64,000 nucleotides of DNA from Candidatus Latescibacterota bacterium (GTDB taxonomy: Bacteria > Krumholzibacteriota > Krumholzibacteriia > WVZY01): the NCBI GenBank assembly GCA_963791045.1, contig CAWBQK010000013.1, forward strand, positions 32,001 through 96,000, written 5' to 3'. Both the position numbers and the translations under genes were made by a program. Under the pieces are notes generated by a model. That model saw only the letters and a program-made list of their open reading frames with translations, ran no database searches and had not been told where the DNA came from. This document shows, piece by piece, positions 1 through 64,000 of this stretch; position 1 is the first letter of the stretch, and each line of letters starts with the position of its first letter.

Positions 1-497
1 GCGGTGGATCGATTGGCCGTGACAGAGAAATCAAGACCGCTGACGTTGTAACCGACCTTCGACACGAGAAGATTCCGCGCCGTCGCGTCCCACTCAAGGA
101 CGCTCAAGGTGTAGGGCGGCGCGACATCGACAACAAATTCCATTGGAATCATCACGAAGCCCGATTCGTATCGAACGGGACTCCTGAGCATCAACGGCTC
201 GCCGTCGATTACTACGACGCGCGTATCAACCGTGAATGTGAACCGCGTCCGGTTGATCCCAAGGATGACCTTGCGGCTCGACGCATTCCAGAATTGGGTG
301 GCTTTGAAAATCCGCGCGACATCGTTGGCCCGTACATACAGCACATCGCTGTCGCGGTCGAGCTGCCACATCAAAATTTGTTCGGTTCGACGGCCGTCGT
401 CGTAAACGACGGTAACGTCTTCCTGGCCGTAGGCGAGCGGGACCAGGGGCCCGGTCACAACGACCACCAGAATTACAAAGAGGATAAAAGCGCGCAT
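1..497 (-). CDS. Secreted protein (partial, runs off window) with copper-amine-oxidase-like N-terminal 'stalk' domain; probably the N-terminus of an N-acetylmuramoyl-L-alanine amidase
   Basis: Manual translation from ATG at 497: MRAFILFVILVVVVTGPLVPLAYGQEDV...FWNASSRKVILGINRTRFTFTVDTRVVVIDGEPLMLRSPVRYESGFVMIPMEFV, open to position 1. Signal peptide plus stalk-domain pattern. Catalytic domain not in window. Confidence 0.6.
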   Translation of the reverse strand, partial: MRAFILFVILVVVVTGPLVPLAYGQEDVTVVYDDGRRTEQILMWQLDRDSDVLYVRANDVARIFKATQFWNASSRKVILGINRTRFTFTVDTRVVVIDGEPLMLRSPVRYESGFVMIPMEFVVDVAPPYTLSVLEWDATARNLLVSKVGYNVSGLDFSVTANRST

Positions 498-672
498 GTT
501 TCCGAATGTTTGAATGAAAGCCCTATCAGCCGATCAGATGAATTACCCCAACCTACACCGCAATCCGCGTCCGGTTCAACCCAAATTCAGATGACGCTCC
601 GCTGCGCGGCGCGGCCACCGCTGAGTTTGAGGCAAACTCCGTACCCGAACGCCTGAAAGACGAGCCCCGTCG

Positions 673-1122
673 TCATCTTTTTTCCTTCAGACTCCGCCTC
701 ATATCGCGGTCGGAGTCTCTCTTGGCGATATCCCGCCGTTTGTCGTACGAGTGCTTCCCCTTGGCCAGGGCGAGCTCCACCTTGGCGACGCCCCTGTCGT
801 TGAAATAGAGTTTGAGCGGGACGAGAGTCAGCCCCTTTTCCCTTATCTTGCCGATCAATCGTCTGATTTCTTGTTTGTGCAGCAGCAACTTGCGGTCACG
901 CCGCGGATCGAGCTGTGTCTGCGAGGTATGCGAGTATGGGCTGATGTGAAGCCCCTTGAGAATAACCTCGCCCCGCTCGACGGTGGCGTACGTATCCGTG
1001 ATATTCGCTCGGCCCTCGCGGAGCGATTTGACTTCGGTCCCCATCAGCGAAATACCCGCCTCGACCTTCTCGACCACAGTATATTCGTGACGTGCCTTCC
1101 TATTGGATACGATTACTTTCAT
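673..1122 (-). CDS. smpB: SsrA-binding protein SmpB
   Basis: NRKARHEY, EAGISLMGTEVKSLREG, RKLLLHKQEI, GLTLVPLKLYF, AKGKHSYDKR motifs; ATG at 1122 preferred over the longer ORF start. Confidence 0.97.
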   Translation of the reverse strand: MKVIVSNRKARHEYTVVEKVEAGISLMGTEVKSLREGRANITDTYATVERGEVILKGLHISPYSHTSQTQLDPRRDRKLLLHKQEIRRLIGKIREKGLTLVPLKLYFNDRGVAKVELALAKGKHSYDKRRDIAKRDSDRDMRRSLKEKR

Positions 1123-1413
1123 GCACACATTATGGTGACCACCAGGCGGCTGTGCAAGGGTCAAATTGCCAACCACTTAAACTACTCCGCGAATTATCCA
1201 TTATATATACTACGAAATCATCTCTCCGCGAAATACCCGCCAGAATCAACGTATCACCATGTTATTTCGCGCGTTACGAGCTGTGACGCCCTTCCCTGCG
1301 GCGGCCTTGCCCAATAAAAAATGACGCCCCGCCGGCGACGACCGCCATTGTATATCATTATATAACCACATCTTATAGCGGCCACCACAAGATGTTGTGG
1401 GTCAAATCTCCCA

Positions 1414-1442
1414 TTGACTTTTATGGGTGTCTCCTCTATTCT
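1414..1442 (+). promoter_or_regulatory. sigma70-type promoter for tRNA-Leu
   Basis: TTGACT-17 bp-TATTCT followed by GC-rich GCCCC discriminator, about 95 nt upstream of the tRNA. Confidence 0.65.
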
Positions 1443-1535
1443 GCCCCCTTAGAAGTCGGCGGTCGTTTGAATAATATTCGATGACATATTGCCTGCTTCT
1501 TCACTGCCAAAACCTTCCGACTTTCAAAACTGAAT

Positions 1536-1622
1536 GCCGAAGTGGTGGAACTGGCAGACGCGCTGCGTTCAGGGCGCAGTGAGGGAAACCTCGTGGGGGT
1601 TCGAATCCCCCCTTCGGCACCA
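1536..1622 (+). tRNA. tRNA-Leu(CAG)
   Basis: GCCGAAG/CTTCGGC acceptor stem, D-loop GGAACTGGCAGAC, anticodon stem CTGCG/CGCAG with loop TTCAGGG, long variable arm, GGTTCGAATCC T-arm, encoded CCA. Confidence 0.97.
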
Positions 1623-1644
1623 GTTATTTGAAAGGTTTGAGGTT

Positions 1645-1689
1645 ATAAAACCCTTCGGCGGAAAGCTCCAACTGCCGAAGGGTTTTTAT
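1645..1689 (+). terminator. Intrinsic terminator after tRNA-Leu
   Basis: AAAACCCTTCGGC...GCCGAAGGGTTTTT hairpin with T tract. Confidence 0.8.
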
Positions 1690-1747
1690 GTTTTCATCCG
1701 GCGCGGGATTACGTCGGCGCGGTCTTTCGCAGGCCCTCGCTCAGGAC

Positions 1748-1930
1748 GGCGCGGGTCCTGTCATCGGCCTCCCCGGGCGTGCTCGCTTACGCTTCGTGCG
1801 GATAACTGATTCGCCGATAGTAGCACCGGTCACGAAACGACCACTCGTTCGTCGACAAAAGCGCCGTGCACGCCACCCGCACTCCGCGACGCTGCGCCGC
1901 CTCGGGGGCCCCGCCGATGCCACCCGCGCC
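1748..1930. repeat. Palindromic repeat element, intergenic copy (longer than the intragenic copy)
   Basis: 5' arm GGCGCGGGTCCTGTCATCGG and 3' arm CCGATGCCACCCGCGCC; both halves match 15462..15543. Confidence 0.75.
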
Positions 1931-1945
1931 TTCTCTTGACGAGGA

Positions 1946-2056
1946 CGGTGCGGTCTTTCGAAGGGCCCTTCCGCGGGAGCGAGCGAGAATCCACTGTCGG
2001 CGAAGCCGACAGTTAGTCGAGCGAAGCGGAGCGAGGGCCCTGGAATGACCGCACGG
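1946..2056. repeat. REP/MITE-like inverted-repeat element
   Basis: Imperfect terminal IR GTGCGGTCTTTCGAAGGGCCCT / AGGGCCCTGGAATGACCGCAC, internal hairpin ACTGTCGGC-GAA-GCCGACAGT; a related end at 1715..1737. Confidence 0.65.
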
Positions 2057-2160
2057 CCGAATATCCTCCGATGGCGCTTGACGGGTTCGAAGGTCACGCC
2101 CTATTTTTAGGACTTCGGACGCACTACGTTACAAACAAACAAACCCGCTCAATAGAGAGG

Positions 2161-3042
2161 ATGTCCATGCGGCGGTTCATATGGTTGTTGTTGCTTCCCG
2201 GTTGCCTCTGGCTTCCCACGATCACTGGTTGCTCGACGACGGGCTTTGCCGTCGGCGCGATGGGACCTATTCTCGACAACACAAAAGTGGCGGCGCTCGC
2301 CTCGAGCGACATACGCACCTTCAACGCCGCCGTCCCATCCAATCTCATGCTCCTCGAGGGGCTTATACAGACCGAACCAAAAAAGGCCGACCTGCGGATC
2401 ACCGCGGCCATGATGTACTTCAGTTACGCATTCACATTCGACAACCCCGCCGACGAAGGGTATGCATCGACGCTCTACCTCAAAGGGTTCGAACACGCGA
2501 AGGTGGCGCTCTTCAAAAACAAGAAAATCGCCGCCGCGTGGAACAAACCGTTCGATGATTTCGCCGCCGCGACGGCCGAATTGACCGTGAAGGACATGGA
2601 GGCGATCATGTGGACGGCGGCTAACTGGTCGCAGTTCATCGCGCTCCATCTTGATTCCACAAAAGTTTTGACTCAAATACCCAGAAACACGGCACTTATG
2701 GAGCGTGCGGCCGAGCTCGACGGAACGTACTTCGAGGGCCTGCCGTATATACTACTGGGCAGCCTGCACGCGTTTCGTCCCCAGTTGATGGGAGGTGACC
2801 CGGAAGCCTCGCTGGCCAATTTCGAGAAAGCGTTCGCGGTCTCCGATAACCGTTTTCTGCTTTCTCATTATCTGTACGCGAGATTCTACTGCCATCGGAT
2901 GCTCGACGATGTCCAGTTTGAAGAAAAGCTCGAGTATGTGCTCGAACAATCGGATGACATTCTCCCCGAGTACCGGCTTCTGAACACCATCGCCAAACAA
3001 AAATCGGCAATCCTGTTGAAGGAGAAAGATGAACTTTTTTAG
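2161..3042 (+). CDS. TRAP-T (TPAT) transporter TatT-family TPR-like lipoprotein
   Basis: Lipobox ITGC; LLEGLI, YFSYAFTF, LLGSLHAFRPQLMGGDPE motifs; directly upstream of dctPQM. Confidence 0.8.
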   Translation: MSMRRFIWLLLLPGCLWLPTITGCSTTGFAVGAMGPILDNTKVAALASSDIRTFNAAVPSNLMLLEGLIQTEPKKADLRITAAMMYFSYAFTFDNPADEGYASTLYLKGFEHAKVALFKNKKIAAAWNKPFDDFAAATAELTVKDMEAIMWTAANWSQFIALHLDSTKVLTQIPRNTALMERAAELDGTYFEGLPYILLGSLHAFRPQLMGGDPEASLANFEKAFAVSDNRFLLSHYLYARFYCHRMLDDVQFEEKLEYVLEQSDDILPEYRLLNTIAKQKSAILLKEKDELF

Positions 3043-4105
3043 ACATACACATCAAAGGACACGCATCATTGCCGCCGTCGCCGCCCTCGCGCTCGTCGTT
3101 ATGGCGGGGCTCGTCATCCAGACCGGGACGACGCACGCAAAAAAAGCCAAACCGGATACGTACATCAAGTTCGCCACGCTCGCGCCCGAGGGCAGCACGT
3201 GGATGAAGGTCATGCACGCCATCGACGATGATGTCCGTGCGGCCACTGAAAACCGTGTCGGTTTCAAGTTCTATCCCGGCGGTGTCCAGGGTGATGAAAA
3301 AGACGTCTTGAGAAAGATCCGAAACGGACAAGTTCACGGCGGCGGGTTCACCGGTTTCGGTCTCGGCGCGGTCGCGTCGGAATTTCGCGTGATCGAGCTG
3401 CCTTTCATGTTCAAGGATTACGCGGAAGTCGATTACGTTCGCGGCGAGCTGGACCCCTACTTCACCGAGGTGTTCGCCGACAAGGGGTACGAGTTCCTCG
3501 GCTGGGGAGACGTCGGCTTTGTCTATCTGTTCTCGAATACGCCGATACGGTCGCCGGAAGAACTCCAACGTTCAAAGATGTGGACGTGGTCGGGCGACGC
3601 GCTCGCCGAAATATTTTTCAACGCGTTCGATGTATCGCCAATCCCATTGGCGCTTCCCGACGTACTGACATCGCTGCAGATGGGTGTCATCGACGCGGTG
3701 TACAACGCGCCGCTCGCCTGCATCGCGCTCCAGTGGTTTACCCGGGTCAAATATATGACCGACGTCCCGGTCACATACGGGTTCGGCGCACTACTCGTGT
3801 CCAAAAAATCGCTCAAGAAGGTCAGCCCCGCCGACCTGGCAACACTCAAAACAATCTGCCGAAAACACTCGGACGCTCTTATCGGCAAGACACGGACGAG
3901 CAATGCGGAAGCCATCCAGGAAATCAAGGATGAGGGCGTCGACATCCTCGAAGTCGATCCCCAGGTCGAAAAGGCGTTCTTCATAAAGGGCCGGGACGCG
4001 TGGACGGAAGGGATCGGTAAACTCTACCCCGAAGACCTGCTCAAACGCGTGACCGTACTCGTCGACGACTATCGGGCGAACCCCAAAGAGGCAAAAAACC
4101 CTTAA
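3029..4105 (+). CDS. dctP: TRAP transporter substrate-binding protein (TatP/DctP family)
   Basis: IKFATLAPEGSTW, YPGGVQGDEKDVLRKIRNGQ, DVLTSLQMGVIDA. Confidence 0.9.
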   Translation: MNFFRHTHQRTRIIAAVAALALVVMAGLVIQTGTTHAKKAKPDTYIKFATLAPEGSTWMKVMHAIDDDVRAATENRVGFKFYPGGVQGDEKDVLRKIRNGQVHGGGFTGFGLGAVASEFRVIELPFMFKDYAEVDYVRGELDPYFTEVFADKGYEFLGWGDVGFVYLFSNTPIRSPEELQRSKMWTWSGDALAEIFFNAFDVSPIPLALPDVLTSLQMGVIDAVYNAPLACIALQWFTRVKYMTDVPVTYGFGALLVSKKSLKKVSPADLATLKTICRKHSDALIGKTRTSNAEAIQEIKDEGVDILEVDPQVEKAFFIKGRDAWTEGIGKLYPEDLLKRVTVLVDDYRANPKEAKNP

Positions 4106-4114
4106 GGCAAATAC

Positions 4115-4798
4115 GTGGAACATCCAACCATCACGTACATCCTCATTGCCTCGAGCATCGTCGTAGCGTCACTGATCCGCGCCTATCTGGACAAGACGTC
4201 GCGGCTTCGCGGCCTGTTCAGATTTCTCGGTGGTTTTGAAATCACCATCATCGCCTTGCTCCTCGGATCGCTCATCTTTTTTGGATGCCTGCAGATCGTG
4301 CTGCGCAACTTCTGGCACCGCGGCCTGCTGTGGGCCGACCCGTTGATGCGGCACGCCGTTCTCTGGCTGGGATGCCTCGGCGCCGCGCTCGCCACGAGCA
4401 AAATGCGTCATATCAATATCGACGTGTTTACACGTTTCCTCGGGCCGAAGACTCGCGTCTTCCGTGACAAGATCGTTTATCTCGCGACGGCCTTTGCCGC
4501 CTCGATTCTCGGTTTTGCCGCGCTCAAACTCGTCATCGACGAAAAGTCGTTTGGCGAAAAAGCATTCCTCAATGTCGACATATGGGTCCTGCAGGCAGTT
4601 CTGCCGCTGGCCTTTTTTCTGATTTCATACAGGAGTCTCTTCAATACATGGTGTCCGCCCGAGATCAAGCCCATGGAATGGGATGAATTCGGAATCGAGG
4701 TCGACGCAGAGCCCACGCCCACCGGCGCCGACACCGGCGACGTCCCAACAAACGAAGACACGCCGGACGACCCTATCGAGGACGGATCGGAAGACTAA
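4115..4798 (+). CDS. dctQ: TRAP transporter small permease
   Basis: QIVLRN, WADPLMRHAVLWLGCLGAALA, HINID; about 5 TM segments plus acidic tail. Confidence 0.88.
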   Translation: MEHPTITYILIASSIVVASLIRAYLDKTSRLRGLFRFLGGFEITIIALLLGSLIFFGCLQIVLRNFWHRGLLWADPLMRHAVLWLGCLGAALATSKMRHINIDVFTRFLGPKTRVFRDKIVYLATAFAASILGFAALKLVIDEKSFGEKAFLNVDIWVLQAVLPLAFFLISYRSLFNTWCPPEIKPMEWDEFGIEVDAEPTPTGADTGDVPTNEDTPDDPIEDGSED

Positions 4799-6060
4799 TG
4801 GCTATACTGATCGCCCTCATAATCGCTCTTCTTGTCTTATTCGGCGTGCCGTTGTTCGCCGCGCTTGGGGGCATCGCGCTCATCGCGTTCAAGGGCGCCG
4901 AGATCGACATCTCTTCGGTGGGCGTCGCGATGTACACACTCGCCGGGTCGCCAATTCTGATCGCCATACCGCTCTTCACATTCGCTGGGTACCTGTTCGC
5001 GCACAGCAAAGCGCCAGACCGGCTCGTCGCGCTCTCGCACGCATTCTTCCCCGGCGGACTCGCCGTGGTCGCGCTGGTGTCGTGCGCGATCTTCACCGCG
5101 TTTACGGGCGCGTCGGGTGTGACGATCATCGCGATGGGCGGACTTCTCTACCCCGCTCTTTTGAAGGAAGGCTATTCGAAGAAATTCTCACTCGGCCTCC
5201 TCACCGCATCGGGGAGCCTGGGTCTTCTCTTCCCCCCGAGCTTGCCGCTCATCGTCTACGGGTACGTTGCGTCGGTGAATGTCGACGACCTTTTTCTCGC
5301 GGGGCTCGTCCCGGGGATCCTCCTCGTCGGCGTTCTCTCCGTCTACGGCATCCACACGGGGAGAAAGCAGGGCATAAAACGCGACCCGGTATCGCTCCGC
5401 GCAATCATCCGCGCGGTCAGGGGCGCCGCGTGGGAACTCCCGCTTCCCATCATCATTCTCGGAGGGATATACGGCGGCATCATCACGGTAATGGAGGCGG
5501 CGGCGATCACTGCGCTTTACGCGTTTGTCGTCGAAGTCCTGATCTACAGGGACATCCCGCTCGGCAAGCTGCCCCGCATCACGGCGGAGAGCATGACGCT
5601 CGTCGGCGGCATCTTGATAATCCTTTCGTGCGCCATCGCGCTCACCAATTATTTGATCGACGCCGAAGTACCGCTGCTGATACTCGACTGGATGAAGTCA
5701 TACATTTCGAGCAAGTACACATTCCTTCTCCTGTTGAATGTGTTCCTGCTTATCGTCGGCTGCCTGATGGACATTTTCTCAGCGCTCATCGTCGTCGTCC
5801 CCTTGATCGTCCCCGTCGCGCTCGGGTTCGACGTTCACCCGGTCCACCTGGGAATCATCTTTCTCACCAATCTTGAAATCGGGTATCTCACACCGCCGGT
5901 GGGGCTCAATCTCTTTATATCGTCATACCGATTCAACCAGCCGGTGGTGTCGCTCTATGTCGCGAGCATCCCGTACCTCCTCCTGCTGCTTCTCGGCCTG
6001 TTGATCATCACCTACGCGCCGCTACTGAGTCTCTTTCTCGTCAATCTCTTCGGCGGTTAG
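4798..6060 (+). CDS. dctM: TRAP transporter large permease
   Basis: LIAIPLFTFAG, GSLGLLFPPSLPLIVYG, IGYLTPPVGLNLF. Confidence 0.93.
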   Translation: MAILIALIIALLVLFGVPLFAALGGIALIAFKGAEIDISSVGVAMYTLAGSPILIAIPLFTFAGYLFAHSKAPDRLVALSHAFFPGGLAVVALVSCAIFTAFTGASGVTIIAMGGLLYPALLKEGYSKKFSLGLLTASGSLGLLFPPSLPLIVYGYVASVNVDDLFLAGLVPGILLVGVLSVYGIHTGRKQGIKRDPVSLRAIIRAVRGAAWELPLPIIILGGIYGGIITVMEAAAITALYAFVVEVLIYRDIPLGKLPRITAESMTLVGGILIILSCAIALTNYLIDAEVPLLILDWMKSYISSKYTFLLLLNVFLLIVGCLMDIFSALIVVVPLIVPVALGFDVHPVHLGIIFLTNLEIGYLTPPVGLNLFISSYRFNQPVVSLYVASIPYLLLLLLGLLIITYAPLLSLFLVNLFGG

Positions 6061-6080
6061 ACGGCCGCGCCCCGGACTAC

Positions 6081-6119
6081 AAGAGGGCCCCGGCGATTTG
6101 CCGGAGCCCTCTTTTTTTT
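6081..6119 (+). terminator. Intrinsic terminator between convergent genes
   Basis: AAGAGGGCCCCGGC-GATTT-GCCGGAGCCCTCTTTTTTTT. Confidence 0.85.
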
Positions 6120-6145
6120 GAAATCATCCCACGCGCCCGTGCGAT

Positions 6146-9100
6146 TTATTTCAACATCACCATTTTCATGGTCTGGTTGAAGTTGCCGGCGCTCAGCCTG
6201 TAGAAATAGACTCCCGTCGAAACGCGCGAGCCATTTGCGTTTGTCCCGTTCCATTCAGCTGTGAACTGCCCCGGGCTCTTGACCTCGTTGACCAGTGTTT
6301 TGATCTGCCGTCCCTGGACATCGAACACGACGAGCGACACATGTGTCTGCGCCTTGATCTCGTAGCGGATTCGTGTCGTCGGGTTGAACGGGTTGGGATG
6401 GTTCTGATAGAGCCGATCGGCAAACGCGGCGATGTCGTCACCGATTCCCGTCGCCACGGGCTCAACCGGTCCGCCATACCCGCCGGCATAGGCGAGCGAG
6501 TTGACGGCGGAGACCTTGTAATACGTCCCCGCAACCGCCGTGCCGTCATCGTACACCGTGTCCGGCGCCGTCACCGTTGTGATGAAGTTGGCCGCCGCCG
6601 GTATAAACGATCCATCGATGTCCTTGTAAACCGCGTAACTCGAGACGTTGGCCTCGGGGTTCGCGCTCCACGAGATGATCGCATTCCCGCCCGCAATGGC
6701 CGCCGAGAGATTCTTTACATACACGGGATGATCCATGTCGAACGCGTGCGACCCGTAGATTCCCATGTCGGCGGGTGAACCGTCGGGGTCGTCATAGGCC
6801 GGATCGGGGTTACCGCGATCGATTTCGGGCGAGTGCATTGCCAGATGGAAATCACCCGACGCCGGATCGACGAACAACGGATCCTGCGATATGCAGCCGG
6901 CGCCCGGCGTCACACCGTTGTAGTCGGCGGTGGAACTGTTCCACACATTGCAGTAAAGCGGCGTGGGCAGGGTCGTCCCACTGCAGGAGAGACCGAACCC
7001 CGTCGAGTTCGCGATGATGTTGTTCATCACCGAAATCGCCGTGTTGGAGAAATACGCGCCACCCACGGAGGAACCGGTGTTGGCGTTCATGGTGTTGCCG
7101 TTGAAACTCCCGCTGGTCGCATTCAACATATAGCTGGCCGTTCCGCTATTTCCAACCCAGAGGTTGTGATTGACGAAACTCTCGGTCGACGCGAGATAGG
7201 CGCCGCCGCCGATCATTCCAGTATTGTTGAGTATCTTGCAGCCCGTCATCGACAAGGTCGAGCTTCCGTCGGTATCGATTCCGCCACCAATGGTCCTGGC
7301 CTGGTTGTTGTCGAGCGTGACGTTCGTCATTGTCAGATGCGAACCTTCCAAATGGATTCCGCCACCATATCCAATCGTTCCCGCCAATCCGGAGATGTTG
7401 TTCGATACGACATCGCCGTCCATCGACACACTGGTTGTGTTCTTGATATAAATACCACCGCCATATCCCATGGAGGAAGCCACGTCAGCCGAGTTGGCGT
7501 CGATGGTGTTGCCGGAAAATGTCGCCGACGTTGAATTGCCGACGTATACGCCGCCGCCCTTGGCGTTCTCCGCGGTATAAATCAGATCGTTGTTTTGAAT
7601 GGTGCAGCCGGTCATCGTCAGGCTTCCGCCGTCGACAAAAATGCCGCCGCCCTGCCCGGCACCGCACAATTCTATCTCCGTATTGACCAGCGCCAGCGCG
7701 CTGTTGTTCGCATAGATGCCACCGCCCGCGCCATACTCTCCGTTGTCGGCGTCGCAGTCGTGGATATACGAGTTGGCGATGGTCGCCGTCGCATTGTAGA
7801 CCCAGACACCGCCTCCGTACTTGCCCGCGATGGGCAGAAGCTGCGAGCCACCGGTGCCGTTCATAATTTCAAAACCGTCGAGAACCGATTCGGCCGTCGT
7901 CGCCGGTCCGATCTCGATGTTGCCGGTCAGGTCGAGAACGGTCTTGCCCGACACGAGGTCGCGCGAAGAGAATCCGCTGTCATACGCGCCGTACATCTTG
8001 ACCCCGTCGGCGATCGTGATATCGACACCGGTGTAGGTCGTCGAGGCGACGAGGAGCGAGTCCCCCGCGCCGGTTGCGCTTATCGCGTCGGCGAGTGTGT
8101 TCGCCGCATTGGCCGGTGTGATGTACGGAAAAACCCCGGCGCCCGTGGGCGAGAGGTAGTGTTTCGTCGTCTCTTTGACCTCGAAACCGTTCGAAATTAC
8201 GGCCGACTGAAGATCGCGGTTGAACACCTCGATGTCGCGGAGTCCAATCGCCGCGTCGTTATCGATGGTTATCGTGGCCTCGAATGTGTTGGCGTCGATA
8301 AAGGTCAAGGAGTTGAGCGTGATGTCGGGACCCATTTCAACATAGGCGCCGTGAACAAAGTTGGATCCCGAAATGGTGATCGTGGTGGTGACACCCTGGA
8401 AATCGTTGTCGGGGGCAGACGCCGAGGCCGTCGGCGCACTGAGAGGCGCCGGCGCGCACCCGTTGCCGTCCCACCCGATTTGCGCCGGCGTGTACTGGCA
8501 GAGACCGAATGCGTTGTTGTTCATCATGCACGACCCGTGCGGATACCCGTCACAGTTCTCGCAGTTACGATTGAGCTCGGTGCCGCAGGTACAGCCGCAG
8601 CCGCTCTCCGCATACTCGTCGCACGCATTGAAGATATGCCCCGTCTCGTGCGTCAAGACCTGACTCGGATCCCACCCATAACTCCTGGAGAGAAGTTGGG
8701 TAAAGGGCCCACCGAGATAGGCCCACGCGGAGCCGCCGAACAGATACTGCGTCGCGGCGGGCGGCGGGTTGTAGGCGACAAATGCCGAGTACGCCCAGTC
8801 CGTCCCATAGTTCGAACGTTGCCATGTGTTAAAAGAGTTGGTGTTTGTAAATACACTGGTCGATCCAAAACCAAAATTGTTCATAATCGGTTGATCCAAT
8901 CGTTCGACGTCTTCGACGTCTGGATGATCGGCTCGTACCCCTGCTGACAGCGCGAATCGGTTCCCGGGTAGAAGCGAACGAGGAAGGCATTCCAGCAGTC
9001 GAAGTTTTCATACGCCTTCGACGTCCACCAGGCAAGCCCGGTACTCGCACTCATCACGTACTCGTCCATGTGTTCCTGCGACCAGGTGTAAATGTCGGGA

Positions 9101-9741
9101 TCGATCGTTCCATTGCTTTCAACCATGAAGATCGACAACGAAATCGTTCCCGTCATTCTCTCGCTGTTGGATCCGTACGCCGGGGATTTTTCCAAGAGAA
9201 TCCCGCGATCCTTGAGCTGCGCTACATTGAGGCCGACAGACTCGAGGTTCTCTATATAATCGTCGTAATTAAAATCAGGGCGTTGTCGCGCGTCATTCGG
9301 TATCGGTTTGCGGTCCAGCGCCTCGGTGGTGGACATTTCCTCAAAATGTTTCTTCTGTACATCGCCGCGTGCCGCCGCGTTGAAGAACTTCACCATCGCG
9401 TTCGATTGAAAATCGTCGGCCTTCACCTCGCCCGGCAGCACTTCGGTGTCATAAATTGCCGTGATCCCCGCCTGACCGATCAGTTCCGCGCGGCGGTCAA
9501 ACGGTATCCACCCGAGTATCATTGACGGGGGCGACATGATCGCCACTCGTCCGCCGTGGGACTGGATGGTTGCGCGTGCGTTGTGAAGACTCGAGATATC
9601 GTCCGTGTCGAGAACGACAAGTGTGAAGCCGTCGAGCCAGGACATGTCGTTGGATCCGTCGATTTTCGCAGAGGTCGCCGGGGCGGCGATGAGCGAGATA
9701 ACAAGAGCGACGGAGAGAAGCGCGGCAAATTGCGATGTCAT
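6146..9741 (-). pseudogene. Large secreted metzincin-like metalloprotease with IPT/TIG, right-handed beta-helix repeats and C-terminal FlgD-Ig domain, split by a 1-nt frameshift near 8888 (possibly a sequence error)
   Basis: ORF 8881..9759 (signal peptide, GGAGG RBS before ATG 9741) ends ...NDWIN; ORF 6146..8899 continues PIMNNFGF...HETGHIFNACDEY, GGGIY repeats, QNHPNPFNPTT...YFYRL...KMVMLK. Confidence 0.75.
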
Positions 9742-9866
9742 TCTGACCTCCAGATGCAAAAAAAGCGGCGGGGAAAACGGGTGCGTGAGTCATTGAGTCA
9801 CTTGTGAAACAATGCGCAATAACGGGCAATGCCAATCCCCTTTTTCCCCATCGCGTGCGCGGAAAA

Positions 9867-9882
9867 AGCAAGATTATCGCCA
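9867..9882 (-). promoter_or_regulatory. Putative sigma54 (-24/-12) promoter for the protease gene
   Basis: Minus strand TGGCGATAATCTTGCT = GG-N10-GC with TGGC and TTGCT, about 125 nt upstream of ATG 9741. Confidence 0.5.
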
Positions 9883-9978
9883 ACAACCGTTTGCCCCCGC
9901 TCGTCACGCGGGTGCTTTATCTCTTTCAATATTATATATCAATTACGGGTATAGACACAAGCGATGGCTGCGGGCTGA

Positions 9979-10007
9979 TTGACTTTTGGCTCCAGTTGCT
10001 GTAAACT
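9979..10007 (+). promoter_or_regulatory. sigma70-type promoter
   Basis: TTGACT-17 bp-TAAACT upstream of the heparinase-like gene. Confidence 0.55.
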
Positions 10008-10128
10008 ATATCCATAGCCTTGTCAACGATTTAGGGCAAAAGGCTTAAGAGAGTTGTGGGTCCGCCCGCCTGTCACGGCTCTCAATCGATTTCCGCATGC
10101 CCTGCGGAGGAAGAGACGCGAGGATACT

Positions 10129-12792
10129 ATGCGCTGCACCTTGGCTGGACGTCTCGCCTTCTGTCTCGTGGTGCCCCTTATTCTGGGGGCGCTCGCGGCT
10201 TCGGCCACGTCGGCTACGCCGACCGGCCGGGACAACGACGGGCTCGTCCTCAACGATTCGGTCTACGCGGCCAACCATCCCAAGCTGCTCTATACCCAGT
10301 CCGATATTCCCGCGCTCTATAATAAGGTCCGGGACGGCGGCAATGACGACCTCGCGTATTCTTTTATCCGGATTGTCATCCAGTACATTTACCCCGGATC
10401 GACAACCGAAGAACTTCTCGACGACAACTACGGTATTTCGACATTCCCAAATCTCGGCATGGGGTCCGCCCTCGAATCACCACCCGACCCGGCGCCATAT
10501 CTTCTCGGCCATGACCTCACCGTCTACATCGCCGACACGTGGGGCCCCGATTTCGACAACTTCAACAGTGCGCTCCGTCTTCGCTCGCTGGTTCTCGGTT
10601 ACGACATGTTTTTTGGCGACGCCGAAGAGAGCGAGCGGACGTACATTCGTGACGAGATCGAAAGCTACATCGATTTGTTCTCGACCGATGACGACTATGA
10701 CATCTGGTCGTACCGCCCTTACTTAAGCAATGTGAGCGTGATGATTGCGTCGTCGCTGGGGCTTGCGGCGATTTGTCTCGATGGCGAAATCGAACCGTAC
10801 AAAATTGAATACGCGATCGACCGCGCCGACTACCTCATCCACACATGGCTCAAATATCATGTCGACGAAGAAGGCGCATACAATGAGGGAGCGTTGTATG
10901 GGGCCTGGAGCATGCGGAATCTCATCTACTACTTCTGGGCGCGTCTTCGCTACGACGGCTATGATTTCTCGCAGGACGGCAAGATTCGCAATATGGAGAA
11001 ATGGTTCGCATTCGAACTTCACCCCGACGGCGGGGCAATGACGAACAACATCCAGGACAGCGAATACCTCGAGCACCCTCTATCGCAGCATACGACATAC
11101 TTCGACTGGGCGCAGACCGCGTGGGGCAGCGGACTCTCCGCGTACATTTGGGATCATGTCGCGGGTATATACGGGCACAATTCCGGGACGGAGGCGGACA
11201 AGGCGGGCACGGTGCTCTGGAACCAGAACCTCACACCGATTCAACCCGAAACAGTTTTGCCGGCGAGCGTCGTCTGGGAACACAGGGGACTCTACTACTA
11301 TCGGTCGGGTTGGCCCGTGGGCGCAACATCCGGTGATGTGATGTTTAGTTTCTATTCGGGACAGTTCCAGGGCGGTCACTCCCAGGAAGACCAGAACCAG
11401 TTCACGCTTTATGCGTACGGCGCCCACTTCGCCATGGACCACGGTTCGGGAACGCTACCGAGAGAGAGCGAAGCGCACAACATGGTGTTTATCGACGGGG
11501 CCGGGCAGCATTTCTCGGGCGCGTCAATCGGCACCGACGGGCGGTTTCGGACGCACATCGTTAACGATTTCTCTGACTACCTTCTCGGCGATGCGACATC
11601 CGCTTACACCACCCACAGCCCCCTCAACAACCCGTCCTTCCCCTTCCCCAAAACCGACTGGTCGTGGGGTTACCAGGGCGCCAACCCCGTCGACCACGCG
11701 TACCGCTCGGTCTTTGTCGTCCGCGACCCCGGCACACCACCGTACTTCATAATTATCGACGACATCGAAAAGGACGGGGCTCCGCACACCTACGAGTGGC
11801 GGCTGCACACCGGACGGGACAACACGATCGACACCACGTCGAATCCGATCCACATCGCGGACGGCAACGCGTTCCTCGATATCCATGTACTCAATCCGGC
11901 GTTCAACCAGCTCCAGAAATCGATCGCTCATTTCAATAATCTCGTCCCCGACCCGGACTCGAATATTCTGTCGCTGAGGACGACGGCCGTAAATCCAATG
12001 TTTGCCTTTGTCCTGATCCCGGGGGACGCGGGCGTTGTCCCGCCCGTCGTCACCAGCACCACCGAATCGTGGGGTTTCAGCGTGGCAGTCGAATGGCCGA
12101 CGGGCGACACCGATCATCTTCTCGTCAACACATCCGGCGGCATCGTGTCGCACACGCTGCCGTCAGGCGCGTCGAATCCCGCGGCAGTCTGGGACATAAC
12201 AGACGAAGACATTGAGACCGACGCCGGTCTTGCGCTCGTCCGCTTTAACGGCGGCGGCGTGGAGAAGTATTCGCTCATCGACGCAACCACTTTCAGCGCG
12301 AACGGCACCAACTATGTCACGATAGGAAACGGCCCAATGACGATCGCGAATTCGGGCTCCGCGATAAACATGGACCGTTATGAAGCCGACTTCTCCCTCT
12401 ACGCTCCGGGCGTGACCGATGTTTTCTACAGGGGCCAGAGGATCTATGTCAACGAGGTGGGTGGGTATCTCACGCGCGACACCGCGGCGTCGGTTGATGA
12501 TCCCGTCGTACCGGCGCACACCATCAATGTGGCCTCGTACCCCAACCCTTTCAACCCTTCGACAACCATCGCGGTCGAGATACCGGCGCCATCTAATGTA
12601 GAGGCCGCCATCTTCGACACGTCGGGGCGCCTCGTCAAACGCTTGTGGAACGGACCGCTCTCCTCGGGTGTGCGCACGTTTCATTGGAATGGGGAGAGTT
12701 CAACCGGGGATCGTGTGGCAAGCGGAGTGTACTTCGTAAAGGTGACGGCGGGGTCCGCGTCACGGACCGTCAAGATCACCGTTCTCAAGTAG
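10129..12792 (+). CDS. Secreted heparinase II/III-like polysaccharide lyase with C-terminal FlgD-Ig domain
   Basis: Signal peptide; GAYNEGALYG, GLYYYRSGW, GGHSQEDQNQFTL, AHNMVFIDG, YFIIIDDI; tail YPNPFNPSTTI...VYFVKV...KITVLK; GAGGA RBS. Confidence 0.75.
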   Translation: MRCTLAGRLAFCLVVPLILGALAASATSATPTGRDNDGLVLNDSVYAANHPKLLYTQSDIPALYNKVRDGGNDDLAYSFIRIVIQYIYPGSTTEELLDDNYGISTFPNLGMGSALESPPDPAPYLLGHDLTVYIADTWGPDFDNFNSALRLRSLVLGYDMFFGDAEESERTYIRDEIESYIDLFSTDDDYDIWSYRPYLSNVSVMIASSLGLAAICLDGEIEPYKIEYAIDRADYLIHTWLKYHVDEEGAYNEGALYGAWSMRNLIYYFWARLRYDGYDFSQDGKIRNMEKWFAFELHPDGGAMTNNIQDSEYLEHPLSQHTTYFDWAQTAWGSGLSAYIWDHVAGIYGHNSGTEADKAGTVLWNQNLTPIQPETVLPASVVWEHRGLYYYRSGWPVGATSGDVMFSFYSGQFQGGHSQEDQNQFTLYAYGAHFAMDHGSGTLPRESEAHNMVFIDGAGQHFSGASIGTDGRFRTHIVNDFSDYLLGDATSAYTTHSPLNNPSFPFPKTDWSWGYQGANPVDHAYRSVFVVRDPGTPPYFIIIDDIEKDGAPHTYEWRLHTGRDNTIDTTSNPIHIADGNAFLDIHVLNPAFNQLQKSIAHFNNLVPDPDSNILSLRTTAVNPMFAFVLIPGDAGVVPPVVTSTTESWGFSVAVEWPTGDTDHLLVNTSGGIVSHTLPSGASNPAAVWDITDEDIETDAGLALVRFNGGGVEKYSLIDATTFSANGTNYVTIGNGPMTIANSGSAINMDRYEADFSLYAPGVTDVFYRGQRIYVNEVGGYLTRDTAASVDDPVVPAHTINVASYPNPFNPSTTIAVEIPAPSNVEAAIFDTSGRLVKRLWNGPLSSGVRTFHWNGESSTGDRVASGVYFVKVTAGSASRTVKITVLK

Positions 12793-13851
12793 GCCAAAAA
12801 AGCCGCCGCGGTCTTCTGTCCCCGCTATGGCATCCGCGGCCGGAAAATCTTCACCAAATATCAATCGAAAATCCTTCATCGTCGTTCTCGCCGTAATTGT
12901 AAATCTACGGAGTTCGAGTCTGTCCCTGTACGGCGCCGTCGTCGCAAATGGCTGGGGGGAGTTCGTTCCCTCCTCGAGCGTGCATGTGGCCTCGAAGCCC
13001 GCGCTCATCGCCACACTGTCGAGCACGGCACTGGCAAATCCGTACGGCCATGCGAGAAAACGCGGTTCCACGCCGAGATGTTCTTTTATCAACGCGTGGG
13101 ACGTCTTTAAATCCTCGCACACCATTCCCTGCCATGACGACCCACCCGGGGGATCGTGCAATCCAAGGCCCGCGGCGACAAACACCGGGATCATTCCATG
13201 GCGTGTCTTGACTTTGCGGTGAAGATCGTGCGAGTGCGACTGGATGGAGAAAACACCCGACTCCTGCATGGCGCGGAGTTCATCCCATGTCAAACAGTCC
13301 ACCCGGTCCCACTTCGTCCCCACCTTCGACGTCACGACAAAGAGCGTCGCTTTGAAACCATACCGTTCGAGTATCGGCCGCGCAAATTCGAGAGCGCTGC
13401 GGTCGCCGTCATCGAATGTAATCACCACCGGCTTTGGCGGGAGTCCCCCGTACCCCCGCTGCCACGCGATGAGTTTGTCGAGTCCGACCGACTCGTATCC
13501 GTTCTCCGCCAGATACGCCAACTGCTTTTCGAACGAGCAGGCGGACTGTGTCCATACGTCAACGTTGCCGAGAAGCGGCAGATTCAGAAAGAGCGCCCCG
13601 AGGATTTTGACAAAACCAACACGGCGTTGTCTTCGCGCGCAAATAGTGATGACAGAGGACGGGGACGCCGCCGAGCTCCGCGCCGCTATTGATTTCGCCG
13701 ATATGTCGCGTAAAGTTGTGTCGTACGGGGCTTGCGTTTGCGGCGCCAGGCACGCCATCACCATGAGCGCGACAACAAACAAGAATGCCGACCCAGCCCC
13801 GATCAGCGACGCGGTTCGAAGTTCGGTCATTATAATGGAACGGCGTGTCAT
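12760..13851 (-). CDS. Polysaccharide deacetylase (NodB/CE4, PgaB/IcaB-like); about 30 codons out of frame near 13621..13720
   Basis: VVITFDDG, IQSHSHDLH, LAWPYG; the expected VPVLCHH motif lies in the neighbouring frame. Confidence 0.85.
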   Translation of the reverse strand: MTRRSIIMTELRTASLIGAGSAFLFVVALMVMACLAPQTQAPYDTTLRDISAKSIAARSSAASPSSVITICARRQRRVGFVKILGALFLNLPLLGNVDVWTQSACSFEKQLAYLAENGYESVGLDKLIAWQRGYGGLPPKPVVITFDDGDRSALEFARPILERYGFKATLFVVTSKVGTKWDRVDCLTWDELRAMQESGVFSIQSHSHDLHRKVKTRHGMIPVFVAAGLGLHDPPGGSSWQGMVCEDLKTSHALIKEHLGVEPRFLAWPYGFASAVLDSVAMSAGFEATCTLEEGTNSPQPFATTAPYRDRLELRRFTITARTTMKDFRLIFGEDFPAADAIAGTEDRGGFFGLLENGDLDGP

Positions 13852-13853
13852 GT

Positions 13854-15647
13854 CTAACGCGTCCTCGCAAAGTCGATCGTCATAAATACGCCTTCGGACC
13901 GGAACCCGTCGGGAGAGGTGACGCGCGACCCCGATTTGTAATAACCGGTCCGAACATAAACGCCGCCCACCACACGGACACTGAGTTCTCCGTCAAAAGA
14001 GCCGATGCTCGCCCATCCGGCGCCGCTGTCCCTCTCTGTGCCAAAACGGCCTTCGATCCTGAGCCGGACACGCCGCCCCAGGTCGGTCACATACCGCAAC
14101 CCCAGGTAGAGATTCGTATAGTTTTCGGGGTTGAAATACCCGTTGCTCTTTTCCTCGGCAAAGTTGAAGTAGTCGATTCCCTCGATGAGTGTGGTCTGGT
14201 TAAAAAACTTGTACGGCACGTGGACCGGAGGCGTCCATTCGCCGCGGTGAAGCAAGGCGAACCGCGAGTTGCCGTCGCTGTAGTTCGAAAACCTCAGTTC
14301 CCAGAACGTCACCGCCCGATGCGCGACTCGCCAGTCAAGCCCGGCGTTGAAATTCGTCACGGATATCCCGCGATACACCGGTTCGGGGATCGTCATGGTT
14401 TGTCTCGACGACCCCAGGTCAAAGCGCACCCAGTCGCGTGGCGTCAGCGTGAAGTACACGTCCCAAAGCATCAGGTTGAAATCACTCACCGCCTCGGTGG
14501 ACGGCGGAACCGTTATCGCGTCAAACCGGTTCACCTCGTAACCGCCCTTCAGCGACATCATCAGCAGCTCAGAGAATCTGTGTTCGAGCGACAGCCAGAA
14601 CTGGTCGCGGCCGATATCGGGAACGCCGTCTTTTTTGAGCGCGCCGTGAACGTAGGACGCGCTGAATTCGGTGCTGTACCCGGACGGGAACGACGCCGAA
14701 AAGAGCGTTCGTCCATACGACCCGTCATCGGTGTTTTCGGAGTAGAGATATGACACCGACCCGTTGGGCTGCGGCGAGTTTTCGATGGTTTGCTTCAATT
14801 GCTCAAGGTCGTCGGAAGGCTCGGCATGTTGAATCGCTTCGATCGCGAGATCCGCGCGGCCCATCCAGAAAAGCGACTCGGCGAGTCCTTTTACCGCCTC
14901 GGTATTGCCGGGATGGTCTTTGAGGACGTCCTCGTATTGAGCGCGGGCCTCCCTGTGCCTGCTCGACCAGTTCAAAATTTGCGCGCGGCCGAGCCGTGCT
15001 TCCATATTTTTGGGATCGCGTTCGAGGAGATAGTCGTAAATCTCCTCGGCGGTCTGCCGGTCTTCTTGCCACGCCGCCACCCTCGCAAGTCCGAGCAAAA
15101 CATACGGCCACTCTTTCTTGCTCTTTGGAAGTAATTCGAGATAGTAATCTTCGGCGTCGTAGAGATCGTCCGCCCAACTCAACGCGCGTGCGATCCCCAT
15201 GCTCGCCTCGATGTCGCCGGGGTGATAGGAGAGGTACCTGGCATACCAAACAATCGCGGAATCTGGAACCTCGGCCCATGTGTACTGATGCCCGAGTTCG
15301 AGGGACACGGTCGATTCGAAATCAGAATCGAGCTCGAGCGCCTCGAGGTACAAGCGAATCGCGTCGCGGTGCCGATCCTCGCCCGCCGCCGTCCGCGCTT
15401 CCGCGAGCACTGACCCGGCTCGGGCTCTGTTTTCGGCCGCAGTACTCGCGCCTGACAACCCGGCACGGGTTCTGTCATCGGTTTCCCCACGCGTGCTCGC
15501 TTCGCTCCGCCGCTCTGGGGGCCCCACCGATGCCACCCGTGCCTGTTCTGTTCGCGCGAACGTGGCGCCGCCCGCGCCTACTATAAATAGCAGCAGTAGT
15601 GCGGCAAGGCGCGTGGCGGTGGGTGATTTCAATTCGAACATTGTCAT
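13854..15647 (-). CDS. TPR-repeat plus C-terminal beta-barrel outer-membrane export protein (PgaA-like)
   Basis: Signal peptide after ATG 15647 (ATGA overlap with GT2 stop); TPRs (GIARALSWA, GLARVAAWQ, GRAQILNWS); barrel-like C-terminus with GYFNP motif. Confidence 0.7.
   Translation of the reverse strand: MTMFELKSPTATRLAALLLLFIVGAGGATFARTEQARVASVGPPERRSEASTRGETDDRTRAGLSGASTAAENRARAGSVLAEARTAAGEDRHRDAIRLYLEALELDSDFESTVSLELGHQYTWAEVPDSAIVWYARYLSYHPGDIEASMGIARALSWADDLYDAEDYYLELLPKSKKEWPYVLLGLARVAAWQEDRQTAEEIYDYLLERDPKNMEARLGRAQILNWSSRHREARAQYEDVLKDHPGNTEAVKGLAESLFWMGRADLAIEAIQHAEPSDDLEQLKQTIENSPQPNGSVSYLYSENTDDGSYGRTLFSASFPSGYSTEFSASYVHGALKKDGVPDIGRDQFWLSLEHRFSELLMMSLKGGYEVNRFDAITVPPSTEAVSDFNLMLWDVYFTLTPRDWVRFDLGSSRQTMTIPEPVYRGISVTNFNAGLDWRVAHRAVTFWELRFSNYSDGNSRFALLHRGEWTPPVHVPYKFFNQTTLIEGIDYFNFAEEKSNGYFNPENYTNLYLGLRYVTDLGRRVRLRIEGRFGTERDSGAGWASIGSFDGELSVRVVGGVYVRTGYYKSGSRVTSPDGFRSEGVFMTIDFARTR
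15462..15543. repeat. Palindromic repeat element, intragenic copy inside the PgaA-like gene
   Basis: GGCACGGGTTCTGTCATCGG...CCGATGCCACCCGTGCC hairpin; homologous to 1748..1797 and 1873..1930. Confidence 0.75.
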
Positions 15648-16909
15648 CCGACCTCTCTCACCGGTTTCCAACGCGCCGGTTCGCCGTTGTTCCGCGTGCG
15701 CAGCAAACCGCCCGGCGTCGACACAAAAGTCACCGTCGCCATCAACATCCAATAGATCAGCGGGTAGAGCACGGCGATACTGTAGTACCACGGCAGGTGG
15801 CGATCGTAGCGCCTGTCGAGGAGCACGCCGACAAACAGTTGCACGAGACACATCGTCCCGATAAGCATCCCCCAGTAGTTTGGAATCGGAGAGGCGCCGA
15901 TCGGGGGATACCCCGTCGCGTACGACACCGCCCACAACACGACGAACACCACGAAGCAGTACGCCCACAGAATCGACAGATACGATTCGATGAGCACGGG
16001 CGAGAGCCGCCGCGCCTTCCAGGAAAGCGTTTCCTTTCCGTGCCGGCGAATGACCTGGGCGAGACCCGTCGCCCACCGCCGTCTCTGCCGCCACAACCCG
16101 CCGAGACTCACGGGCACGCGCATCCACACAATCGCGCGCGGCTCGTAACGGATGTCATAAAACTTGAGCTGGAGTTTCCACGTGAGGTCGATGTCTTCGG
16201 TGGACATTTCGGGGCTGAACAATCCCGAGTCGAGAAGCGCGTTGCGGTGAAAAGCGCCGACAACACCGCTCATTGTAAGGAGCTTGCCCCACACGCGAGC
16301 GCCGCGTCGCTGGAGCGACACGATCGACGCGAATTCAATCGCCTGCATCTTGGCAAGCAGGCTCCGTCGGTTCAGGACACGCGGGTTCCCCGTGACCGCC
16401 CCGACTCGCCCCGCGCGAAAATGCGGCACCATCGCGTTAAGGATGCCCGAATCGGGGACGGCGTCGGCATCGAGGATGAGCAGGATTTCGCCATTTGTCA
16501 GCGGGATGGCATCGTTCAACGCCATCGCCTTGCCTTCGTTCTTCGACTTGTCGATAAGACGAACCTTGCCCGCCTGGGCAAATGGTCGGATCTTGTCGAC
16601 GGTCGCATCCGTCGATCCATCGTTGACGATAACAATTTCAAAATTGGGGTAGTCGATCTTCAAACAACCGATGATCGTGCTAACAATATGTTCTTCCTCA
16701 TTGAAAGCCGCCATCAGCACGGTCACAAACGGGGTGTAGCCGGTGTCGCCGGGCGGCGGCACGCGGCGTTCGCGTCTGAAGAAGAACACGACGCTCGATA
16801 TCACCCACAACGAACTGCTGAATATCGGATACCACGCAAAAAAGATGAGCGCGGCGAGATACACCGGGTTCCGCTGAATCGATTCCATAAGTGTCGGGAT
16901 ATCGATCAC
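15644..16909 (-). CDS. pgaC: Poly-beta-1,6-N-acetylglucosamine synthase-like GT2
   Basis: FFAWYP, AFNEE, NDGSTD, GKAMALN, LDADA, VTGNPRV, TEDIDLTWKLQ, QRRRWATG, C-terminal ARWKP. Confidence 0.85.
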   Translation of the reverse strand: MIDIPTLMESIQRNPVYLAALIFFAWYPIFSSSLWVISSVVFFFRRERRVPPPGDTGYTPFVTVLMAAFNEEEHIVSTIIGCLKIDYPNFEIVIVNDGSTDATVDKIRPFAQAGKVRLIDKSKNEGKAMALNDAIPLTNGEILLILDADAVPDSGILNAMVPHFRAGRVGAVTGNPRVLNRRSLLAKMQAIEFASIVSLQRRGARVWGKLLTMSGVVGAFHRNALLDSGLFSPEMSTEDIDLTWKLQLKFYDIRYEPRAIVWMRVPVSLGGLWRQRRRWATGLAQVIRRHGKETLSWKARRLSPVLIESYLSILWAYCFVVFVVLWAVSYATGYPPIGASPIPNYWGMLIGTMCLVQLFVGVLLDRRYDRHLPWYYSIAVLYPLIYWMLMATVTFVSTPGGLLRTRNNGEPARWKPVREVG

Positions 16910-17292
16910 GGGGCGCCTCTATCCTGAAAATCGTCCGGCCAGAACAGCTTCTTCTTCGACGTAATTCTGTCTCGAATGATGACCCGGACATAATTCGCTT
17001 TGCTCAGCGCGTCGCGGTTTTCCATCAGGAGTTCTCGTCCGAGATAATCGTGTGTCGGCTCCCCCACGTCGCGCCGCTGGACGCGTCTCTCCCCCACTTT
17101 TTTGTGCAGGCGGATATTGTAATAGATCCACCAAAACAAGTAAGCCGCGCTCAACACGATGAGCACGGCCAGGCATATCAACGCCATTTTTGTGTCGGGA
17201 TTCATGGGCCGGCGGATGACGATCATCCAGTAGTACACAAACACCACCCACAACAACACAGAGACAATCACATGGAAGATCTGCCTGAGCAT
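16906..17292 (-). CDS. PgaD-like small membrane protein
   Basis: Two TM helices, W-x-x-YN-x-R...ERR pattern typical of PgaD; stop overlaps the pgaC start. Confidence 0.55.
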   Translation of the reverse strand: MLRQIFHVIVSVLLWVVFVYYWMIVIRRPMNPDTKMALICLAVLIVLSAAYLFWWIYYNIRLHKKVGERRVQRRDVGEPTHDYLGRELLMENRDALSKANYVRVIIRDRITSKKKLFWPDDFQDRGAP

Positions 17293-17441
17293 GCGCGCCG
17301 ATCCGAAAGATGACAAGAGCTGATGATTTAAGCGTATATCCTGATGCCATCCATGCGGCCGGAACTGATTTCAATAAATGAAATCCGGCCCAACGCAGAT
17401 GCTAAGCCAGTTCGGGCAAAAACTGGAAGCGTTATGTCAGT

Positions 17442-19229
17442 CTATTTTCTGAGAACGAGGAAGGTCATATCGTCGAGCTGGGGCATGTCCTTGACATGGT
17501 CCTTGAGCTCGCGGCGAAGACCGGAGCAGATCCGGCTGGGGGCGGATTCCCGGTGGGTTTTGAGATATTTGAGAAGCCGTTCCATCTCATAGGGTTCCTC
17601 GGCGCTGTTCGCCGCGTCGACAACACCGTCGGTGTAGCAGAACAGGAGCGAATCGTCGAGCGTGATCTTGCCCTGTTCAAAATCGAACGATTCGAAAACA
17701 CCAAGCACGGGCCCGCCGGTTTCGAGAAGTTCGTGACTCCCGTCTTTCTTCATCAAGATCGCAGGATTGTGCCCCGCGTTGCAGTAGGTCACTTCGCCGG
17801 TTTCGTGGTTGAGAACACCAAAGAACGCGGTAACGAAATCGTTGGGGCGGACCGTTTCGAGAAGTATTTCATTCGCACGCTGGGCGATATCCCTCGCCCG
17901 TGTGAAGTACGGCGCCGCCGTGTGCAGGATGGTCCGGAAGCTCGACATGATTATCGACGCGGGCACACCCTTGCCCGCCACATCAGCGATGGCGAAGGCG
18001 GCGTAGGGCTCTTTCAACGGGAAGAAATCAAAATAGTCACCGCTGAGCTCGAGCGAGGGATAGTTGCGGCCCGTTAGCGTATACGGCCCGACCTTGTGGG
18101 ATTGTTTTGGGGTAAAAAACTGCTGAACGGTCCTAGCGAGCCGGAGTTCGCGTTCGATCTCCCGTTTGACTTGCTGTTCCTCGTAGAGACGGGCGCGCTC
18201 GATAGACACGGACGCCTGCGCGGCGAACATCTCGAGGAGCTTGAGGTCGGCTTCGCGATAAATACGTTTCGCATTGCTCTCTATATTGAAGAGGCCGATC
18301 ACCTTGCCGCCGCTGAGCATCGGCGCCACCATCTCTGACTCCGTCTCCTTACGGGCGTTCACATATCTTTTGTCTTTTGAGCAGTCGGGGACGATGATCC
18401 CTTTCTTGTTCCGGGCCGCCCAGCCAACCACACCCTCGTCGAGCTTGAGCAGAATACGTTCTTCTTTTCCGGGATCGTACCCGTAGTGGATTTCACTCAC
18501 CAGGAGTTGGCTCTTGCGGTCGAGGACAAAAATGGCGGCGGCTTCGTGGCAGATGAGTTTCTTGAGGCTCGCGAGAATCTGTTCGAGCACGTCGTCGAGG
18601 ACCAGCGACTTTCCCATCGACACGCTGATATTGTAGAGCAGCTCGACTTCGAGCTGTTTTTTCTCGGCCTCGCGGAAGAGGCGCGCGTTCTCGATCGCTG
18701 TGGCAATATTATTTCCAAGTGCGAGGAAAACTTCGAGATCGTCTTTTGTGAAAGGTTTCTTGCCCTTGCGGTTGACCGCTTCCAGGACGCCGATAAAACG
18801 GTTTCCACGTTTGAGCGGGATGCTCATTATCGAACGCGTCCTGAGCCCGAACCTCTTCTCCAGTTCGGGCAAAAATCGTTTGTCCTTACTAATATCGTTC
18901 GCGACGACGGGCTTCTTAAACTTGGCGACCCACCCAACGACACCCACCCCCAACGGTATCTTGACCCCGCGGATTTCGCGCCCGTGCTTGCCCCGCGAGA
19001 GTTCGAACACCATGTGGGTCTTGTCCCAATCATACCGGAGGATCGACACCGTCTCGACATTGAGGGCGTCTTTTACGACCTTCATGATCAACTGGAGGAG
19101 ACGTGTGAAATCAAGTGTCGAGTTGAGCAGACGTGACGACTCGGTCAAGAGTTCGAGCTGCTTGACACGACTTGCCAGCTTCTCTTCCGCCGCCCTTGAT
19201 GATTTCGTAAGCGATGCTCTTTTGGACAT
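17442..19229 (-). CDS. GAF-GAF-PP2C (SpoIIE/RsbU family) phosphatase
   Basis: Two GAF domains; SGDYFD, IADVAGKGVPAS, NAGHNP, YTDGV, DDMT. Confidence 0.92.
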   Translation of the reverse strand: MSKRASLTKSSRAAEEKLASRVKQLELLTESSRLLNSTLDFTRLLQLIMKVVKDALNVETVSILRYDWDKTHMVFELSRGKHGREIRGVKIPLGVGVVGWVAKFKKPVVANDISKDKRFLPELEKRFGLRTRSIMSIPLKRGNRFIGVLEAVNRKGKKPFTKDDLEVFLALGNNIATAIENARLFREAEKKQLEVELLYNISVSMGKSLVLDDVLEQILASLKKLICHEAAAIFVLDRKSQLLVSEIHYGYDPGKEERILLKLDEGVVGWAARNKKGIIVPDCSKDKRYVNARKETESEMVAPMLSGGKVIGLFNIESNAKRIYREADLKLLEMFAAQASVSIERARLYEEQQVKREIERELRLARTVQQFFTPKQSHKVGPYTLTGRNYPSLELSGDYFDFFPLKEPYAAFAIADVAGKGVPASIIMSSFRTILHTAAPYFTRARDIAQRANEILLETVRPNDFVTAFFGVLNHETGEVTYCNAGHNPAILMKKDGSHELLETGGPVLGVFESFDFEQGKITLDDSLLFCYTDGVVDAANSAEEPYEMERLLKYLKTHRESAPSRICSGLRRELKDHVKDMPQLDDMTFLVLRK

Positions 19230-19323
19230 GCCTGTTTCCAACTACCGGTTGGTGGATGTGCCGATGCCGGCTCGAGCCTGGGTGTAATTGTTTTTTTGTG
19301 CCCGCGCGTGCCGGTTGTTTTTG

Positions 19324-19551
19324 CTAGACCGCTTCGACTCCCGTGACTTCCGGGATTCTATCCTTGAGAAAGCGCTCGATTCCCTGGTGAAGCGTTATCG
19401 CCGCGCTCGGGCAGCCGTGACACGCGCCCTTCAATCTGAGCTGAACAACTCCGTCGATGAAATCAACCATTTCGACGTCGCCGCCGTCCGCCTGGAGAGA
19501 CGGCCGGATCATGTTGATGGCCTCTTCAATTTTCTTGCGAATCTCGTCCAC
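19324..19551 (-). CDS. NifU-like (Nfu) Fe-S carrier domain protein
   Basis: IRPSLQADGGDVE, GACHGCPSA (CxxC); GGAGG RBS, GTG start. Confidence 0.92.
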   Translation of the reverse strand: MDEIRKKIEEAINMIRPSLQADGGDVEMVDFIDGVVQLRLKGACHGCPSAAITLHQGIERFLKDRIPEVTGVEAV

Positions 19552-19591
19552 GTCTTACCTCCACTTTTGTTACCAACATCCAAAGGTGTTT

Positions 19592-20686
19592 CTAAATACT
19601 TTCCACAGGATACCGTGTCATGATCTTGTCCGCCACATCCAAAAATGCTTTTGAAATCGGCGAGTCACCGTCCGACTTGACTATCGGCACCCCTCTATCG
19701 CCGTCCGCCCGCACCTTCGGGTCCAGAGGGATCTTGCCGAGCAGCGGCGTCGACGTTTTTGCGGCGATGGCCTCACCGCCGTCTTTGTCGAAAATATCTG
19801 TCTTCTCGCCGCAGTGCGGACAGACGAACGTGCTCATATTCTCGACGATTCCGATGACGGGCGCCTTGACCTCTTTAAACATTCTCAAACCCTTTTCCGC
19901 GTCAACGAGCGCGATCTGTGACGGCGTGGTCACGATGATCGCTCCGGTGAGCGGCACCGTCTGCACGAGGGTAAGCTGCGCGTCACCCGTGCCCGGCGGG
20001 AGATCGATCATCAAATAATCGAGCTCTCCCCACTCGACTTCCTCAAGAAATTTCTTCACGACGCCCATCACGATCGGGCCGCGCCAGATGACCGGCGTGT
20101 TTGGATCGGTCAGGAACCCCAGCGACATCAACCTGAGACCATCCTGTTCGACGGGGGCGATTTCCTTTGTCGTCCCCGCGGTCGGCCGATCGGTGACGCC
20201 GAGAAGAATGTGCAGGCTCGGGCCGTAAATGTCGGCGTCGAGAAGGCCAACCTTCGCGCCGCGCTGCTGGAGCGCGAGGGCAAGATTAACGCATACCGTC
20301 GACTTGCCGACGCCGCCTTTGCCACTCGCGACGGCGATGATATTCTTCACACCCGGAATCGGGGCCTGGCCGTCAAATGGATTTCCCGACGGCGGCGGGG
20401 TTTGTGCGTGCTGGTGTGTCTGACCCTCGGCGCCGTCGACAACCTGCGGGCCTTGCATGACAATCTGAACGTCGAGCACACCCTTCGTCTTGGCGAGAAC
20501 GTCGAAGCATTCATCCTCGATCCTGAGCTTCTCGTCCTTATCCCGGGTGGCGAGGAAAATGGTCACTTTTACCCGGCCGTTATCGATTTCAACATCTTGA
20601 ATTCTATTGTTCGTAACGAGGTCGCCGTCACCCTCGACGTCCTTAATCCCACGAAGCGCTTCGATAATTGTTTCTCTCTCCAGCAT
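19592..20686 (-). CDS. mrp: Mrp/ApbC/NBP35 Fe-S cluster carrier ATPase
   Basis: SGKGGVGKST, DADIYGPS, WRGP, DLPPGTGD, ENMS..CPHC; N-terminal DUF59-like domain. Confidence 0.93.
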   Translation of the reverse strand: MLERETIIEALRGIKDVEGDGDLVTNNRIQDVEIDNGRVKVTIFLATRDKDEKLRIEDECFDVLAKTKGVLDVQIVMQGPQVVDGAEGQTHQHAQTPPPSGNPFDGQAPIPGVKNIIAVASGKGGVGKSTVCVNLALALQQRGAKVGLLDADIYGPSLHILLGVTDRPTAGTTKEIAPVEQDGLRLMSLGFLTDPNTPVIWRGPIVMGVVKKFLEEVEWGELDYLMIDLPPGTGDAQLTLVQTVPLTGAIIVTTPSQIALVDAEKGLRMFKEVKAPVIGIVENMSTFVCPHCGEKTDIFDKDGGEAIAAKTSTPLLGKIPLDPKVRADGDRGVPIVKSDGDSPISKAFLDVADKIMTRYPVESI

Positions 20687-20827
20687 GCTTCTTCTTCCTC
20701 CCTTAATTCGATCGATCGGCCCGGAAGGGTCGATTGGTGGTTGTCTTGTTCGAGTGATTTGGCACCGGGTCACGCGCGGGGAGGGCCCGGATCTTGCATT
20801 CTTGAAAACCTGCGGCAAGTAAATCAC

Positions 20828-20846
20828 TTATGGCGTGACGCCATAA
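20828..20846. promoter_or_regulatory. Perfect palindrome, putative operator
   Basis: TTATGGCGT-G-ACGCCATAA in the divergent mrp / CARDB intergenic region. Confidence 0.45.
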
Positions 20847-21101
20847 TATAAACCAAAGCAGCAAAGTTCGCAATCTGATTGAGGCGGTCCGAATTTCCCG
20901 CCCCGGGTGTCGTTTCGCGGGCGTGAACGCCGGGCCCGAACCTCAAGGTATTTCAAGTTCTTACGAGTTTTTCTCGTTCTCGCGGACCCCATCGGCACGC
21001 GGGATTTGGCGCCGGTGGTGTGGCTCCGAGAAATGTGCCGGAGATCGTCCTGCGGCGGCCCGGTTTTTCGATGCGTTTATCGCCAATCCAGGAGTCGAAT
21101 C

Positions 21102-21836
21102 ATGAACAGTTTTCAGCCGCTCCTGTGCCTCGTATCCGTGGCGTTGATGGCCGTTTTTTTGCCGATATGTCCCGCTCTCGCCCAGCCGGATCTCGCCGTC
21201 TGGGCGGATGACATCACTATCGTCAAAAGCTCGACCTACAATCTGACGTACGTCACGGTGACCGTTCACAATGACGGCAGTTCCCAGTCCGATGCTTCCG
21301 CGCTGCGGATCGGCGTGTCGGAGGTTGGAATGGGGCAGGTAGAGGATTTTGAAATTCCCTCAATTCCGGCGGGCCATTCGGAAACGAGGATGGCGACCTT
21401 TGCGGGAATCGCGTGGACACACTCATGGGGGAATGCCGACCTCAACGAAGTTGTGTCGGAAACCGACGAGTCGAACAACTGTTCCAACCAGAGCGACAAC
21501 TGGATCGCGTTGGGCCCGGGGATGAACCACGACCAGTTTATCGGTGTGGTCAATCCGGGACTCCAGTCCGAAACCGTTTCATTGGACGTTGTCGTTCCGG
21601 AAGGATGGGTCATAACCGTCAATCCGCCGTCGATGATCCTGGCGCCCGGCGAGTACCGCGGTGTTGTCGTTCATTTCGAAGCGCCGGATGATTTCAAGAG
21701 CTACTCTTGTGTCGAGGTGGAATGTTCGTTCCTGGATGGGACTCCCGGTCTTCTCACGTGGGAGTTTCATATCGAATCCACGGTGCCCGTAAAAATCACC
21801 ACGTGGGGCATGATGAAATCAATGTTCAGTCGCTGA
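21102..21836 (+). CDS. Secreted CARDB-domain protein with C-terminal TTWGxxK motif
   Basis: GGAG RBS, signal peptide, QPDLAV...VTVHNDG...DLNEVVSETDESNN; ends VPVKITTWGMMKSMFSR. Confidence 0.75.
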   Translation: MNSFQPLLCLVSVALMAVFLPICPALAQPDLAVWADDITIVKSSTYNLTYVTVTVHNDGSSQSDASALRIGVSEVGMGQVEDFEIPSIPAGHSETRMATFAGIAWTHSWGNADLNEVVSETDESNNCSNQSDNWIALGPGMNHDQFIGVVNPGLQSETVSLDVVVPEGWVITVNPPSMILAPGEYRGVVVHFEAPDDFKSYSCVEVECSFLDGTPGLLTWEFHIESTVPVKITTWGMMKSMFSR

Positions 21837-21940
21837 GCCGCTGAGTCGAGCTCGTGTCATTCGTTCAGCGCCGGCGCCGTTCGGACCTTTTGTCGCTTGC
21901 AATTCAACGGCGTCTTGCAACGGCAACCGTCAACGACGCC

Positions 21941-22462
21941 CTACAGCGATGCGGCCCGTATAAGTTCGGTGATTCTCGAGAGATGGTGATCGTCATGCTC
22001 AGCGGCGAAAAACGCGAGGTCAATGACCCGCATCGTGGCATCCAGCCGCGGATGATGCGCCGGTCTCACCACCATCGCCTCGTCATAGCTCTCCAAACGC
22101 TGGACGAAATCCCCGCGTTCCGTGCGAAACGCCGCGAGTATATCCTCTATTGATTTTGAATTGTGCTCCGCCGCTTTGCTACGTGCATTGCTCATGTCGG
22201 CCGGGGTCAACTCGTCCAAACCTTTTTCGAAATCATCCAGTCTGTTCCGCCACAGCTCTTCCACGTCGGCGAGATGACCGGCGTTTTCCTGTATCGACCA
22301 GCCGTCGTGCAGTCTCCGCGTCAACACCTCGGGGCCAACGTACTTTATGCGGTCTTCCAGCCTTGCGGGTGTTCCGCGCAGCCGCTCCACAATATTTGGA
22401 AACATCCATACCGGTAGATCGAAGACGAAACGCCTTTTGATCCACGCTTCTCTCTTTACCAT
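21941..22462 (-). CDS. DinB/YfiT-like four-helix metalloprotein
   Basis: ERLRGTPARL, WSIQENAGHLADVE, HPRL, AEHDDHHL. Confidence 0.85.
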   Translation of the reverse strand: MVKREAWIKRRFVFDLPVWMFPNIVERLRGTPARLEDRIKYVGPEVLTRRLHDGWSIQENAGHLADVEELWRNRLDDFEKGLDELTPADMSNARSKAAEHNSKSIEDILAAFRTERGDFVQRLESYDEAMVVRPAHHPRLDATMRVIDLAFFAAEHDDHHLSRITELIRAASL

Positions 22463-22927
22463 CGGACACCTCTCTTTTTTGTCGGGCGTGGCAACGAGTA
22501 AGCATACATGAAATACACGCGCTCGACAACCGATTGTGCGCGGCTGCCTGGGTGGATTCGTTGTCGTATGCGCGATGTGGCGAGGTGTTTCTTTTTGTTC
22601 GGCGGTATTGTTCGTCATAGCGCGATGTCACACCGCTGCTTACGATCACACATGCGTTATGTTTTTTCGTTGTGCGCGACATGTCCGTATTCGTGTCACC
22701 CAGAAAGCGTGAGCGTCATGACAGCCATCGAAACTTTTTTGTTTTTGTTTTAATTTTTTCTTGACGGCTTTTTGAACGCATCTTTTTGCGGGCTGCAATC
22801 GTGTCGTGTTTTTGTGTTGCGCGCCTGTCTATGCGTGATGTCGGCGTCTTGATTTTATCGAGACGTTTTTGTTTTGTCGGGTCGTGTTATGCGTTGTCGC
22901 GCGTCGTGCGAACGCCAAAAACCCTCG

Positions 22928-22936
22928 TGTTATAAT
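22928..22936 (+). promoter_or_regulatory. Extended -10 promoter for the HNH gene
   Basis: TGT-TATAAT followed by GGGAGG RBS at 22951. Confidence 0.6.
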
Positions 22937-22959
22937 ACTAGTGTAACCATGGGAGGTTG

Positions 22960-24301
22960 ATGATGATCGCACGTGAACAACTTCGTCTCAAGAAGCTCTC
23001 CGACAAGACACTCCTCCAGTCGCTCGACTCCCTCGTCGGAAAAGAAAAGAACTCGACCCTCGCCGTTCTTCTTCATCTGATCGAACTCGATCGCCGGCGA
23101 ACGTATCTCAATCTTGGATTCCGTTCGCTCTTCGAGTACTGCACCCAGCATCTCAAGTACTCTTCCTCCTCAGCGGGGCGCCGTATCCATACGGCACGGT
23201 GCGTCGCTCGTTTTCCCGAGATCTACGAACTTCTCGTCAAAGGATCGGTAAACCTGAGCACCGTCTCGCAGGTCTCGGCGATTCTGAACGAGAGAAACAA
23301 GGATGAACTTCTCAAGGGGATCCAGGGCAAGTCGCAGCGTCAGGTCGAGCGTTTAATTTCGGTATTTCAGCCACCGTCGGCGTATCGCGATACGGTGAAG
23401 CCTGTTCGAGTGGCCGTCGCGGCGAAACCACTGGAGGCCTCGGCGACTCACAGAACCACGGCAGAGCCTGGATTGGCCATCGACCCGGCCGGGGCCCAAA
23501 ACTGGACATCTTTGTCCAATTCCTCCCGCAGCGGGAGTAAACCGATTAATGGGTATATGGCGCAATCATCTGCAGGGGAACAAGATAAGACCCAGAATGA
23601 CAATGGGACAGGGGATTCTGGGGCGAAAAGCTGTTACGAACAGAAGCTTCTGATCCGGTTTTTGGCGAGTTGTGGCTTCAAGAAGAAGTACGACGAGGCC
23701 TGCTCATTCCTGTCAAACCGTTTGCCCAATCAAACCTTTGAGACGGTCTTCGAGGCCGTACTTAGATGAGTTCATCGATCGTCACAGCCCGGAGGCGCGC
23801 CACAAACGACGGGAGAAACGCCGGACCAAGAAGCTCGAAAAACCAAAAGAGATTCGATGCGCCGGAACCGGGGCCAACGGAAAGATCGGCGAAGGCAAAC
23901 GCCGAACCGAGAAGCAGAAGCCCACGGGAAAAGGAGGGGCTGTCGGGAACGAACGACGAACTGAGAAGCGGCAGCCCGCTATTGCTCGTATGGGCGCCGA
24001 AAACAAACGCGCGCGACACATCCCTGCGGCCGTACGAGACAACGTGTTCAAACGCGACGGTGGGAAGTGCACGTTCATCGGCAAAGATAACAAACGCTGC
24101 AACTCAACTTGGGGGCTCGAGATCGACCACGTCAAGCCGTTCGCAAAGGGCGGCGGAAATACCAAAGACAACCTGAGGCTTCTGTGCGGGAGACACAACC
24201 GGCTGGCCGCGGAGAAGGTTTACGGCAAAGAATTCATGGAAGGCCACTATGTCGAGACACGGAGGTTGAATATTGTTGAGGGAGACGTGTACTCTAGCTA
24301 A
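22960..24301 (+). pseudogene. DUF222-like domain plus C-terminal HNH endonuclease, +1 frameshift at about 23764
   Basis: LIELDRRRTYL.LGFRSLFEYC...YSSSSAGRRI; C-terminal RHIPAAVRDNVFKRDGGKC...LEIDHVKPFAKGG...NLRLLCGRHN. Removing one A in CTTAGATGAG gives continuous FEAVLDEFIDRHSPE. Confidence 0.8.
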
Positions 24302-24385
24302 AGCGCGCGGAGCGGCCGACGGCGAGTCCCGGAACGGCGGCGACCAAGTAGTCTAACGCGAACAACAACAAGGAGTTATAAAACA

Positions 24386-24595
24386 ATGCATGGCCTGCAG
24401 TACAGATGTGTGAAGTGCAAGAACGACAAGTGCGACGTCGGCGAGTTCAGGGCGACGGGCGGATTTCTCACAAAGATTTTCGATATCCAGTCCAAGAGAT
24501 TCTCGACGGTAACCTGCACGCGCTGTAAGTACACGGAAATCTTCAAGACCGACAGCAGCATGCTCGGTAACGTTTTTGATTTCTTCACGGATTAA
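24386..24595 (+). CDS. Zinc-ribbon nucleic-acid-binding protein (DUF2082-like)
   Basis: CVKC...GGFLTKIFDIQ...CTRCKYTE; AGGAG RBS. Confidence 0.85.
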   Translation: MHGLQYRCVKCKNDKCDVGEFRATGGFLTKIFDIQSKRFSTVTCTRCKYTEIFKTDSSMLGNVFDFFTD

Positions 24596-25198
24596 TCAGG
24601 GTCGTTCGAGATACTTCCCTGACTCAATGTAAGGTTTGAGTTGTTCGACGAGGAAATGGGTCCAGACCTTGTCGACGGTTTCGGGCCATCCCTCTTTGAC
24701 ATTCCCCGATGCATCCACGGTAAGTTTGACGACGCATGCGGCGGCTCCGCCCGCGGTTTCCGGCGACACGGGCAACGACACCTGCTGTTCGATGGTGAAC
24801 CCTGAGGGCGTGGACTGGACGACCTTCGCCTCGGCATGGCCAACGCCCACCGCGGAGAGCCCGCCAAACCCGATCAACCCGAAGACAACCACCGGGAACA
24901 CCCGTCGCGTCCATCCGAAGAGAAACCGAATCATTGCTTTCTCCTTCTTCCAGAAGAAGCCAAACTGCCCGAGGAGCGTCCCATAAGACAGCAGGCAAAT
25001 CTGATAGAGGGGAAATATGATAGCCAGGTAGGTCACCCACCAGACCCACGTGGGGGCATCCGGCGGCAAAACGTAACCGAGCACCAGCTTTCTCAGCCGG
25101 ACAACGGTCATTCCCGCAAGCGAGAAAGCGGTCAAAATGGCGATAACGCCCCAGACTCCGACGCCCCAACGGGCCTTCATACGCGCGATAAATGCCAT
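24596..25198 (-). CDS. DUF6787-like membrane protein fused to an internally deleted, signal-bearing SRPBCC-like domain
   Basis: RMKARWGV...AFSLAG...PLYQICLLSYGTLLGQFGFFWKKEK, then a second hydrophobic signal, GFTIEQQVSLP and VDKVWTHFL. Confidence 0.55.
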   Translation of the reverse strand: MAFIARMKARWGVGVWGVIAILTAFSLAGMTVVRLRKLVLGYVLPPDAPTWVWWVTYLAIIFPLYQICLLSYGTLLGQFGFFWKKEKAMIRFLFGWTRRVFPVVVFGLIGFGGLSAVGVGHAEAKVVQSTPSGFTIEQQVSLPVSPETAGGAAACVVKLTVDASGNVKEGWPETVDKVWTHFLVEQLKPYIESGKYLERP

Positions 25199-25488
25199 AG
25201 TTGTGTTTTCTTCCAGCGTGTGCAAAAATGTGCAAATCAGAATTGTGGCGAATGCGGCACGGCCACCATGCAGCGATCGCCGGTAATTGAGTGGTGAATG
25301 CTGGAAGTTAATAATCGACGGTGCGATAGTCAAATTATTGATGCCTGAATCGCACCGTGTTCGCGGAGTTTGCGGCGCCACGGGCGGCCCGGCATCAGAT
25401 TCGACGACGGGTCAACTAGAAGTCGAGCGACCGCCCCGGCCGCTCGAACAAGCCTTTTGGGGCCGGATTTCAACCCGGAATTATAACT

Positions 25489-26607
25489 ATGAATATTTTT
25501 GAAACGATATCTGGATTTCTGACCGGCAAGGAACTTCTTGGAATCACCCTCGGCAGTTACGGACTGGCATTCCTCGCGATCCTGCTGTCCGTGATTCTCC
25601 GGAGGGTGTTCAGTACGATCGTCGTTCGGATGATCCAGCGCTTCACGAAACGAACCGCGACCAAACTTGACGACATGATCGTGAATGCCATCGCACAACC
25701 GTTGGGTTTCGCGTTCGCAATTGCCGGGTTGTATGCGGCGGCAATAATTCTCCGTCTGCCGAACGAACCGGTGGACGTCAACAGGATCGCCTTTTCGATC
25801 CTCGGAATTCTGATTGTGATTGATCTCACATGGCTCTTTTTTCGCCTGGTCGACGCCATGGGCACATATTTCGCCGAAGCGGCCAAACGGACTGAGTCGA
25901 CGCTGGACGATCAGCTGATCCCGATCATCCGCAAATCGCTCAAGGTCTTCATCGGAGTCCTCGCGTTTGTCTTCGCCGTTCAAAACCTCGGCTACTCGGT
26001 GGCCAGCCTTCTCGCCGGCCTTGGAATTGGCGGGCTCGCGCTCGCGCTCGCCGCGAAAGACACGCTGTCGAACTTCTTCGGTTCGATCGTCATCCTTCTC
26101 GATCGTCCGTTCGCCGTCGGCGACTGGATCGAGACGGGCGGACAGGAAGGCGTCGTCGAAGAAATCGGTTTCCGTTCGACACGGATTCGCACGTTCGGCA
26201 AAACCGAGTTGTCGATACCGAATAACAACCTTGCGAACGCCGTAATCAACAACTGGTCGAGGATGCCCATCCGGCGCGTGAAGATGACTCTGGGAGTAAC
26301 ATACCAATCATCGGCCGATCAGATGGAAAACGCCGTCGAGGCGATCCGTAAGCTTCTGCGCGAACATCCGGATGTTTACCAGGATTTCTTCCTGGTGAAC
26401 TTCACCGAGTTTGGATCGAGCTCGTTGGATATTTTCGTCTACTATTTTACGACGACAACCGTGTGGGCGGAGTACCTGCGGATCCGGCAGGAAATCAACG
26501 TGGGCATGATGCGGTTGCTGGAAGGAATGGGTTTGGAGGTCGCTTTCCCGTCGCGGACTGTTTATCTCAAGAACGAACCTGAGTTTGAACCGCCAACCTC
26601 TCCCTAG
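25489..26607 (+). CDS. Small-conductance mechanosensitive channel (MscS/YnaI family)
   Basis: LAGLGIGGLALALAAKDTLSNFFG, DRPFAVGDWI, GFRSTRIRT, IPNN, AFPSRT. Confidence 0.93.
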   Translation: MNIFETISGFLTGKELLGITLGSYGLAFLAILLSVILRRVFSTIVVRMIQRFTKRTATKLDDMIVNAIAQPLGFAFAIAGLYAAAIILRLPNEPVDVNRIAFSILGILIVIDLTWLFFRLVDAMGTYFAEAAKRTESTLDDQLIPIIRKSLKVFIGVLAFVFAVQNLGYSVASLLAGLGIGGLALALAAKDTLSNFFGSIVILLDRPFAVGDWIETGGQEGVVEEIGFRSTRIRTFGKTELSIPNNNLANAVINNWSRMPIRRVKMTLGVTYQSSADQMENAVEAIRKLLREHPDVYQDFFLVNFTEFGSSSLDIFVYYFTTTTVWAEYLRIRQEINVGMMRLLEGMGLEVAFPSRTVYLKNEPEFEPPTSP

Positions 26608-26759
26608 AGCCGGCCACGCCGGCGGCGGAAGCGGCGGTGCGCACCACGCGCACGCCGCGCCCATCAAGACCTGCGCTCATGGAGCGCCCTCGTGGCACAC
26701 CACATACACCCCGTGCGGGGTCAAAACCAGCGCGACGCGGGGTCACGGCAAAAACAGCA

Positions 26760-27191
26760 TCAACCACCCCGAATATAGCTTTCGAGCTGATCGATGATGA
26801 ACTCTTGTTTGGAAACGATCGCTTTGATGCAGTCGCCGATCGAAACGATTCCAACAAGCCGCCCGTCATCAATGACGGGAAGGTGACGGATTCTCTTGTC
26901 GGTCATCAGCGCCATGCACTCATCCATCGTTCGATCCGGCGAGACGACACATACGTTGTCCGTCATAATGTCACGACAAGATGTGTCCTCGGCAGATCGG
27001 CCTTCAAGGGTGACCTTACGGGCGTAATCCCTTTCGGACATTATCCCGGACAGCTCTGTTCCCTCCTTGACCACGAGCGCACCGATTCCTTTTTCCGCCA
27101 TGATCTTGATCGCCTCAAAAACAGACGCACTGGGAGCGATTGTGACGACGACCCCGCCCTTGCTTTCAAGAAGTTCGCGGACTGTTATCAT
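26760..27191 (-). CDS. Tandem CBS domain protein
   Basis: GIGALVV, SERDYARKV, RIRHLPV, SIGD. Confidence 0.92.
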   Translation of the reverse strand: MITVRELLESKGGVVVTIAPSASVFEAIKIMAEKGIGALVVKEGTELSGIMSERDYARKVTLEGRSAEDTSCRDIMTDNVCVVSPDRTMDECMALMTDKRIRHLPVIDDGRLVGIVSIGDCIKAIVSKQEFIIDQLESYIRGG

Positions 27192-27330
27192 ATGAATTCC
27201 CTTTCTGATTCAATCGAGAAAATATCAATCGGCATAGATCTCATACCAATTGTGTATAGCAATAATAAAGTATGTTTTGGTAACGAGTTCAAGCGGCAAG
27301 GAGACTTTTGGCGCGTTGCGGGTGAGTTCT

Positions 27331-30300
27331 TTATTTCACAATCACCCTGTATACCAGCTCGCCCGTCTCCCCAGGCGCTAGAACATAAGCTGAATTTCTG
27401 GAGAAAGTGACGCGAAGGAGCCGCTCGCTCACACTGTACTCGCATTCGTCACCGTCGGCCGGGTCGAGAGTGAGATATTCGACGGGCGCGGCATCTTTGT
27501 GCCACTCGACATCGAGACCCGCGCCAAAAGCGTCGCTCATGGGATCGACGAACGCTGAAACAGCATCGAGTATGAGAACACTCTGGACACTGTCCGCGCC
27601 GGTGTTTGTGTAGGAAATGGTGTAGGTCAAAACATCGCCCGGTTGCGCTTCGTCCAGGTCCACCTGTTTTTGCAGGACGAGCAACCCGACGGTTCCGTCG
27701 ACAACGAGCACGGCATCCGCCGCCTGCGCGGTCGCGACGAGCGGGGTACCTCCGATTGACTGCACCGCGTCGATCAACACCTGATGGGTCGTGCCCGGCG
27801 TCGATGACGTCGGAACAAAAACGCGGAGGAACAAATTCACGTGATCGCGGCCGGCGGTCGGATCCATGTCGAGGTCACCCGGCTGCAACGCGCGATCGGC
27901 GCCATCGAACACACCGTTCCCATTTTCGTCGAGGAGGAACATCGTAACCACGCCGGAGTCCGCCGCGGCGGATAGCACAACGGCTCCGCTCGTCCCCGCG
28001 TCCAGCCGGTGCGGGAAGTCGACATACGACCCCGCGACACCGTTCAGCACGGCGCCGGTAGACAAACGAATTCCAAGAACATCGGCAAAGTTCACAGTCA
28101 GGGTATCCCCCGCGTCGACGGTAGCCGGACCCACCGTATCGGGCGAAATCGAAACGAAACCGGGGAGATTTTGTTCAAACAACGTGATCGGCGCACCGCC
28201 GCCGTTGACAAAGGTAAACCGGCCGTCGCCGCCCGTGACCAGAGTCAACCCGCTGTTGTTCTCGACAACCGTCACCCCACCGATGCCGGCTTCGCCCGGA
28301 TCATAAATGCCGTCGTGATTTTCATCGTCGAACACGATACCCGTCACGACCGCACCCGTCTGCGTCACCAGTCTCACGCTCTCCGGTGAGTTCGGCGGCA
28401 ACGACGAATACGCATTGATGATCGAAGGAAACACTCCCGCCACCGCCGTCACGGGCACCTGAACATCAACAGTAAAATTCAAGGACCCACCCGCGCCGAT
28501 CATGGTCGTCCAGAACGGACCGCTGTAGCTTGCAAAACCGTCACTGAGAACAACGCTCCCCGCGGGCCATCCCGCCGGAAGCTCCCAGTACACGTAAAAC
28601 GAATCGGCAAAGCTTCCAACATTCCGGGCTTCGAGAAGAGCTGAGTAACTCCCGCCGGCATTTGCCGGACGAATGGATTGACCGCCGTCTCCGGTGCCGA
28701 GTTCGCCAAAGATTCCCGACCCGCTGCCGTCGATGATGAGATCGATTCTCGGAGGACCGACCACGGTTATTCTTGCCTCGACGCTTTCGACCACGGTGGG
28801 ATCCGAGTCGGCGACAACGTCGATCACATAAGAGTAGTCGCCGGGGAACGCACCCGAGGGAAGAACAACCTCGAACGTATACAACCCAGTGGCGCCGGCG
28901 GGAATCAAACCGGTCGTGTACGGCGTCGAGCTCGAATTGAGCGCGGCATTCCAGAAGGGAATGTCGTTCCACGTAACCGTGTATTGATCCGGGTCGCCCC
29001 CTTCGTTCTGAAGCTCGAGCGTAAAGTTCAAAACCGACGGCGCCGCCTGCGTCTGAAGCGACAGCCCACCGCCCCCGCTGCCCAACAAACCGAAAACGCC
29101 ATCCCCGTTTCCATCGATCACCGCATCGACAACCGTCACCGGATACACCTGAAGCCGGCCCAACACGCTGTCCATGTAGTATCTGCGATCTGATTTCTCC
29201 GCATCGACGATAATGTCGACCAGACCACCCGTCGCGTCGAGGGGCACTACGGCCTTGAGCTCGTATACGCCTTCGGGATAACCGGCAACGGGCGATGTGC
29301 GGTTATCGAACGTCACGCGCCAACCCGGCGGCGTGTTCCACGAAATGTCGGCCGCGTCCGCGCCGCTTGGATGCAAAAGTTCCACGATGAATGTAACGGA
29401 GTCGCCCGGCGCTACGGTCCGAAGCGAGTTGCCGCCAAGCCCCGTTCCGACCGGCCCAAAAACGCCCTCACCGGACCCATCGATAATCATGTCAACCTGG
29501 CCCTCTTCGGTGATGCTCACCGCGGCCGTGACACTTTCCGACACGCGCGAATCCACGCCCGACTCCGCATGAAGGAATGAACTCCATGTCCCGTTCTTCG
29601 CATTGCCGGGAACGATAATCTTGAGTTCGACACTAAGCTCCCCGTGCGCGGGAATAGTCGCCGTCGTGTATGGGAAGGAGTAATCGACACCGCCGACAAC
29701 AAGGACGGCTTTCCAGTTACCCGTCGGACGATCCCACGTCAGGGTGAAAGCATCGCTCACGCCCGCCTCATTCTGGATCGTTACGGGAAATACAACTTCT
29801 GTGCTTTTCTGGCTGACACTCGAACTCGAACCACCCAATCCCGACTGGGTGTCGTCATAGATACCGTCGCCGTTCGAACCGACGATCATGTCCACTCGCG
29901 GCGCATCGAGTCTCAGTGTGGCTTCGATCGAGTCATTCTTCAACGGGTCCTGGATCACGGCGGCGGCGACAATTGTCGAGTAATCGCCACCCGTCTCCGG
30001 GCTGGGCACAGTGACTTCGAGCGTCATCACGGCAGTCGCGCCGGCGGCCACAATCTGTGTGGTAAACGGCGACGAATAGGTCGCGCCCGCATAAACGATT
30101 TCCGAAACCGCGCCGGGGTCGGCCGCCCAGGTCACATCAAAAGTGGCCGGCGCCATTCCCGTATTCCTCAACTCGATCGCATAGCTCACCGTGTTGTTCC
30201 ACACGTCGGTTTGTATCGAGAATCCGCCCGCGCCGTCATCACCAACCACACCAAACCCGTTCCCCTCGACGGCCATATCGGCGCCATAAGTGGCGAGCAG

Positions 30301-31344
30301 CACATCGGCGCCCAGATGCACGCTGTCGTACCGGTTGCCGAACGTTGCACTGGCAGCGTCGAGCGTGACACCATAGCTTCCCGCCGCCGCGCCGACAGGC
30401 GCGACCACAACAACGCGGTAGTCCGCCGTCTCACCGGGCGAGAGAGTCCCGGTTGTGAACGGGAACGCGGAGAGGCCGCTACCCGTATCGAGCCACACGT
30501 CCCAACCAGCGGGAGGCGTAACCGAAAGTTCATAAGTGTCCGCGTCAAGACCTTCGTTCTCCACGCGGAGATCATAGAAAATCGTGTCGCCGGGCAAGGC
30601 GCTCCAGATCGAGAATCCGCCCCCACCGGATCCGATCGCGCCGAATTCGTCATTACCGTTTCCATCCACGGCGAGGTCGACAAATTTCCGAAAGATAACC
30701 GACACATCGTCGACATACGACCACGTTTCCCAGAGATGATCGTTGGTATTTGCCTGCTGGAAGTAAACGCGAATCGTCTGCCCCGCATAGGCGGACAAGT
30801 CGAACCCGGCGGGCGCGACGCCATCGTCGCTAAACCATCCGCTGTCCTTGAAAATGTAACTTGGGTCTGTGAACATCAACGACAACACCGACTCCAGCGT
30901 GTTGTTCGCCGTGTCCCTGATCTCGGCGTCGAACGGATCGTACGGGTCCGTGTCATAACCCTGCTGCCGGACCTGGTAGGACAACGTGGCGATGGAGATG
31001 TCCGCCGGAATCGTGACGTCCTGATACATAAAGCCGACGGCGCTCTTACGTTCGCGCGAGTACTTGAATCCCAGCCGCGCCGAGTAGCTGCCCGTGTAAG
31101 GCATGTCGGGAACAACGAGATGATCGGCAAGCGCAGGATTGAAATTGGTCCCGCGGAATGCGCCGTGAACCCAGTACGGCCCGAAGTCGCCGGTCTCGAA
31201 TGACCCGTTCTGGATTAGCTCTCCCGCGAACGCGACATGGGGAATCAGAACCAGCCCGATGATCACGAGACACACGGCGGCGCACACGATTCCGGAGTTT
31301 CCACTCCGGCGCTCCACGCCGTTTACTGCCGTTGAAATATTCAT
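27331..31344 (-). CDS. Large secreted adhesin-like protein: jelly-roll N-terminus, six ~130-aa Ig-like repeats, SdrD-B-like domain, C-terminal truncated DUF11 domain (putative pilus tip)
   Basis: Signal peptide, ELIQNGSFETG, six VD(L/M/A)xxDGxGxGxFG repeats, TGIVFDDENHDG, LQKQVD..AQPGDVLTYTISYTNTG...LVYRVIVK-stop. Confidence 0.75.
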   Translation of the reverse strand: MNISTAVNGVERRSGNSGIVCAAVCLVIIGLVLIPHVAFAGELIQNGSFETGDFGPYWVHGAFRGTNFNPALADHLVVPDMPYTGSYSARLGFKYSRERKSAVGFMYQDVTIPADISIATLSYQVRQQGYDTDPYDPFDAEIRDTANNTLESVLSLMFTDPSYIFKDSGWFSDDGVAPAGFDLSAYAGQTIRVYFQQANTNDHLWETWSYVDDVSVIFRKFVDLAVDGNGNDEFGAIGSGGGGFSIWSALPGDTIFYDLRVENEGLDADTYELSVTPPAGWDVWLDTGSGLSAFPFTTGTLSPGETADYRVVVVAPVGAAAGSYGVTLDAASATFGNRYDSVHLGADVLLATYGADMAVEGNGFGVVGDDGAGGFSIQTDVWNNTVSYAIELRNTGMAPATFDVTWAADPGAVSEIVYAGATYSSPFTTQIVAAGATAVMTLEVTVPSPETGGDYSTIVAAAVIQDPLKNDSIEATLRLDAPRVDMIVGSNGDGIYDDTQSGLGGSSSSVSQKSTEVVFPVTIQNEAGVSDAFTLTWDRPTGNWKAVLVVGGVDYSFPYTTATIPAHGELSVELKIIVPGNAKNGTWSSFLHAESGVDSRVSESVTAAVSITEEGQVDMIIDGSGEGVFGPVGTGLGGNSLRTVAPGDSVTFIVELLHPSGADAADISWNTPPGWRVTFDNRTSPVAGYPEGVYELKAVVPLDATGGLVDIIVDAEKSDRRYYMDSVLGRLQVYPVTVVDAVIDGNGDGVFGLLGSGGGGLSLQTQAAPSVLNFTLELQNEGGDPDQYTVTWNDIPFWNAALNSSSTPYTTGLIPAGATGLYTFEVVLPSGAFPGDYSYVIDVVADSDPTVVESVEARITVVGPPRIDLIIDGSGSGIFGELGTGDGGQSIRPANAGGSYSALLEARNVGSFADSFYVYWELPAGWPAGSVVLSDGFASYSGPFWTTMIGAGGSLNFTVDVQVPVTAVAGVFPSIINAYSSLPPNSPESVRLVTQTGAVVTGIVFDDENHDGIYDPGEAGIGGVTVVENNSGLTLVTGGDGRFTFVNGGGAPITLFEQNLPGFVSISPDTVGPATVDAGDTLTVNFADVLGIRLSTGAVLNGVAGSYVDFPHRLDAGTSGAVVLSAAADSGVVTMFLLDENGNGVFDGADRALQPGDLDMDPTAGRDHVNLFLRVFVPTSSTPGTTHQVLIDAVQSIGGTPLVATAQAADAVLVVDGTVGLLVLQKQVDLDEAQPGDVLTYTISYTNTGADSVQSVLILDAVSAFVDPMSDAFGAGLDVEWHKDAAPVEYLTLDPADGDECEYSVSERLLRVTFSRNSAYVLAPGETGELVYRVIVK

Positions 31345-31345
31345 C

Positions 31346-34300
31346 CTAGAACTTGTAATCATTGAACATCCAGTCAGAGAGAATCAGTTGAACCCTTATG
31401 CCAAATCCTTTTTGCCACGCGTCGTTTTCTGAAAGATCCCGATCTTCGAATCCGCCGACACTGTACCCGGCGCCGATCCTCACGCGATCGAAGAAGAGAT
31501 AACCGAGCTCGGCGCCCGACCCGATCTGCCTCGTCCCAACATCGACCTGCCCGAGGAACCGCACCCACAAATCCACGTCCCAGTTACGGGCAAACCGGAA
31601 CACGTACTGGGACAACAAGAGATAGTTGCGGCTCGTCTCCGAAATTCCCGTGCTGTAATTCTCGACACGTTTCGCGGCGAGTTTGAAACGCAATTCGTGC
31701 GCGTTGTGCGGTATCACGTTGATATCCGTCGACGCGATCAGCTTCCACACGATCGCCTCGGGATCCACCGGCGAGTAGCGGTCGTACTCGGTTCTCAAGA
31801 GGAAGAGAGACCGGAACGGGGTAACCAGCGGGCGGTACACACCGGCGAGCCGGCCGTCCATGCGAAGCGACGTCTCCCGGTCATCGAATGTTGAAATCGA
31901 TATCGCATCTTTAAAAATCACCGACATACCCTTGTCAAATTCTTTTCCCGCATTGAGCTTCAACACATGACGGTTGGACGCCCGCTGCCAGCGGTATTCG
32001 TATTGGGCCTCGACGAGCGACTTGCCCCGCTTGATCCGGTTGAGCCCCGTCTTAACAGCGACATATTCGTCGTCGACCTGGCTTGAGAACGACCGGTACC
32101 CCTCGATATCAAACATCGCGGCGAGATCCCAGGTGATCGGGAACGTTTGTTTCATTCCCATGATTGTTCCCATTCGCTTGTCGTTCGCCGTCCGGTTCAT
32201 CGCGTACTTCGTATACAGCTTCGAATTCTGACCCGTCTGCGCCTCGATGCCGGTGAGCAGCTGGTGGGTCGCAGGCCGGTTGTGCGCCGACAAGTACTCG
32301 TGCGTCGCCACGACCCGGTATCTCTGGAGGAAGCGGTACGACAAAGCCGAAGTCAAACGGTCGGGATACTCATCGACAATATCCGCGCCCTGGTTCCGCT
32401 CCCAATGCGTCCGAAGTTCCGCGCTGCGGCCGGCGCGGACGCCGGCGTCAAGCATGGTGAGAAAACTGCTGCTCTCGATACTTTCCTTGTCCTGCGTCGC
32501 CGCCCTGAGGCCCGCGCCAAACATCAGGGTCTTCCCTTCGTACTTTCCAAGCACGTCCACATTGCCAAGACGGTCGCCGCTATTGTCATTCCGGTGTTTG
32601 AAACCGTGCGAGTCGATGGACAGGTCGTTGCTTATTCTCAAGTGCGAGTCAAACCCCGCCTTTTCGCTGTAAAGCTCGCGCGAAGCTCCGGCAAACGACG
32701 GGTTGAGGAAATTGCCGTCGACCTTGCGGAGATAAACCGAGTGCTCACCCATGAGTTTTTTCGTGCCCGCCATCACGCGAAACGCGTTGCCTTCGCCGGC
32801 GATGTCGTCCTCGCTTCGAGCAAACTCGCCCCCCAGATCGAGCCAGCCTATCGAGTATCCGCCATCGAAGCCGTAGAGCGAATAATCCGAAAGATGCCCG
32901 TCCTTGGCGATCGCGGTCACGCCGAGCTTGAAACGGCCGCTCTGTGCCAGTGCGCCTCGGATCCCGTAGAGATAGTCTCCCTCTTCCGACGATTCCGCCT
33001 CGTAGATGGCGACGATCCTTACCGGGTTCAATTCGCGCGTGAATGCGGGAATCGGCTCTTTGAAAAGAATCGCGCCGTTGAAATAGTTGACGGTGAAGTC
33101 CCGATGTTCAGTGAGGGGCCTGATCTCTAGAATTCTCTCGGACTGGTAGCGGTCGCGCACCTGGAGCATGAGGTTTACAGAGTTTTCCACGACGGGCGAT
33201 TTCGACAGGAAGTAGAACCCGCTGGTGCCGTCACCCTGGATTTCATCCTGGACGGTAAAGAAATCCGTTTTGGTCACGAACGCTTCGACACCGGCGTTCC
33301 CAGAAACGATGGCGCCGTTGAGGCCGGTGGCTGATTTCTTGTAGGTGAGAAATTCTCCCTCGGTAAACGGCGACCGGAAGTCTCCGTATCGCAAGAAGGA
33401 CTGCCCCTTCTCGAGGGCGATGTAATTGCCGCCCTGCGCGGGCGCCTCGTAGTGAAGCTCGGACGCGTCGCCGTACGCCGTGTACTGACGCTCGGGGTTG
33501 AAAGTCTGAAGGAGCGGATCGTCGTAGCGCTTATCGGTGTCGATACGCGCGGTCAAATTGATTCCCGCGTACGACGTCCCCTGGATAAAGAAACGCGACT
33601 CGCCTTTGAATCGAACACCCTCGTAGTAATCTTCGAGACCCAACGGATCGCCGCTCCCCGATGAGCTGAAAGCGCCGAGACGCCCCTCGATGATTCCCGA
33701 CATAAACATCGACCGGTGTGCCGGAACAAAAGCGACAACACATGTCGCCCTGTAACCGTGCGACTCGACGACAATATTCCGGCGCCCCGTTGTCAGGCTC
33801 GGCCGGATGTGCACGAGGAACTGTCCGTTCTCGCTCGAAATCTGCAGGCCGCGCTGATCCGGATCTTCGTCGGAGTTAGTAACAAGCGAATCGCCTTCGA
33901 TCACGGTGGCTATGAGACCGTTTATCGTCGGGAGACCGAGTTCGTCGCGGAGTTCGACCAGAATCGTCTCGCGTGACTGCCCGTCCGCGGGAAGGATGAC
34001 ACGATCGGGCACTATCGCGATATCCACGGGTTTGCCCGCGAGCGCGACCGACACGCTGTCGACAATCGTTTCGGCTCCATTGACGGGGGTCGCTTCGAGT
34101 CGAGGCGTGTTCCAACCGTTCTTGATGCGCACGGCGTAATAAGTGATCTCTTCGAATCGTTCGTCGAGATGGATTTCTTTTTTACCGATCCGGTCCGCGG
34201 GAACGAGTTCGTCACCGCTGAACAATTCGTACTTGCTGCCCAGCGGGACCCGGGCCGTGACTTCGATCTGGTCGCGCTTAATCACAACCGATCGGTCGGG

Positions 34301-37282
34301 CGGGTCAAGGAGTCCGAGCGCCTTTACCTTGTCCTGGCCGCCGCGTTCGTCCGGCGGACTCTGTTCAGCATCGCCGGCAACTCCGTTCGCTCCGCCAACG
34401 GAATAACTCGCCGTGCTGTCCCCGGGGGCAAAACCGACACCGGCGGCGCGCAAACGCATGGCGAGATCTTTGTCCTCTTCCCACGAAACCAGCGTGTAAT
34501 ACTCCGTCTCTTTGCCGCCCCATCCGTGGGCGAATGGCTCGAGGACGACCGTGGAATCGAGCCACGATGACGAAGCGTCGGGAACGTCCGGCCACGCGGG
34601 CTCGGTAATCGACCGGTTTGCTTCACGCCACGGGACTTTGCGGCTCGTGCTTGTCTCCACGCTTCCCAAATCCGCCCGCGTACTCGAACCACCATACGAA
34701 CTCGATCATCCGCCCCCGTGTCCCCGACCGTCGAGTTGAATCCGACAACGGAACGAATCTCGCGCACCCGATGCGTGTCGGACGCCGCCGCGGTAAACGA
34801 CACCTTGCACTCGATTCCGCGCGATCGGGCAAATCCACCGACGACATATCGGCCATCGACTTCGGCGATCCTCCCCGCCGCACGTGACGCGCGTCTTTGC
34901 GTCATCGAACACATCCGGGATTTCGAGCGCGAGATCAATCTCGACCGGGATTATCGCGTCGGAGGAGATTCCCCAAATCACAAACACGTGGAACGAATCG
35001 GCGACGGTTGTCACGTTACTCATGTCGGCTTCGACACGGTCGATTTCCGCATGGTCCTCGACACCGGTTCCCGGCGGAACAAAACTGACCTCGACACGAC
35101 GGTTCTCTGCGCGGCCTTCGCGCGTCGTGTTCGTCGCCACCGGCGTAGTGTCGCCGTGGCCTCGTGCGACGATCCGCTCTTGGGGAATCCCTTTGGCGGA
35201 CAGATACCGCTTAACCGCGCCGGCACGCGCCTCGGAGAGTTCCTGGTTCGAAGCAAATTCCGCGTTGTGGATCGGAATGCTGTCGGTGTGACCTTCCAGA
35301 TAGACGATCCAACCAGGATTCTTCTCGAGAAATTCGACAATCGGGTTGAGATAGTGCAGCGTCCCGGTTTTCAGATACGATTTGCCGATTTCGAACAGCG
35401 AACTTGGAATTGACGGCATCCGGTAAAGGGCCTGTTGTTGTTTCCGGATGCTCACCATTTCCTGGCAGGATATCTGACGCGACACCCGCGGCCTTTCGCG
35501 GGCCCGTTCGGGCATCGGGAATGACACCACCGCGTGGCCGCTGGGGATCATGTGGACCAACCGTTCGGTGCCGAACACTGCGTTGGTTTTTGTGGATATG
35601 GCCTCGATGTCGACGATGTCGGGCGCGAGCGTGCTTTCATCGATCCGGATTACACGAAAACCGGAAAACACCCACGGGACCGAGAAGCGCCCCGTCGAGT
35701 CGGTCAACGCGTACTCCCCGCTCTCGAGAAATACGCCGACCCTCGGGAGTCCCCTCTCTCCGTGATCACGCTTGCCGTTTTTGTTTGCGTCGACAAACAC
35801 ATCGCCAAGGAGGAAACCCTCGTCACCAAACATATCGTTTGCAATCTTGAGCGCGTTGACCACGGGCCCCGCGTAAAGATTGCGCGCGAGCGCCGTGCCG
35901 ACAGCGTTTCCGGTGATCTTCGTCCAGCCGTTCTTGACGCGACTGTTTGCGACAAACTTGATCACCGCCTGCCGGCGTTCCCCGGGAGCGAGTGATCCAA
36001 CCTGCCATGCGAGGGTCTTTCCGTCGAGCTCAAAATCCGGACTCGAGAGAAACTCGAGTGTCGGCTGAACCGTTTCGTCCACAACGACATTGTCGGCGCG
36101 GACGCTGTCGCTCCGGTTGGCAACCGCGACAACCAGGGTGACGATGTCACCGAAGGCCGCCGTGTTTTCTTTGAAAGTTTGTTCGAGACTGAGAACCGCC
36201 GACGGGTTGAACGGTTCGGCAAGAACAATCCGGTCGATTGTTTCGTTCGTCCGCGTCGTGTCGAGGAGCGAACGCGCTCGCAGACGAATCGATAACGAGT
36301 CCTGCCCGACGTGATAGAACGACTCATCTTCGGTGGTGACGTGAACTTGAAGCGTCCGTCTTTCACCGCTTTCCAGCTGACCGAGAAGCACCGCGCCCGA
36401 ACTGGCAGGAACCGTTCGAAGCCCGTTGCCGGCGCTGTCCCGCACGGTTACCTGAACCCCGGGCGGCCAACCGGTCGAATCGGCGGGCTCGATCCGAATT
36501 ATGTCCGGATCGCGGCCATCGTTAAGAATTTCGTTTTCAAAAACAAGTGTCTGCGTCGACACTCCAACGCTGCGGCGCGTGACGTCATCGGGACTACCCT
36601 CTCCGCCCGGCAACGCCTTCGCGTTCTCGAGCGGTCCGACGTGAAGCGGTTGGACTGGATCCGCCTGTGTGAGAATGTGAACAACGCTCGATGCCCGGCG
36701 CTCGAGCGTGTCGACACCCGTGGCCGCCGAAATATCGACATAACTATCCCCACCACCCTGCCCCGAAGTGAGAACGTACATCGTTCCCAGGTCCGTCGAC
36801 TCTCCGGGCCCGAGGTTGAGGAAGGATCGGTCTTCCTCTCCGGGATCGAAAGCGGAATTCCCGTTCGAATCGTGATAGAAAACGACATCACTGATTCCAA
36901 TCGTCGACGCGGACAAGATCGCGTGATCGACCGAGATCGAATCGGCGACGTTCCCCAGGTTTCGCACCACGAAACCGCACTGAACGGTATCCGCCTCGAA
37001 ACCGAACAGCGAATACGCGGGACTCGCTACCGTGCCGGCCGGCGTAAGCGAAATCTGGAAGAAAGGACCCACTGGTGTGGTCGCCGGATTGGACCGAACG
37101 GCGTGTCGGAAGCCGTTCTGAGTGTACTCGGCGCTGGACTGGGAAATGATTTCATAACCAAGAGGCGGGACGGCGGCCTGCACGTTTTGCCAAACAAAAA
37201 ACACCCCTACGACGACCCAACACCATAACAGGCGCTTTAACAATGGGTTATAGGGATGAATTCTCACTTGATGATCTCTCAA
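31346..37282 (-). CDS. About 1978-aa DUF11/SdrD-B/OmpA plus C-terminal beta-barrel protein (putative pilus base/usher-like), interrupted by two compensating frameshifts (about 34871 and about 34700)
   Basis: ORFs 34706..37282 and 31346..34669 share a frame, separated by one TGA; plausible sequence runs in the adjacent frame between them. OmpA motifs EGHTDS, NQELSEARA, NRRVEV; GDVFVDANKNG; YGDAS, YGDF; alternating barrel-type strands, ends in F. Confidence 0.7.
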
Positions 37283-37308
37283 GGATACAATCCGCCATAT
37301 ACGGGGCT

Positions 37309-37340
37309 GGCGGATGAATGGCTGAAGCCACTCATCCGCC
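37309..37340 (-). promoter_or_regulatory. Intercistronic stem-loop without U-tract after the shaft gene
   Basis: Minus strand GGCGGATGAGTGGC-TTCA-GCCATTCATCCGCC. Confidence 0.6.
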
Positions 37341-37376
37341 TGCCTTGCTCAAATATTGTCCGTCTTGTCGGACGAA

Positions 37377-40079
37377 CTACTCGGCAATGATCCGAACTAT
37401 AAAACTCACACCGGTTGCTGACGCTCCACCGGGTTCAAGAACTCCGGCGAGAACAAAACGCACATGCGTAACGTTCGCGTCGAAGTTGACCGGTGCACCG
37501 CCACCACCGCTGACCGGCGTGTACGTCCACGACGTACCGCCGTCATTCGAATACTGCGGCGTTACGCCGGTAATCGAAGCCGGTGGTGTGCCAGGGTCAA
37601 CGGAACCGACACGGAACTGCGTGAACGCCGGAACCGCGTCTATGACCGCAAGGGTCTGAAGCGAATCCGTTCCGAGGTTCTGATAGTCCGTGGTGTATGT
37701 AAGCTCCGAGCCCGGTGTTTGCGGGCCCGCGGGAGCCACTGCCTTGGTGATCTGGAGATCACCGGCTGTTATCAACGTGATGTCGATCGCGTCGTCGCTC
37801 ACGAGCGTGACGTTGCCTGTAGCGGTCAACGTGCCCGTCTCAACCGTTCCAACGGTCGCCGTACCGGGAACCATGACCTGAGCGATAACCGTAACGCTGG
37901 CGCCGGGGTTGAGCGTTACATCGGCCAGAGGGTTGTTGAGCGTATCGTAGAACAGATACGTCCATCCCTGCGACGAGACGTACGACAGCGCGAACGTATC
38001 GGCCACGTTACCGGTATTGGTTACCGTGTGCGTGTAGCGGATCGTCCCGCCGGGTGTCGTGCTCCCGTTCTGATCGGGAGAGAAATCAACCGCCGCAAAG
38101 TTGTTTATCGTAACTGTGTTGGCGATAGTGTCCAGAATGGTTCCGTTGGCAACCGAGGTCGCTGTAAACGACACGGGGTTGATACCCGGAGCCGCACCCG
38201 CAGGAACATCCACACGGGCGACGATATTTACCTCGGCTCCACCCGCGATCGGTCCCACCGATACCAGTGTCGTGGTTTCGCCGGGATCGAGCACACCGTT
38301 GCCGTTGGGATCGTCGTAGAACGTGACGTTCCATCCCGCGGGCACCGCATAGGTGAGCGTGTAGGAATCGCTTCCCCCACCCGTATTAACAACATCGAGC
38401 GGGAAATCAACCGACGTCGCCGGGTCGGCGGGCAGATCCAACGGATTGTTGTCCGTGCCCGGACCGGCAAGGTAGTTACCGATGTCCACGCTGACCGGCG
38501 TCACGTTGAGGACGCGATCAGTCGTAAGGTTGAACTCGGTTGGATCGATCGTCGACTGGGCACGGATAACCGCGTCAAACGGTCCGCCGGCAGCCTGGCT
38601 GCCCGGGATTACCAGTCGAACGATAATGTCGACACTGTCGCCCGGCGCAACGGGGCCCACATCGGGGAGTCCGTCAAAACCGGTATCGGCGAGCGGAGTC
38701 ACGCCATCTGACTGGAGCAAAAGAACGCCCCAGGTGGCGGGAAGTGTCGACGCCGGATCGGTGAGAATATTGATCTGATCGGCGGCATTGCCGTCGTTTC
38801 TTACGGTATTGACGAAGTCCACGGTCGTGCCCGCATCGGCGTTGGCGAGAGTCTGGAGATCGTCGTTGTACAGGGGAGGCGTACCGGCACCGGCGTCACC
38901 GGCAGGACCGATTACGATGTCCGCGAGACCGCCGATGGTCACCAGCGCGTTATTCGAAACGATCGTTGTCGGATCCGGTGTCACGGCGGTGTTGTCGATA
39001 TAGGTCACGGCCGCGGTGTTACCCAGTGAACCGGCGCCCATGCCGATCGGAACGGTCGCCTGATACACAAAGTTGTAACCCTGACCCGGAATGATCGCGC
39101 CGTTGGTCACATAACCGACGGCAAGGTCGCCCGGCCCTGCTACGAGGCCCCAGTTCCATGTTTCGGGATCTCCAGCGGTCGACTCGCCGGCGGGAAGATA
39201 AAGAACCGTTCCACCCGCTGGCGTACCAAACGGCACACCGGAAATTGCGAGAGGATTTCCCGTCGAAGGATCGGTCGGAATAATATCCCAGAGCAACACA
39301 CCGGTAAGACCAACGGAACCAACGGTTACGCCGTTCGCGTTGTTGTTACCCGTGTTTGAACCGGAAAGCGTGTAGGTTACCTGGTTGCCTTCGAATACGA
39401 TCGCGGGCGCGGCGGCGAGATTGGCCGTCATTACCGCGTCGTTCACAACGTCGGTCCTGTGATAATTGCGTGTGTCGATCTGTGCCGCGTCTCCAACAGA
39501 GACACCGGTCACACCGACGTAAGCAAGTTCACCCGAAACGGCGGCCGCGGGCACTGTGTAGGCGACGATAACACTGATTGTCTGCCCGGCGGTGAGAATC
39601 CCCGTATTGCCCGAAATGCCCCCGGCGCTCAGAACGGGTTCACCAAGATCCACCATGCCGTTCGAGTTGAGATCGTGATAAATCGTGACATCGACGTTGT
39701 TGAGCAACATTGTTGAATTCGCAACGTCAACATTGGGAGACAACGTAAAGTCATCGTCGTCATTACCCGTGTTGGTCAGATCGTATCTATAATATACGGT
39801 CATGCCGGGCAGTGCATTCTGAGCCATCGCCGGAGTCAGGGGAGGCGTTTCACCCGAATCATCGGGGAGAATCGACACACCAAACACCGGAAGAACGATG
39901 GTGATGACTTCATTTGATGTCGCGGAATAATTGTTCCCACCCATGTCCTGGTAGGTCGCAGATGACCGGTTCCGGATCTGCGTACCGGCAGGCGTTGCCT
40001 GCGCAAAGACAGTTGTTGCCGTGACCGCGACGATCAACAGCAACATCACGGGAAGGGTGATGTAGACTCGTCTACTCAT
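37377..40079 (-). CDS. Secreted DUF11/conserved-repeat protein with N-terminal TPAGTxIxN extension and C-terminal truncated DUF11 domain (putative major pilin)
   Basis: Signal peptide, ATPAGTQIRNRSSATY...SNEV, repeated PGxxxxY...NTGN..D modules, DxNGNG loops, LQITKAV..PGSELTYTTDYQNLG..IDAVP...VSFIVRIIAE-stop; AAGGA RBS. Confidence 0.8.
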   Translation of the reverse strand: MSRRVYITLPVMLLLIVAVTATTVFAQATPAGTQIRNRSSATYQDMGGNNYSATSNEVITIVLPVFGVSILPDDSGETPPLTPAMAQNALPGMTVYYRYDLTNTGNDDDDFTLSPNVDVANSTMLLNNVDVTIYHDLNSNGMVDLGEPVLSAGGISGNTGILTAGQTISVIVAYTVPAAAVSGELAYVGVTGVSVGDAAQIDTRNYHRTDVVNDAVMTANLAAAPAIVFEGNQVTYTLSGSNTGNNNANGVTVGSVGLTGVLLWDIIPTDPSTGNPLAISGVPFGTPAGGTVLYLPAGESTAGDPETWNWGLVAGPGDLAVGYVTNGAIIPGQGYNFVYQATVPIGMGAGSLGNTAAVTYIDNTAVTPDPTTIVSNNALVTIGGLADIVIGPAGDAGAGTPPLYNDDLQTLANADAGTTVDFVNTVRNDGNAADQINILTDPASTLPATWGVLLLQSDGVTPLADTGFDGLPDVGPVAPGDSVDIIVRLVIPGSQAAGGPFDAVIRAQSTIDPTEFNLTTDRVLNVTPVSVDIGNYLAGPGTDNNPLDLPADPATSVDFPLDVVNTGGGSDSYTLTYAVPAGWNVTFYDDPNGNGVLDPGETTTLVSVGPIAGGAEVNIVARVDVPAGAAPGINPVSFTATSVANGTILDTIANTVTINNFAAVDFSPDQNGSTTPGGTIRYTHTVTNTGNVADTFALSYVSSQGWTYLFYDTLNNPLADVTLNPGASVTVIAQVMVPGTATVGTVETGTLTATGNVTLVSDDAIDITLITAGDLQITKAVAPAGPQTPGSELTYTTDYQNLGTDSLQTLAVIDAVPAFTQFRVGSVDPGTPPASITGVTPQYSNDGGTSWTYTPVSGGGGAPVNFDANVTHVRFVLAGVLEPGGASATGVSFIVRIIAE

Positions 40080-40089
40080 AGTCCTTACC

Positions 40090-40581
40090 TCACTTGATTA
40101 CCGTTCTGTACGTTACAGTGATGCCTTGTTTTGGCTGGACGGGCTCCGAGAGAGCCCAACGGAGATGCGTCACCATGTCCGGTGTTGCCTCCACCAATTC
40201 TTCCTCGCCGTTCTCGTTCGTCTGTTTGACGAGAATCGGCCAGGCCTGGTACGTTTTTCCTCCATCGATGCTGTACTCCACGTCGCCCGTTTTGAGCTCG
40301 GTGGCTGACGGATGGACGAATTCGGTACCCAACGGGATTCCGTCCGTTATGAAAATATTCTGTATGGGCTGGTCGCCGGTGTTGGTGTAGGTCAACCGAT
40401 ATTCAATTGTATCGTTTGGCCTCGCGTTATCAGCGGGAAGAAAATCTTCCACTCCCTGGTCGGTAACCACCACCCGAAAAGCCTCGAGACTGCCCGCCAG
40501 ATCCCCCCCGGCGGCAAATGCCATCGATGCGGTCAATCCGAGAACAAGCAGAAACACCGCAAAGAAGCGCTTCTCTATCAT
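40090..40581 (-). CDS. Small secreted single-DUF11 protein (putative chaperone/cap)
   Basis: GGAGG RBS, signal peptide, ARPNDTIEYRLTYTNTG, ITDGIPLGTEF, EYSIDGGKTY, THLRW, VTYRTVIK-stop. Confidence 0.8.
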   Translation of the reverse strand: MIEKRFFAVFLLVLGLTASMAFAAGGDLAGSLEAFRVVVTDQGVEDFLPADNARPNDTIEYRLTYTNTGDQPIQNIFITDGIPLGTEFVHPSATELKTGDVEYSIDGGKTYQAWPILVKQTNENGEEELVEATPDMVTHLRWALSEPVQPKQGITVTYRTVIK

Positions 40582-40695
40582 AAAGAGCCTCCTTAAAAAC
40601 TCCGGTCCGTGGATAATTTGAAACGTCGCGGCGAGGATCGATGACGTACCGAGGGGTAAGATTTCTTCCCCGCCTGTCCGGTCAGGGAGACAGAT

Positions 40696-40711
40696 AGCAA
40701 GGAGTGAACCA
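40696..40711 (-). promoter_or_regulatory. Putative sigma54 promoter of the DUF11 operon
   Basis: Minus strand TGGTTCACTCCTTGCT (GG-N10-GC); palindromes upstream at 40719..40744 and 40841..40857. Confidence 0.4.
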
Positions 40712-40928
40712 CCTATGAGAAGTGTCAAGGAACGATGACACCTCATGAGAAATCCCGCGTCGCTGTGGGGCGACCGACGGCGGTTTCTCCCCAATCACGG
40801 AACGACGGGGTAATTCAAGACGCAACACGAACGCGCAACCCCTTGCAAGATGCAAGGTTTCTGGCGAAGACACCCGGAACAGGCCGAAAAGTGTTGAATA
40901 TTCTCCACCCAATGGCAATTATTTGGTC

Positions 40929-41993
40929 ATGGACTTACCATCGCGCGCATCAAGGTACAGGCTGGCAATAGTCCTGGTGGTGTCACTGGCGACCGTGGCC
41001 TTCCATTACGGCCTCATCGTCAAGCCATCGGCGGGAGATGACGGATTTTTTCATGCGATACACGGGCGTCTCTGTTATATCCCGATCATCCTCGGCGCGA
41101 TCTGGTTTGGGGTTCGCGGCGGCCTCGGAATCGCTCTTTTTATAACGGCGCTCACAATCCCATACGCCCGGTACGGCCCGCACGCCCAACACGGCGCGGC
41201 GATCGGCGAATACACCGAGATGATTTTCTATGTCGCGATCGGCCTCACGGCGGGGTTTCTTATCGAACTTCAAAGACGAGAACGTAAAAGGCGGGAGGAG
41301 ATGGCCGACGAACTCGCCCGCCAGGAACACCTCTCATCGCTCGGGCAAATGGCCGCCGGTCTCGCCCATGAAATCAAAAACCCGCTCGGTTCGATAAAAG
41401 GATCCGCCGAAGTCATTGGCGACGATTATCCCGAAGGCACGCGCAAACATGAAATCGTCGAAGTGCTTTCGAAGGAAACCGACAGGTTGAATCGCGTCGT
41501 GGAAGATTTCCTCAAATTCGCGCGGCCGCGGCCGATAAACAAAGAGATGCGCGGGTTGAACTTTCTGCTCGAGGAAGTCGTGTTGCAGATTGGAGTGGAT
41601 GCAAACGCCCGCAACATCACAATCAAAAAAGACATCGACGTCGCACTTCCTGTGGCGCGGGTCGATCCCGAGAAAATGCGCCAGGTGTTTTTGAATATGC
41701 TGCTCAACGCCGTGAACGCGATGCCCGACGGGGGCACTATCCGTGTCGAAACCAAAGTGGACATCCGTGACGGCAAGAACGTCTTTCGCATCACATTCAT
41801 GGACGAGGGCGTCGGAATACCGCCCGAGGATGTCAAAAAAATATTCGATCCGTTTTTCACGCGGACGGACGGCGGGACGGGTCTTGGACTCTCGATTTCA
41901 CACTCCATCGTCCAGGAACACGGCGGCCATATCGAGGTCGAACCCAACCACCCGCGGGGGACGTCGATTTCCGTTATCCTGCCCTTTAAATAA
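40929..41993 (+). CDS. Membrane sensor histidine kinase
   Basis: About 4 TM helices, H-box LAHEIKNPL, N-box NMLLNA, DEGVGI, FDPFFT, GTGLGL. Confidence 0.93.
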   Translation: MDLPSRASRYRLAIVLVVSLATVAFHYGLIVKPSAGDDGFFHAIHGRLCYIPIILGAIWFGVRGGLGIALFITALTIPYARYGPHAQHGAAIGEYTEMIFYVAIGLTAGFLIELQRRERKRREEMADELARQEHLSSLGQMAAGLAHEIKNPLGSIKGSAEVIGDDYPEGTRKHEIVEVLSKETDRLNRVVEDFLKFARPRPINKEMRGLNFLLEEVVLQIGVDANARNITIKKDIDVALPVARVDPEKMRQVFLNMLLNAVNAMPDGGTIRVETKVDIRDGKNVFRITFMDEGVGIPPEDVKKIFDPFFTRTDGGTGLGLSISHSIVQEHGGHIEVEPNHPRGTSISVILPFK

Positions 41994-42004
41994 GAAAGCT
42001 GAGA

Positions 42005-43354
42005 ATGCCCAGGCCAACCATACTCATAGTCGATGATGACGCGAGCATCCGCAAAGTCCTCGGATTTATCCTCGAGGAGGCGGGCTATGCGATTCGCACG
42101 GAATCGTCGGGCGCGGCGGCAATCGCGGCCATTGAGAGCAAACGGCCCGACCTCGTAATGACCGATATCAAGATGCCCGGGATGGACGGGATTACGCTTC
42201 TCGGCGAAATTAAGAAAATCGACGACGGCATCCCCGTCATCGTGCTCACCGCGTTTGGCTCGGTGGAGACGGCCGTCGACGCCATGAAACTCGGGGCAAT
42301 CGATTATCTCACGAAACCAATCAGCCGGGATGAGCTTACACTCACCGTCGAGAAAACGCTCCGGATACGACAACTCGAAAAAGAGAACGTGTCGTTAAAA
42401 GAATCTCTCGCCGACAAGTTCGATGTGGCGAACATCATCGGACACTCCCCCGCCATGCAAAGCGTATTTGAAATCGTCCGGAAGGTGGCGGCCACGGACG
42501 CGTCGGTCCTGATAACCGGCGAAAGTGGAACCGGGAAGGAACTCATTGCAAGGGCAATTCACTTCAACTCCACCCGCAAGGATGCGCGGCTTGTCACGGT
42601 AAACTGCGCGGCGATTCCCGAGGACCTTCTTGAAAGTGAGCTTTTTGGGCATGTAAAGGGCGCGTTCACCGGAGCCATCAGGAAGAAGGACGGCAGGTTT
42701 CACCTGGCGCACAACGGGACCATTTTTCTCGACGAGATCGGATCGCTTCCCCGACCCCTCCAGGCAAAACTCCTTCGAGCGCTTCAGGAACAAGAAATCC
42801 AAAGGGTCGGCGAAGAAGAACCCACAACGGTCGACGTTCGTGTGATTTCAGCCACCAACCGTCCCCTGCCCGAGCTGATTCGCGACGGGGAATTTCGCGA
42901 CGATCTTTTTTACCGATTGAATGTCGTACCGGTCACCGTGCCACCGCTGCGTCAGCGCCGATCGGACATACCGCTTCTCGTCGATCACTTTAAGGGGGAC
43001 GGAGGAAAGGTAACGTTCACCGCCTCGGCGCTCGCGGCGCTCGAGGAGTACGAATGGCCGGGAAACGTGCGCGAGCTGGAAAATTTTTGTGAACGCATCG
43101 TGTTGATGTCAGGCTCGGGCACGATCGACGCCGCACCAGTACGGGAGCAGATCGAATTGATGAAAGCGGAACAAGCCCATATCGGATCACCGCAACAGGC
43201 AACGCTTCCCGAGGTGGAACGCCGCGCCGTGGTCGAAGCGCTTATCGACTGCAACTGGAACCAGTCGAAAGCCGCCCGCCGCCTCGGCATCCCACGGCAC
43301 GTTCTTCTCTATCGCATGAAGAAGTTCAACATCCACCGCGACCATTCCGACTAA
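42005..43354 (+). CDS. sigma54-dependent NtrC/AtoC-family response regulator
   Basis: REC domain (VDDD, DIKMP), GESGTGKE, GAFTGA, FLDEI, WPGNVREL, Fis-type HTH. Confidence 0.95.
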   Translation: MPRPTILIVDDDASIRKVLGFILEEAGYAIRTESSGAAAIAAIESKRPDLVMTDIKMPGMDGITLLGEIKKIDDGIPVIVLTAFGSVETAVDAMKLGAIDYLTKPISRDELTLTVEKTLRIRQLEKENVSLKESLADKFDVANIIGHSPAMQSVFEIVRKVAATDASVLITGESGTGKELIARAIHFNSTRKDARLVTVNCAAIPEDLLESELFGHVKGAFTGAIRKKDGRFHLAHNGTIFLDEIGSLPRPLQAKLLRALQEQEIQRVGEEEPTTVDVRVISATNRPLPELIRDGEFRDDLFYRLNVVPVTVPPLRQRRSDIPLLVDHFKGDGGKVTFTASALAALEEYEWPGNVRELENFCERIVLMSGSGTIDAAPVREQIELMKAEQAHIGSPQQATLPEVERRAVVEALIDCNWNQSKAARRLGIPRHVLLYRMKKFNIHRDHSD

Positions 43355-43425
43355 TAGCCCGGGACCATGATATACTGTTGAACCGCTCCCCGGAGACAAA
43401 TACAACTAACGCTAATGGCCTGAAA

Positions 43426-44505
43426 ATGAACAAAATCGAAATCCTCAACTGGAAAACCAAAGATCTGTCGACGGATGGACCCTTTGATTTCCGGCTCGAC
43501 CGCGGACCGGCCGGGCTGACGGAAACCGAAAATGCGGGCTCTACCGGCGAGCGTCTTCCCATCGGGGTTCCGGCGAGCCCGCCGGCGCTTCTTGAGACAG
43601 ACGCGGGTCACATTGTCATCCACGGACACAGGCAGATTGACGCGGCACTTTCCGAAGGCGCCGCGTCGATACCTTCAATCGTTTATCCGGCAGACACGCC
43701 CAGACAAACTGTCGTCACCCTGGCGCTCGAACAGTGCGCCATCCAGGGCGCCGGCCACCCGAGAGAAGAGAATAAACACAGCGGCGGCGCTCTTTCGGGC
43801 ATCGAAAAGATCCTGGCGATTTACAAAACGAGTTTGTACGCAGGCGGCGGCCTTGCGGCGGCAGGCGAGCCGCTAAAATTGGACACGCCGGTGTCCCCCC
43901 CCGACTGGATCGTTCCATTGTATGCAAATCTGCTCGGACGGCGGGTCTCCAAGCCATACCTCGCAAGGACCTGCACGGCTCTTGCATTCCCGGCGTCCGA
44001 ACTTCTCGCACTCGCGCGTTTCAATTTTACGATAGACCAGATCGCATCGATTCTCGTTCTCTCGCCGAAAGAGCGTGCCGCGGTCCTCGCCCTTCTCCGT
44101 GCCACCGCGTTTACGACGGCCGACCTCAGACAACTCGTCCGGCTCCTGATCCTGGCGCGCGGACGCGCAAAATTCGATCTCGAGCCGACGGCGGCGGCTG
44201 CGGCGAAGAACCAAAAGGGCGGTTCGGCGATCACCCGGGCAATTGAGATGGAGATTTATCCGGCGTTAACGGCCAGGAAACGGCGAATAGAGACCAGTCT
44301 CCGGGAGATGAGGCTGCCGAATCGGTTACGGATCAAGCCACCGGAAAACCTAGAAGGGGATTCGTTTTCGTGTTACTTTAGGTTTTCTCGGCTCGAGGAA
44401 CTTGCCGGTTATGTGGAATTACTCGGGCGGGCGGTGCAGGACGGCAGTGCGGGGAAGCTCCTCGATCTGTTGAATGACGGTGATGCGGACACGGAGGCAC
44501 AATGA
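43426..44505 (+). CDS. Divergent ParB/Srx N-terminal-like domain protein
   Basis: PPALL...IVIHGHRQIDAA...IPSIV resembles ParB-N; C-terminal IKPPENLEG; stop overlaps the M1 peptidase start. Confidence 0.45.
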   Translation: MNKIEILNWKTKDLSTDGPFDFRLDRGPAGLTETENAGSTGERLPIGVPASPPALLETDAGHIVIHGHRQIDAALSEGAASIPSIVYPADTPRQTVVTLALEQCAIQGAGHPREENKHSGGALSGIEKILAIYKTSLYAGGGLAAAGEPLKLDTPVSPPDWIVPLYANLLGRRVSKPYLARTCTALAFPASELLALARFNFTIDQIASILVLSPKERAAVLALLRATAFTTADLRQLVRLLILARGRAKFDLEPTAAAAAKNQKGGSAITRAIEMEIYPALTARKRRIETSLREMRLPNRLRIKPPENLEGDSFSCYFRFSRLEELAGYVELLGRAVQDGSAGKLLDLLNDGDADTEAQ

Positions 44506-47423
44506 GGCGTTTGTTCTTTCTACTGATTCTGGCGGCGGTCACTACCCCCTCACTGGCGGGAGCGCAGGAGTATTTCCAGCAAACCGTCGCCTACAAAATA
44601 AACGTTCGGCTCGACCCAAAAGAACACATGCTCACCGGGACCGAGGAGATCGTCTATACAAACAACTCTCCGGATACGCTCAAGGAGTTTTACCTCCATT
44701 TGTACCCGAACGCGTTCAAGTCAAAAGACACGGCGTTGATGACCGATGTACGCAAACGCTTCAACAGAACGATCTCCGACCTCCCCAAGAAATACAGAAG
44801 CTACCTGAACATCTATGACGTCCTGATCGACACAACACAAGTCTCTCCAATAATTGACGATACCATCGCCAAGTTCTTCCTGCCCCGTCCTCTGGCGCCG
44901 GGGGCAACCATGAAGATCTCGCTCCGATTCGAAGAAAAGGTTCGAAGGCACGCCGGTCGAGCCGGGTACCGCAAGGAGCACTATGACATCGCCCAGTGGT
45001 ACCCAAAAGTCGTCGTCTATGATGAGAAGCGATTCCATCCGGACAAGTTCCGGTTGGGAGAATTCTACGGCGAGTTCGCGGACTATGATGTCTCGATCGA
45101 TATTCCGATAAAGTACGTCATCGCCGCCACGGGAGTGCTCGAAGAGGGTGACGCAGGTTGGACGTACAACCCCGTGAAAGGCGACAGACGAAAGGGAGAG
45201 CGCGGGCAGGACAAAAAGTTCAAAACGGTCCGTTTCCGCGCCGAAAACGTCCACGATTTCGCGTGGAGCGCGAATCCGCGATTCAGCGTCCAGACACAAA
45301 CACTCAATGATGTCGAAATAATGAGCTTTTTCGACCGGGGCAACAAGTCGTGGAGAGACTCCACGCTGGCGCACGGAGTTCGCGCCGTCGAGTGGCTCTC
45401 AGAGAGGGTCGGGCTGTACCCGTATCCGCAGCTTTCCCTGGTCCAGGGACTGTTGCGCGGGGGGATGGAGTACCCGATGCTCGTCATGGACGGTCACGTG
45501 AGCGAATCGCTCGTCGTTCACGAAGTCGGCCACAACTGGTTTTACGGCGCTCTGGCGAATAACGAAAGAAACTCGGCATGGCTCGACGAAGGACTGACAA
45601 CATTCCAGACCGATTGGTACCTGACCGAACGTTACGGCAAATGGGGCAATAAGAAGAAGTGGAACCTGTACGAAAAAATCACGCCTCAATACACACTCGT
45701 CGAAAAACAGAGGCGACGGGTTCTTCCCCTCATGCGCAGAGGATATTCCGAGCGCCTATCCAAGCCGGCGGAGAATTACAAACACGATTACGCGGCGATG
45801 GTTTACGGCAAAGGCTCGTTGATGTTCAACGCGCTGCGTTATGTCGTGGGCGAAGAGGATTTCGAAGAAATACTCAAAACTTACTATGAACGCTGGAAAT
45901 TCAAACACGTCAACGAGGAGAGATTCCAGGCGGTGTGCGAAGAAGTCAGCGGCATGGACCTCAATCTGTTCTTCGAGCAGTGGATCCACACGATCAAGGT
46001 TTGTGATTACAATCTCTCCAAAATGAAAACCACGGTCAATGAAAGCGGCGACGGCTACGTAACGGAGATAACCATTTTCAGACTCGGCGAAGTTGTACTG
46101 CCGCTCAATCTCAAGATTACGTTCCGCGATGGAACCACACAAACAACGCGAATCGAAGGCCGGCTGCGGACTATCAAAAAAACTTACTCGTTTCCGTCGA
46201 AGCCAAAGAAAGCGGCGCTCAACCCGGAAAACGAGATCCTCGACATTAACATGGCGGACAACTTCCTGCCGCGGCGCTACTCGCTTCAGATCGACTGGCC
46301 AAACAACCGATACTACCCGGAGGATTCGTACCAAATCAGGCATCACCCGTATGTTTGGTACAACGATGTGGACGGCCCAAGAGTCGGTCTTCATTTCAAG
46401 GGAAGCAACGCCGAGTGGAGCCGCCGCTTCAAATTGGGATTGTACTACGGCGTGGACAGCGGCCGGCTTGATGTCGCCGCCAAGTGGATACGTCCCTCGT
46501 CCATTTTCGGCACGCACACATTCGGCATTTTGTCCGGTTACAAACTTGAAGGCCGCCAGGACATAAACGTTGAACTCGCGTATCGCCGTCGAAAAGAACT
46601 GTCGCGTCCGCCGACTCACAATTTCGCGATCGGCATGAACTACCACGAACTCCGGCGCTCGCAGTACATCTCCAACCCGGAACAGTACCAGGAAAACTCG
46701 GACGTCGCGCCGTACATAAATTACCAGGTCGACCCGCAGTTCGATCTCTTCTCGACCGACCTCGACTTCGGCCTGCGGTTCGGACGAGAGTGGTTCGGCG
46801 GCCGATCTAAGTACACCCGGTTCAACAGTTCGGTTGGCTTGAAATCACGCCCCGAGCTCTCTCGCTTCGACACGCGTTTTCGGATGTTTTTTGGTGTCGT
46901 GGATGCGGAATCCCCGTATCAGCAGAAGTTCTATCTTGCCGGCGGCGGCCCTCTTGCCGAGGAAAAGGTATTCTTCCTCCGAAGCCCCGGCGCCATCCCC
47001 AAGGATCTCAATTACCACGAGCCCGGACACGGCAACCTCAGAGGTTATTTCACGGGGAATTTTGGCGTGAATCGTCTGTTCTCGCTCAATCTTGAAATGG
47101 GCGGCAAGGTGCCCCTGATCTCGAGCAGCAAAAAGAAATTTCTCGGCGAGATTAAGGTATATGCTTTTGGAGATGCCGGGTGGGTTATGGATTCAACAAA
47201 TCCCATCGGGACGAGCGAACGGATTGGAGATCTCGTCAACGATGGGATCTTTGATGACACACTTGCCGATGCGGGGATCGGTTTTACTCTCGCGCGGGAT
47301 CTTCCCTTCTGGAAAATGCTGCTGAGACTCGACATCCCCTTCTGGGTGGGGCAGCCAAAGATAAACGGCGAAACCCAACAGACCCAACACCGCTACGTTT
47401 TCAGTCTCAAAACATCATTCTAA
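44502..47423 (+). CDS. M1-family zinc aminopeptidase with C-terminal outer-membrane barrel-like domain
   Basis: Signal peptide, YFQQ, QWYPK, VHDFAW, GGMEYP, HEVGHNWF...WLDEG, VYGKG; C-terminal LRGY, FGDAG, LRLDIPFW, terminal F. Confidence 0.88.
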   Translation: MRRLFFLLILAAVTTPSLAGAQEYFQQTVAYKINVRLDPKEHMLTGTEEIVYTNNSPDTLKEFYLHLYPNAFKSKDTALMTDVRKRFNRTISDLPKKYRSYLNIYDVLIDTTQVSPIIDDTIAKFFLPRPLAPGATMKISLRFEEKVRRHAGRAGYRKEHYDIAQWYPKVVVYDEKRFHPDKFRLGEFYGEFADYDVSIDIPIKYVIAATGVLEEGDAGWTYNPVKGDRRKGERGQDKKFKTVRFRAENVHDFAWSANPRFSVQTQTLNDVEIMSFFDRGNKSWRDSTLAHGVRAVEWLSERVGLYPYPQLSLVQGLLRGGMEYPMLVMDGHVSESLVVHEVGHNWFYGALANNERNSAWLDEGLTTFQTDWYLTERYGKWGNKKKWNLYEKITPQYTLVEKQRRRVLPLMRRGYSERLSKPAENYKHDYAAMVYGKGSLMFNALRYVVGEEDFEEILKTYYERWKFKHVNEERFQAVCEEVSGMDLNLFFEQWIHTIKVCDYNLSKMKTTVNESGDGYVTEITIFRLGEVVLPLNLKITFRDGTTQTTRIEGRLRTIKKTYSFPSKPKKAALNPENEILDINMADNFLPRRYSLQIDWPNNRYYPEDSYQIRHHPYVWYNDVDGPRVGLHFKGSNAEWSRRFKLGLYYGVDSGRLDVAAKWIRPSSIFGTHTFGILSGYKLEGRQDINVELAYRRRKELSRPPTHNFAIGMNYHELRRSQYISNPEQYQENSDVAPYINYQVDPQFDLFSTDLDFGLRFGREWFGGRSKYTRFNSSVGLKSRPELSRFDTRFRMFFGVVDAESPYQQKFYLAGGGPLAEEKVFFLRSPGAIPKDLNYHEPGHGNLRGYFTGNFGVNRLFSLNLEMGGKVPLISSSKKKFLGEIKVYAFGDAGWVMDSTNPIGTSERIGDLVNDGIFDDTLADAGIGFTLARDLPFWKMLLRLDIPFWVGQPKINGETQQTQHRYVFSLKTSF

Positions 47424-47490
47424 CGCTTTCGCCGGCCGGGCTGTTAGACGCACGACCGGCTCCGCACCTTCGGGCTCCGCACGCAGACGG

Positions 47491-48591
47491 CTACCCTAGT
47501 ATGTCTTTGACCGCTGCAACGACCTCATCGACCATCTCGTCGGTGAGCTCGGGGTACATCGGAAGCGAAACGATTTCCTTGGCCGCTTTCTCCGCCACCG
47601 GAAACGCGCCTTCGCCAATCCCAAGGTCCTCGTAGGCCTTCTGCAGATGAAGCGGCACGGGATAATGGATCCCGGCGGCGATTCCGCGTTCGCCAAGCCC
47701 GTTGAGCAGCTTGTCCCGATCCGGCGTCCTTACAACATAGAGATGATAAACATGGTACCGTCCGGGGCCTTCCCTGACCGGACGAACCGGCCCGTCGGCA
47801 AATCCTTCGTCGTATCGTTTCGCGCGGCTGCGGCGGCTTTCGTTCCAACCGTCAATGTAACCCAGCTTGACATCGAGAACCGCCGCCTGGATTCCATCCA
47901 GACGGTAATTAAAACCCACGTGTGAATGTGTGTACTTGTCGAAACGGCCGTGATTGCCCAGGCGCCGCATAAAGTCCGCCTGGTCGGCATCATCGGTCAC
48001 GATCATACCCGCGTCCCCGTACGCGCCGAGATTTTTGCCCGGATAAAAACTGTAACAGGTGAGGTCACCCAAAAGAGCCCTCCGGCTCCCATTGAGATTC
48101 GCGCCGTGGGCCTGAGCGGCATCGGCAACGACCTTTATGGAGTGACGCGATGCGATATCCATAATCGCCTCCATGTCCGCGCTCTGGCCGTAGAGGTGGA
48201 CGGGAACAATCGCCTTGGTCTTGTCCGTGATCGCCGCCTCGACTTGTTCCGGATCGATCGTCAGCGTATCGTCGGTTACGTCCACAAGAACCGGGCGCGC
48301 GCCGGTGTGTGAAATCGCCTCCGTTGTCGCAATAAACGTGTTGGTCGCCGTGATGACTTCATCGCCGGGGCCAATGCCGAGCGTGGTCAGCGCCAGGTGA
48401 AGCGCCGACGTACCGCTGCTCGTTCCGACGCCGTATCCGGCCTCGACATATTTCGCATAATTCTTCTCGAGAGTTTCCAGCTTCTTGCCACCGACGAATG
48501 CCGTGTTCTCGATAATTTGCGCGATCGCGGGATCGACCTCGCTCTTAATGCTCTGGTACTGGGCTTTGAGATCGACAAACGGGATTCCCAT
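47491..48591 (-). CDS. DegT/DnrJ/EryC1/StrS sugar aminotransferase
   Basis: IPFVDLKAQY, SGTSALHLAL, VHLYGQ, DAAQAHGA, SFYPGKNLGAYGDAG, LSLPMYP-like end. Confidence 0.95.
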   Translation of the reverse strand: MGIPFVDLKAQYQSIKSEVDPAIAQIIENTAFVGGKKLETLEKNYAKYVEAGYGVGTSSGTSALHLALTTLGIGPGDEVITATNTFIATTEAISHTGARPVLVDVTDDTLTIDPEQVEAAITDKTKAIVPVHLYGQSADMEAIMDIASRHSIKVVADAAQAHGANLNGSRRALLGDLTCYSFYPGKNLGAYGDAGMIVTDDADQADFMRRLGNHGRFDKYTHSHVGFNYRLDGIQAAVLDVKLGYIDGWNESRRSRAKRYDEGFADGPVRPVREGPGRYHVYHLYVVRTPDRDKLLNGLGERGIAAGIHYPVPLHLQKAYEDLGIGEGAFPVAEKAAKEIVSLPMYPELTDEMVDEVVAAVKDILG

Positions 48592-48747
48592 GACTGGTAT
48601 CACCTTTCGATATGAATTCTAATCTTTATGAAGGATGCATCCGGCGGAGGAACTTCACCACCAATCCACCCAAATATCAGCTATGCAGAATACCACATAT
48701 AACCTGACGCGGCAAGGCGTTACGTGCATAAAACGCGCCAGAAAGGT

Positions 48748-48777
48748 TTGACAACCGCGCAAAAACACCGATAGAAT
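48748..48777 (+). promoter_or_regulatory. sigma70-type promoter
   Basis: TTGACA-18 bp-TAGAAT upstream of 48821. Confidence 0.55.
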
Positions 48778-48820
48778 GGATTTTCGGTGAGGATGGGAGC
48801 ACACTCACGATTGGAGCCCA

Positions 48821-49993
48821 ATGTCCGCAGAACGAAGAACGATGCTGATATTGTTTGCCGTGGCGCTGGGATTGCGAGTTCTTTACGGCGCATTTCTCGC
48901 CAACCAACCCGACCTCGTTCCCAGCCCCATAACTTCTGACCTGAGTTATGCGAAGGAAATAGCCACGGGAACTCGATGGTTCAACGAGCCGTTGTCACCG
49001 CGATCGCCAGGGTACCCCCTGGTTCTGGCGTCATTCTACGTCGTTTCGGCCAAGCATTTCTGGCTGATGATATTTCTCCAGGCAATCCTCGGGGCGTTGA
49101 CGGTCGTTCTTCTCTACCGGATAGGGACGAGAATGCTGGGCCCGGTCTTCGCGGTGGTCGCCGCGCTCTGGTTCGCGTTCCATGTCTTTCATATGCATGT
49201 CGGGCATTTCTTCCACAGGGACATCCTGAGTGTTTTCCTTTTGACGCTCCTCGTGTACATACTGACACGGCCATTCAAGCGGATGTGGTACGGACTCATC
49301 GCTGGAATCATCTTCGCGGCGCTCGCGCATGTCGACCCGCAGTTTCTTCTCCTCCTCCCCGTGTTCGCAATTTTTATTCTGTTCAAATCACGGCACGGGT
49401 TTCTCAACATTCAGTATCTCTTTTTGTTTTTCTTCGCCGCGATCGTAATTTCGCTGCCGTGGACCATGAGGAACAACACCATCTACGGGCAACCCATCCC
49501 CATTGGACTCGAAGCCAGAAAATACCTGCGACCGGCCAAATCCGTCGTGACAAATCCCGACAAGGGTTTGTCCGAACTCGAAAGCAAGATCACGCGGGCG
49601 TCACGTGCCCGGCTCATCGAGAGAAACACCGTCGAGTTCTGGCGTTTCGCGAAATTCGAAGGGGACGTTGTGGAGTCCGCCGATTCAACGTTTGGCGGAG
49701 GGCTGGAGCCGGCGTGGTCGTTCCGGCACAATCTCGTCAGCATCCTCAATTACGGGATTCTGCTACCGTTCTTCGCCTTGGGGCTCGTGCTGGTCGTCCG
49801 CGACCGGAACAGAACCGGGCTCATGCTCGCTACGGTCACGGTCGCCTTTTTTGTCATGAGGATGTATCTCGGCGGGGATGAACGCATAAGGCTCGCCGTC
49901 GACCCATTTATTGTGATTCTGGCTTTCTACGGAATCTCATGGATGATCGGCACGCTGTGGAAACCCAGGTCGGCCGAAGACACCCAGGACTAG
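48821..49993 (+). CDS. GT-C fold membrane glycosyltransferase (ArnT/PMT-like)
   Basis: Multi-TM; RSPGYPL, PWTMRN, C-terminal R..L..DP. Confidence 0.7.
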   Translation: MSAERRTMLILFAVALGLRVLYGAFLANQPDLVPSPITSDLSYAKEIATGTRWFNEPLSPRSPGYPLVLASFYVVSAKHFWLMIFLQAILGALTVVLLYRIGTRMLGPVFAVVAALWFAFHVFHMHVGHFFHRDILSVFLLTLLVYILTRPFKRMWYGLIAGIIFAALAHVDPQFLLLLPVFAIFILFKSRHGFLNIQYLFLFFFAAIVISLPWTMRNNTIYGQPIPIGLEARKYLRPAKSVVTNPDKGLSELESKITRASRARLIERNTVEFWRFAKFEGDVVESADSTFGGGLEPAWSFRHNLVSILNYGILLPFFALGLVLVVRDRNRTGLMLATVTVAFFVMRMYLGGDERIRLAVDPFIVILAFYGISWMIGTLWKPRSAEDTQD

Positions 49994-51531
49994 ACGTCCG
50001 CGCGGATGTCCCTTCCAGTCATCTCTTCCGGCGGCGAAATCCCAAGATAGTTACAGATTGTCGGGGCGATATCCCTCAGGGAGCCGTCCTTTATGAGCTC
50101 GCCCCGGTAATTTGCATCCACAAGGACACAAGGCACTGGGTTGGTGGTGTGCGCGGTTTGAGGGCCACCGGTCACCGGATCGATCATCTGCTCGGCATTC
50201 CCGTGGTCGGCCGTCACGATGGCGACATCACGATTAGGATCCAGCGCGGCGAGCACTCTACCCACGCACGCGTCGACCGTTTCAACGGCCTTCACCGCCG
50301 CGTCGAAGACACCCGTATGACCGACCATGTCTGGATTGGCGAAGTTGCACACGATGAAATCGTGTTTGTGTTCGCCAAGGATGCCGATCAGGGTGTCAGC
50401 GACTTCAGATGCGCTCATATCAGGTTTCATATCGTAGGTCGCCACTCTCGGGGATGGAATGAGGACACGTTCCTCTCCCCCGTATTCGACTTCGTTCCCG
50501 CCGTTAAAGAAATAGGTGACATGAGCGTACTTCTCGGTCTCGGCAATCCGCAGGTTGGTCATCCCCTGCTCTGACGCCACTTCGGCAAGAATGTTCGGAA
50601 GGCGTACCGGGGGAAACGCGACGGGAAAATCGAACCGTTTGTCGTACTGGGTCATTGTGACAAACGTGGTCTTCGGGAATACGTCCCTCTCGAAGCCATC
50701 GAATCCCGGGTCGGTCAGCGCGGAAGAGATCTCACGGGCGCGGTCAGCGCGGAAATTAAAAAACACGATTGCATCGCCGTCAATGATATTACCCACCGGA
50801 GAACCGTCGTCGCCGACCACAACTATCGGCTCGACGAACTCATCCGTCACGCCATTGTCGTAAGAGACGCCGAGGGCCGCGATCGCGTCGGTCGTGCGCA
50901 CGCCGACGCCGCTTGTCAACATATCGTAACCGCGTTTGACGCGCTCCCACCGCTTGTCCCTGTCCATACAAAAATAGCGACCGACCACAGTTGCTATACT
51001 GCCGACACCCTTCTCGCCGAGCACCACCGACAGCTCGCGGAGATATTCCCTACCGCCCGTCGGCGACGTATCGCGGCCGTCCATCAACGCATGGATAAAA
51101 ACATCGCGAACGCCGCTGCGTCTCGCCATCTCGACAAGCGCATAGATGTGTTCCTGGTGGCTGTGAACGCCGCCGGGCGAGACCAGCCCGAGAAGATGGA
51201 GCCGCCCTCCACCGCCGTCCGCGGCCGCGGCCATCGCCGTTTTCAACGCGGGATTCTCAAAAAAAGCTCCACTCTCGATCGACTCGGAAATCCGCTGGAT
51301 GTCCTGGTACACCACGCGCCCTGCACCGAGGTTGAGATGTCCCACCTCGCTGTTTCCCATCTGTCCGGCGGGAAGCCCGACCGCGACGCCGTGAGGATCC
51401 AGACTTGTGTGCGAATAGTCTTCGAGCAGCCTGTCAAAAACAGGCGTCGACGCCGAACGAACGGCGTTGTCCGGGGTGTCTTCACCAATTCCCCAACCGT
51501 CCATAACGATGAGAAGTGTTCTGCGCTTCAA
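49990..51531 (-). CDS. gpmI: 2,3-bisphosphoglycerate-independent phosphoglycerate mutase
   Basis: MDGWG, GQMGNSEVGH, GGVHSH, MDRDKRW, NFRADRA, ETEKYAHVT, DMVGHTG, ADHGNAE. Confidence 0.97.
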   Translation of the reverse strand: MKRRTLLIVMDGWGIGEDTPDNAVRSASTPVFDRLLEDYSHTSLDPHGVAVGLPAGQMGNSEVGHLNLGAGRVVYQDIQRISESIESGAFFENPALKTAMAAAADGGGGRLHLLGLVSPGGVHSHQEHIYALVEMARRSGVRDVFIHALMDGRDTSPTGGREYLRELSVVLGEKGVGSIATVVGRYFCMDRDKRWERVKRGYDMLTSGVGVRTTDAIAALGVSYDNGVTDEFVEPIVVVGDDGSPVGNIIDGDAIVFFNFRADRAREISSALTDPGFDGFERDVFPKTTFVTMTQYDKRFDFPVAFPPVRLPNILAEVASEQGMTNLRIAETEKYAHVTYFFNGGNEVEYGGEERVLIPSPRVATYDMKPDMSASEVADTLIGILGEHKHDFIVCNFANPDMVGHTGVFDAAVKAVETVDACVGRVLAALDPNRDVAIVTADHGNAEQMIDPVTGGPQTAHTTNPVPCVLVDANYRGELIKDGSLRDIAPTICNYLGISPPEEMTGRDIRADV

Positions 51532-51547
51532 TCGATTTCTCCTGAAA

Positions 51548-53839
51548 TCAAGGGTTTGTCTTCTTTGAACCCAACTCCTGGCGGACTCTCTGCAGGTTGC
51601 TCCGCGCCCGCCGGTTGTCCGGGTCGAGCTCGATTACTTCGAGGAATTCCCGCTCCGCATCCTCGAACCTGCCGACCGTCGCGTAGACCGAACCGAGTGT
51701 CAGATGGCCGTTCGAGTATTTCGGCTCAACGCCGATGGCCATTTCACCATATTTTATCGATTCGTCGAAACGGCCCAGCTCCATGTTCATGATCGCGAGG
51801 TTATTCATTGCATAAACATCATCCTTCTTCAGCGCCAGCGCTTTCTTGAAGGATTGTTCGGCAAGCGAAAATTGTTTCAGCCGCCCGTAACACACACCAA
51901 TGTTATTCAACGCGCTCGGGAAGTTCGGATTCAACGCAAGGGCCTTTTTGAACTCCTCGATCGCCTCCGCATACTTGCCCTGCTCCTGGTATCTCTGCCC
52001 AAGATTGTTGTATGCATCCGGATTCTCGGGAGTGATGTACCCCAACGCTTCAAGCTTTTTGAGCGTTTCCTCATCCGCCGCGCCCGCGCCTTCCGGGACG
52101 TCACCCGTCGCGCGATTACGATTGAGTGTCGCGACGATCGTGGTATTCACCTCGTCGGCCAGCGCCGGTTCGAAAGCGTCGATAAGCACTTTTCCCGGCA
52201 TGTCGGCGGCCTGCGGCAGACCCTCGAGTGCGAGAAAAGTGGGAAGAACATCGAGAACCGTTGCCCCATCGATCTTGTACCCCTTGCGAATCCCCGGGCC
52301 GTACATAGCGATGATACCGTTGAGCTGGTGCCAAAAAGCCGCGTGTCCGCCTCCAATCTGGCCACCGAGTTTTGGCCTGCCTTGTCCGCTTTTGAAACCA
52401 TGGTCTGACGCGATCACCAAAACCGTCTCATCGTCACACATCTCGATAAACTCGCCGATGATCCCGTCCTGATAAATATAAGTCTGAAGCATCGCGTCTT
52501 TGTACTTTGCGAAGTCCGCCTCCGTGACCCATGACAGACGCGGCGGCGCGAAGTTCATAAAGAGATGGCCGACGGCGTCGCACCATTCGAAGTACACCCC
52601 GAGAAAATCCGGCTGGTCGGCGGCAAGCAGATGTTTCGCGATGTTGTAATAAGACCTCGCCGACGCGTAGAGCATGATCATGTTGTTAACCGGGTTTTCA
52701 GGGTCGAACGCGACAACCTTGTTCTTGTCGAAGGTTTCGCGGTCGACATGGAGAAACCGTCTGAAATCCTCGTAATCTACGTCGGCGCTTTTGACGATCA
52801 AATGGGACATCTCGTCGACCCTGTCGGCGGGCGACACGCTTCCCGGGGCGAGCTCGTCGCTTTCCCCCGCGTCCGCATAGGCGAGGTATCCGACCCGGTC
52901 CGTGACCATCACGCCGTTGATCTCTTCGGCGGGATACGATGCCAGCCAACCGACGACATCCGCGCGGCGGCCGTGATCTCCAAAAATATTCCAGAGGGCA
53001 TCGACCTTTCGGTACATGCGCGTGATCGGCATCCTCTTCCCCGTCTCTGGGTCGGTGACGGTGAAGTTGAGAATTCCGTGGTCCTCCGGAAGCTTCCCGG
53101 TTGCTATCGACGTCCAGATAAGAGGCGAGAGCAACGGTTCGATCGACCGTAGCCGGCCGGACGCGCCGCCTTCCAAAATCTTTTTGAAGTTGGGGAGAAA
53201 TCCGGCCTCGATAAGCGGATCGATGATTTCCCAATCTCCGCCATCGACTCCCACAAAAATAATTTTTCTGAGCGGCTTTTCGGCAACGTTGAAAGTAACC
53301 CCTTCACCCGTCCCCGCAGTGACATCCCATGTGTCGACACGGAACCCATCCACGCTGATCCCAACTTTGCCGAGATCGGTTTTGATTTCGCGGAGCACGC
53401 CATTGACAAAATCATCCGGCGTTGCGATCGCCGGACCTGGGTATTCGGCAAGATTGATTTCAACGGATTCCCGGATCGACTCGGACAAACCCCGCTGCAA
53501 ATCGGCTCCGTAACTTTTGTACAAGAACGCTCCCGAATCATCTTTGACGTTGAGTCGAAGTTCGAGCGCGACATTCGCTCGGCCGCCATCACGGGTCAAA
53601 CCGGAATACGTCGACTCCGGAGGAAAACGCATTTCCACGGCACCCACTGGGTAAACGGCAAACGCCTGCGAAAACGGAAGGACAATATTAAACCCGGGGC
53701 CATACTGCTTGGCCGCACCCGCCCCATCAATCCGGACCGCCTGATGCCCTTCGGGAACCCGTTTGACGACAAGCGCGGAGAGGATGGTAATCACGGCGAC
53801 CGCAACCAGCGAGAAAACAATGAATAAGCGTTTTTGCAT
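51548..53839 (-). CDS. SPFH-like plus alkaline-phosphatase-superfamily (phosphodiesterase) plus TPR protein
   Basis: VKRVPEG..GPGFN (SPFH), GVDGGDW, SPLIWTSIATGK, SDHGF, LEALGYI, five TPRs. Confidence 0.75.
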   Translation of the reverse strand: MQKRLFIVFSLVAVAVITILSALVVKRVPEGHQAVRIDGAGAAKQYGPGFNIVLPFSQAFAVYPVGAVEMRFPPESTYSGLTRDGGRANVALELRLNVKDDSGAFLYKSYGADLQRGLSESIRESVEINLAEYPGPAIATPDDFVNGVLREIKTDLGKVGISVDGFRVDTWDVTAGTGEGVTFNVAEKPLRKIIFVGVDGGDWEIIDPLIEAGFLPNFKKILEGGASGRLRSIEPLLSPLIWTSIATGKLPEDHGILNFTVTDPETGKRMPITRMYRKVDALWNIFGDHGRRADVVGWLASYPAEEINGVMVTDRVGYLAYADAGESDELAPGSVSPADRVDEMSHLIVKSADVDYEDFRRFLHVDRETFDKNKVVAFDPENPVNNMIMLYASARSYYNIAKHLLAADQPDFLGVYFEWCDAVGHLFMNFAPPRLSWVTEADFAKYKDAMLQTYIYQDGIIGEFIEMCDDETVLVIASDHGFKSGQGRPKLGGQIGGGHAAFWHQLNGIIAMYGPGIRKGYKIDGATVLDVLPTFLALEGLPQAADMPGKVLIDAFEPALADEVNTTIVATLNRNRATGDVPEGAGAADEETLKKLEALGYITPENPDAYNNLGQRYQEQGKYAEAIEEFKKALALNPNFPSALNNIGVCYGRLKQFSLAEQSFKKALALKKDDVYAMNNLAIMNMELGRFDESIKYGEMAIGVEPKYSNGHLTLGSVYATVGRFEDAEREFLEVIELDPDNRRARSNLQRVRQELGSKKTNP

Positions 53840-54108
53840 TTACCCGTCTCCAGAGATGTGGTGTGAGGCCGCCAAAACCACAACCATGGTAGCGACTATA
53901 GGAGTCAGCGTCAAGGCGGGTACACCCCTTCGGGGCGCTTTTGTACTGGAACGACGCCGTTTTGTGGGATATAATGTGCTCCTCTCGGTCAACCCAACAC
54001 CCGGGGATGGTCATCGTCCAGGCGAGAGAATTGAGAAACTCATCAAAAGTTGAAACGCGGGTAAATCGACTGCTTTCCCGCATGGCTTCCTCCAACTCGA
54101 AAAGGCCA

Positions 54109-54993
54109 ATGCCCGAATCGCCATCATCGCTTCCAAGAGTCGCGGTCATCGTGCTCACGTGGAACGGCAAAACGTTGACGTTGGATTGTCTAAAATCACT
54201 TGCACGGCTCGAGTACGAAAATGTGGAAGTGATCGTCGTTGACAATGCGTCGACGGACGGAACCGTGGCGGCGGTGAGGGATTCATACCCGTCGCGTGTC
54301 ACCGTCATCGAGAACAGCGACAACCTCGGTTTTTCGAGAGGCAACAATGTTGGCATTCAGTATGCGCTCCAAAACGGCGCCGACTACATACTGTTGCTCA
54401 ACAACGATACGGAGGTGGATCCCGGTCTGATTGGCGGGATGTTGAACGAGATGACTTCAACCTCCGATATCGGAGTCGCCGGGGCCAAAATTTACTACGC
54501 GTCCCCGGCCGACCAAATCTGGTTCGCCGGCGGGGAGGTATTTCTCTCACGCGGAACAACGAGACATATCGGAATCCGCGAAAGGGACACGGGACAATTT
54601 GACATCGCTCACGACGTGGACTACGTCACCGGCTGCGCGCTGATGACAAAACGCGAGGTCTTGGAAGAGATTGGAGCCCTCGACCCCACTTTCGTGGCCT
54701 ACTACGAGGATGTGGATTTTTGCATGAGGGCCCGGCGGGCGGGGTACCGCGTTGTCTACGCCCCGGCGGGCAAGGTCTGGCACAAGATATCCTCGAGCAC
54801 CGGCGGTCAGGCGAGCGCCGCAAAAATATCGAGAAAACTGAGCAGCACGCTAATTTTCTTCAGGCGCTACGCTTCATGGTACCACTGGCTGACGATACCG
54901 TTTTTCTTTGGCGCCGACGTAATAAGGATCTTATTTCTAATCTTTGCGGGGCGGATCCGCGACACGGGAGCAACCGTTAAAAGTGACAACTAA
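54109..54993 (+). CDS. Glycosyltransferase family 2 (WbbL/rhamnosyltransferase-like)
   Basis: VDNASTDG, NLGFSRGNN, LLNND, TGCAL, YYEDVDFC. Confidence 0.9.
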   Translation: MPESPSSLPRVAVIVLTWNGKTLTLDCLKSLARLEYENVEVIVVDNASTDGTVAAVRDSYPSRVTVIENSDNLGFSRGNNVGIQYALQNGADYILLLNNDTEVDPGLIGGMLNEMTSTSDIGVAGAKIYYASPADQIWFAGGEVFLSRGTTRHIGIRERDTGQFDIAHDVDYVTGCALMTKREVLEEIGALDPTFVAYYEDVDFCMRARRAGYRVVYAPAGKVWHKISSSTGGQASAAKISRKLSSTLIFFRRYASWYHWLTIPFFFGADVIRILFLIFAGRIRDTGATVKSDN

Positions 54994-55858
54994 ACCATCG
55001 AATATTGCTGTGTTTGGTGCGGATGGACAGTTCGGCATGGCGCTTCAGGATGTCCTGAAAAATCATCGCGTTCATCCGCTTACATACAAGGAACTGGATA
55101 TTCTCGACCTGCCGCGCGTCGTCGAGAAGCTTTCGAGAATCAAACCCGATTGGGTAATAAACGCAGCAGCGCTGACAAACGTGGACTGGTGCGAGGAAAA
55201 CGATATTAAGGCTTTCCAAGTCAATGCGCTGGGCGCCAGGCACGTCGCCGAATCCTGCCGTGCGGTCGACGCACGGTTGATCCAAATCAGCACCGACTAT
55301 GTTTTCGACGGTGCGAAAGACACCGCGTACCTGGAAGAAGACGCGGCCAGTCCGCTGAACGTGTATGGGATTTCCAAGCTCGCCGGTGAATTCTACGTTC
55401 GCAACGCCCACGCCAGACATTATATTGTCCGCACGAGCGGGCTCTACGGGCTTCACCCCTGCTGGGGGAAAGGCCGCAATTTCGTTGAGGCGATGCTCGA
55501 CTTATCAAAAGAAAAAAGCCAGCTCAATATTGTCTCCGATGAGGTTCTGACACCGACTTTCGCCGACGACCTTGCCCGGCAGCTTGAAGTAATGATTAAC
55601 GCGGAGCCGCCTTACGGCATCTACCACGCAACCAACGCCGGGGAGTGCTCGTGGTACGATTTCGCAAAAACGATCTTTGAAATTGCCGGGATTACCGTAG
55701 ATGTCAGGGAAACGACGGCGGCCGAGTGGAACGCCCCCGCGACGCGCCCGTCGCGTTCGGTTCTTGACAACGCGGCGCTACGGCACGTGGGAATTGACCT
55801 GATGCCCGATTGGAAGGACGCCCTGGGGCGATACCTTTCAAGAAAACTTGGGCACTAG
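54983..55858 (+). CDS. rfbD: dTDP-4-dehydrorhamnose reductase
   Basis: GADGQFG, NAAALTNVD, ISTDYVFDG, YGISKLAGE, GIYH, SWYDFA. Confidence 0.93.
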   Translation: MTTKPSNIAVFGADGQFGMALQDVLKNHRVHPLTYKELDILDLPRVVEKLSRIKPDWVINAAALTNVDWCEENDIKAFQVNALGARHVAESCRAVDARLIQISTDYVFDGAKDTAYLEEDAASPLNVYGISKLAGEFYVRNAHARHYIVRTSGLYGLHPCWGKGRNFVEAMLDLSKEKSQLNIVSDEVLTPTFADDLARQLEVMINAEPPYGIYHATNAGECSWYDFAKTIFEIAGITVDVRETTAAEWNAPATRPSRSVLDNAALRHVGIDLMPDWKDALGRYLSRKLGH

Positions 55859-55866
55859 CCTTCGGG

Positions 55867-56139
55867 CTAGCAAAGGAACTTGACGAGGCAAACCACACCG
55901 GCGACACACAATACGACGGGGAGCGCCACAATAGTCAGGACGAGCGGCAGAGCCAGCGACACCGCGCCAAACGATATCAAAGCGATGGGAACGGCAAAGA
56001 CGAGAACCAGCAGCCCTTTGACAAAAAACAAACCGAGCTTGATCGGGATCAAAACCAGGGCAAAAAGGGCCTTTGCGACAAAAACGAGAAACCCAATCGC
56101 CAGAAACATCGCCATGACCACAATGAGAAATTCAATCAT
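55867..56139 (-). CDS. Small hydrophobic membrane protein (LiaI/PspG-like composition)
   Basis: 90 aa, nearly all hydrophobic with scattered Lys/Pro; AAGGTGG RBS; ECF-type promoter upstream. Confidence 0.6.
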   Translation of the reverse strand: MIEFLIVVMAMFLAIGFLVFVAKALFALVLIPIKLGLFFVKGLLVLVFAVPIALISFGAVSLALPLVLTIVALPVVLCVAGVVCLVKFLC

Positions 56140-56175
56140 TGAAACCACCTTCGTTGAACTTCTTACACCTTAGAA

Positions 56176-56202
56176 TACGTAGCCATTCAATCTGAAGTTT
56201 CA
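56176..56202 (-). promoter_or_regulatory. ECF sigma (SigW-like) promoter
   Basis: Minus strand TGAAAC-17 bp-CGTA. Confidence 0.6.
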
Positions 56203-56241
56203 AAAGAAACGATGGCTTATTTACCGACGGGAGAAGATCCG

Positions 56242-58371
56242 ATGCACGCGAATCCAGCAAAACACCTAAAATGCTTTATTGCAGTGGTTTGTCTGGCCGC
56301 CATGCTTATACCGGCGAGCCCCGGCGACACTCTGGCAAAAATCATCGACCTCGAGACCGAGGCCCCGAATTTCCGGCTGACCGGGGTCAACGGGGATGAT
56401 TTCGCCGGTCAAACCGTTCTTCTTGGTGACTTCAATGGAGATAACCGGGATGACATGATAATCGGGGCGAGGGGTGTGGATTTTGATGGGCGGAGTTCGT
56501 GCGGCGCTATCTATATTGTACTCTCGAGCGACACGCTGACCTCTCCCATTGATTTCGCTGCCGATCGCCCGGATCTCAAACGAATTTTCGGCCCCACGGC
56601 CAACGCACAGGCCGGATCGAATGTCGCTTGCGGCGATGTCAATAATGACGGTCTCTCTGACATTGTCTGCGGAATCCCGACGGCGAACCCGAACGGGAAA
56701 TTCTCGGCCGGCGAGGTATACATTATATATGGAAGCGACACCCCGGCCGACACGCTCGATCTCGGCGGACCTGCGGCGGGATTCACGGTGATCCAGGGCG
56801 AAAACGTTTTCGACAAGCTCGGGGAATCCGTCGCCGTCGGTGACATCAACGATGATAATTTTGGAGATATTCTCGCGGGAGCGCCTTTCGCCACCGCCGC
56901 GGGAAGGCAGTTCACCGGTGTTCTGTTCGTGATGCACGGGGCCGCGTCGCTCGCCCCGGTCATCGATCTGACCGGGTTGACGACGGGTGTCACACGAGTT
57001 TTTGGAACCCACGATAACGACACCTTTGGGACGAGTTGTTTCAGCGCGGACGCGACAAACGACGGCGTGGATGACATTCTCGCGGGAGCCCCGCAAGCCA
57101 CGGTTCTTGGGCGGTCATTCGCCGGCGCGGGATATCTTATCCCCGGATCGACCACGCTTCCCGACACGATCGATACGCTCGCCGATACCTCGACCGGTAT
57201 CGTACGATTCCTGGGCGCGGACGCCGACGTTCTTGCCGGTTCCGGGTTCGCCGTCGCGGATCTGGACGGCGATCTGAACAATGAACTGCTCGTATCGTCT
57301 CCCGCGTATCCGACAAGCGGCAGGATCGGGGCCGGGGCTGTCTACTCTTTTAACGGAGCAACCAGCCTGCCCGATACCGTCGATCTGGCCTCACCACCGG
57401 CCGGGACAGTCCGAATCGACGGACCCACGCGGGGACTGAAAATCGGCTTCCATCTGGCGACGGGCGACTTGAATTTCGACGGTATCGATGACCTCGTAAT
57501 CGGTTCACCCGAGGCCTCGCCCCCGGACATACCCAACCCAAGAAATCAGGCCGGGATAGTCTATATTGTCTTCGGGCGCGAAGTATTCCCCGCCGTGGTG
57601 GATATCGGCGTCGAACAGACAGGTATTACAACGATTTATGGAGCCGCCCCTCTGAACGCGACTGGGGTGTCGGTGTCGGTGGGGCGTATTGACGCCGACG
57701 GATTCGACGACCTTCTCATCGGGGCCAACACAACCGATCAGGATGCCGCCTTTTCGGCGGGCGAAGCGATCGTCCTCCTCGGAAATCCCGGAATAACGCC
57801 GACACAGGTCACATTCCACAATGCGTGGGTCGACGCGGGGAGCGTTTGGCTCGAATGGCATACAAGGGATGATATCGACCCCGATTCGCACATTGTGCTG
57901 CGCTCGAAGGGCGGCGCGGATGGCCAACTCGTGCGTCTTCCGCTCGAGGGCGCCCTGACGCGAACCGGGCCCGGGCAGTTCGTTTTCGAAGACAAAGAGG
58001 CAAGTTTGGCGGGTTCGTATTCGTATACGGTAGCGACGGCCGGGGCGGATCCACAAACCTTCTTTACCGCAACCGTCGACGTCCCAACCCCGGACGGGGC
58101 GTTTCTCCGCGCCAACGCTCCCAATCCTTTCCGACACGAGACATCATTCTTGTTCGAAATCCCAAGGGCCGGGCGCGTGGCGATTCGTATATACGACGTC
58201 AGCGGCGCTCTCATCGCCACACTTGGGCCCAGGAACTACGCGGCGGGCAGCGCGACGGCAACCTGGAATGGCCGGACTCGAAACGGAGGACTCGCCCCCA
58301 CGGGGATATATTTTGCCCGTATGGAGTACGAGGGAGGGGCCTTCCAGCGGAAAATATTGCTCCTTCGCTAA
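56242..58371 (+). CDS. Secreted FG-GAP (integrin-alpha-like beta-propeller) protein with C-terminal FlgD-Ig domain
   Basis: Seven GD(F/V/I)NxDGxxD..GAP repeats; NAPNPF...IYDVSG...GIYFARM...KILLLR. Confidence 0.85.
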   Translation: MHANPAKHLKCFIAVVCLAAMLIPASPGDTLAKIIDLETEAPNFRLTGVNGDDFAGQTVLLGDFNGDNRDDMIIGARGVDFDGRSSCGAIYIVLSSDTLTSPIDFAADRPDLKRIFGPTANAQAGSNVACGDVNNDGLSDIVCGIPTANPNGKFSAGEVYIIYGSDTPADTLDLGGPAAGFTVIQGENVFDKLGESVAVGDINDDNFGDILAGAPFATAAGRQFTGVLFVMHGAASLAPVIDLTGLTTGVTRVFGTHDNDTFGTSCFSADATNDGVDDILAGAPQATVLGRSFAGAGYLIPGSTTLPDTIDTLADTSTGIVRFLGADADVLAGSGFAVADLDGDLNNELLVSSPAYPTSGRIGAGAVYSFNGATSLPDTVDLASPPAGTVRIDGPTRGLKIGFHLATGDLNFDGIDDLVIGSPEASPPDIPNPRNQAGIVYIVFGREVFPAVVDIGVEQTGITTIYGAAPLNATGVSVSVGRIDADGFDDLLIGANTTDQDAAFSAGEAIVLLGNPGITPTQVTFHNAWVDAGSVWLEWHTRDDIDPDSHIVLRSKGGADGQLVRLPLEGALTRTGPGQFVFEDKEASLAGSYSYTVATAGADPQTFFTATVDVPTPDGAFLRANAPNPFRHETSFLFEIPRAGRVAIRIYDVSGALIATLGPRNYAAGSATATWNGRTRNGGLAPTGIYFARMEYEGGAFQRKILLLR

Positions 58372-58462
58372 CCGAATTGTTAACATTGTCAATTGTTGAA
58401 CGTGTCACTTATGCCGCACATCGAAATCGCCGCGAACGAATGCCCCAACGTCAATTTGGGTA

Positions 58463-58491
58463 TTGACTTTGGCAATGAATTCACGTATCTT
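58463..58491 (+). promoter_or_regulatory. sigma70-type promoter of the atp operon
   Basis: TTGACT-17 bp-TATCTT. Confidence 0.6.
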
Positions 58492-58568
58492 GCCGTGGCT
58501 ATTTTGAGCGTTGTTATCCTATCGGTAACGCTGGCGGCCGGGCCCTTTTGGATCGGTTTGTAGTTCCC

Positions 58569-58823
58569 TTGCAAAAGAATAATCAAGAAGACCACTACTG
58601 GGCGATGCGCCAGGTTGGTCTGCTTACAACGATCCCCGTCCTGCTCGCGGTATCTCCATTAATTGGTTTTTTTATGGGTCAGTTTCTCGACAAGAAACTG
58701 AATACGGATCCGATTTTCACAATCGGATTTCTCATTCTCGGTTTCATCGCTGGTGCAAGACAGACCGCGCGGGTCATCAAACTCGCCAGCAAAGAAAAGA
58801 AGAGAAACGACGATGGGTCTTGA
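58569..58823 (+). CDS. AtpZ/AtpI (gene 1) family F0F1 accessory protein
   Basis: IGFFMGQFLDKKLNTDPIFTIGFLILG; first gene of the atp operon; start uncertain. Confidence 0.8.
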   Translation: MQKNNQEDHYWAMRQVGLLTTIPVLLAVSPLIGFFMGQFLDKKLNTDPIFTIGFLILGFIAGARQTARVIKLASKEKKRNDDGS

Positions 58824-59220
58824 ATTCCTGACACGAGTGAGAAAGACATCCATCGTATCGGGTGCCGTCGTAGCTCTTATCATGTTCGTTTACGCCAGCC
58901 CCGCTGCAGCCATCGCTTTTGCCCTGGGGTGTGCGTGGTCGCTCGTTAACCTGCACATGATTCTGGTTCTCGTCCGGCTCGTCGTCAACGATCCGGAAAA
59001 CCATAAGATCCGAATAGCCGTAGTGACGATAATTAAAGTCCCTGCGTTGTACACGGCAGGATATTTTCTTCTCACAACCGGCTACTTGCCTGTCATGGCT
59101 TTGCTTTCGGGTTTTATCTGGCCGCTTTTCGTGGTGTTTCTCAAGGCGGGAGGGCGGCTGGTTCTCGGTCTGGACCACCCCAACCGGGGCGCTCAAACCC
59201 AAAAAGGTATTCGACAATGA
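58813..59220 (+). CDS. atpI: ATP synthase protein I
   Basis: Four TM helices, GCAWSLVNL; between gene 1 and atpB. Confidence 0.75.
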   Translation: MGLEFLTRVRKTSIVSGAVVALIMFVYASPAAAIAFALGCAWSLVNLHMILVLVRLVVNDPENHKIRIAVVTIIKVPALYTAGYFLLTTGYLPVMALLSGFIWPLFVVFLKAGGRLVLGLDHPNRGAQTQKGIRQ

Positions 59221-60077
59221 CACGATACGTGACGAACAAGCTCTACGCTCTCGCCGCCGCGACATCGATCTTTCTCGTGTCGGCGAGTGGTTATGCCGCC
59301 GCATCCGGCGAAGGCGAGGCGCACGAACTCCCCAACTTTATCACGGTTATATATCACTTCCTCGTAGGTACCACTGTCGGCGAATTTCTCCACAAGTGGG
59401 AGAACCTGATCTTTTCCTTTCTCATCGCCGGCCTTCTTATATTGATCGTTAGAATCGCCTCAAAGAATCCCAAGATGATCCCGGGGAAGTTCCAGAACGC
59501 CATCGAGTTCGTCATCGAAGAGCTGGAAAAGTTCATCGTCGGCATTCTAGGTCCACGCGGCAAAAAGTTCGTCCCGTTTCTTGGCACCCTCTTTCTCTAT
59601 ATTCTTCTGATGAACTACATGGGATTGATTCCCCTTATGAAAGCGCCCACAGCCGGGATCAACCAGACCATTGCCCTGGCCTTGTGCGTTTTCGCCTATG
59701 TCCAGTTCACCGGGCTCAAAGAAAACGGTTTTCTTGGTTATCTCGACCATCTCGCGGGGCAGCCGCGGTCGATGATGCAGTACTTCTTCGTACCGATGAT
59801 GTTTCCGCTTCACATCATCGAGGAACTTGCCAAACCGATGAGCTTATCGCTTCGTCTCTTTGGTAACGTAACCGGTGAAGACATTCTGATTTTCATTTTT
59901 GTCGGTCTTGGGGTTGGATTGATGAGTTTTTCACACCTCCCCATCGGTATCCCGCTGCAGCTGCCGTTCTACTTTCTTGCGCTGCTTACGGGATTTATTC
60001 AAGCACTCGTGTTCATGTTGTTGAGTACGATTTATTTCTCAATGATGCTTCCGCATGATGAGGATGAGCATCACTAG
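59217..60077 (+). CDS. atpB: F0 subunit a
   Basis: PGKFQNAIE, NYMGLIP, KPMSLSLRLFGN, IQALVFMLLSTIY. Confidence 0.96.
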   Translation: MTRYVTNKLYALAAATSIFLVSASGYAAASGEGEAHELPNFITVIYHFLVGTTVGEFLHKWENLIFSFLIAGLLILIVRIASKNPKMIPGKFQNAIEFVIEELEKFIVGILGPRGKKFVPFLGTLFLYILLMNYMGLIPLMKAPTAGINQTIALALCVFAYVQFTGLKENGFLGYLDHLAGQPRSMMQYFFVPMMFPLHIIEELAKPMSLSLRLFGNVTGEDILIFIFVGLGVGLMSFSHLPIGIPLQLPFYFLALLTGFIQALVFMLLSTIYFSMMLPHDEDEHH

Positions 60078-60099
60078 TCCTTAAAAGGAGGATTCTACA

Positions 60100-60339
60100 A
60101 TGGACTATCAAGCAATGTTGGGTTTGTCTCTCCCGATCGGACTCGGTATCGCCGCTGTGGGTAGCGGTCTCGGTCTTGGCAAGGCCGTCGGTTCGGCAAT
60201 GGAAGCCATCGGTCGTCAGCCTGAAGCTTCGGGTAAGATCCAGGTCGCGATGATCATCGGCGCCGCGCTCATCGAAGCGCTCACCATTTACGCGCTGGTA
60301 ACCGTCTTCTTGCTTCAGGGCAAGATTGGAACCCACTAG
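60100..60339 (+). CDS. atpE: F0 subunit c
   Basis: [28 protein letters not shown]. Confidence 0.97.
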
Positions 60340-60428
60340 TAAATCAGTCGCCACAGTCATCCGATTGACCGCAGGCCGAGGGCGGCACGCGTTCGCCTTG
60401 GCCCGGTTGAATCGATAAGGAGCTTATT

Positions 60429-60914
60429 ATGCAGATCGAGTGGGGACAGATCGTCACCCATATTGTCGGCTTCCTTATCGCTGTGTGGTTGGTGAGACGA
60501 TACGCCTGGGACAAACTCATGGCGTTTATCGAGCACAGGCGTGAGACCATCGCGAATTCGTTCTCCGAAATCGAACAGGGTCGGGAGGACGTTGCCGCGC
60601 AGAAGCAGCACTACGAGCAGGAACTCGAAAACATCGAGGCCACCCGCCGCGTCAAGATTCAGGAAGCGGCCCGCGAAGCGGAAACATTCGCCGGCGAGAT
60701 CCGTGAAGAGGCCCGCAAAGAAGCCGTAGGAATGCGGCAGAAGGCCAAGCAGGATATCGTGGTTGAGATCGACAGGGCCAACGTGTTGTTCAAGGAAAAC
60801 ATGGTCGAGGCGGTTTTTTACGCCACCGAAAAGATCATTAAGGACAAGCTCGACAAGGATAAGCACACCGCGCTCATCAACGATTTCCTCGACGAGGTAA
60901 AGGTGGATCAATAG
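60429..60914 (+). CDS. atpF: F0 subunit b
   Basis: N-terminal TM, RRETI, long charged helix. Confidence 0.93.
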   Translation: MQIEWGQIVTHIVGFLIAVWLVRRYAWDKLMAFIEHRRETIANSFSEIEQGREDVAAQKQHYEQELENIEATRRVKIQEAAREAETFAGEIREEARKEAVGMRQKAKQDIVVEIDRANVLFKENMVEAVFYATEKIIKDKLDKDKHTALINDFLDEVKVDQ

Positions 60915-60970
60915 CGCGAACCGCCCCGGGGCGGACCGCCAGGAATCCAGACAAGGAAGAGGTTTCCGCA

Positions 60971-61564
60971 GTGATAATCAGCGGGATAGCACAACGATAC
61001 GCAAAAGCGTTACTCCAGGCCGCCTTGAAACAAGACGTGGTCAAGGAAGTGTACGAGGACACGCAGGGTTTTCTCTCACTATTGAGCGAAGAGCCCGCGT
61101 TCCGGAACTTTCTGCTGGCGCCGCAGGTGTCGACCGAGAAGAAGCAGGATGTCATCAAGAAGGCCATTGGCCCGCACGCTTCCCGCCTGGTAGTGGAAAT
61201 CATCGATCTTCTCATCGAGAAGAAGCGGCTGATGTTTGTCGAGGAGATCGCCGAGGCTTATAAGGTTCTCTACGAAAAACACATGGGAATCGTGGAGATT
61301 CAAGCGGTTACCGCAATACCACTGGATGATGCGCTCGAGACAAAGCTACGCACGAAACTCGAGAGCGAAACGCAAAAGACCATTCGGATCAAGACGGTGG
61401 TCGATCCGTCGATTATCGGCGGCGTAGTTTTGCGAATGGAAGACAAGGTTATCGACGGAAGTATCCGCCACAAAATCGATATGCTCAAACGGCATGTCGG
61501 GGAAACAAGAGTCGAATCTCTCTCCGGTGCCGGTGGCACGCCTCCCGCTGAAAACGATGAATGA
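60971..61564 (+). CDS. atpH: F1 subunit delta
   Basis: IAQRYAKAL, VDPSIIGG, IDGSI. Confidence 0.95.
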   Translation: MIISGIAQRYAKALLQAALKQDVVKEVYEDTQGFLSLLSEEPAFRNFLLAPQVSTEKKQDVIKKAIGPHASRLVVEIIDLLIEKKRLMFVEEIAEAYKVLYEKHMGIVEIQAVTAIPLDDALETKLRTKLESETQKTIRIKTVVDPSIIGGVVLRMEDKVIDGSIRHKIDMLKRHVGETRVESLSGAGGTPPAENDE

Positions 61565-61630
61565 TATTTAATATGAAAGACGCACACGCGACACGCACGA
61601 GTTGAAAACGTCCGAACAGGAGAAATCAAG

Positions 61631-63157
61631 ATGGCTTTTAGACCGGAAGAAGTGAGCTCCATCATTCAAAAAGAAATCGAGGGATACGAAGCCAGCCTCG
61701 ATACCGAATCCGTAGGGACGATCCTCCAAATCGGGGACGGAATCGCGCGAATCTGGGGACTCAGAGACGCGATGGCCGGCGAACTCCTCGAATTTCCCGG
61801 CGGAATCATGGGGATGGTTCTCAACCTCGAGCCGGACAACGTCGGCGCCGTGCTTTTCGGACCGGAATCGAACATCAAGGAAGGCGACACGGTCAAGCGG
61901 ACCGGCAAAGTGGCGCAGATCCCAGTCGGCGACGCGCTTCTCGGGCGTGTGGTGGACTCGCTGGGCCAGCCCATCGACGGCAAGGGCCCGATCGTGACCG
62001 AAGAGTCGCGGTTGATCGAGAGCATCGCGCCCAACGTCGTGCAGCGGCAGCCGGTCAAGGAGCCTCTCCATACTGGACTCAAGGCCATCGACTCGATGAT
62101 TCCGATTGGACGGGGTCAGCGAGAACTCATCATCGGTGACCGCCAGACCGGTAAGACGGCGATCGCAATCGATACGATCATCAATCAGAAGAATTCCGGC
62201 GTCATATGCGTCTACGTCGTCATCGGCCAGAAAGAATCGACTGTCGCGCAGGTCGTAAAGACACTGGAAGACCATGGCGCCATGGAATACACCGTCATTG
62301 TAGCCGCCACGGCGAGCGACCCCGCGCCATTGCAGTTCCTTGCCCCCTATGCGGGCTGCGCGCTGGGCGAATACTACCGAGACAAAGGCGGCCACGCCGT
62401 CTGCTTCTACGACGATCTTTCCAAGCACGCGCAGGCATACAGACAGGTCTCGCTTCTGCTCCGGCGGCCGCCGGGACGCGAAGCGTTCCCCGGCGATGTG
62501 TTCTATCTCCATTCGAGACTTCTCGAGCGCGCCGCCAAGCTGAACGACGAATTGGGCGCCGGGTCACTCACCGCGCTTCCGATCATCGAAACCCAGCTCG
62601 GTGACGTCACGGCGTACATTCCGACAAACGTCATCTCGATTACCGACGGACAGATCTTTCTTCAGAACGATCTCTTTTACTCGGGCGTTCGTCCGGCAAT
62701 CAACGTGGGTATTTCGGTCTCGCGAGTCGGCAGTAACGCGCAAACCAAGATGATGAAGCAGGTAGCCGGCGGGCTCCGCATGGACCTTGCCCAGTACAGA
62801 GAGCTCGCCAGCTTCGCCAGGTTCGGTTCGGATCTCGACAAAAACACCGTCGCACAATTAACGCGTGGCGAAAAGATGGTCGAAATCCTCAAGCAGGATC
62901 AGTACGTGCCGATGCCCGTGGAAAAACAGGTCATGATCATTTTCCTGGCCAACCGCGGCTATCTGGACGACATCCCGACCGAAGAACTGAAACGCTTTGA
63001 AAGTGAGTACACGACGTTCGTCGAGGCCGAGTACCCGGACCTCGTGCGCACGCTTGCCAAGGAACTCAAGATCAGCGACGCGGCCGAACAGCAGATGATC
63101 CAGGCGGCCGAAAAGTTCAAATCAGGTTTTATGCAGGCGATCCAGAAGACCGACTAA
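61631..63157 (+). CDS. atpA: F1 subunit alpha
   Basis: [31 protein letters not shown]. Confidence 0.98.
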
Positions 63158-63175
63158 ACGAGACGGACGACTAAA

Positions 63176-64000
63176 GTGCCTTCAATTCTCGACATAAAAG
63201 ATCGAATCAACGCGATCGAAAACATCAGGAAGCTCACGCGGGCGATGCAGCTCGTCGCCGCGTCCAAATTCAAACGCGCCGAGAACAGAACCAAAACGAT
63301 GCGGCCGTACAGCGAAGAACTCGACGGGATCCTCGGGATTCTCGCCGGGCAAACGCAAGACGCGGATGATGGCGGTTCGTCGGAGACGACGTTTGAATTG
63401 TCGTTTGGAGAGGATGAACCCTCCATCGAGGTCGCCGTGGACGATTTCTTCGAAAAACCGGACGAACCGGAACCGAAGCGCCCCGGCCTGATTATAGTGA
63501 CTTCGGACCGCGGACTCTGCGGCGCGTTCAATACGCGGTTGATCCGAGCGGCCCTCGAATTCGTCAAGACCCACCCGGAAATGGATGTCCAGTACATACC
63601 CATCGGGCGAAAAGGAAACGCTTACTTCAAAGCGAGACGGATACCGGTGCTTTTCTCCGAGGAAGGATTGAGCGACAAACTCGACCTCAAAGAGATTAAG
63701 AATCTGACGACCAGGCTCGTTCAACTTTACGTTTCGGGCGAAGTCGACGCTCTGTATCTCGTGTTTGCCGAGTTCAAATCGGCGATGGTTTCGAAGATCC
63801 GGGTGGACAAGTTTCTCAGTATTCCCAGAGTCGAAACCGACGACGAGAAGCAGCAGGATGATTACATTCTGGAGCCCGACCGCGACGCGACATATGAGAC
63901 CCTTCTCCCTCTTTATGCATCGACAAAGATATTTGCGACGCTCGCCGACTCATTTGCATCAGAGTTCGGCGCGAGGATGTCGGCAATGCAGCTGGCGACC
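63176..64000 (+). CDS. atpG: F1 subunit gamma (partial, runs off window)
   Basis: Manual translation from GTG 63176: DIKDRINAIENIRKLTRAMQLVAASK...TSDRGLCGAFN...ASEFGARMSAMQLAT. Confidence 0.95.
   Translation, partial: MPSILDIKDRINAIENIRKLTRAMQLVAASKFKRAENRTKTMRPYSEELDGILGILAGQTQDADDGGSSETTFELSFGEDEPSIEVAVDDFFEKPDEPEPKRPGLIIVTSDRGLCGAFNTRLIRAALEFVKTHPEMDVQYIPIGRKGNAYFKARRIPVLFSEEGLSDKLDLKEIKNLTTRLVQLYVSGEVDALYLVFAEFKSAMVSKIRVDKFLSIPRVETDDEKQQDDYILEPDRDATYETLLPLYASTKIFATLADSFASEFGARMSAMQLAT

Follow-up and report, generated by a model that had tools for sequence, protein, structure and literature searches.

How does a large Ig-like protein come to carry the asparagine of a putative isopeptide triad at one end of its chain and the lysine and acid at the other? 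The question is raised by P0001, the shaft subunit (900 aa; 37377..40079, minus strand, from the ORF and its translation) of a putative fibre operon, which is made up of five ORFs at 27331-40794 on the minus strand of the window, the whole 64,000-nucleotide stretch of DNA that was analysed. P0001 is laid out as a signal peptide, a two-strand donor, a chain of Ig-like domains (DUF11, DUF7507 and NPCBM_assoc) and a C-terminal acceptor domain, all coordinates within it being on the minus strand. The predicted Sec signal peptide, read from the sequence, covers residues 1-26 (40002..40079), with cleavage probably between ...TVFA and QATPAG. The donor, placed by hhalign and by the complex model described below, spans residues 27-68 (GTQIRNRSSATY ... 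TSNEVITIV; 39876..40001), and the acceptor, a DUF11/CLIPPER domain without its last two strands, spans residues 764-900 (37380..37790). The sequence-only reading had named three residues as a split triad, and all of them proved correct in residue and codon: Asn37 (...GTQIRNRSS...; codon 39969..39971), the proposed isopeptide partner on the donor, Lys779 (LQITKAV; codon 37743..37745) on the first strand of the acceptor, and Asp814 (VIDAVP; codon 37638..37640), the proposed catalytic acid. The gap of more than 700 residues that it gave between Lys/Asp and Asn was counted as 742 residues from N37 to K779, which is the sole lysine in the 900 residues of P0001. The chain ends in ...IVRIIAE with no LPXTG motif and, like that of the tip subunit P0002, stops as soon as the last acceptor strand is complete.

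The C-terminal domain of P0001 is, as predicted from its profile matches, a DUF11/CLIPPER domain, a CnaA-like isopeptide fold, that is two strands short. Pfam DUF11 (PF01345) matched residues 774-870 over profile positions 1-84 of 114 (25.4 bits, cut-off 24.6), and TIGR01451 matched the C-terminal domain with 35.9 bits against a cut-off of 24; DUF11/CLIPPER matches (PF01345; TIGR01451) were also obtained in the tip, anchor and small proteins. A 183-column profile built from 41 complete internal domains served as hhalign template, to which the acceptor profile aligned at columns 15-123 (probability 99.6%, E 6.7e-25) and the 42-residue N-terminal profile at columns 128-163, with Asn on Asn (probability 93%, E 3.4e-7). 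With the family matches and an hhalign coverage ending at column 123, the truncation of the last domain that had been claimed earlier is real, and the mature N-terminus (residues 27-68) is, judged by these profiles, homologous to exactly the two missing strands. Instead of a single strand, the donor comprises two (about residues 33-62). The C-terminal domain is not a contiguous complete CnaA-like sandwich of 7-9 strands, the last two strands being absent in cis and present at the N-terminus of the protein, and the Lys/Asp/Asn triad of CLIPPER domains is obtained only if the domain is counted as assembled from two chain ends. An identical truncation point occurs in shaft, tip and small proteins across many phyla. 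Assignment of the donor to the first Ig domain was rejected; in tandem repeats the same two strands directly precede the next domain.

Searching the PDB by sequence with the acceptor and donor as queries returned chance-level matches only (E at least 0.029). The crystallised CLIPPER domain was compared through the residue numbers of its paper only, because no solved relative could be aligned by sequence. This domain (DUF11, PF01345; residues 708-828 of Acinetobacter silvestris B9T28_05395) is described at 1.77 Å in the text of PMC12617251 with a K715-N806 bond between a Lys on the first strand and an Asn on the penultimate strand, a catalytic D748 and a K-to-D spacing of 33, which compares with 35 in the acceptor of P0001. 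The two belong to the same Pfam/TIGR family and have Lys, Asp about 35 residues later and Asn on the penultimate strand in the same order. Unlike the present case, the A. silvestris triad lies within one domain of one chain and its bond stabilises a stalk, whereas here the Asn strand sits at the opposite chain end or on another protein and the bond would join subunits. None of the terms 'split', 'in trans', 'truncated' and 'SpyTag' appears in the text of PMC12617251, supplements aside, and Table S2 of that paper concerns CLIPPER domains without triads.

Relatives of P0001 numbered 2865 at E<=1e-3. Alignment A1 brings together 76 homologues that are about 30-40% identical, at a mean identity of 22% per column. 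Its rows preserve N37 in 73 cases and K779 in 72, and position 814 is Asp in 71 and Glu in four more; N, K and D/E are jointly present in 70/76, the other six being without one of the three. Gathering of related loci with a 14-row alignment as query provided 74 loci from many phyla in addition to the window, and both N and K were found in 55/55 shaft genes of this set, the acid being Asp in 54 and Glu in one. The K/D/N conservation by which the earlier proposal was to be judged is therefore borne out. Exactly one Lys per about 880 mature residues was observed in 18 of the 24 Latescibacterota/Krumholzibacteriia orthologues, and the pattern of sole Lys and triad is, across the aligned sequences, far beyond chance. 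Both residues of the proposed bond are lost in the homologue P0176 (N37 to Ala, Lys to Leu), in which the second Asn is retained, and an internal CLIPPER domain of P0001 has lost its Lys and kept N376. Among cis domains, Lys occurs in 43 of 49 distinct copies, accompanied by the first Asn in 43/43 and by the second in 37/43; shaft donors have the first Asn in 55/55 and the second in 49/55. N37 rather than N56 was taken as the reactive Asn because the N37-type Asn always accompanies Lys, and N56 was rejected as being replaceable where Lys is kept.

Modelling of donor residues 27-68 together with the C-terminal domain gave ipSAE values of 0.91, 0.90 and 0.90 in three runs, the best of three controls reaching 0.00, so that residues 27-68 do seat in the C-terminal domain of the model, an outcome in favour of the proposal. 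The pLDDT of the partner was 89 and at least 97% of contacts agreed among the three runs. In the tool's calibration this ipSAE mark was reached by 58 out of 80 complexes of solved structure and by 2 out of 110 mismatched pairs, figures that apply only roughly here as our own alignment was used. The modelled interface comprises residues 27-29, 33, 35-46, 48, 51, 53-58 and 60-65 on the donor side and 773, 775-781, 785-789, 793-799, 805-815, 817-820, 881 and 897-900 on the acceptor side. Donor strand 1 runs antiparallel to the D814 strand (pairs 811:42, 812:41 and 813:40), a register by which N37 and D814 share one face of the sheet. The neighbour of the K779 strand is donor strand 2 (pairs 779:55, 779:56 and 779:58). 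The K779-N37 pair is not among the 25 best residue pairs listed for the model. The AF2 monomer of P0001 is all-beta with a mean pLDDT of 89.8 and a helix at residues 5-19 of low pLDDT, and a fold search with the whole shaft model gave generic multi-Ig chains at TM 0.21 or below.

The distribution of the two half-interfaces over the genes bears on whether they meet within one chain or between chains. In the window, the tip has an acceptor only, the shaft has both donor and acceptor, and the anchor has a donor only. Across the loci, acceptor-only proteins comprise 38 of the tip class and 62 small proteins, 55 proteins have donor plus acceptor, and 43 anchors, many of them with a barrel, are donor-only. 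Such one-sided interfaces (tip and small proteins, anchor) are satisfiable only in trans, and the head-to-tail intermolecular joining of the sequence-only reading is supported by this division into acceptor-only tip, two-sided shaft and donor-only anchor. Gene order is also recurrent: a small acceptor-only gene lies directly upstream of the shaft gene in 41/52 loci, and a donor-bearing, acceptor-free gene directly downstream in 35/46, ten of the remaining 11 downstream genes having a diverged donor by eye (eight of these in barrel proteins). Tip-class genes were found in 15 of the 35 loci with enough flank. All four elements, i.e. small acceptor-only gene, shaft, donor-only barrel anchor and acceptor-only tip, are present in the window. 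We refer to this arrangement as the split-CLIPPER fibre operon, a set defined in this analysis and not a published family. Its loci were seen in Latescibacterota/Krumholzibacteriia, Gemmatimonadota, Deinococcota, the PVC group, Planctomycetota, Spirochaetota, Bacteroidota, Gammaproteobacteria, Cyanobacteria and Acidobacteriota, and cultured carriers include Oligosphaera ethanolica DSM 24202 and Photobacterium kishitanii ATCC BAA-1194.

The tip subunit P0002 (1343 aa; 27331..31362, minus strand) has no donor; a lectin-like domain at its N-terminus is followed by Ig-like repeats and by a C-terminal acceptor (27334-27720, minus strand), in which the Lys and Asp ascribed to the tip earlier were located as K1232 (codon 27667-27669) and D1266 (codon 27565-27567). 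Look-alikes of its N-terminal domain in the ESM Atlas, at scores of 0.82-0.90, are CBM_4_9, Cleaved_Adhesin and DUF642 clusters, which serve as weak leads only. The anchor is encoded in two parts on the minus strand, P0004 (34706..37282), the N-terminal part with a donor-like N-terminus and complete CLIPPER, SdrD_B and OmpA-like domains, and P0003 (31346..34669), the C-terminal part, in which beta-sandwich domains precede an outer-membrane beta-barrel of very large size. Most relatives have the P0003- and P0004-type parts fused in a single protein of about 1900 aa, and the anchor gene of the window is broken by two apparent frameshifts. Within P0004, the donor-like N-terminus lies at 37037-37159, the complete cis CLIPPER domain at about residues 364-480 and the OmpA-like peptidoglycan-binding domain at 35099-35398. 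Ser47 (37142-37144) occupies the expected Asn position of this N-terminus, and anchors of the window's lineage have Ser or Gly there in 12 loci plus the window, which excludes a Lys-Asn bond for this junction at least.

The AF2 model of P0003 shows 32 long strands between residues 549 and 1097 at a moderate pLDDT of 76.3. Fold comparison ranked outer-membrane barrels (SlpA, LptD, TonB-dependent receptors and MtrB) highest, at a TM of only about 0.2, with no usher among the 48 fold matches listed; the protein has no Pfam or NCBIfam match, and look-alikes of its barrel in the ESM Atlas are 'outer membrane protein' clusters only. The small acceptor-only protein (P0005 from Met72, 163 aa with signal peptide; 40090..40581, minus strand) is a truncated CLIPPER domain with no donor, having Arg107 (40474-40476) at the Lys position and the Asp kept. 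When the small proteins were aligned directly, many showed Lys or Arg at the site of the Lys and Asp, Gly or Ile at that of the acid. A census by local HMM alignment, according to which most small proteins are without Lys, was rejected as largely an alignment artefact in the light of the direct alignment.

Computation thus shows that the domain is split and that the split is conserved, and it provides the gene logic as well as a complex model of high confidence. The best explanation, and in our judgement a probable one, is head-to-tail strand complementation with an autocatalytic K779-N37 lock in a surface fibre of a diderm bacterium of the Latescibacterota/Krumholzibacteriota group. The subunit boundary is offset by two beta-strands from the domain boundary, so that each shaft subunit ends in a CLIPPER domain without its last two strands and starts, immediately behind the signal peptide, with the very two strands that are missing. 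During assembly, the N-terminal strands of an incoming subunit would enter the open C-terminal domain of the previous one by donor-strand complementation, whereby N37 of the donor would meet K779 and D814 of the acceptor within the completed hydrophobic core. We infer that a Lys-Asn isopeptide bond would then form without an enzyme, releasing ammonia, in the way known for complete CLIPPER domains in cis. From distal to proximal, the fibre would consist of the lectin-like acceptor-only tip, many shaft subunits and the donor-only anchor; it presumably threads the very large outer-membrane barrel of the anchor, which also bears the OmpA-like peptidoglycan-binding domain. The small acceptor-only protein may act as a cap, a primer or a donor-holding chaperone.

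The same chain might instead close on itself, the N-terminal strands completing their own C-terminal domain to give a closed-ring monomer with an intramolecular K779-N37 bond, that is, a single-chain adhesin and not a polymer. The AF2 monomer is in keeping with this, as its residues 34-62 remain confidently predicted strands (pLDDT 84-90) and its pTM is 0.74 over a chain of seven or more domains; the fold matches include ring-forming alpha-2-macroglobulins, but at a TM of about 0.13, and a transient self-capped state would sensibly protect the open domain in the periplasm. The monomer, however, does not discriminate between cis and trans, because monomer predictors usually fold the donor strand back when its partner is absent, and the one-sided tip, small and anchor interfaces need trans pairing in a pattern that recurs across phyla; closure in cis is accordingly quite improbable. 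That P0001 is an ordinary fibrillar adhesin, with a degenerate repeat as its last domain and an N-terminal motif that acts as a recognition or sorting signal for the barrel and forms no structural strand, seems scarcely credible. DUF11 repeats are indeed common stalk modules of single-chain adhesins, as stated in the text of PMC12617251, and the Pfam score of the last domain is barely over the cut-off, yet the N-terminal motif shares homology with the final two strands of the domain and is modelled confidently inside it with null controls, and the truncation falls at the shared point noted above in shaft, tip and small proteins alike.

The polymer could also be as proposed and its joints non-covalent, with K, D and N kept for folding or packing, as in chaperone-usher pili. 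Anchors of the lineage with Ser or Gly at the Asn position presumably still bind, the small protein tolerates Lys or Arg, and six homologues of A1 do without one triad residue, all of which would fit such an arrangement. Against it, crystallography has shown the bond that these three residues make in complete domains of the family (text of PMC12617251), packing hardly explains a buried sole Lys in a 900-residue protein, with this pattern in three quarters of the lineage's orthologues, and Lys and Asn were lost together in P0176. We consider purely non-covalent complementation unlikely and retain strand complementation with a Lys-Asn lock as the preferred reading.

Several known fibres resemble the proposed one in part. 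In chaperone-usher pili (Fim, Pap; reviewed in PMC13721041), as in the proposed fibre, the Ig-like fold of the previous subunit is incomplete until an N-terminal extension fills it, and a two-domain lectin tip without donor, a terminal subunit that ends growth and an outer-membrane barrel are present; unlike it, they use one strand, are joined non-covalently and depend on a PapD-like chaperone together with an usher of 24 strands. With 32 or more predicted strands, the barrel here exceeds that size, and it is fused to the anchor and its OmpA domain. Donor-strand complementation of the chaperone-usher kind is seen in the complex model, with two strands in place of one, which would amount to a mechanistic likeness and not to membership of that class. 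Sortase-assembled pili of Gram-positive bacteria are covalent and built of Ig-like CnaA/CnaB modules, the sortase linking Lys to the C-terminal Thr of an LPXTG motif. The proposed fibre would likewise be a covalent one of Ig-like CnaA/CnaB modules, but P0001 has no LPXTG signal and no sortase was detected in the window; a Pfam scan of 48 window ORFs found no sortase, PapD-like chaperone (PF00345/PF02753) or usher (PF00577) family. Isopeptag/pilin-C and SpyTag/SpyCatcher are man-made split pairs engineered from such Gram-positive pili, in which a strand with one reactive residue docks and bonds spontaneously to the remainder of its domain.

BsaA of Clostridium perfringens, a member of the TasA family, comes close in chemistry: its N-terminal donor strand with N35 enters the next monomer bearing K74 and E56, a mechanism named 'exchange and lock', and mutants lose oligomers (text of the preprint PMC11580942). 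In the proposed fibre, too, an Asn-bearing N-terminal donor strand would meet Lys and an acidic residue of the neighbouring monomer. Unlike the fibre proposed here, BsaA has a TasA-like and not a CnaA-like fold, a single donor strand, a Gram-positive host and secretion tied to type IV pilus genes and SipW, with no outer-membrane barrel or OmpA anchor and no separate one-sided tip and anchor subunits. No TasA-like (camelysin/peptidase M73) or SipW-type family was found by Pfam in P0001-P0005 or neighbouring ORFs. [quoted passage not shown] Their link is neither Lys-Asn nor between neighbours, and the protein has no Pfam domain and an archaeal host without an outer membrane. The Litorilinea grappling hook and the haloarchaeal tafi, considered as relatives, proved unrelated.

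Our literature searches found no paper on a split DUF11/CLIPPER fibre, and covalent pili joined through a split domain appear to be a way not yet described for outer-membrane bacteria. The review PMC13721041 presents covalent pili as Gram-positive and sortase-dependent, and Gram-negative pili as non-covalent. If the bond forms, outer-membrane bacteria would own an enzyme-free route to covalent fibres, and would reuse between subunits a domain whose known role has until now been confined to internal cross-links. It would also explain the very common gene clusters of a DUF11 repeat protein plus an OmpA family protein in environmental genomes, and many diverged natural peptide/domain pairs may ligate spontaneously and be useful as orthogonal tools for protein coupling. 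On a wider formulation our judgement is evenly divided, namely that these loci encode a widespread, undescribed class of diderm pilus with sortase-free covalent joining via a CnaA-like isopeptide domain that is split by nature. Assembly would proceed with no PapD-type chaperone, at a giant peptidoglycan-tethered barrel anchor, the small protein being a new strand-holding chaperone or cap and the donor/acceptor pairs an orthogonal tag/catcher library.

Divergently from the operon, Pfam matches identified a histidine kinase and a sigma-54-dependent response regulator (40923..43354, plus strand), a pair that, by adjacency alone, are possible regulators of the operon. Scanning for sigma-54 promoters gave 43 matches against 50.7 expected, with no enrichment. 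One sigma-54 site is present upstream of the operon and serves as a lead only.

The shaft protein P0001 is encoded on the minus strand (37377-40079) as a secreted ORF product of 900 residues with a predicted Sec signal peptide (residues 1-26, ending in TVFA on sequence inspection). Pfam assigned DUF11 (PF01345) to residues 774-870, the match covering only profile positions 1-84 of 114, and TIGR01451 matched residues 786-828. DUF11 has recently been renamed CLIPPER (PMC12617251), and a crystal structure described in that survey has a CnaA-like sandwich with an isopeptide bond between a Lys on the first strand and an Asn on the penultimate strand, the triad being K715, N806 and, close by, D748. 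Against a reference profile of 183 columns built from 41 complete internal domains of the fetched relatives, the profile of the C-terminal domain (the acceptor) aligned to columns 15-123 and then reached the protein end (probability 99.6%, E 6.7e-25), and that of the 42-residue mature N-terminus (the donor) aligned to columns 128-163 (probability 93%, E 3.4e-7), placing Asn on Asn and a later Ser-Asn on Ser-Asn. P0001 thus starts with the two strands missing from its own last domain, and the truncation of that domain claimed in the sequence-only reading is borne out by the partial DUF11 match and by the alignment ending at column 123 of 183. In tandem repeats, the next domain comes directly after the equivalent two strands, as in P0001, and on these alignments the subunit boundary is offset from the domain boundary by two strands.

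The codons of N37 (39969-39971), K779 (37743-37745) and D814 (37638-37640), all on the minus strand, agree exactly with the triad placed by the sequence-only reading. An HMMER search with P0001 returned 2865 relatives at E ≤ 1e-3, 321 of them at E ≤ 1e-30, and the best 150 of the 2865 held 85 shaft-length proteins. Proteins that were truncated or shared only the repeats (P0090, P0094, P0119, P0157, P0166, P0169, P0177, P0181, P0203 and P0217) were left out of the alignment A1, which comprises P0001 and 75 homologues with every known exception kept on purpose. At a mean column identity of 22%, N37 is present in 73/76 rows, K779 in 72/76 and D814 as Asp in 71/76, with Glu in four more; the full N + K + D/E triad occurs in 70/76, and the six exceptions are P0104, P0176 (Asn and Lys both lost), P0185, P0201, P0204 and P0228. 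Scanning one genome per species gave 74 loci from Latescibacterota/Krumholzibacteriia, Gemmatimonadota, Deinococcota, PVC bacteria, Planctomycetota, Spirochaetota, Bacteroidota, Gammaproteobacteria, Cyanobacteria, Acidobacteriota and others. Across these loci and the window, Asn and Lys are present in 55 of 55 genes that combine a donor with a terminal acceptor, the acid being Asp in 54 and Glu in one; the K/D/N conservation proposed earlier as a check on the bond is therefore found both here and in A1.

Two Asn residues of the donor are conserved, N37 and N56. Of 49 distinct domains closed in cis, 43 have the Lys, and the first Asn accompanies it in all 43, the second in only 37; shaft donors keep the first in 55/55 and the second in 49/55. 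According to the CnaA rule (PMC12617251), the reactive Asn lies on the penultimate strand, where N37 is located. Its co-occurrence with Lys and its position make N37 the candidate reactive Asn, in support of the original choice of this residue. By residue count, K779 is the sole Lys among the 900 residues of P0001, whose internal CLIPPER domain has lost its own Lys, and 18 of the 24 orthologues in the window's own clade have exactly one Lys per ~880 mature residues. Such an extreme lysine purge, a single Lys per ~880 residues, marks the shaft proteins of this clade (window 37377-40079; loci L001-L028), compared with an average of 3.3% in window ORFs of at least 300 aa; the tip protein is also Lys-poor (14/1343).

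The complex of residues 764-900 with residues 27-68, each given its own slice of A1, was predicted with donor-acceptor ipSAE values of 0.91, 0.90 and 0.90, the best of three controls reaching 0.00. The mark used was passed by 58/80 solved complexes and 2/110 mismatched pairs, a calibration that is approximate here owing to the custom alignment. Partner pLDDT reached 89, and at least 97% of contacts were common to the runs. Donor strand 1 (35-46) runs antiparallel to strand 805-815, its pairs 811:42, 812:41 and 813:40 setting a register with N37 and D814 on one face, and donor strand 2 (53-62) is adjacent to the strand bearing K779 (pairs 779:55, 779:56 and 779:58). The modelled geometry is that of CnaA, with Lys and Asn on opposing sheets and the acid adjoining Asn. 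K779-N37 is absent from the 25 best pairs listed, and the model is evidence for binding, not for or against a bond.

The neighbouring operon proteins, all on the minus strand, are built from common modules. The shaft P0001 itself combines a donor and an open acceptor, with a chain of Ig-like domains. The tip P0002 (27331-31362) has no donor, a lectin-like head with weak resemblance to CBM_4_9, Cleaved_Adhesin and DUF642, and a C-terminal open acceptor; its Lys and Asp, noted previously, were located at K1232 (codon 27667-27669) and D1266 (27565-27567). The anchor is split into P0004 (34706-37282), with a donor-like N-terminus, a complete internal CLIPPER domain, an OmpA-like domain and no open acceptor, and P0003 (31346-34669), without a family match. 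P0005 (40090-40581) has no donor and a truncated CLIPPER domain with Arg at the Lys position. This gene order recurs across phyla: the small gene precedes the shaft in 41/52 loci, and a donor-only gene follows it in 35/46; on visual inspection, 10 of the remaining 11 have a diverged donor, which in 8 cases belongs to a barrel protein. A tip-class gene was found in 15/35 loci having enough flank, an undercount where contigs end; some of the "tips" are frameshifted shafts. The small secreted protein (~140 residues; a single truncated CLIPPER domain, no donor) varies by lineage, with Lys or Arg at the reactive position and Asp, Gly or Ile at the acid position, and may be a cap, a primer or a chaperone holding the donor strand. 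In addition to the core set, L058 (Photobacterium kishitanii ATCC BAA-1194) and L059 (Granulosicoccus) encode further acceptor-only proteins and have a second gene with a donor, which suggests that their fibres have several alternative tips or two types of shaft.

In the predicted model of P0003 (pLDDT 76.3), beta-sandwich domains precede a region (residues 549 to 1097) with 32 long strands, and the best fold matches of the model are outer-membrane barrels at low TM. P0004 and P0003 form one protein of ~1900 aa in most relatives; a homologue aligns over 34555-34868 (minus) in frame -1, frame -2 (34857-34744) and frame -1 again, indicating two frameshifts or assembly errors in the anchor gene. 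The tail of P0004 resembles out-of-frame sequence. Ser47 of P0004 (37142-37144) replaces the Asn invariant in shaft donors, and anchors of L001-L004, L009, L017-L019, L021, L023, L027 and L028 likewise have Ser or Gly there, while those of other phyla keep Asn. The base junction would thus be non-covalent in this lineage, and may be deliberately so.

We consider it probable that the open domain is completed in trans by the donor of another subunit and that K779 and N37 are then bonded. Intramolecular CLIPPER bonds are established (PMC12617251). For closure of the domain in cis by the protein's own N-terminus, with a purely intramolecular bond, the main argument against is that the tip, the anchor and the small protein have one-sided interfaces, which can be satisfied only in trans, and we regard cis closure as improbable. 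Complementation lacking a bond appears somewhat less improbable, though still unlikely. The head-to-tail Lys-Asn linkage between subunits posited by the sequence-only reading is supported as far as computation reaches, the covalent bond being putative. Under trans complementation with a bond, subunits would be exported via the Sec pathway, the first shaft subunit would insert its donor into the open domain of the tip, later subunits would be added likewise at the base, and an Asp-catalysed K-N bond would lock each junction until the anchor's donor terminated growth, attaching the fibre to the barrel and, by way of the OmpA domain, to peptidoglycan. Both the assembly order and the route through the barrel are inferred from the analogy with chaperone-usher pili. 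Among the 48 window ORFs scanned there was no sortase and no family of PapD-like chaperones or ushers. For BsaA of Clostridium perfringens, a donor strand that inserts and is then locked by a Lys-Asn bond has been proposed and is supported by mutants (PMC11580942), and archaeal threads are reported to pair strand complementation with an unusual link from the N-terminus to an Asn (PMC9715654). The literature searched yielded no description of a split DUF11/CLIPPER fibre, and the words "split", "in trans", "truncated" and "SpyTag" are absent from the main text of the CLIPPER survey (PMC12617251). The proposed mechanism is of a known kind, occurs here in a new setting and is apparently widespread.

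Elsewhere in the window, a -24/-12-like element (TGG...TTGC, two mismatches; 40697-40711, minus) lies ~116 nt upstream of the likely start of the small gene, opposite a sigma-54 activator and kinase transcribed divergently (40923-43354); such matches are not enriched across the window (43 found versus 50.7 expected). A CARDB-domain protein of 309 aa (20907-21836, plus) is separate from the operon. FlgD_ig domains are located at the C-termini of three secreted proteins (6146-8899, minus; 10054-12792, plus; 56212-58371, plus), one being a beta-helix, one heparinase-like and one an FG-GAP repeat protein; two of them also end in Por_Secre_tail (type IX secretion sorting), as would be expected in the FCB group.
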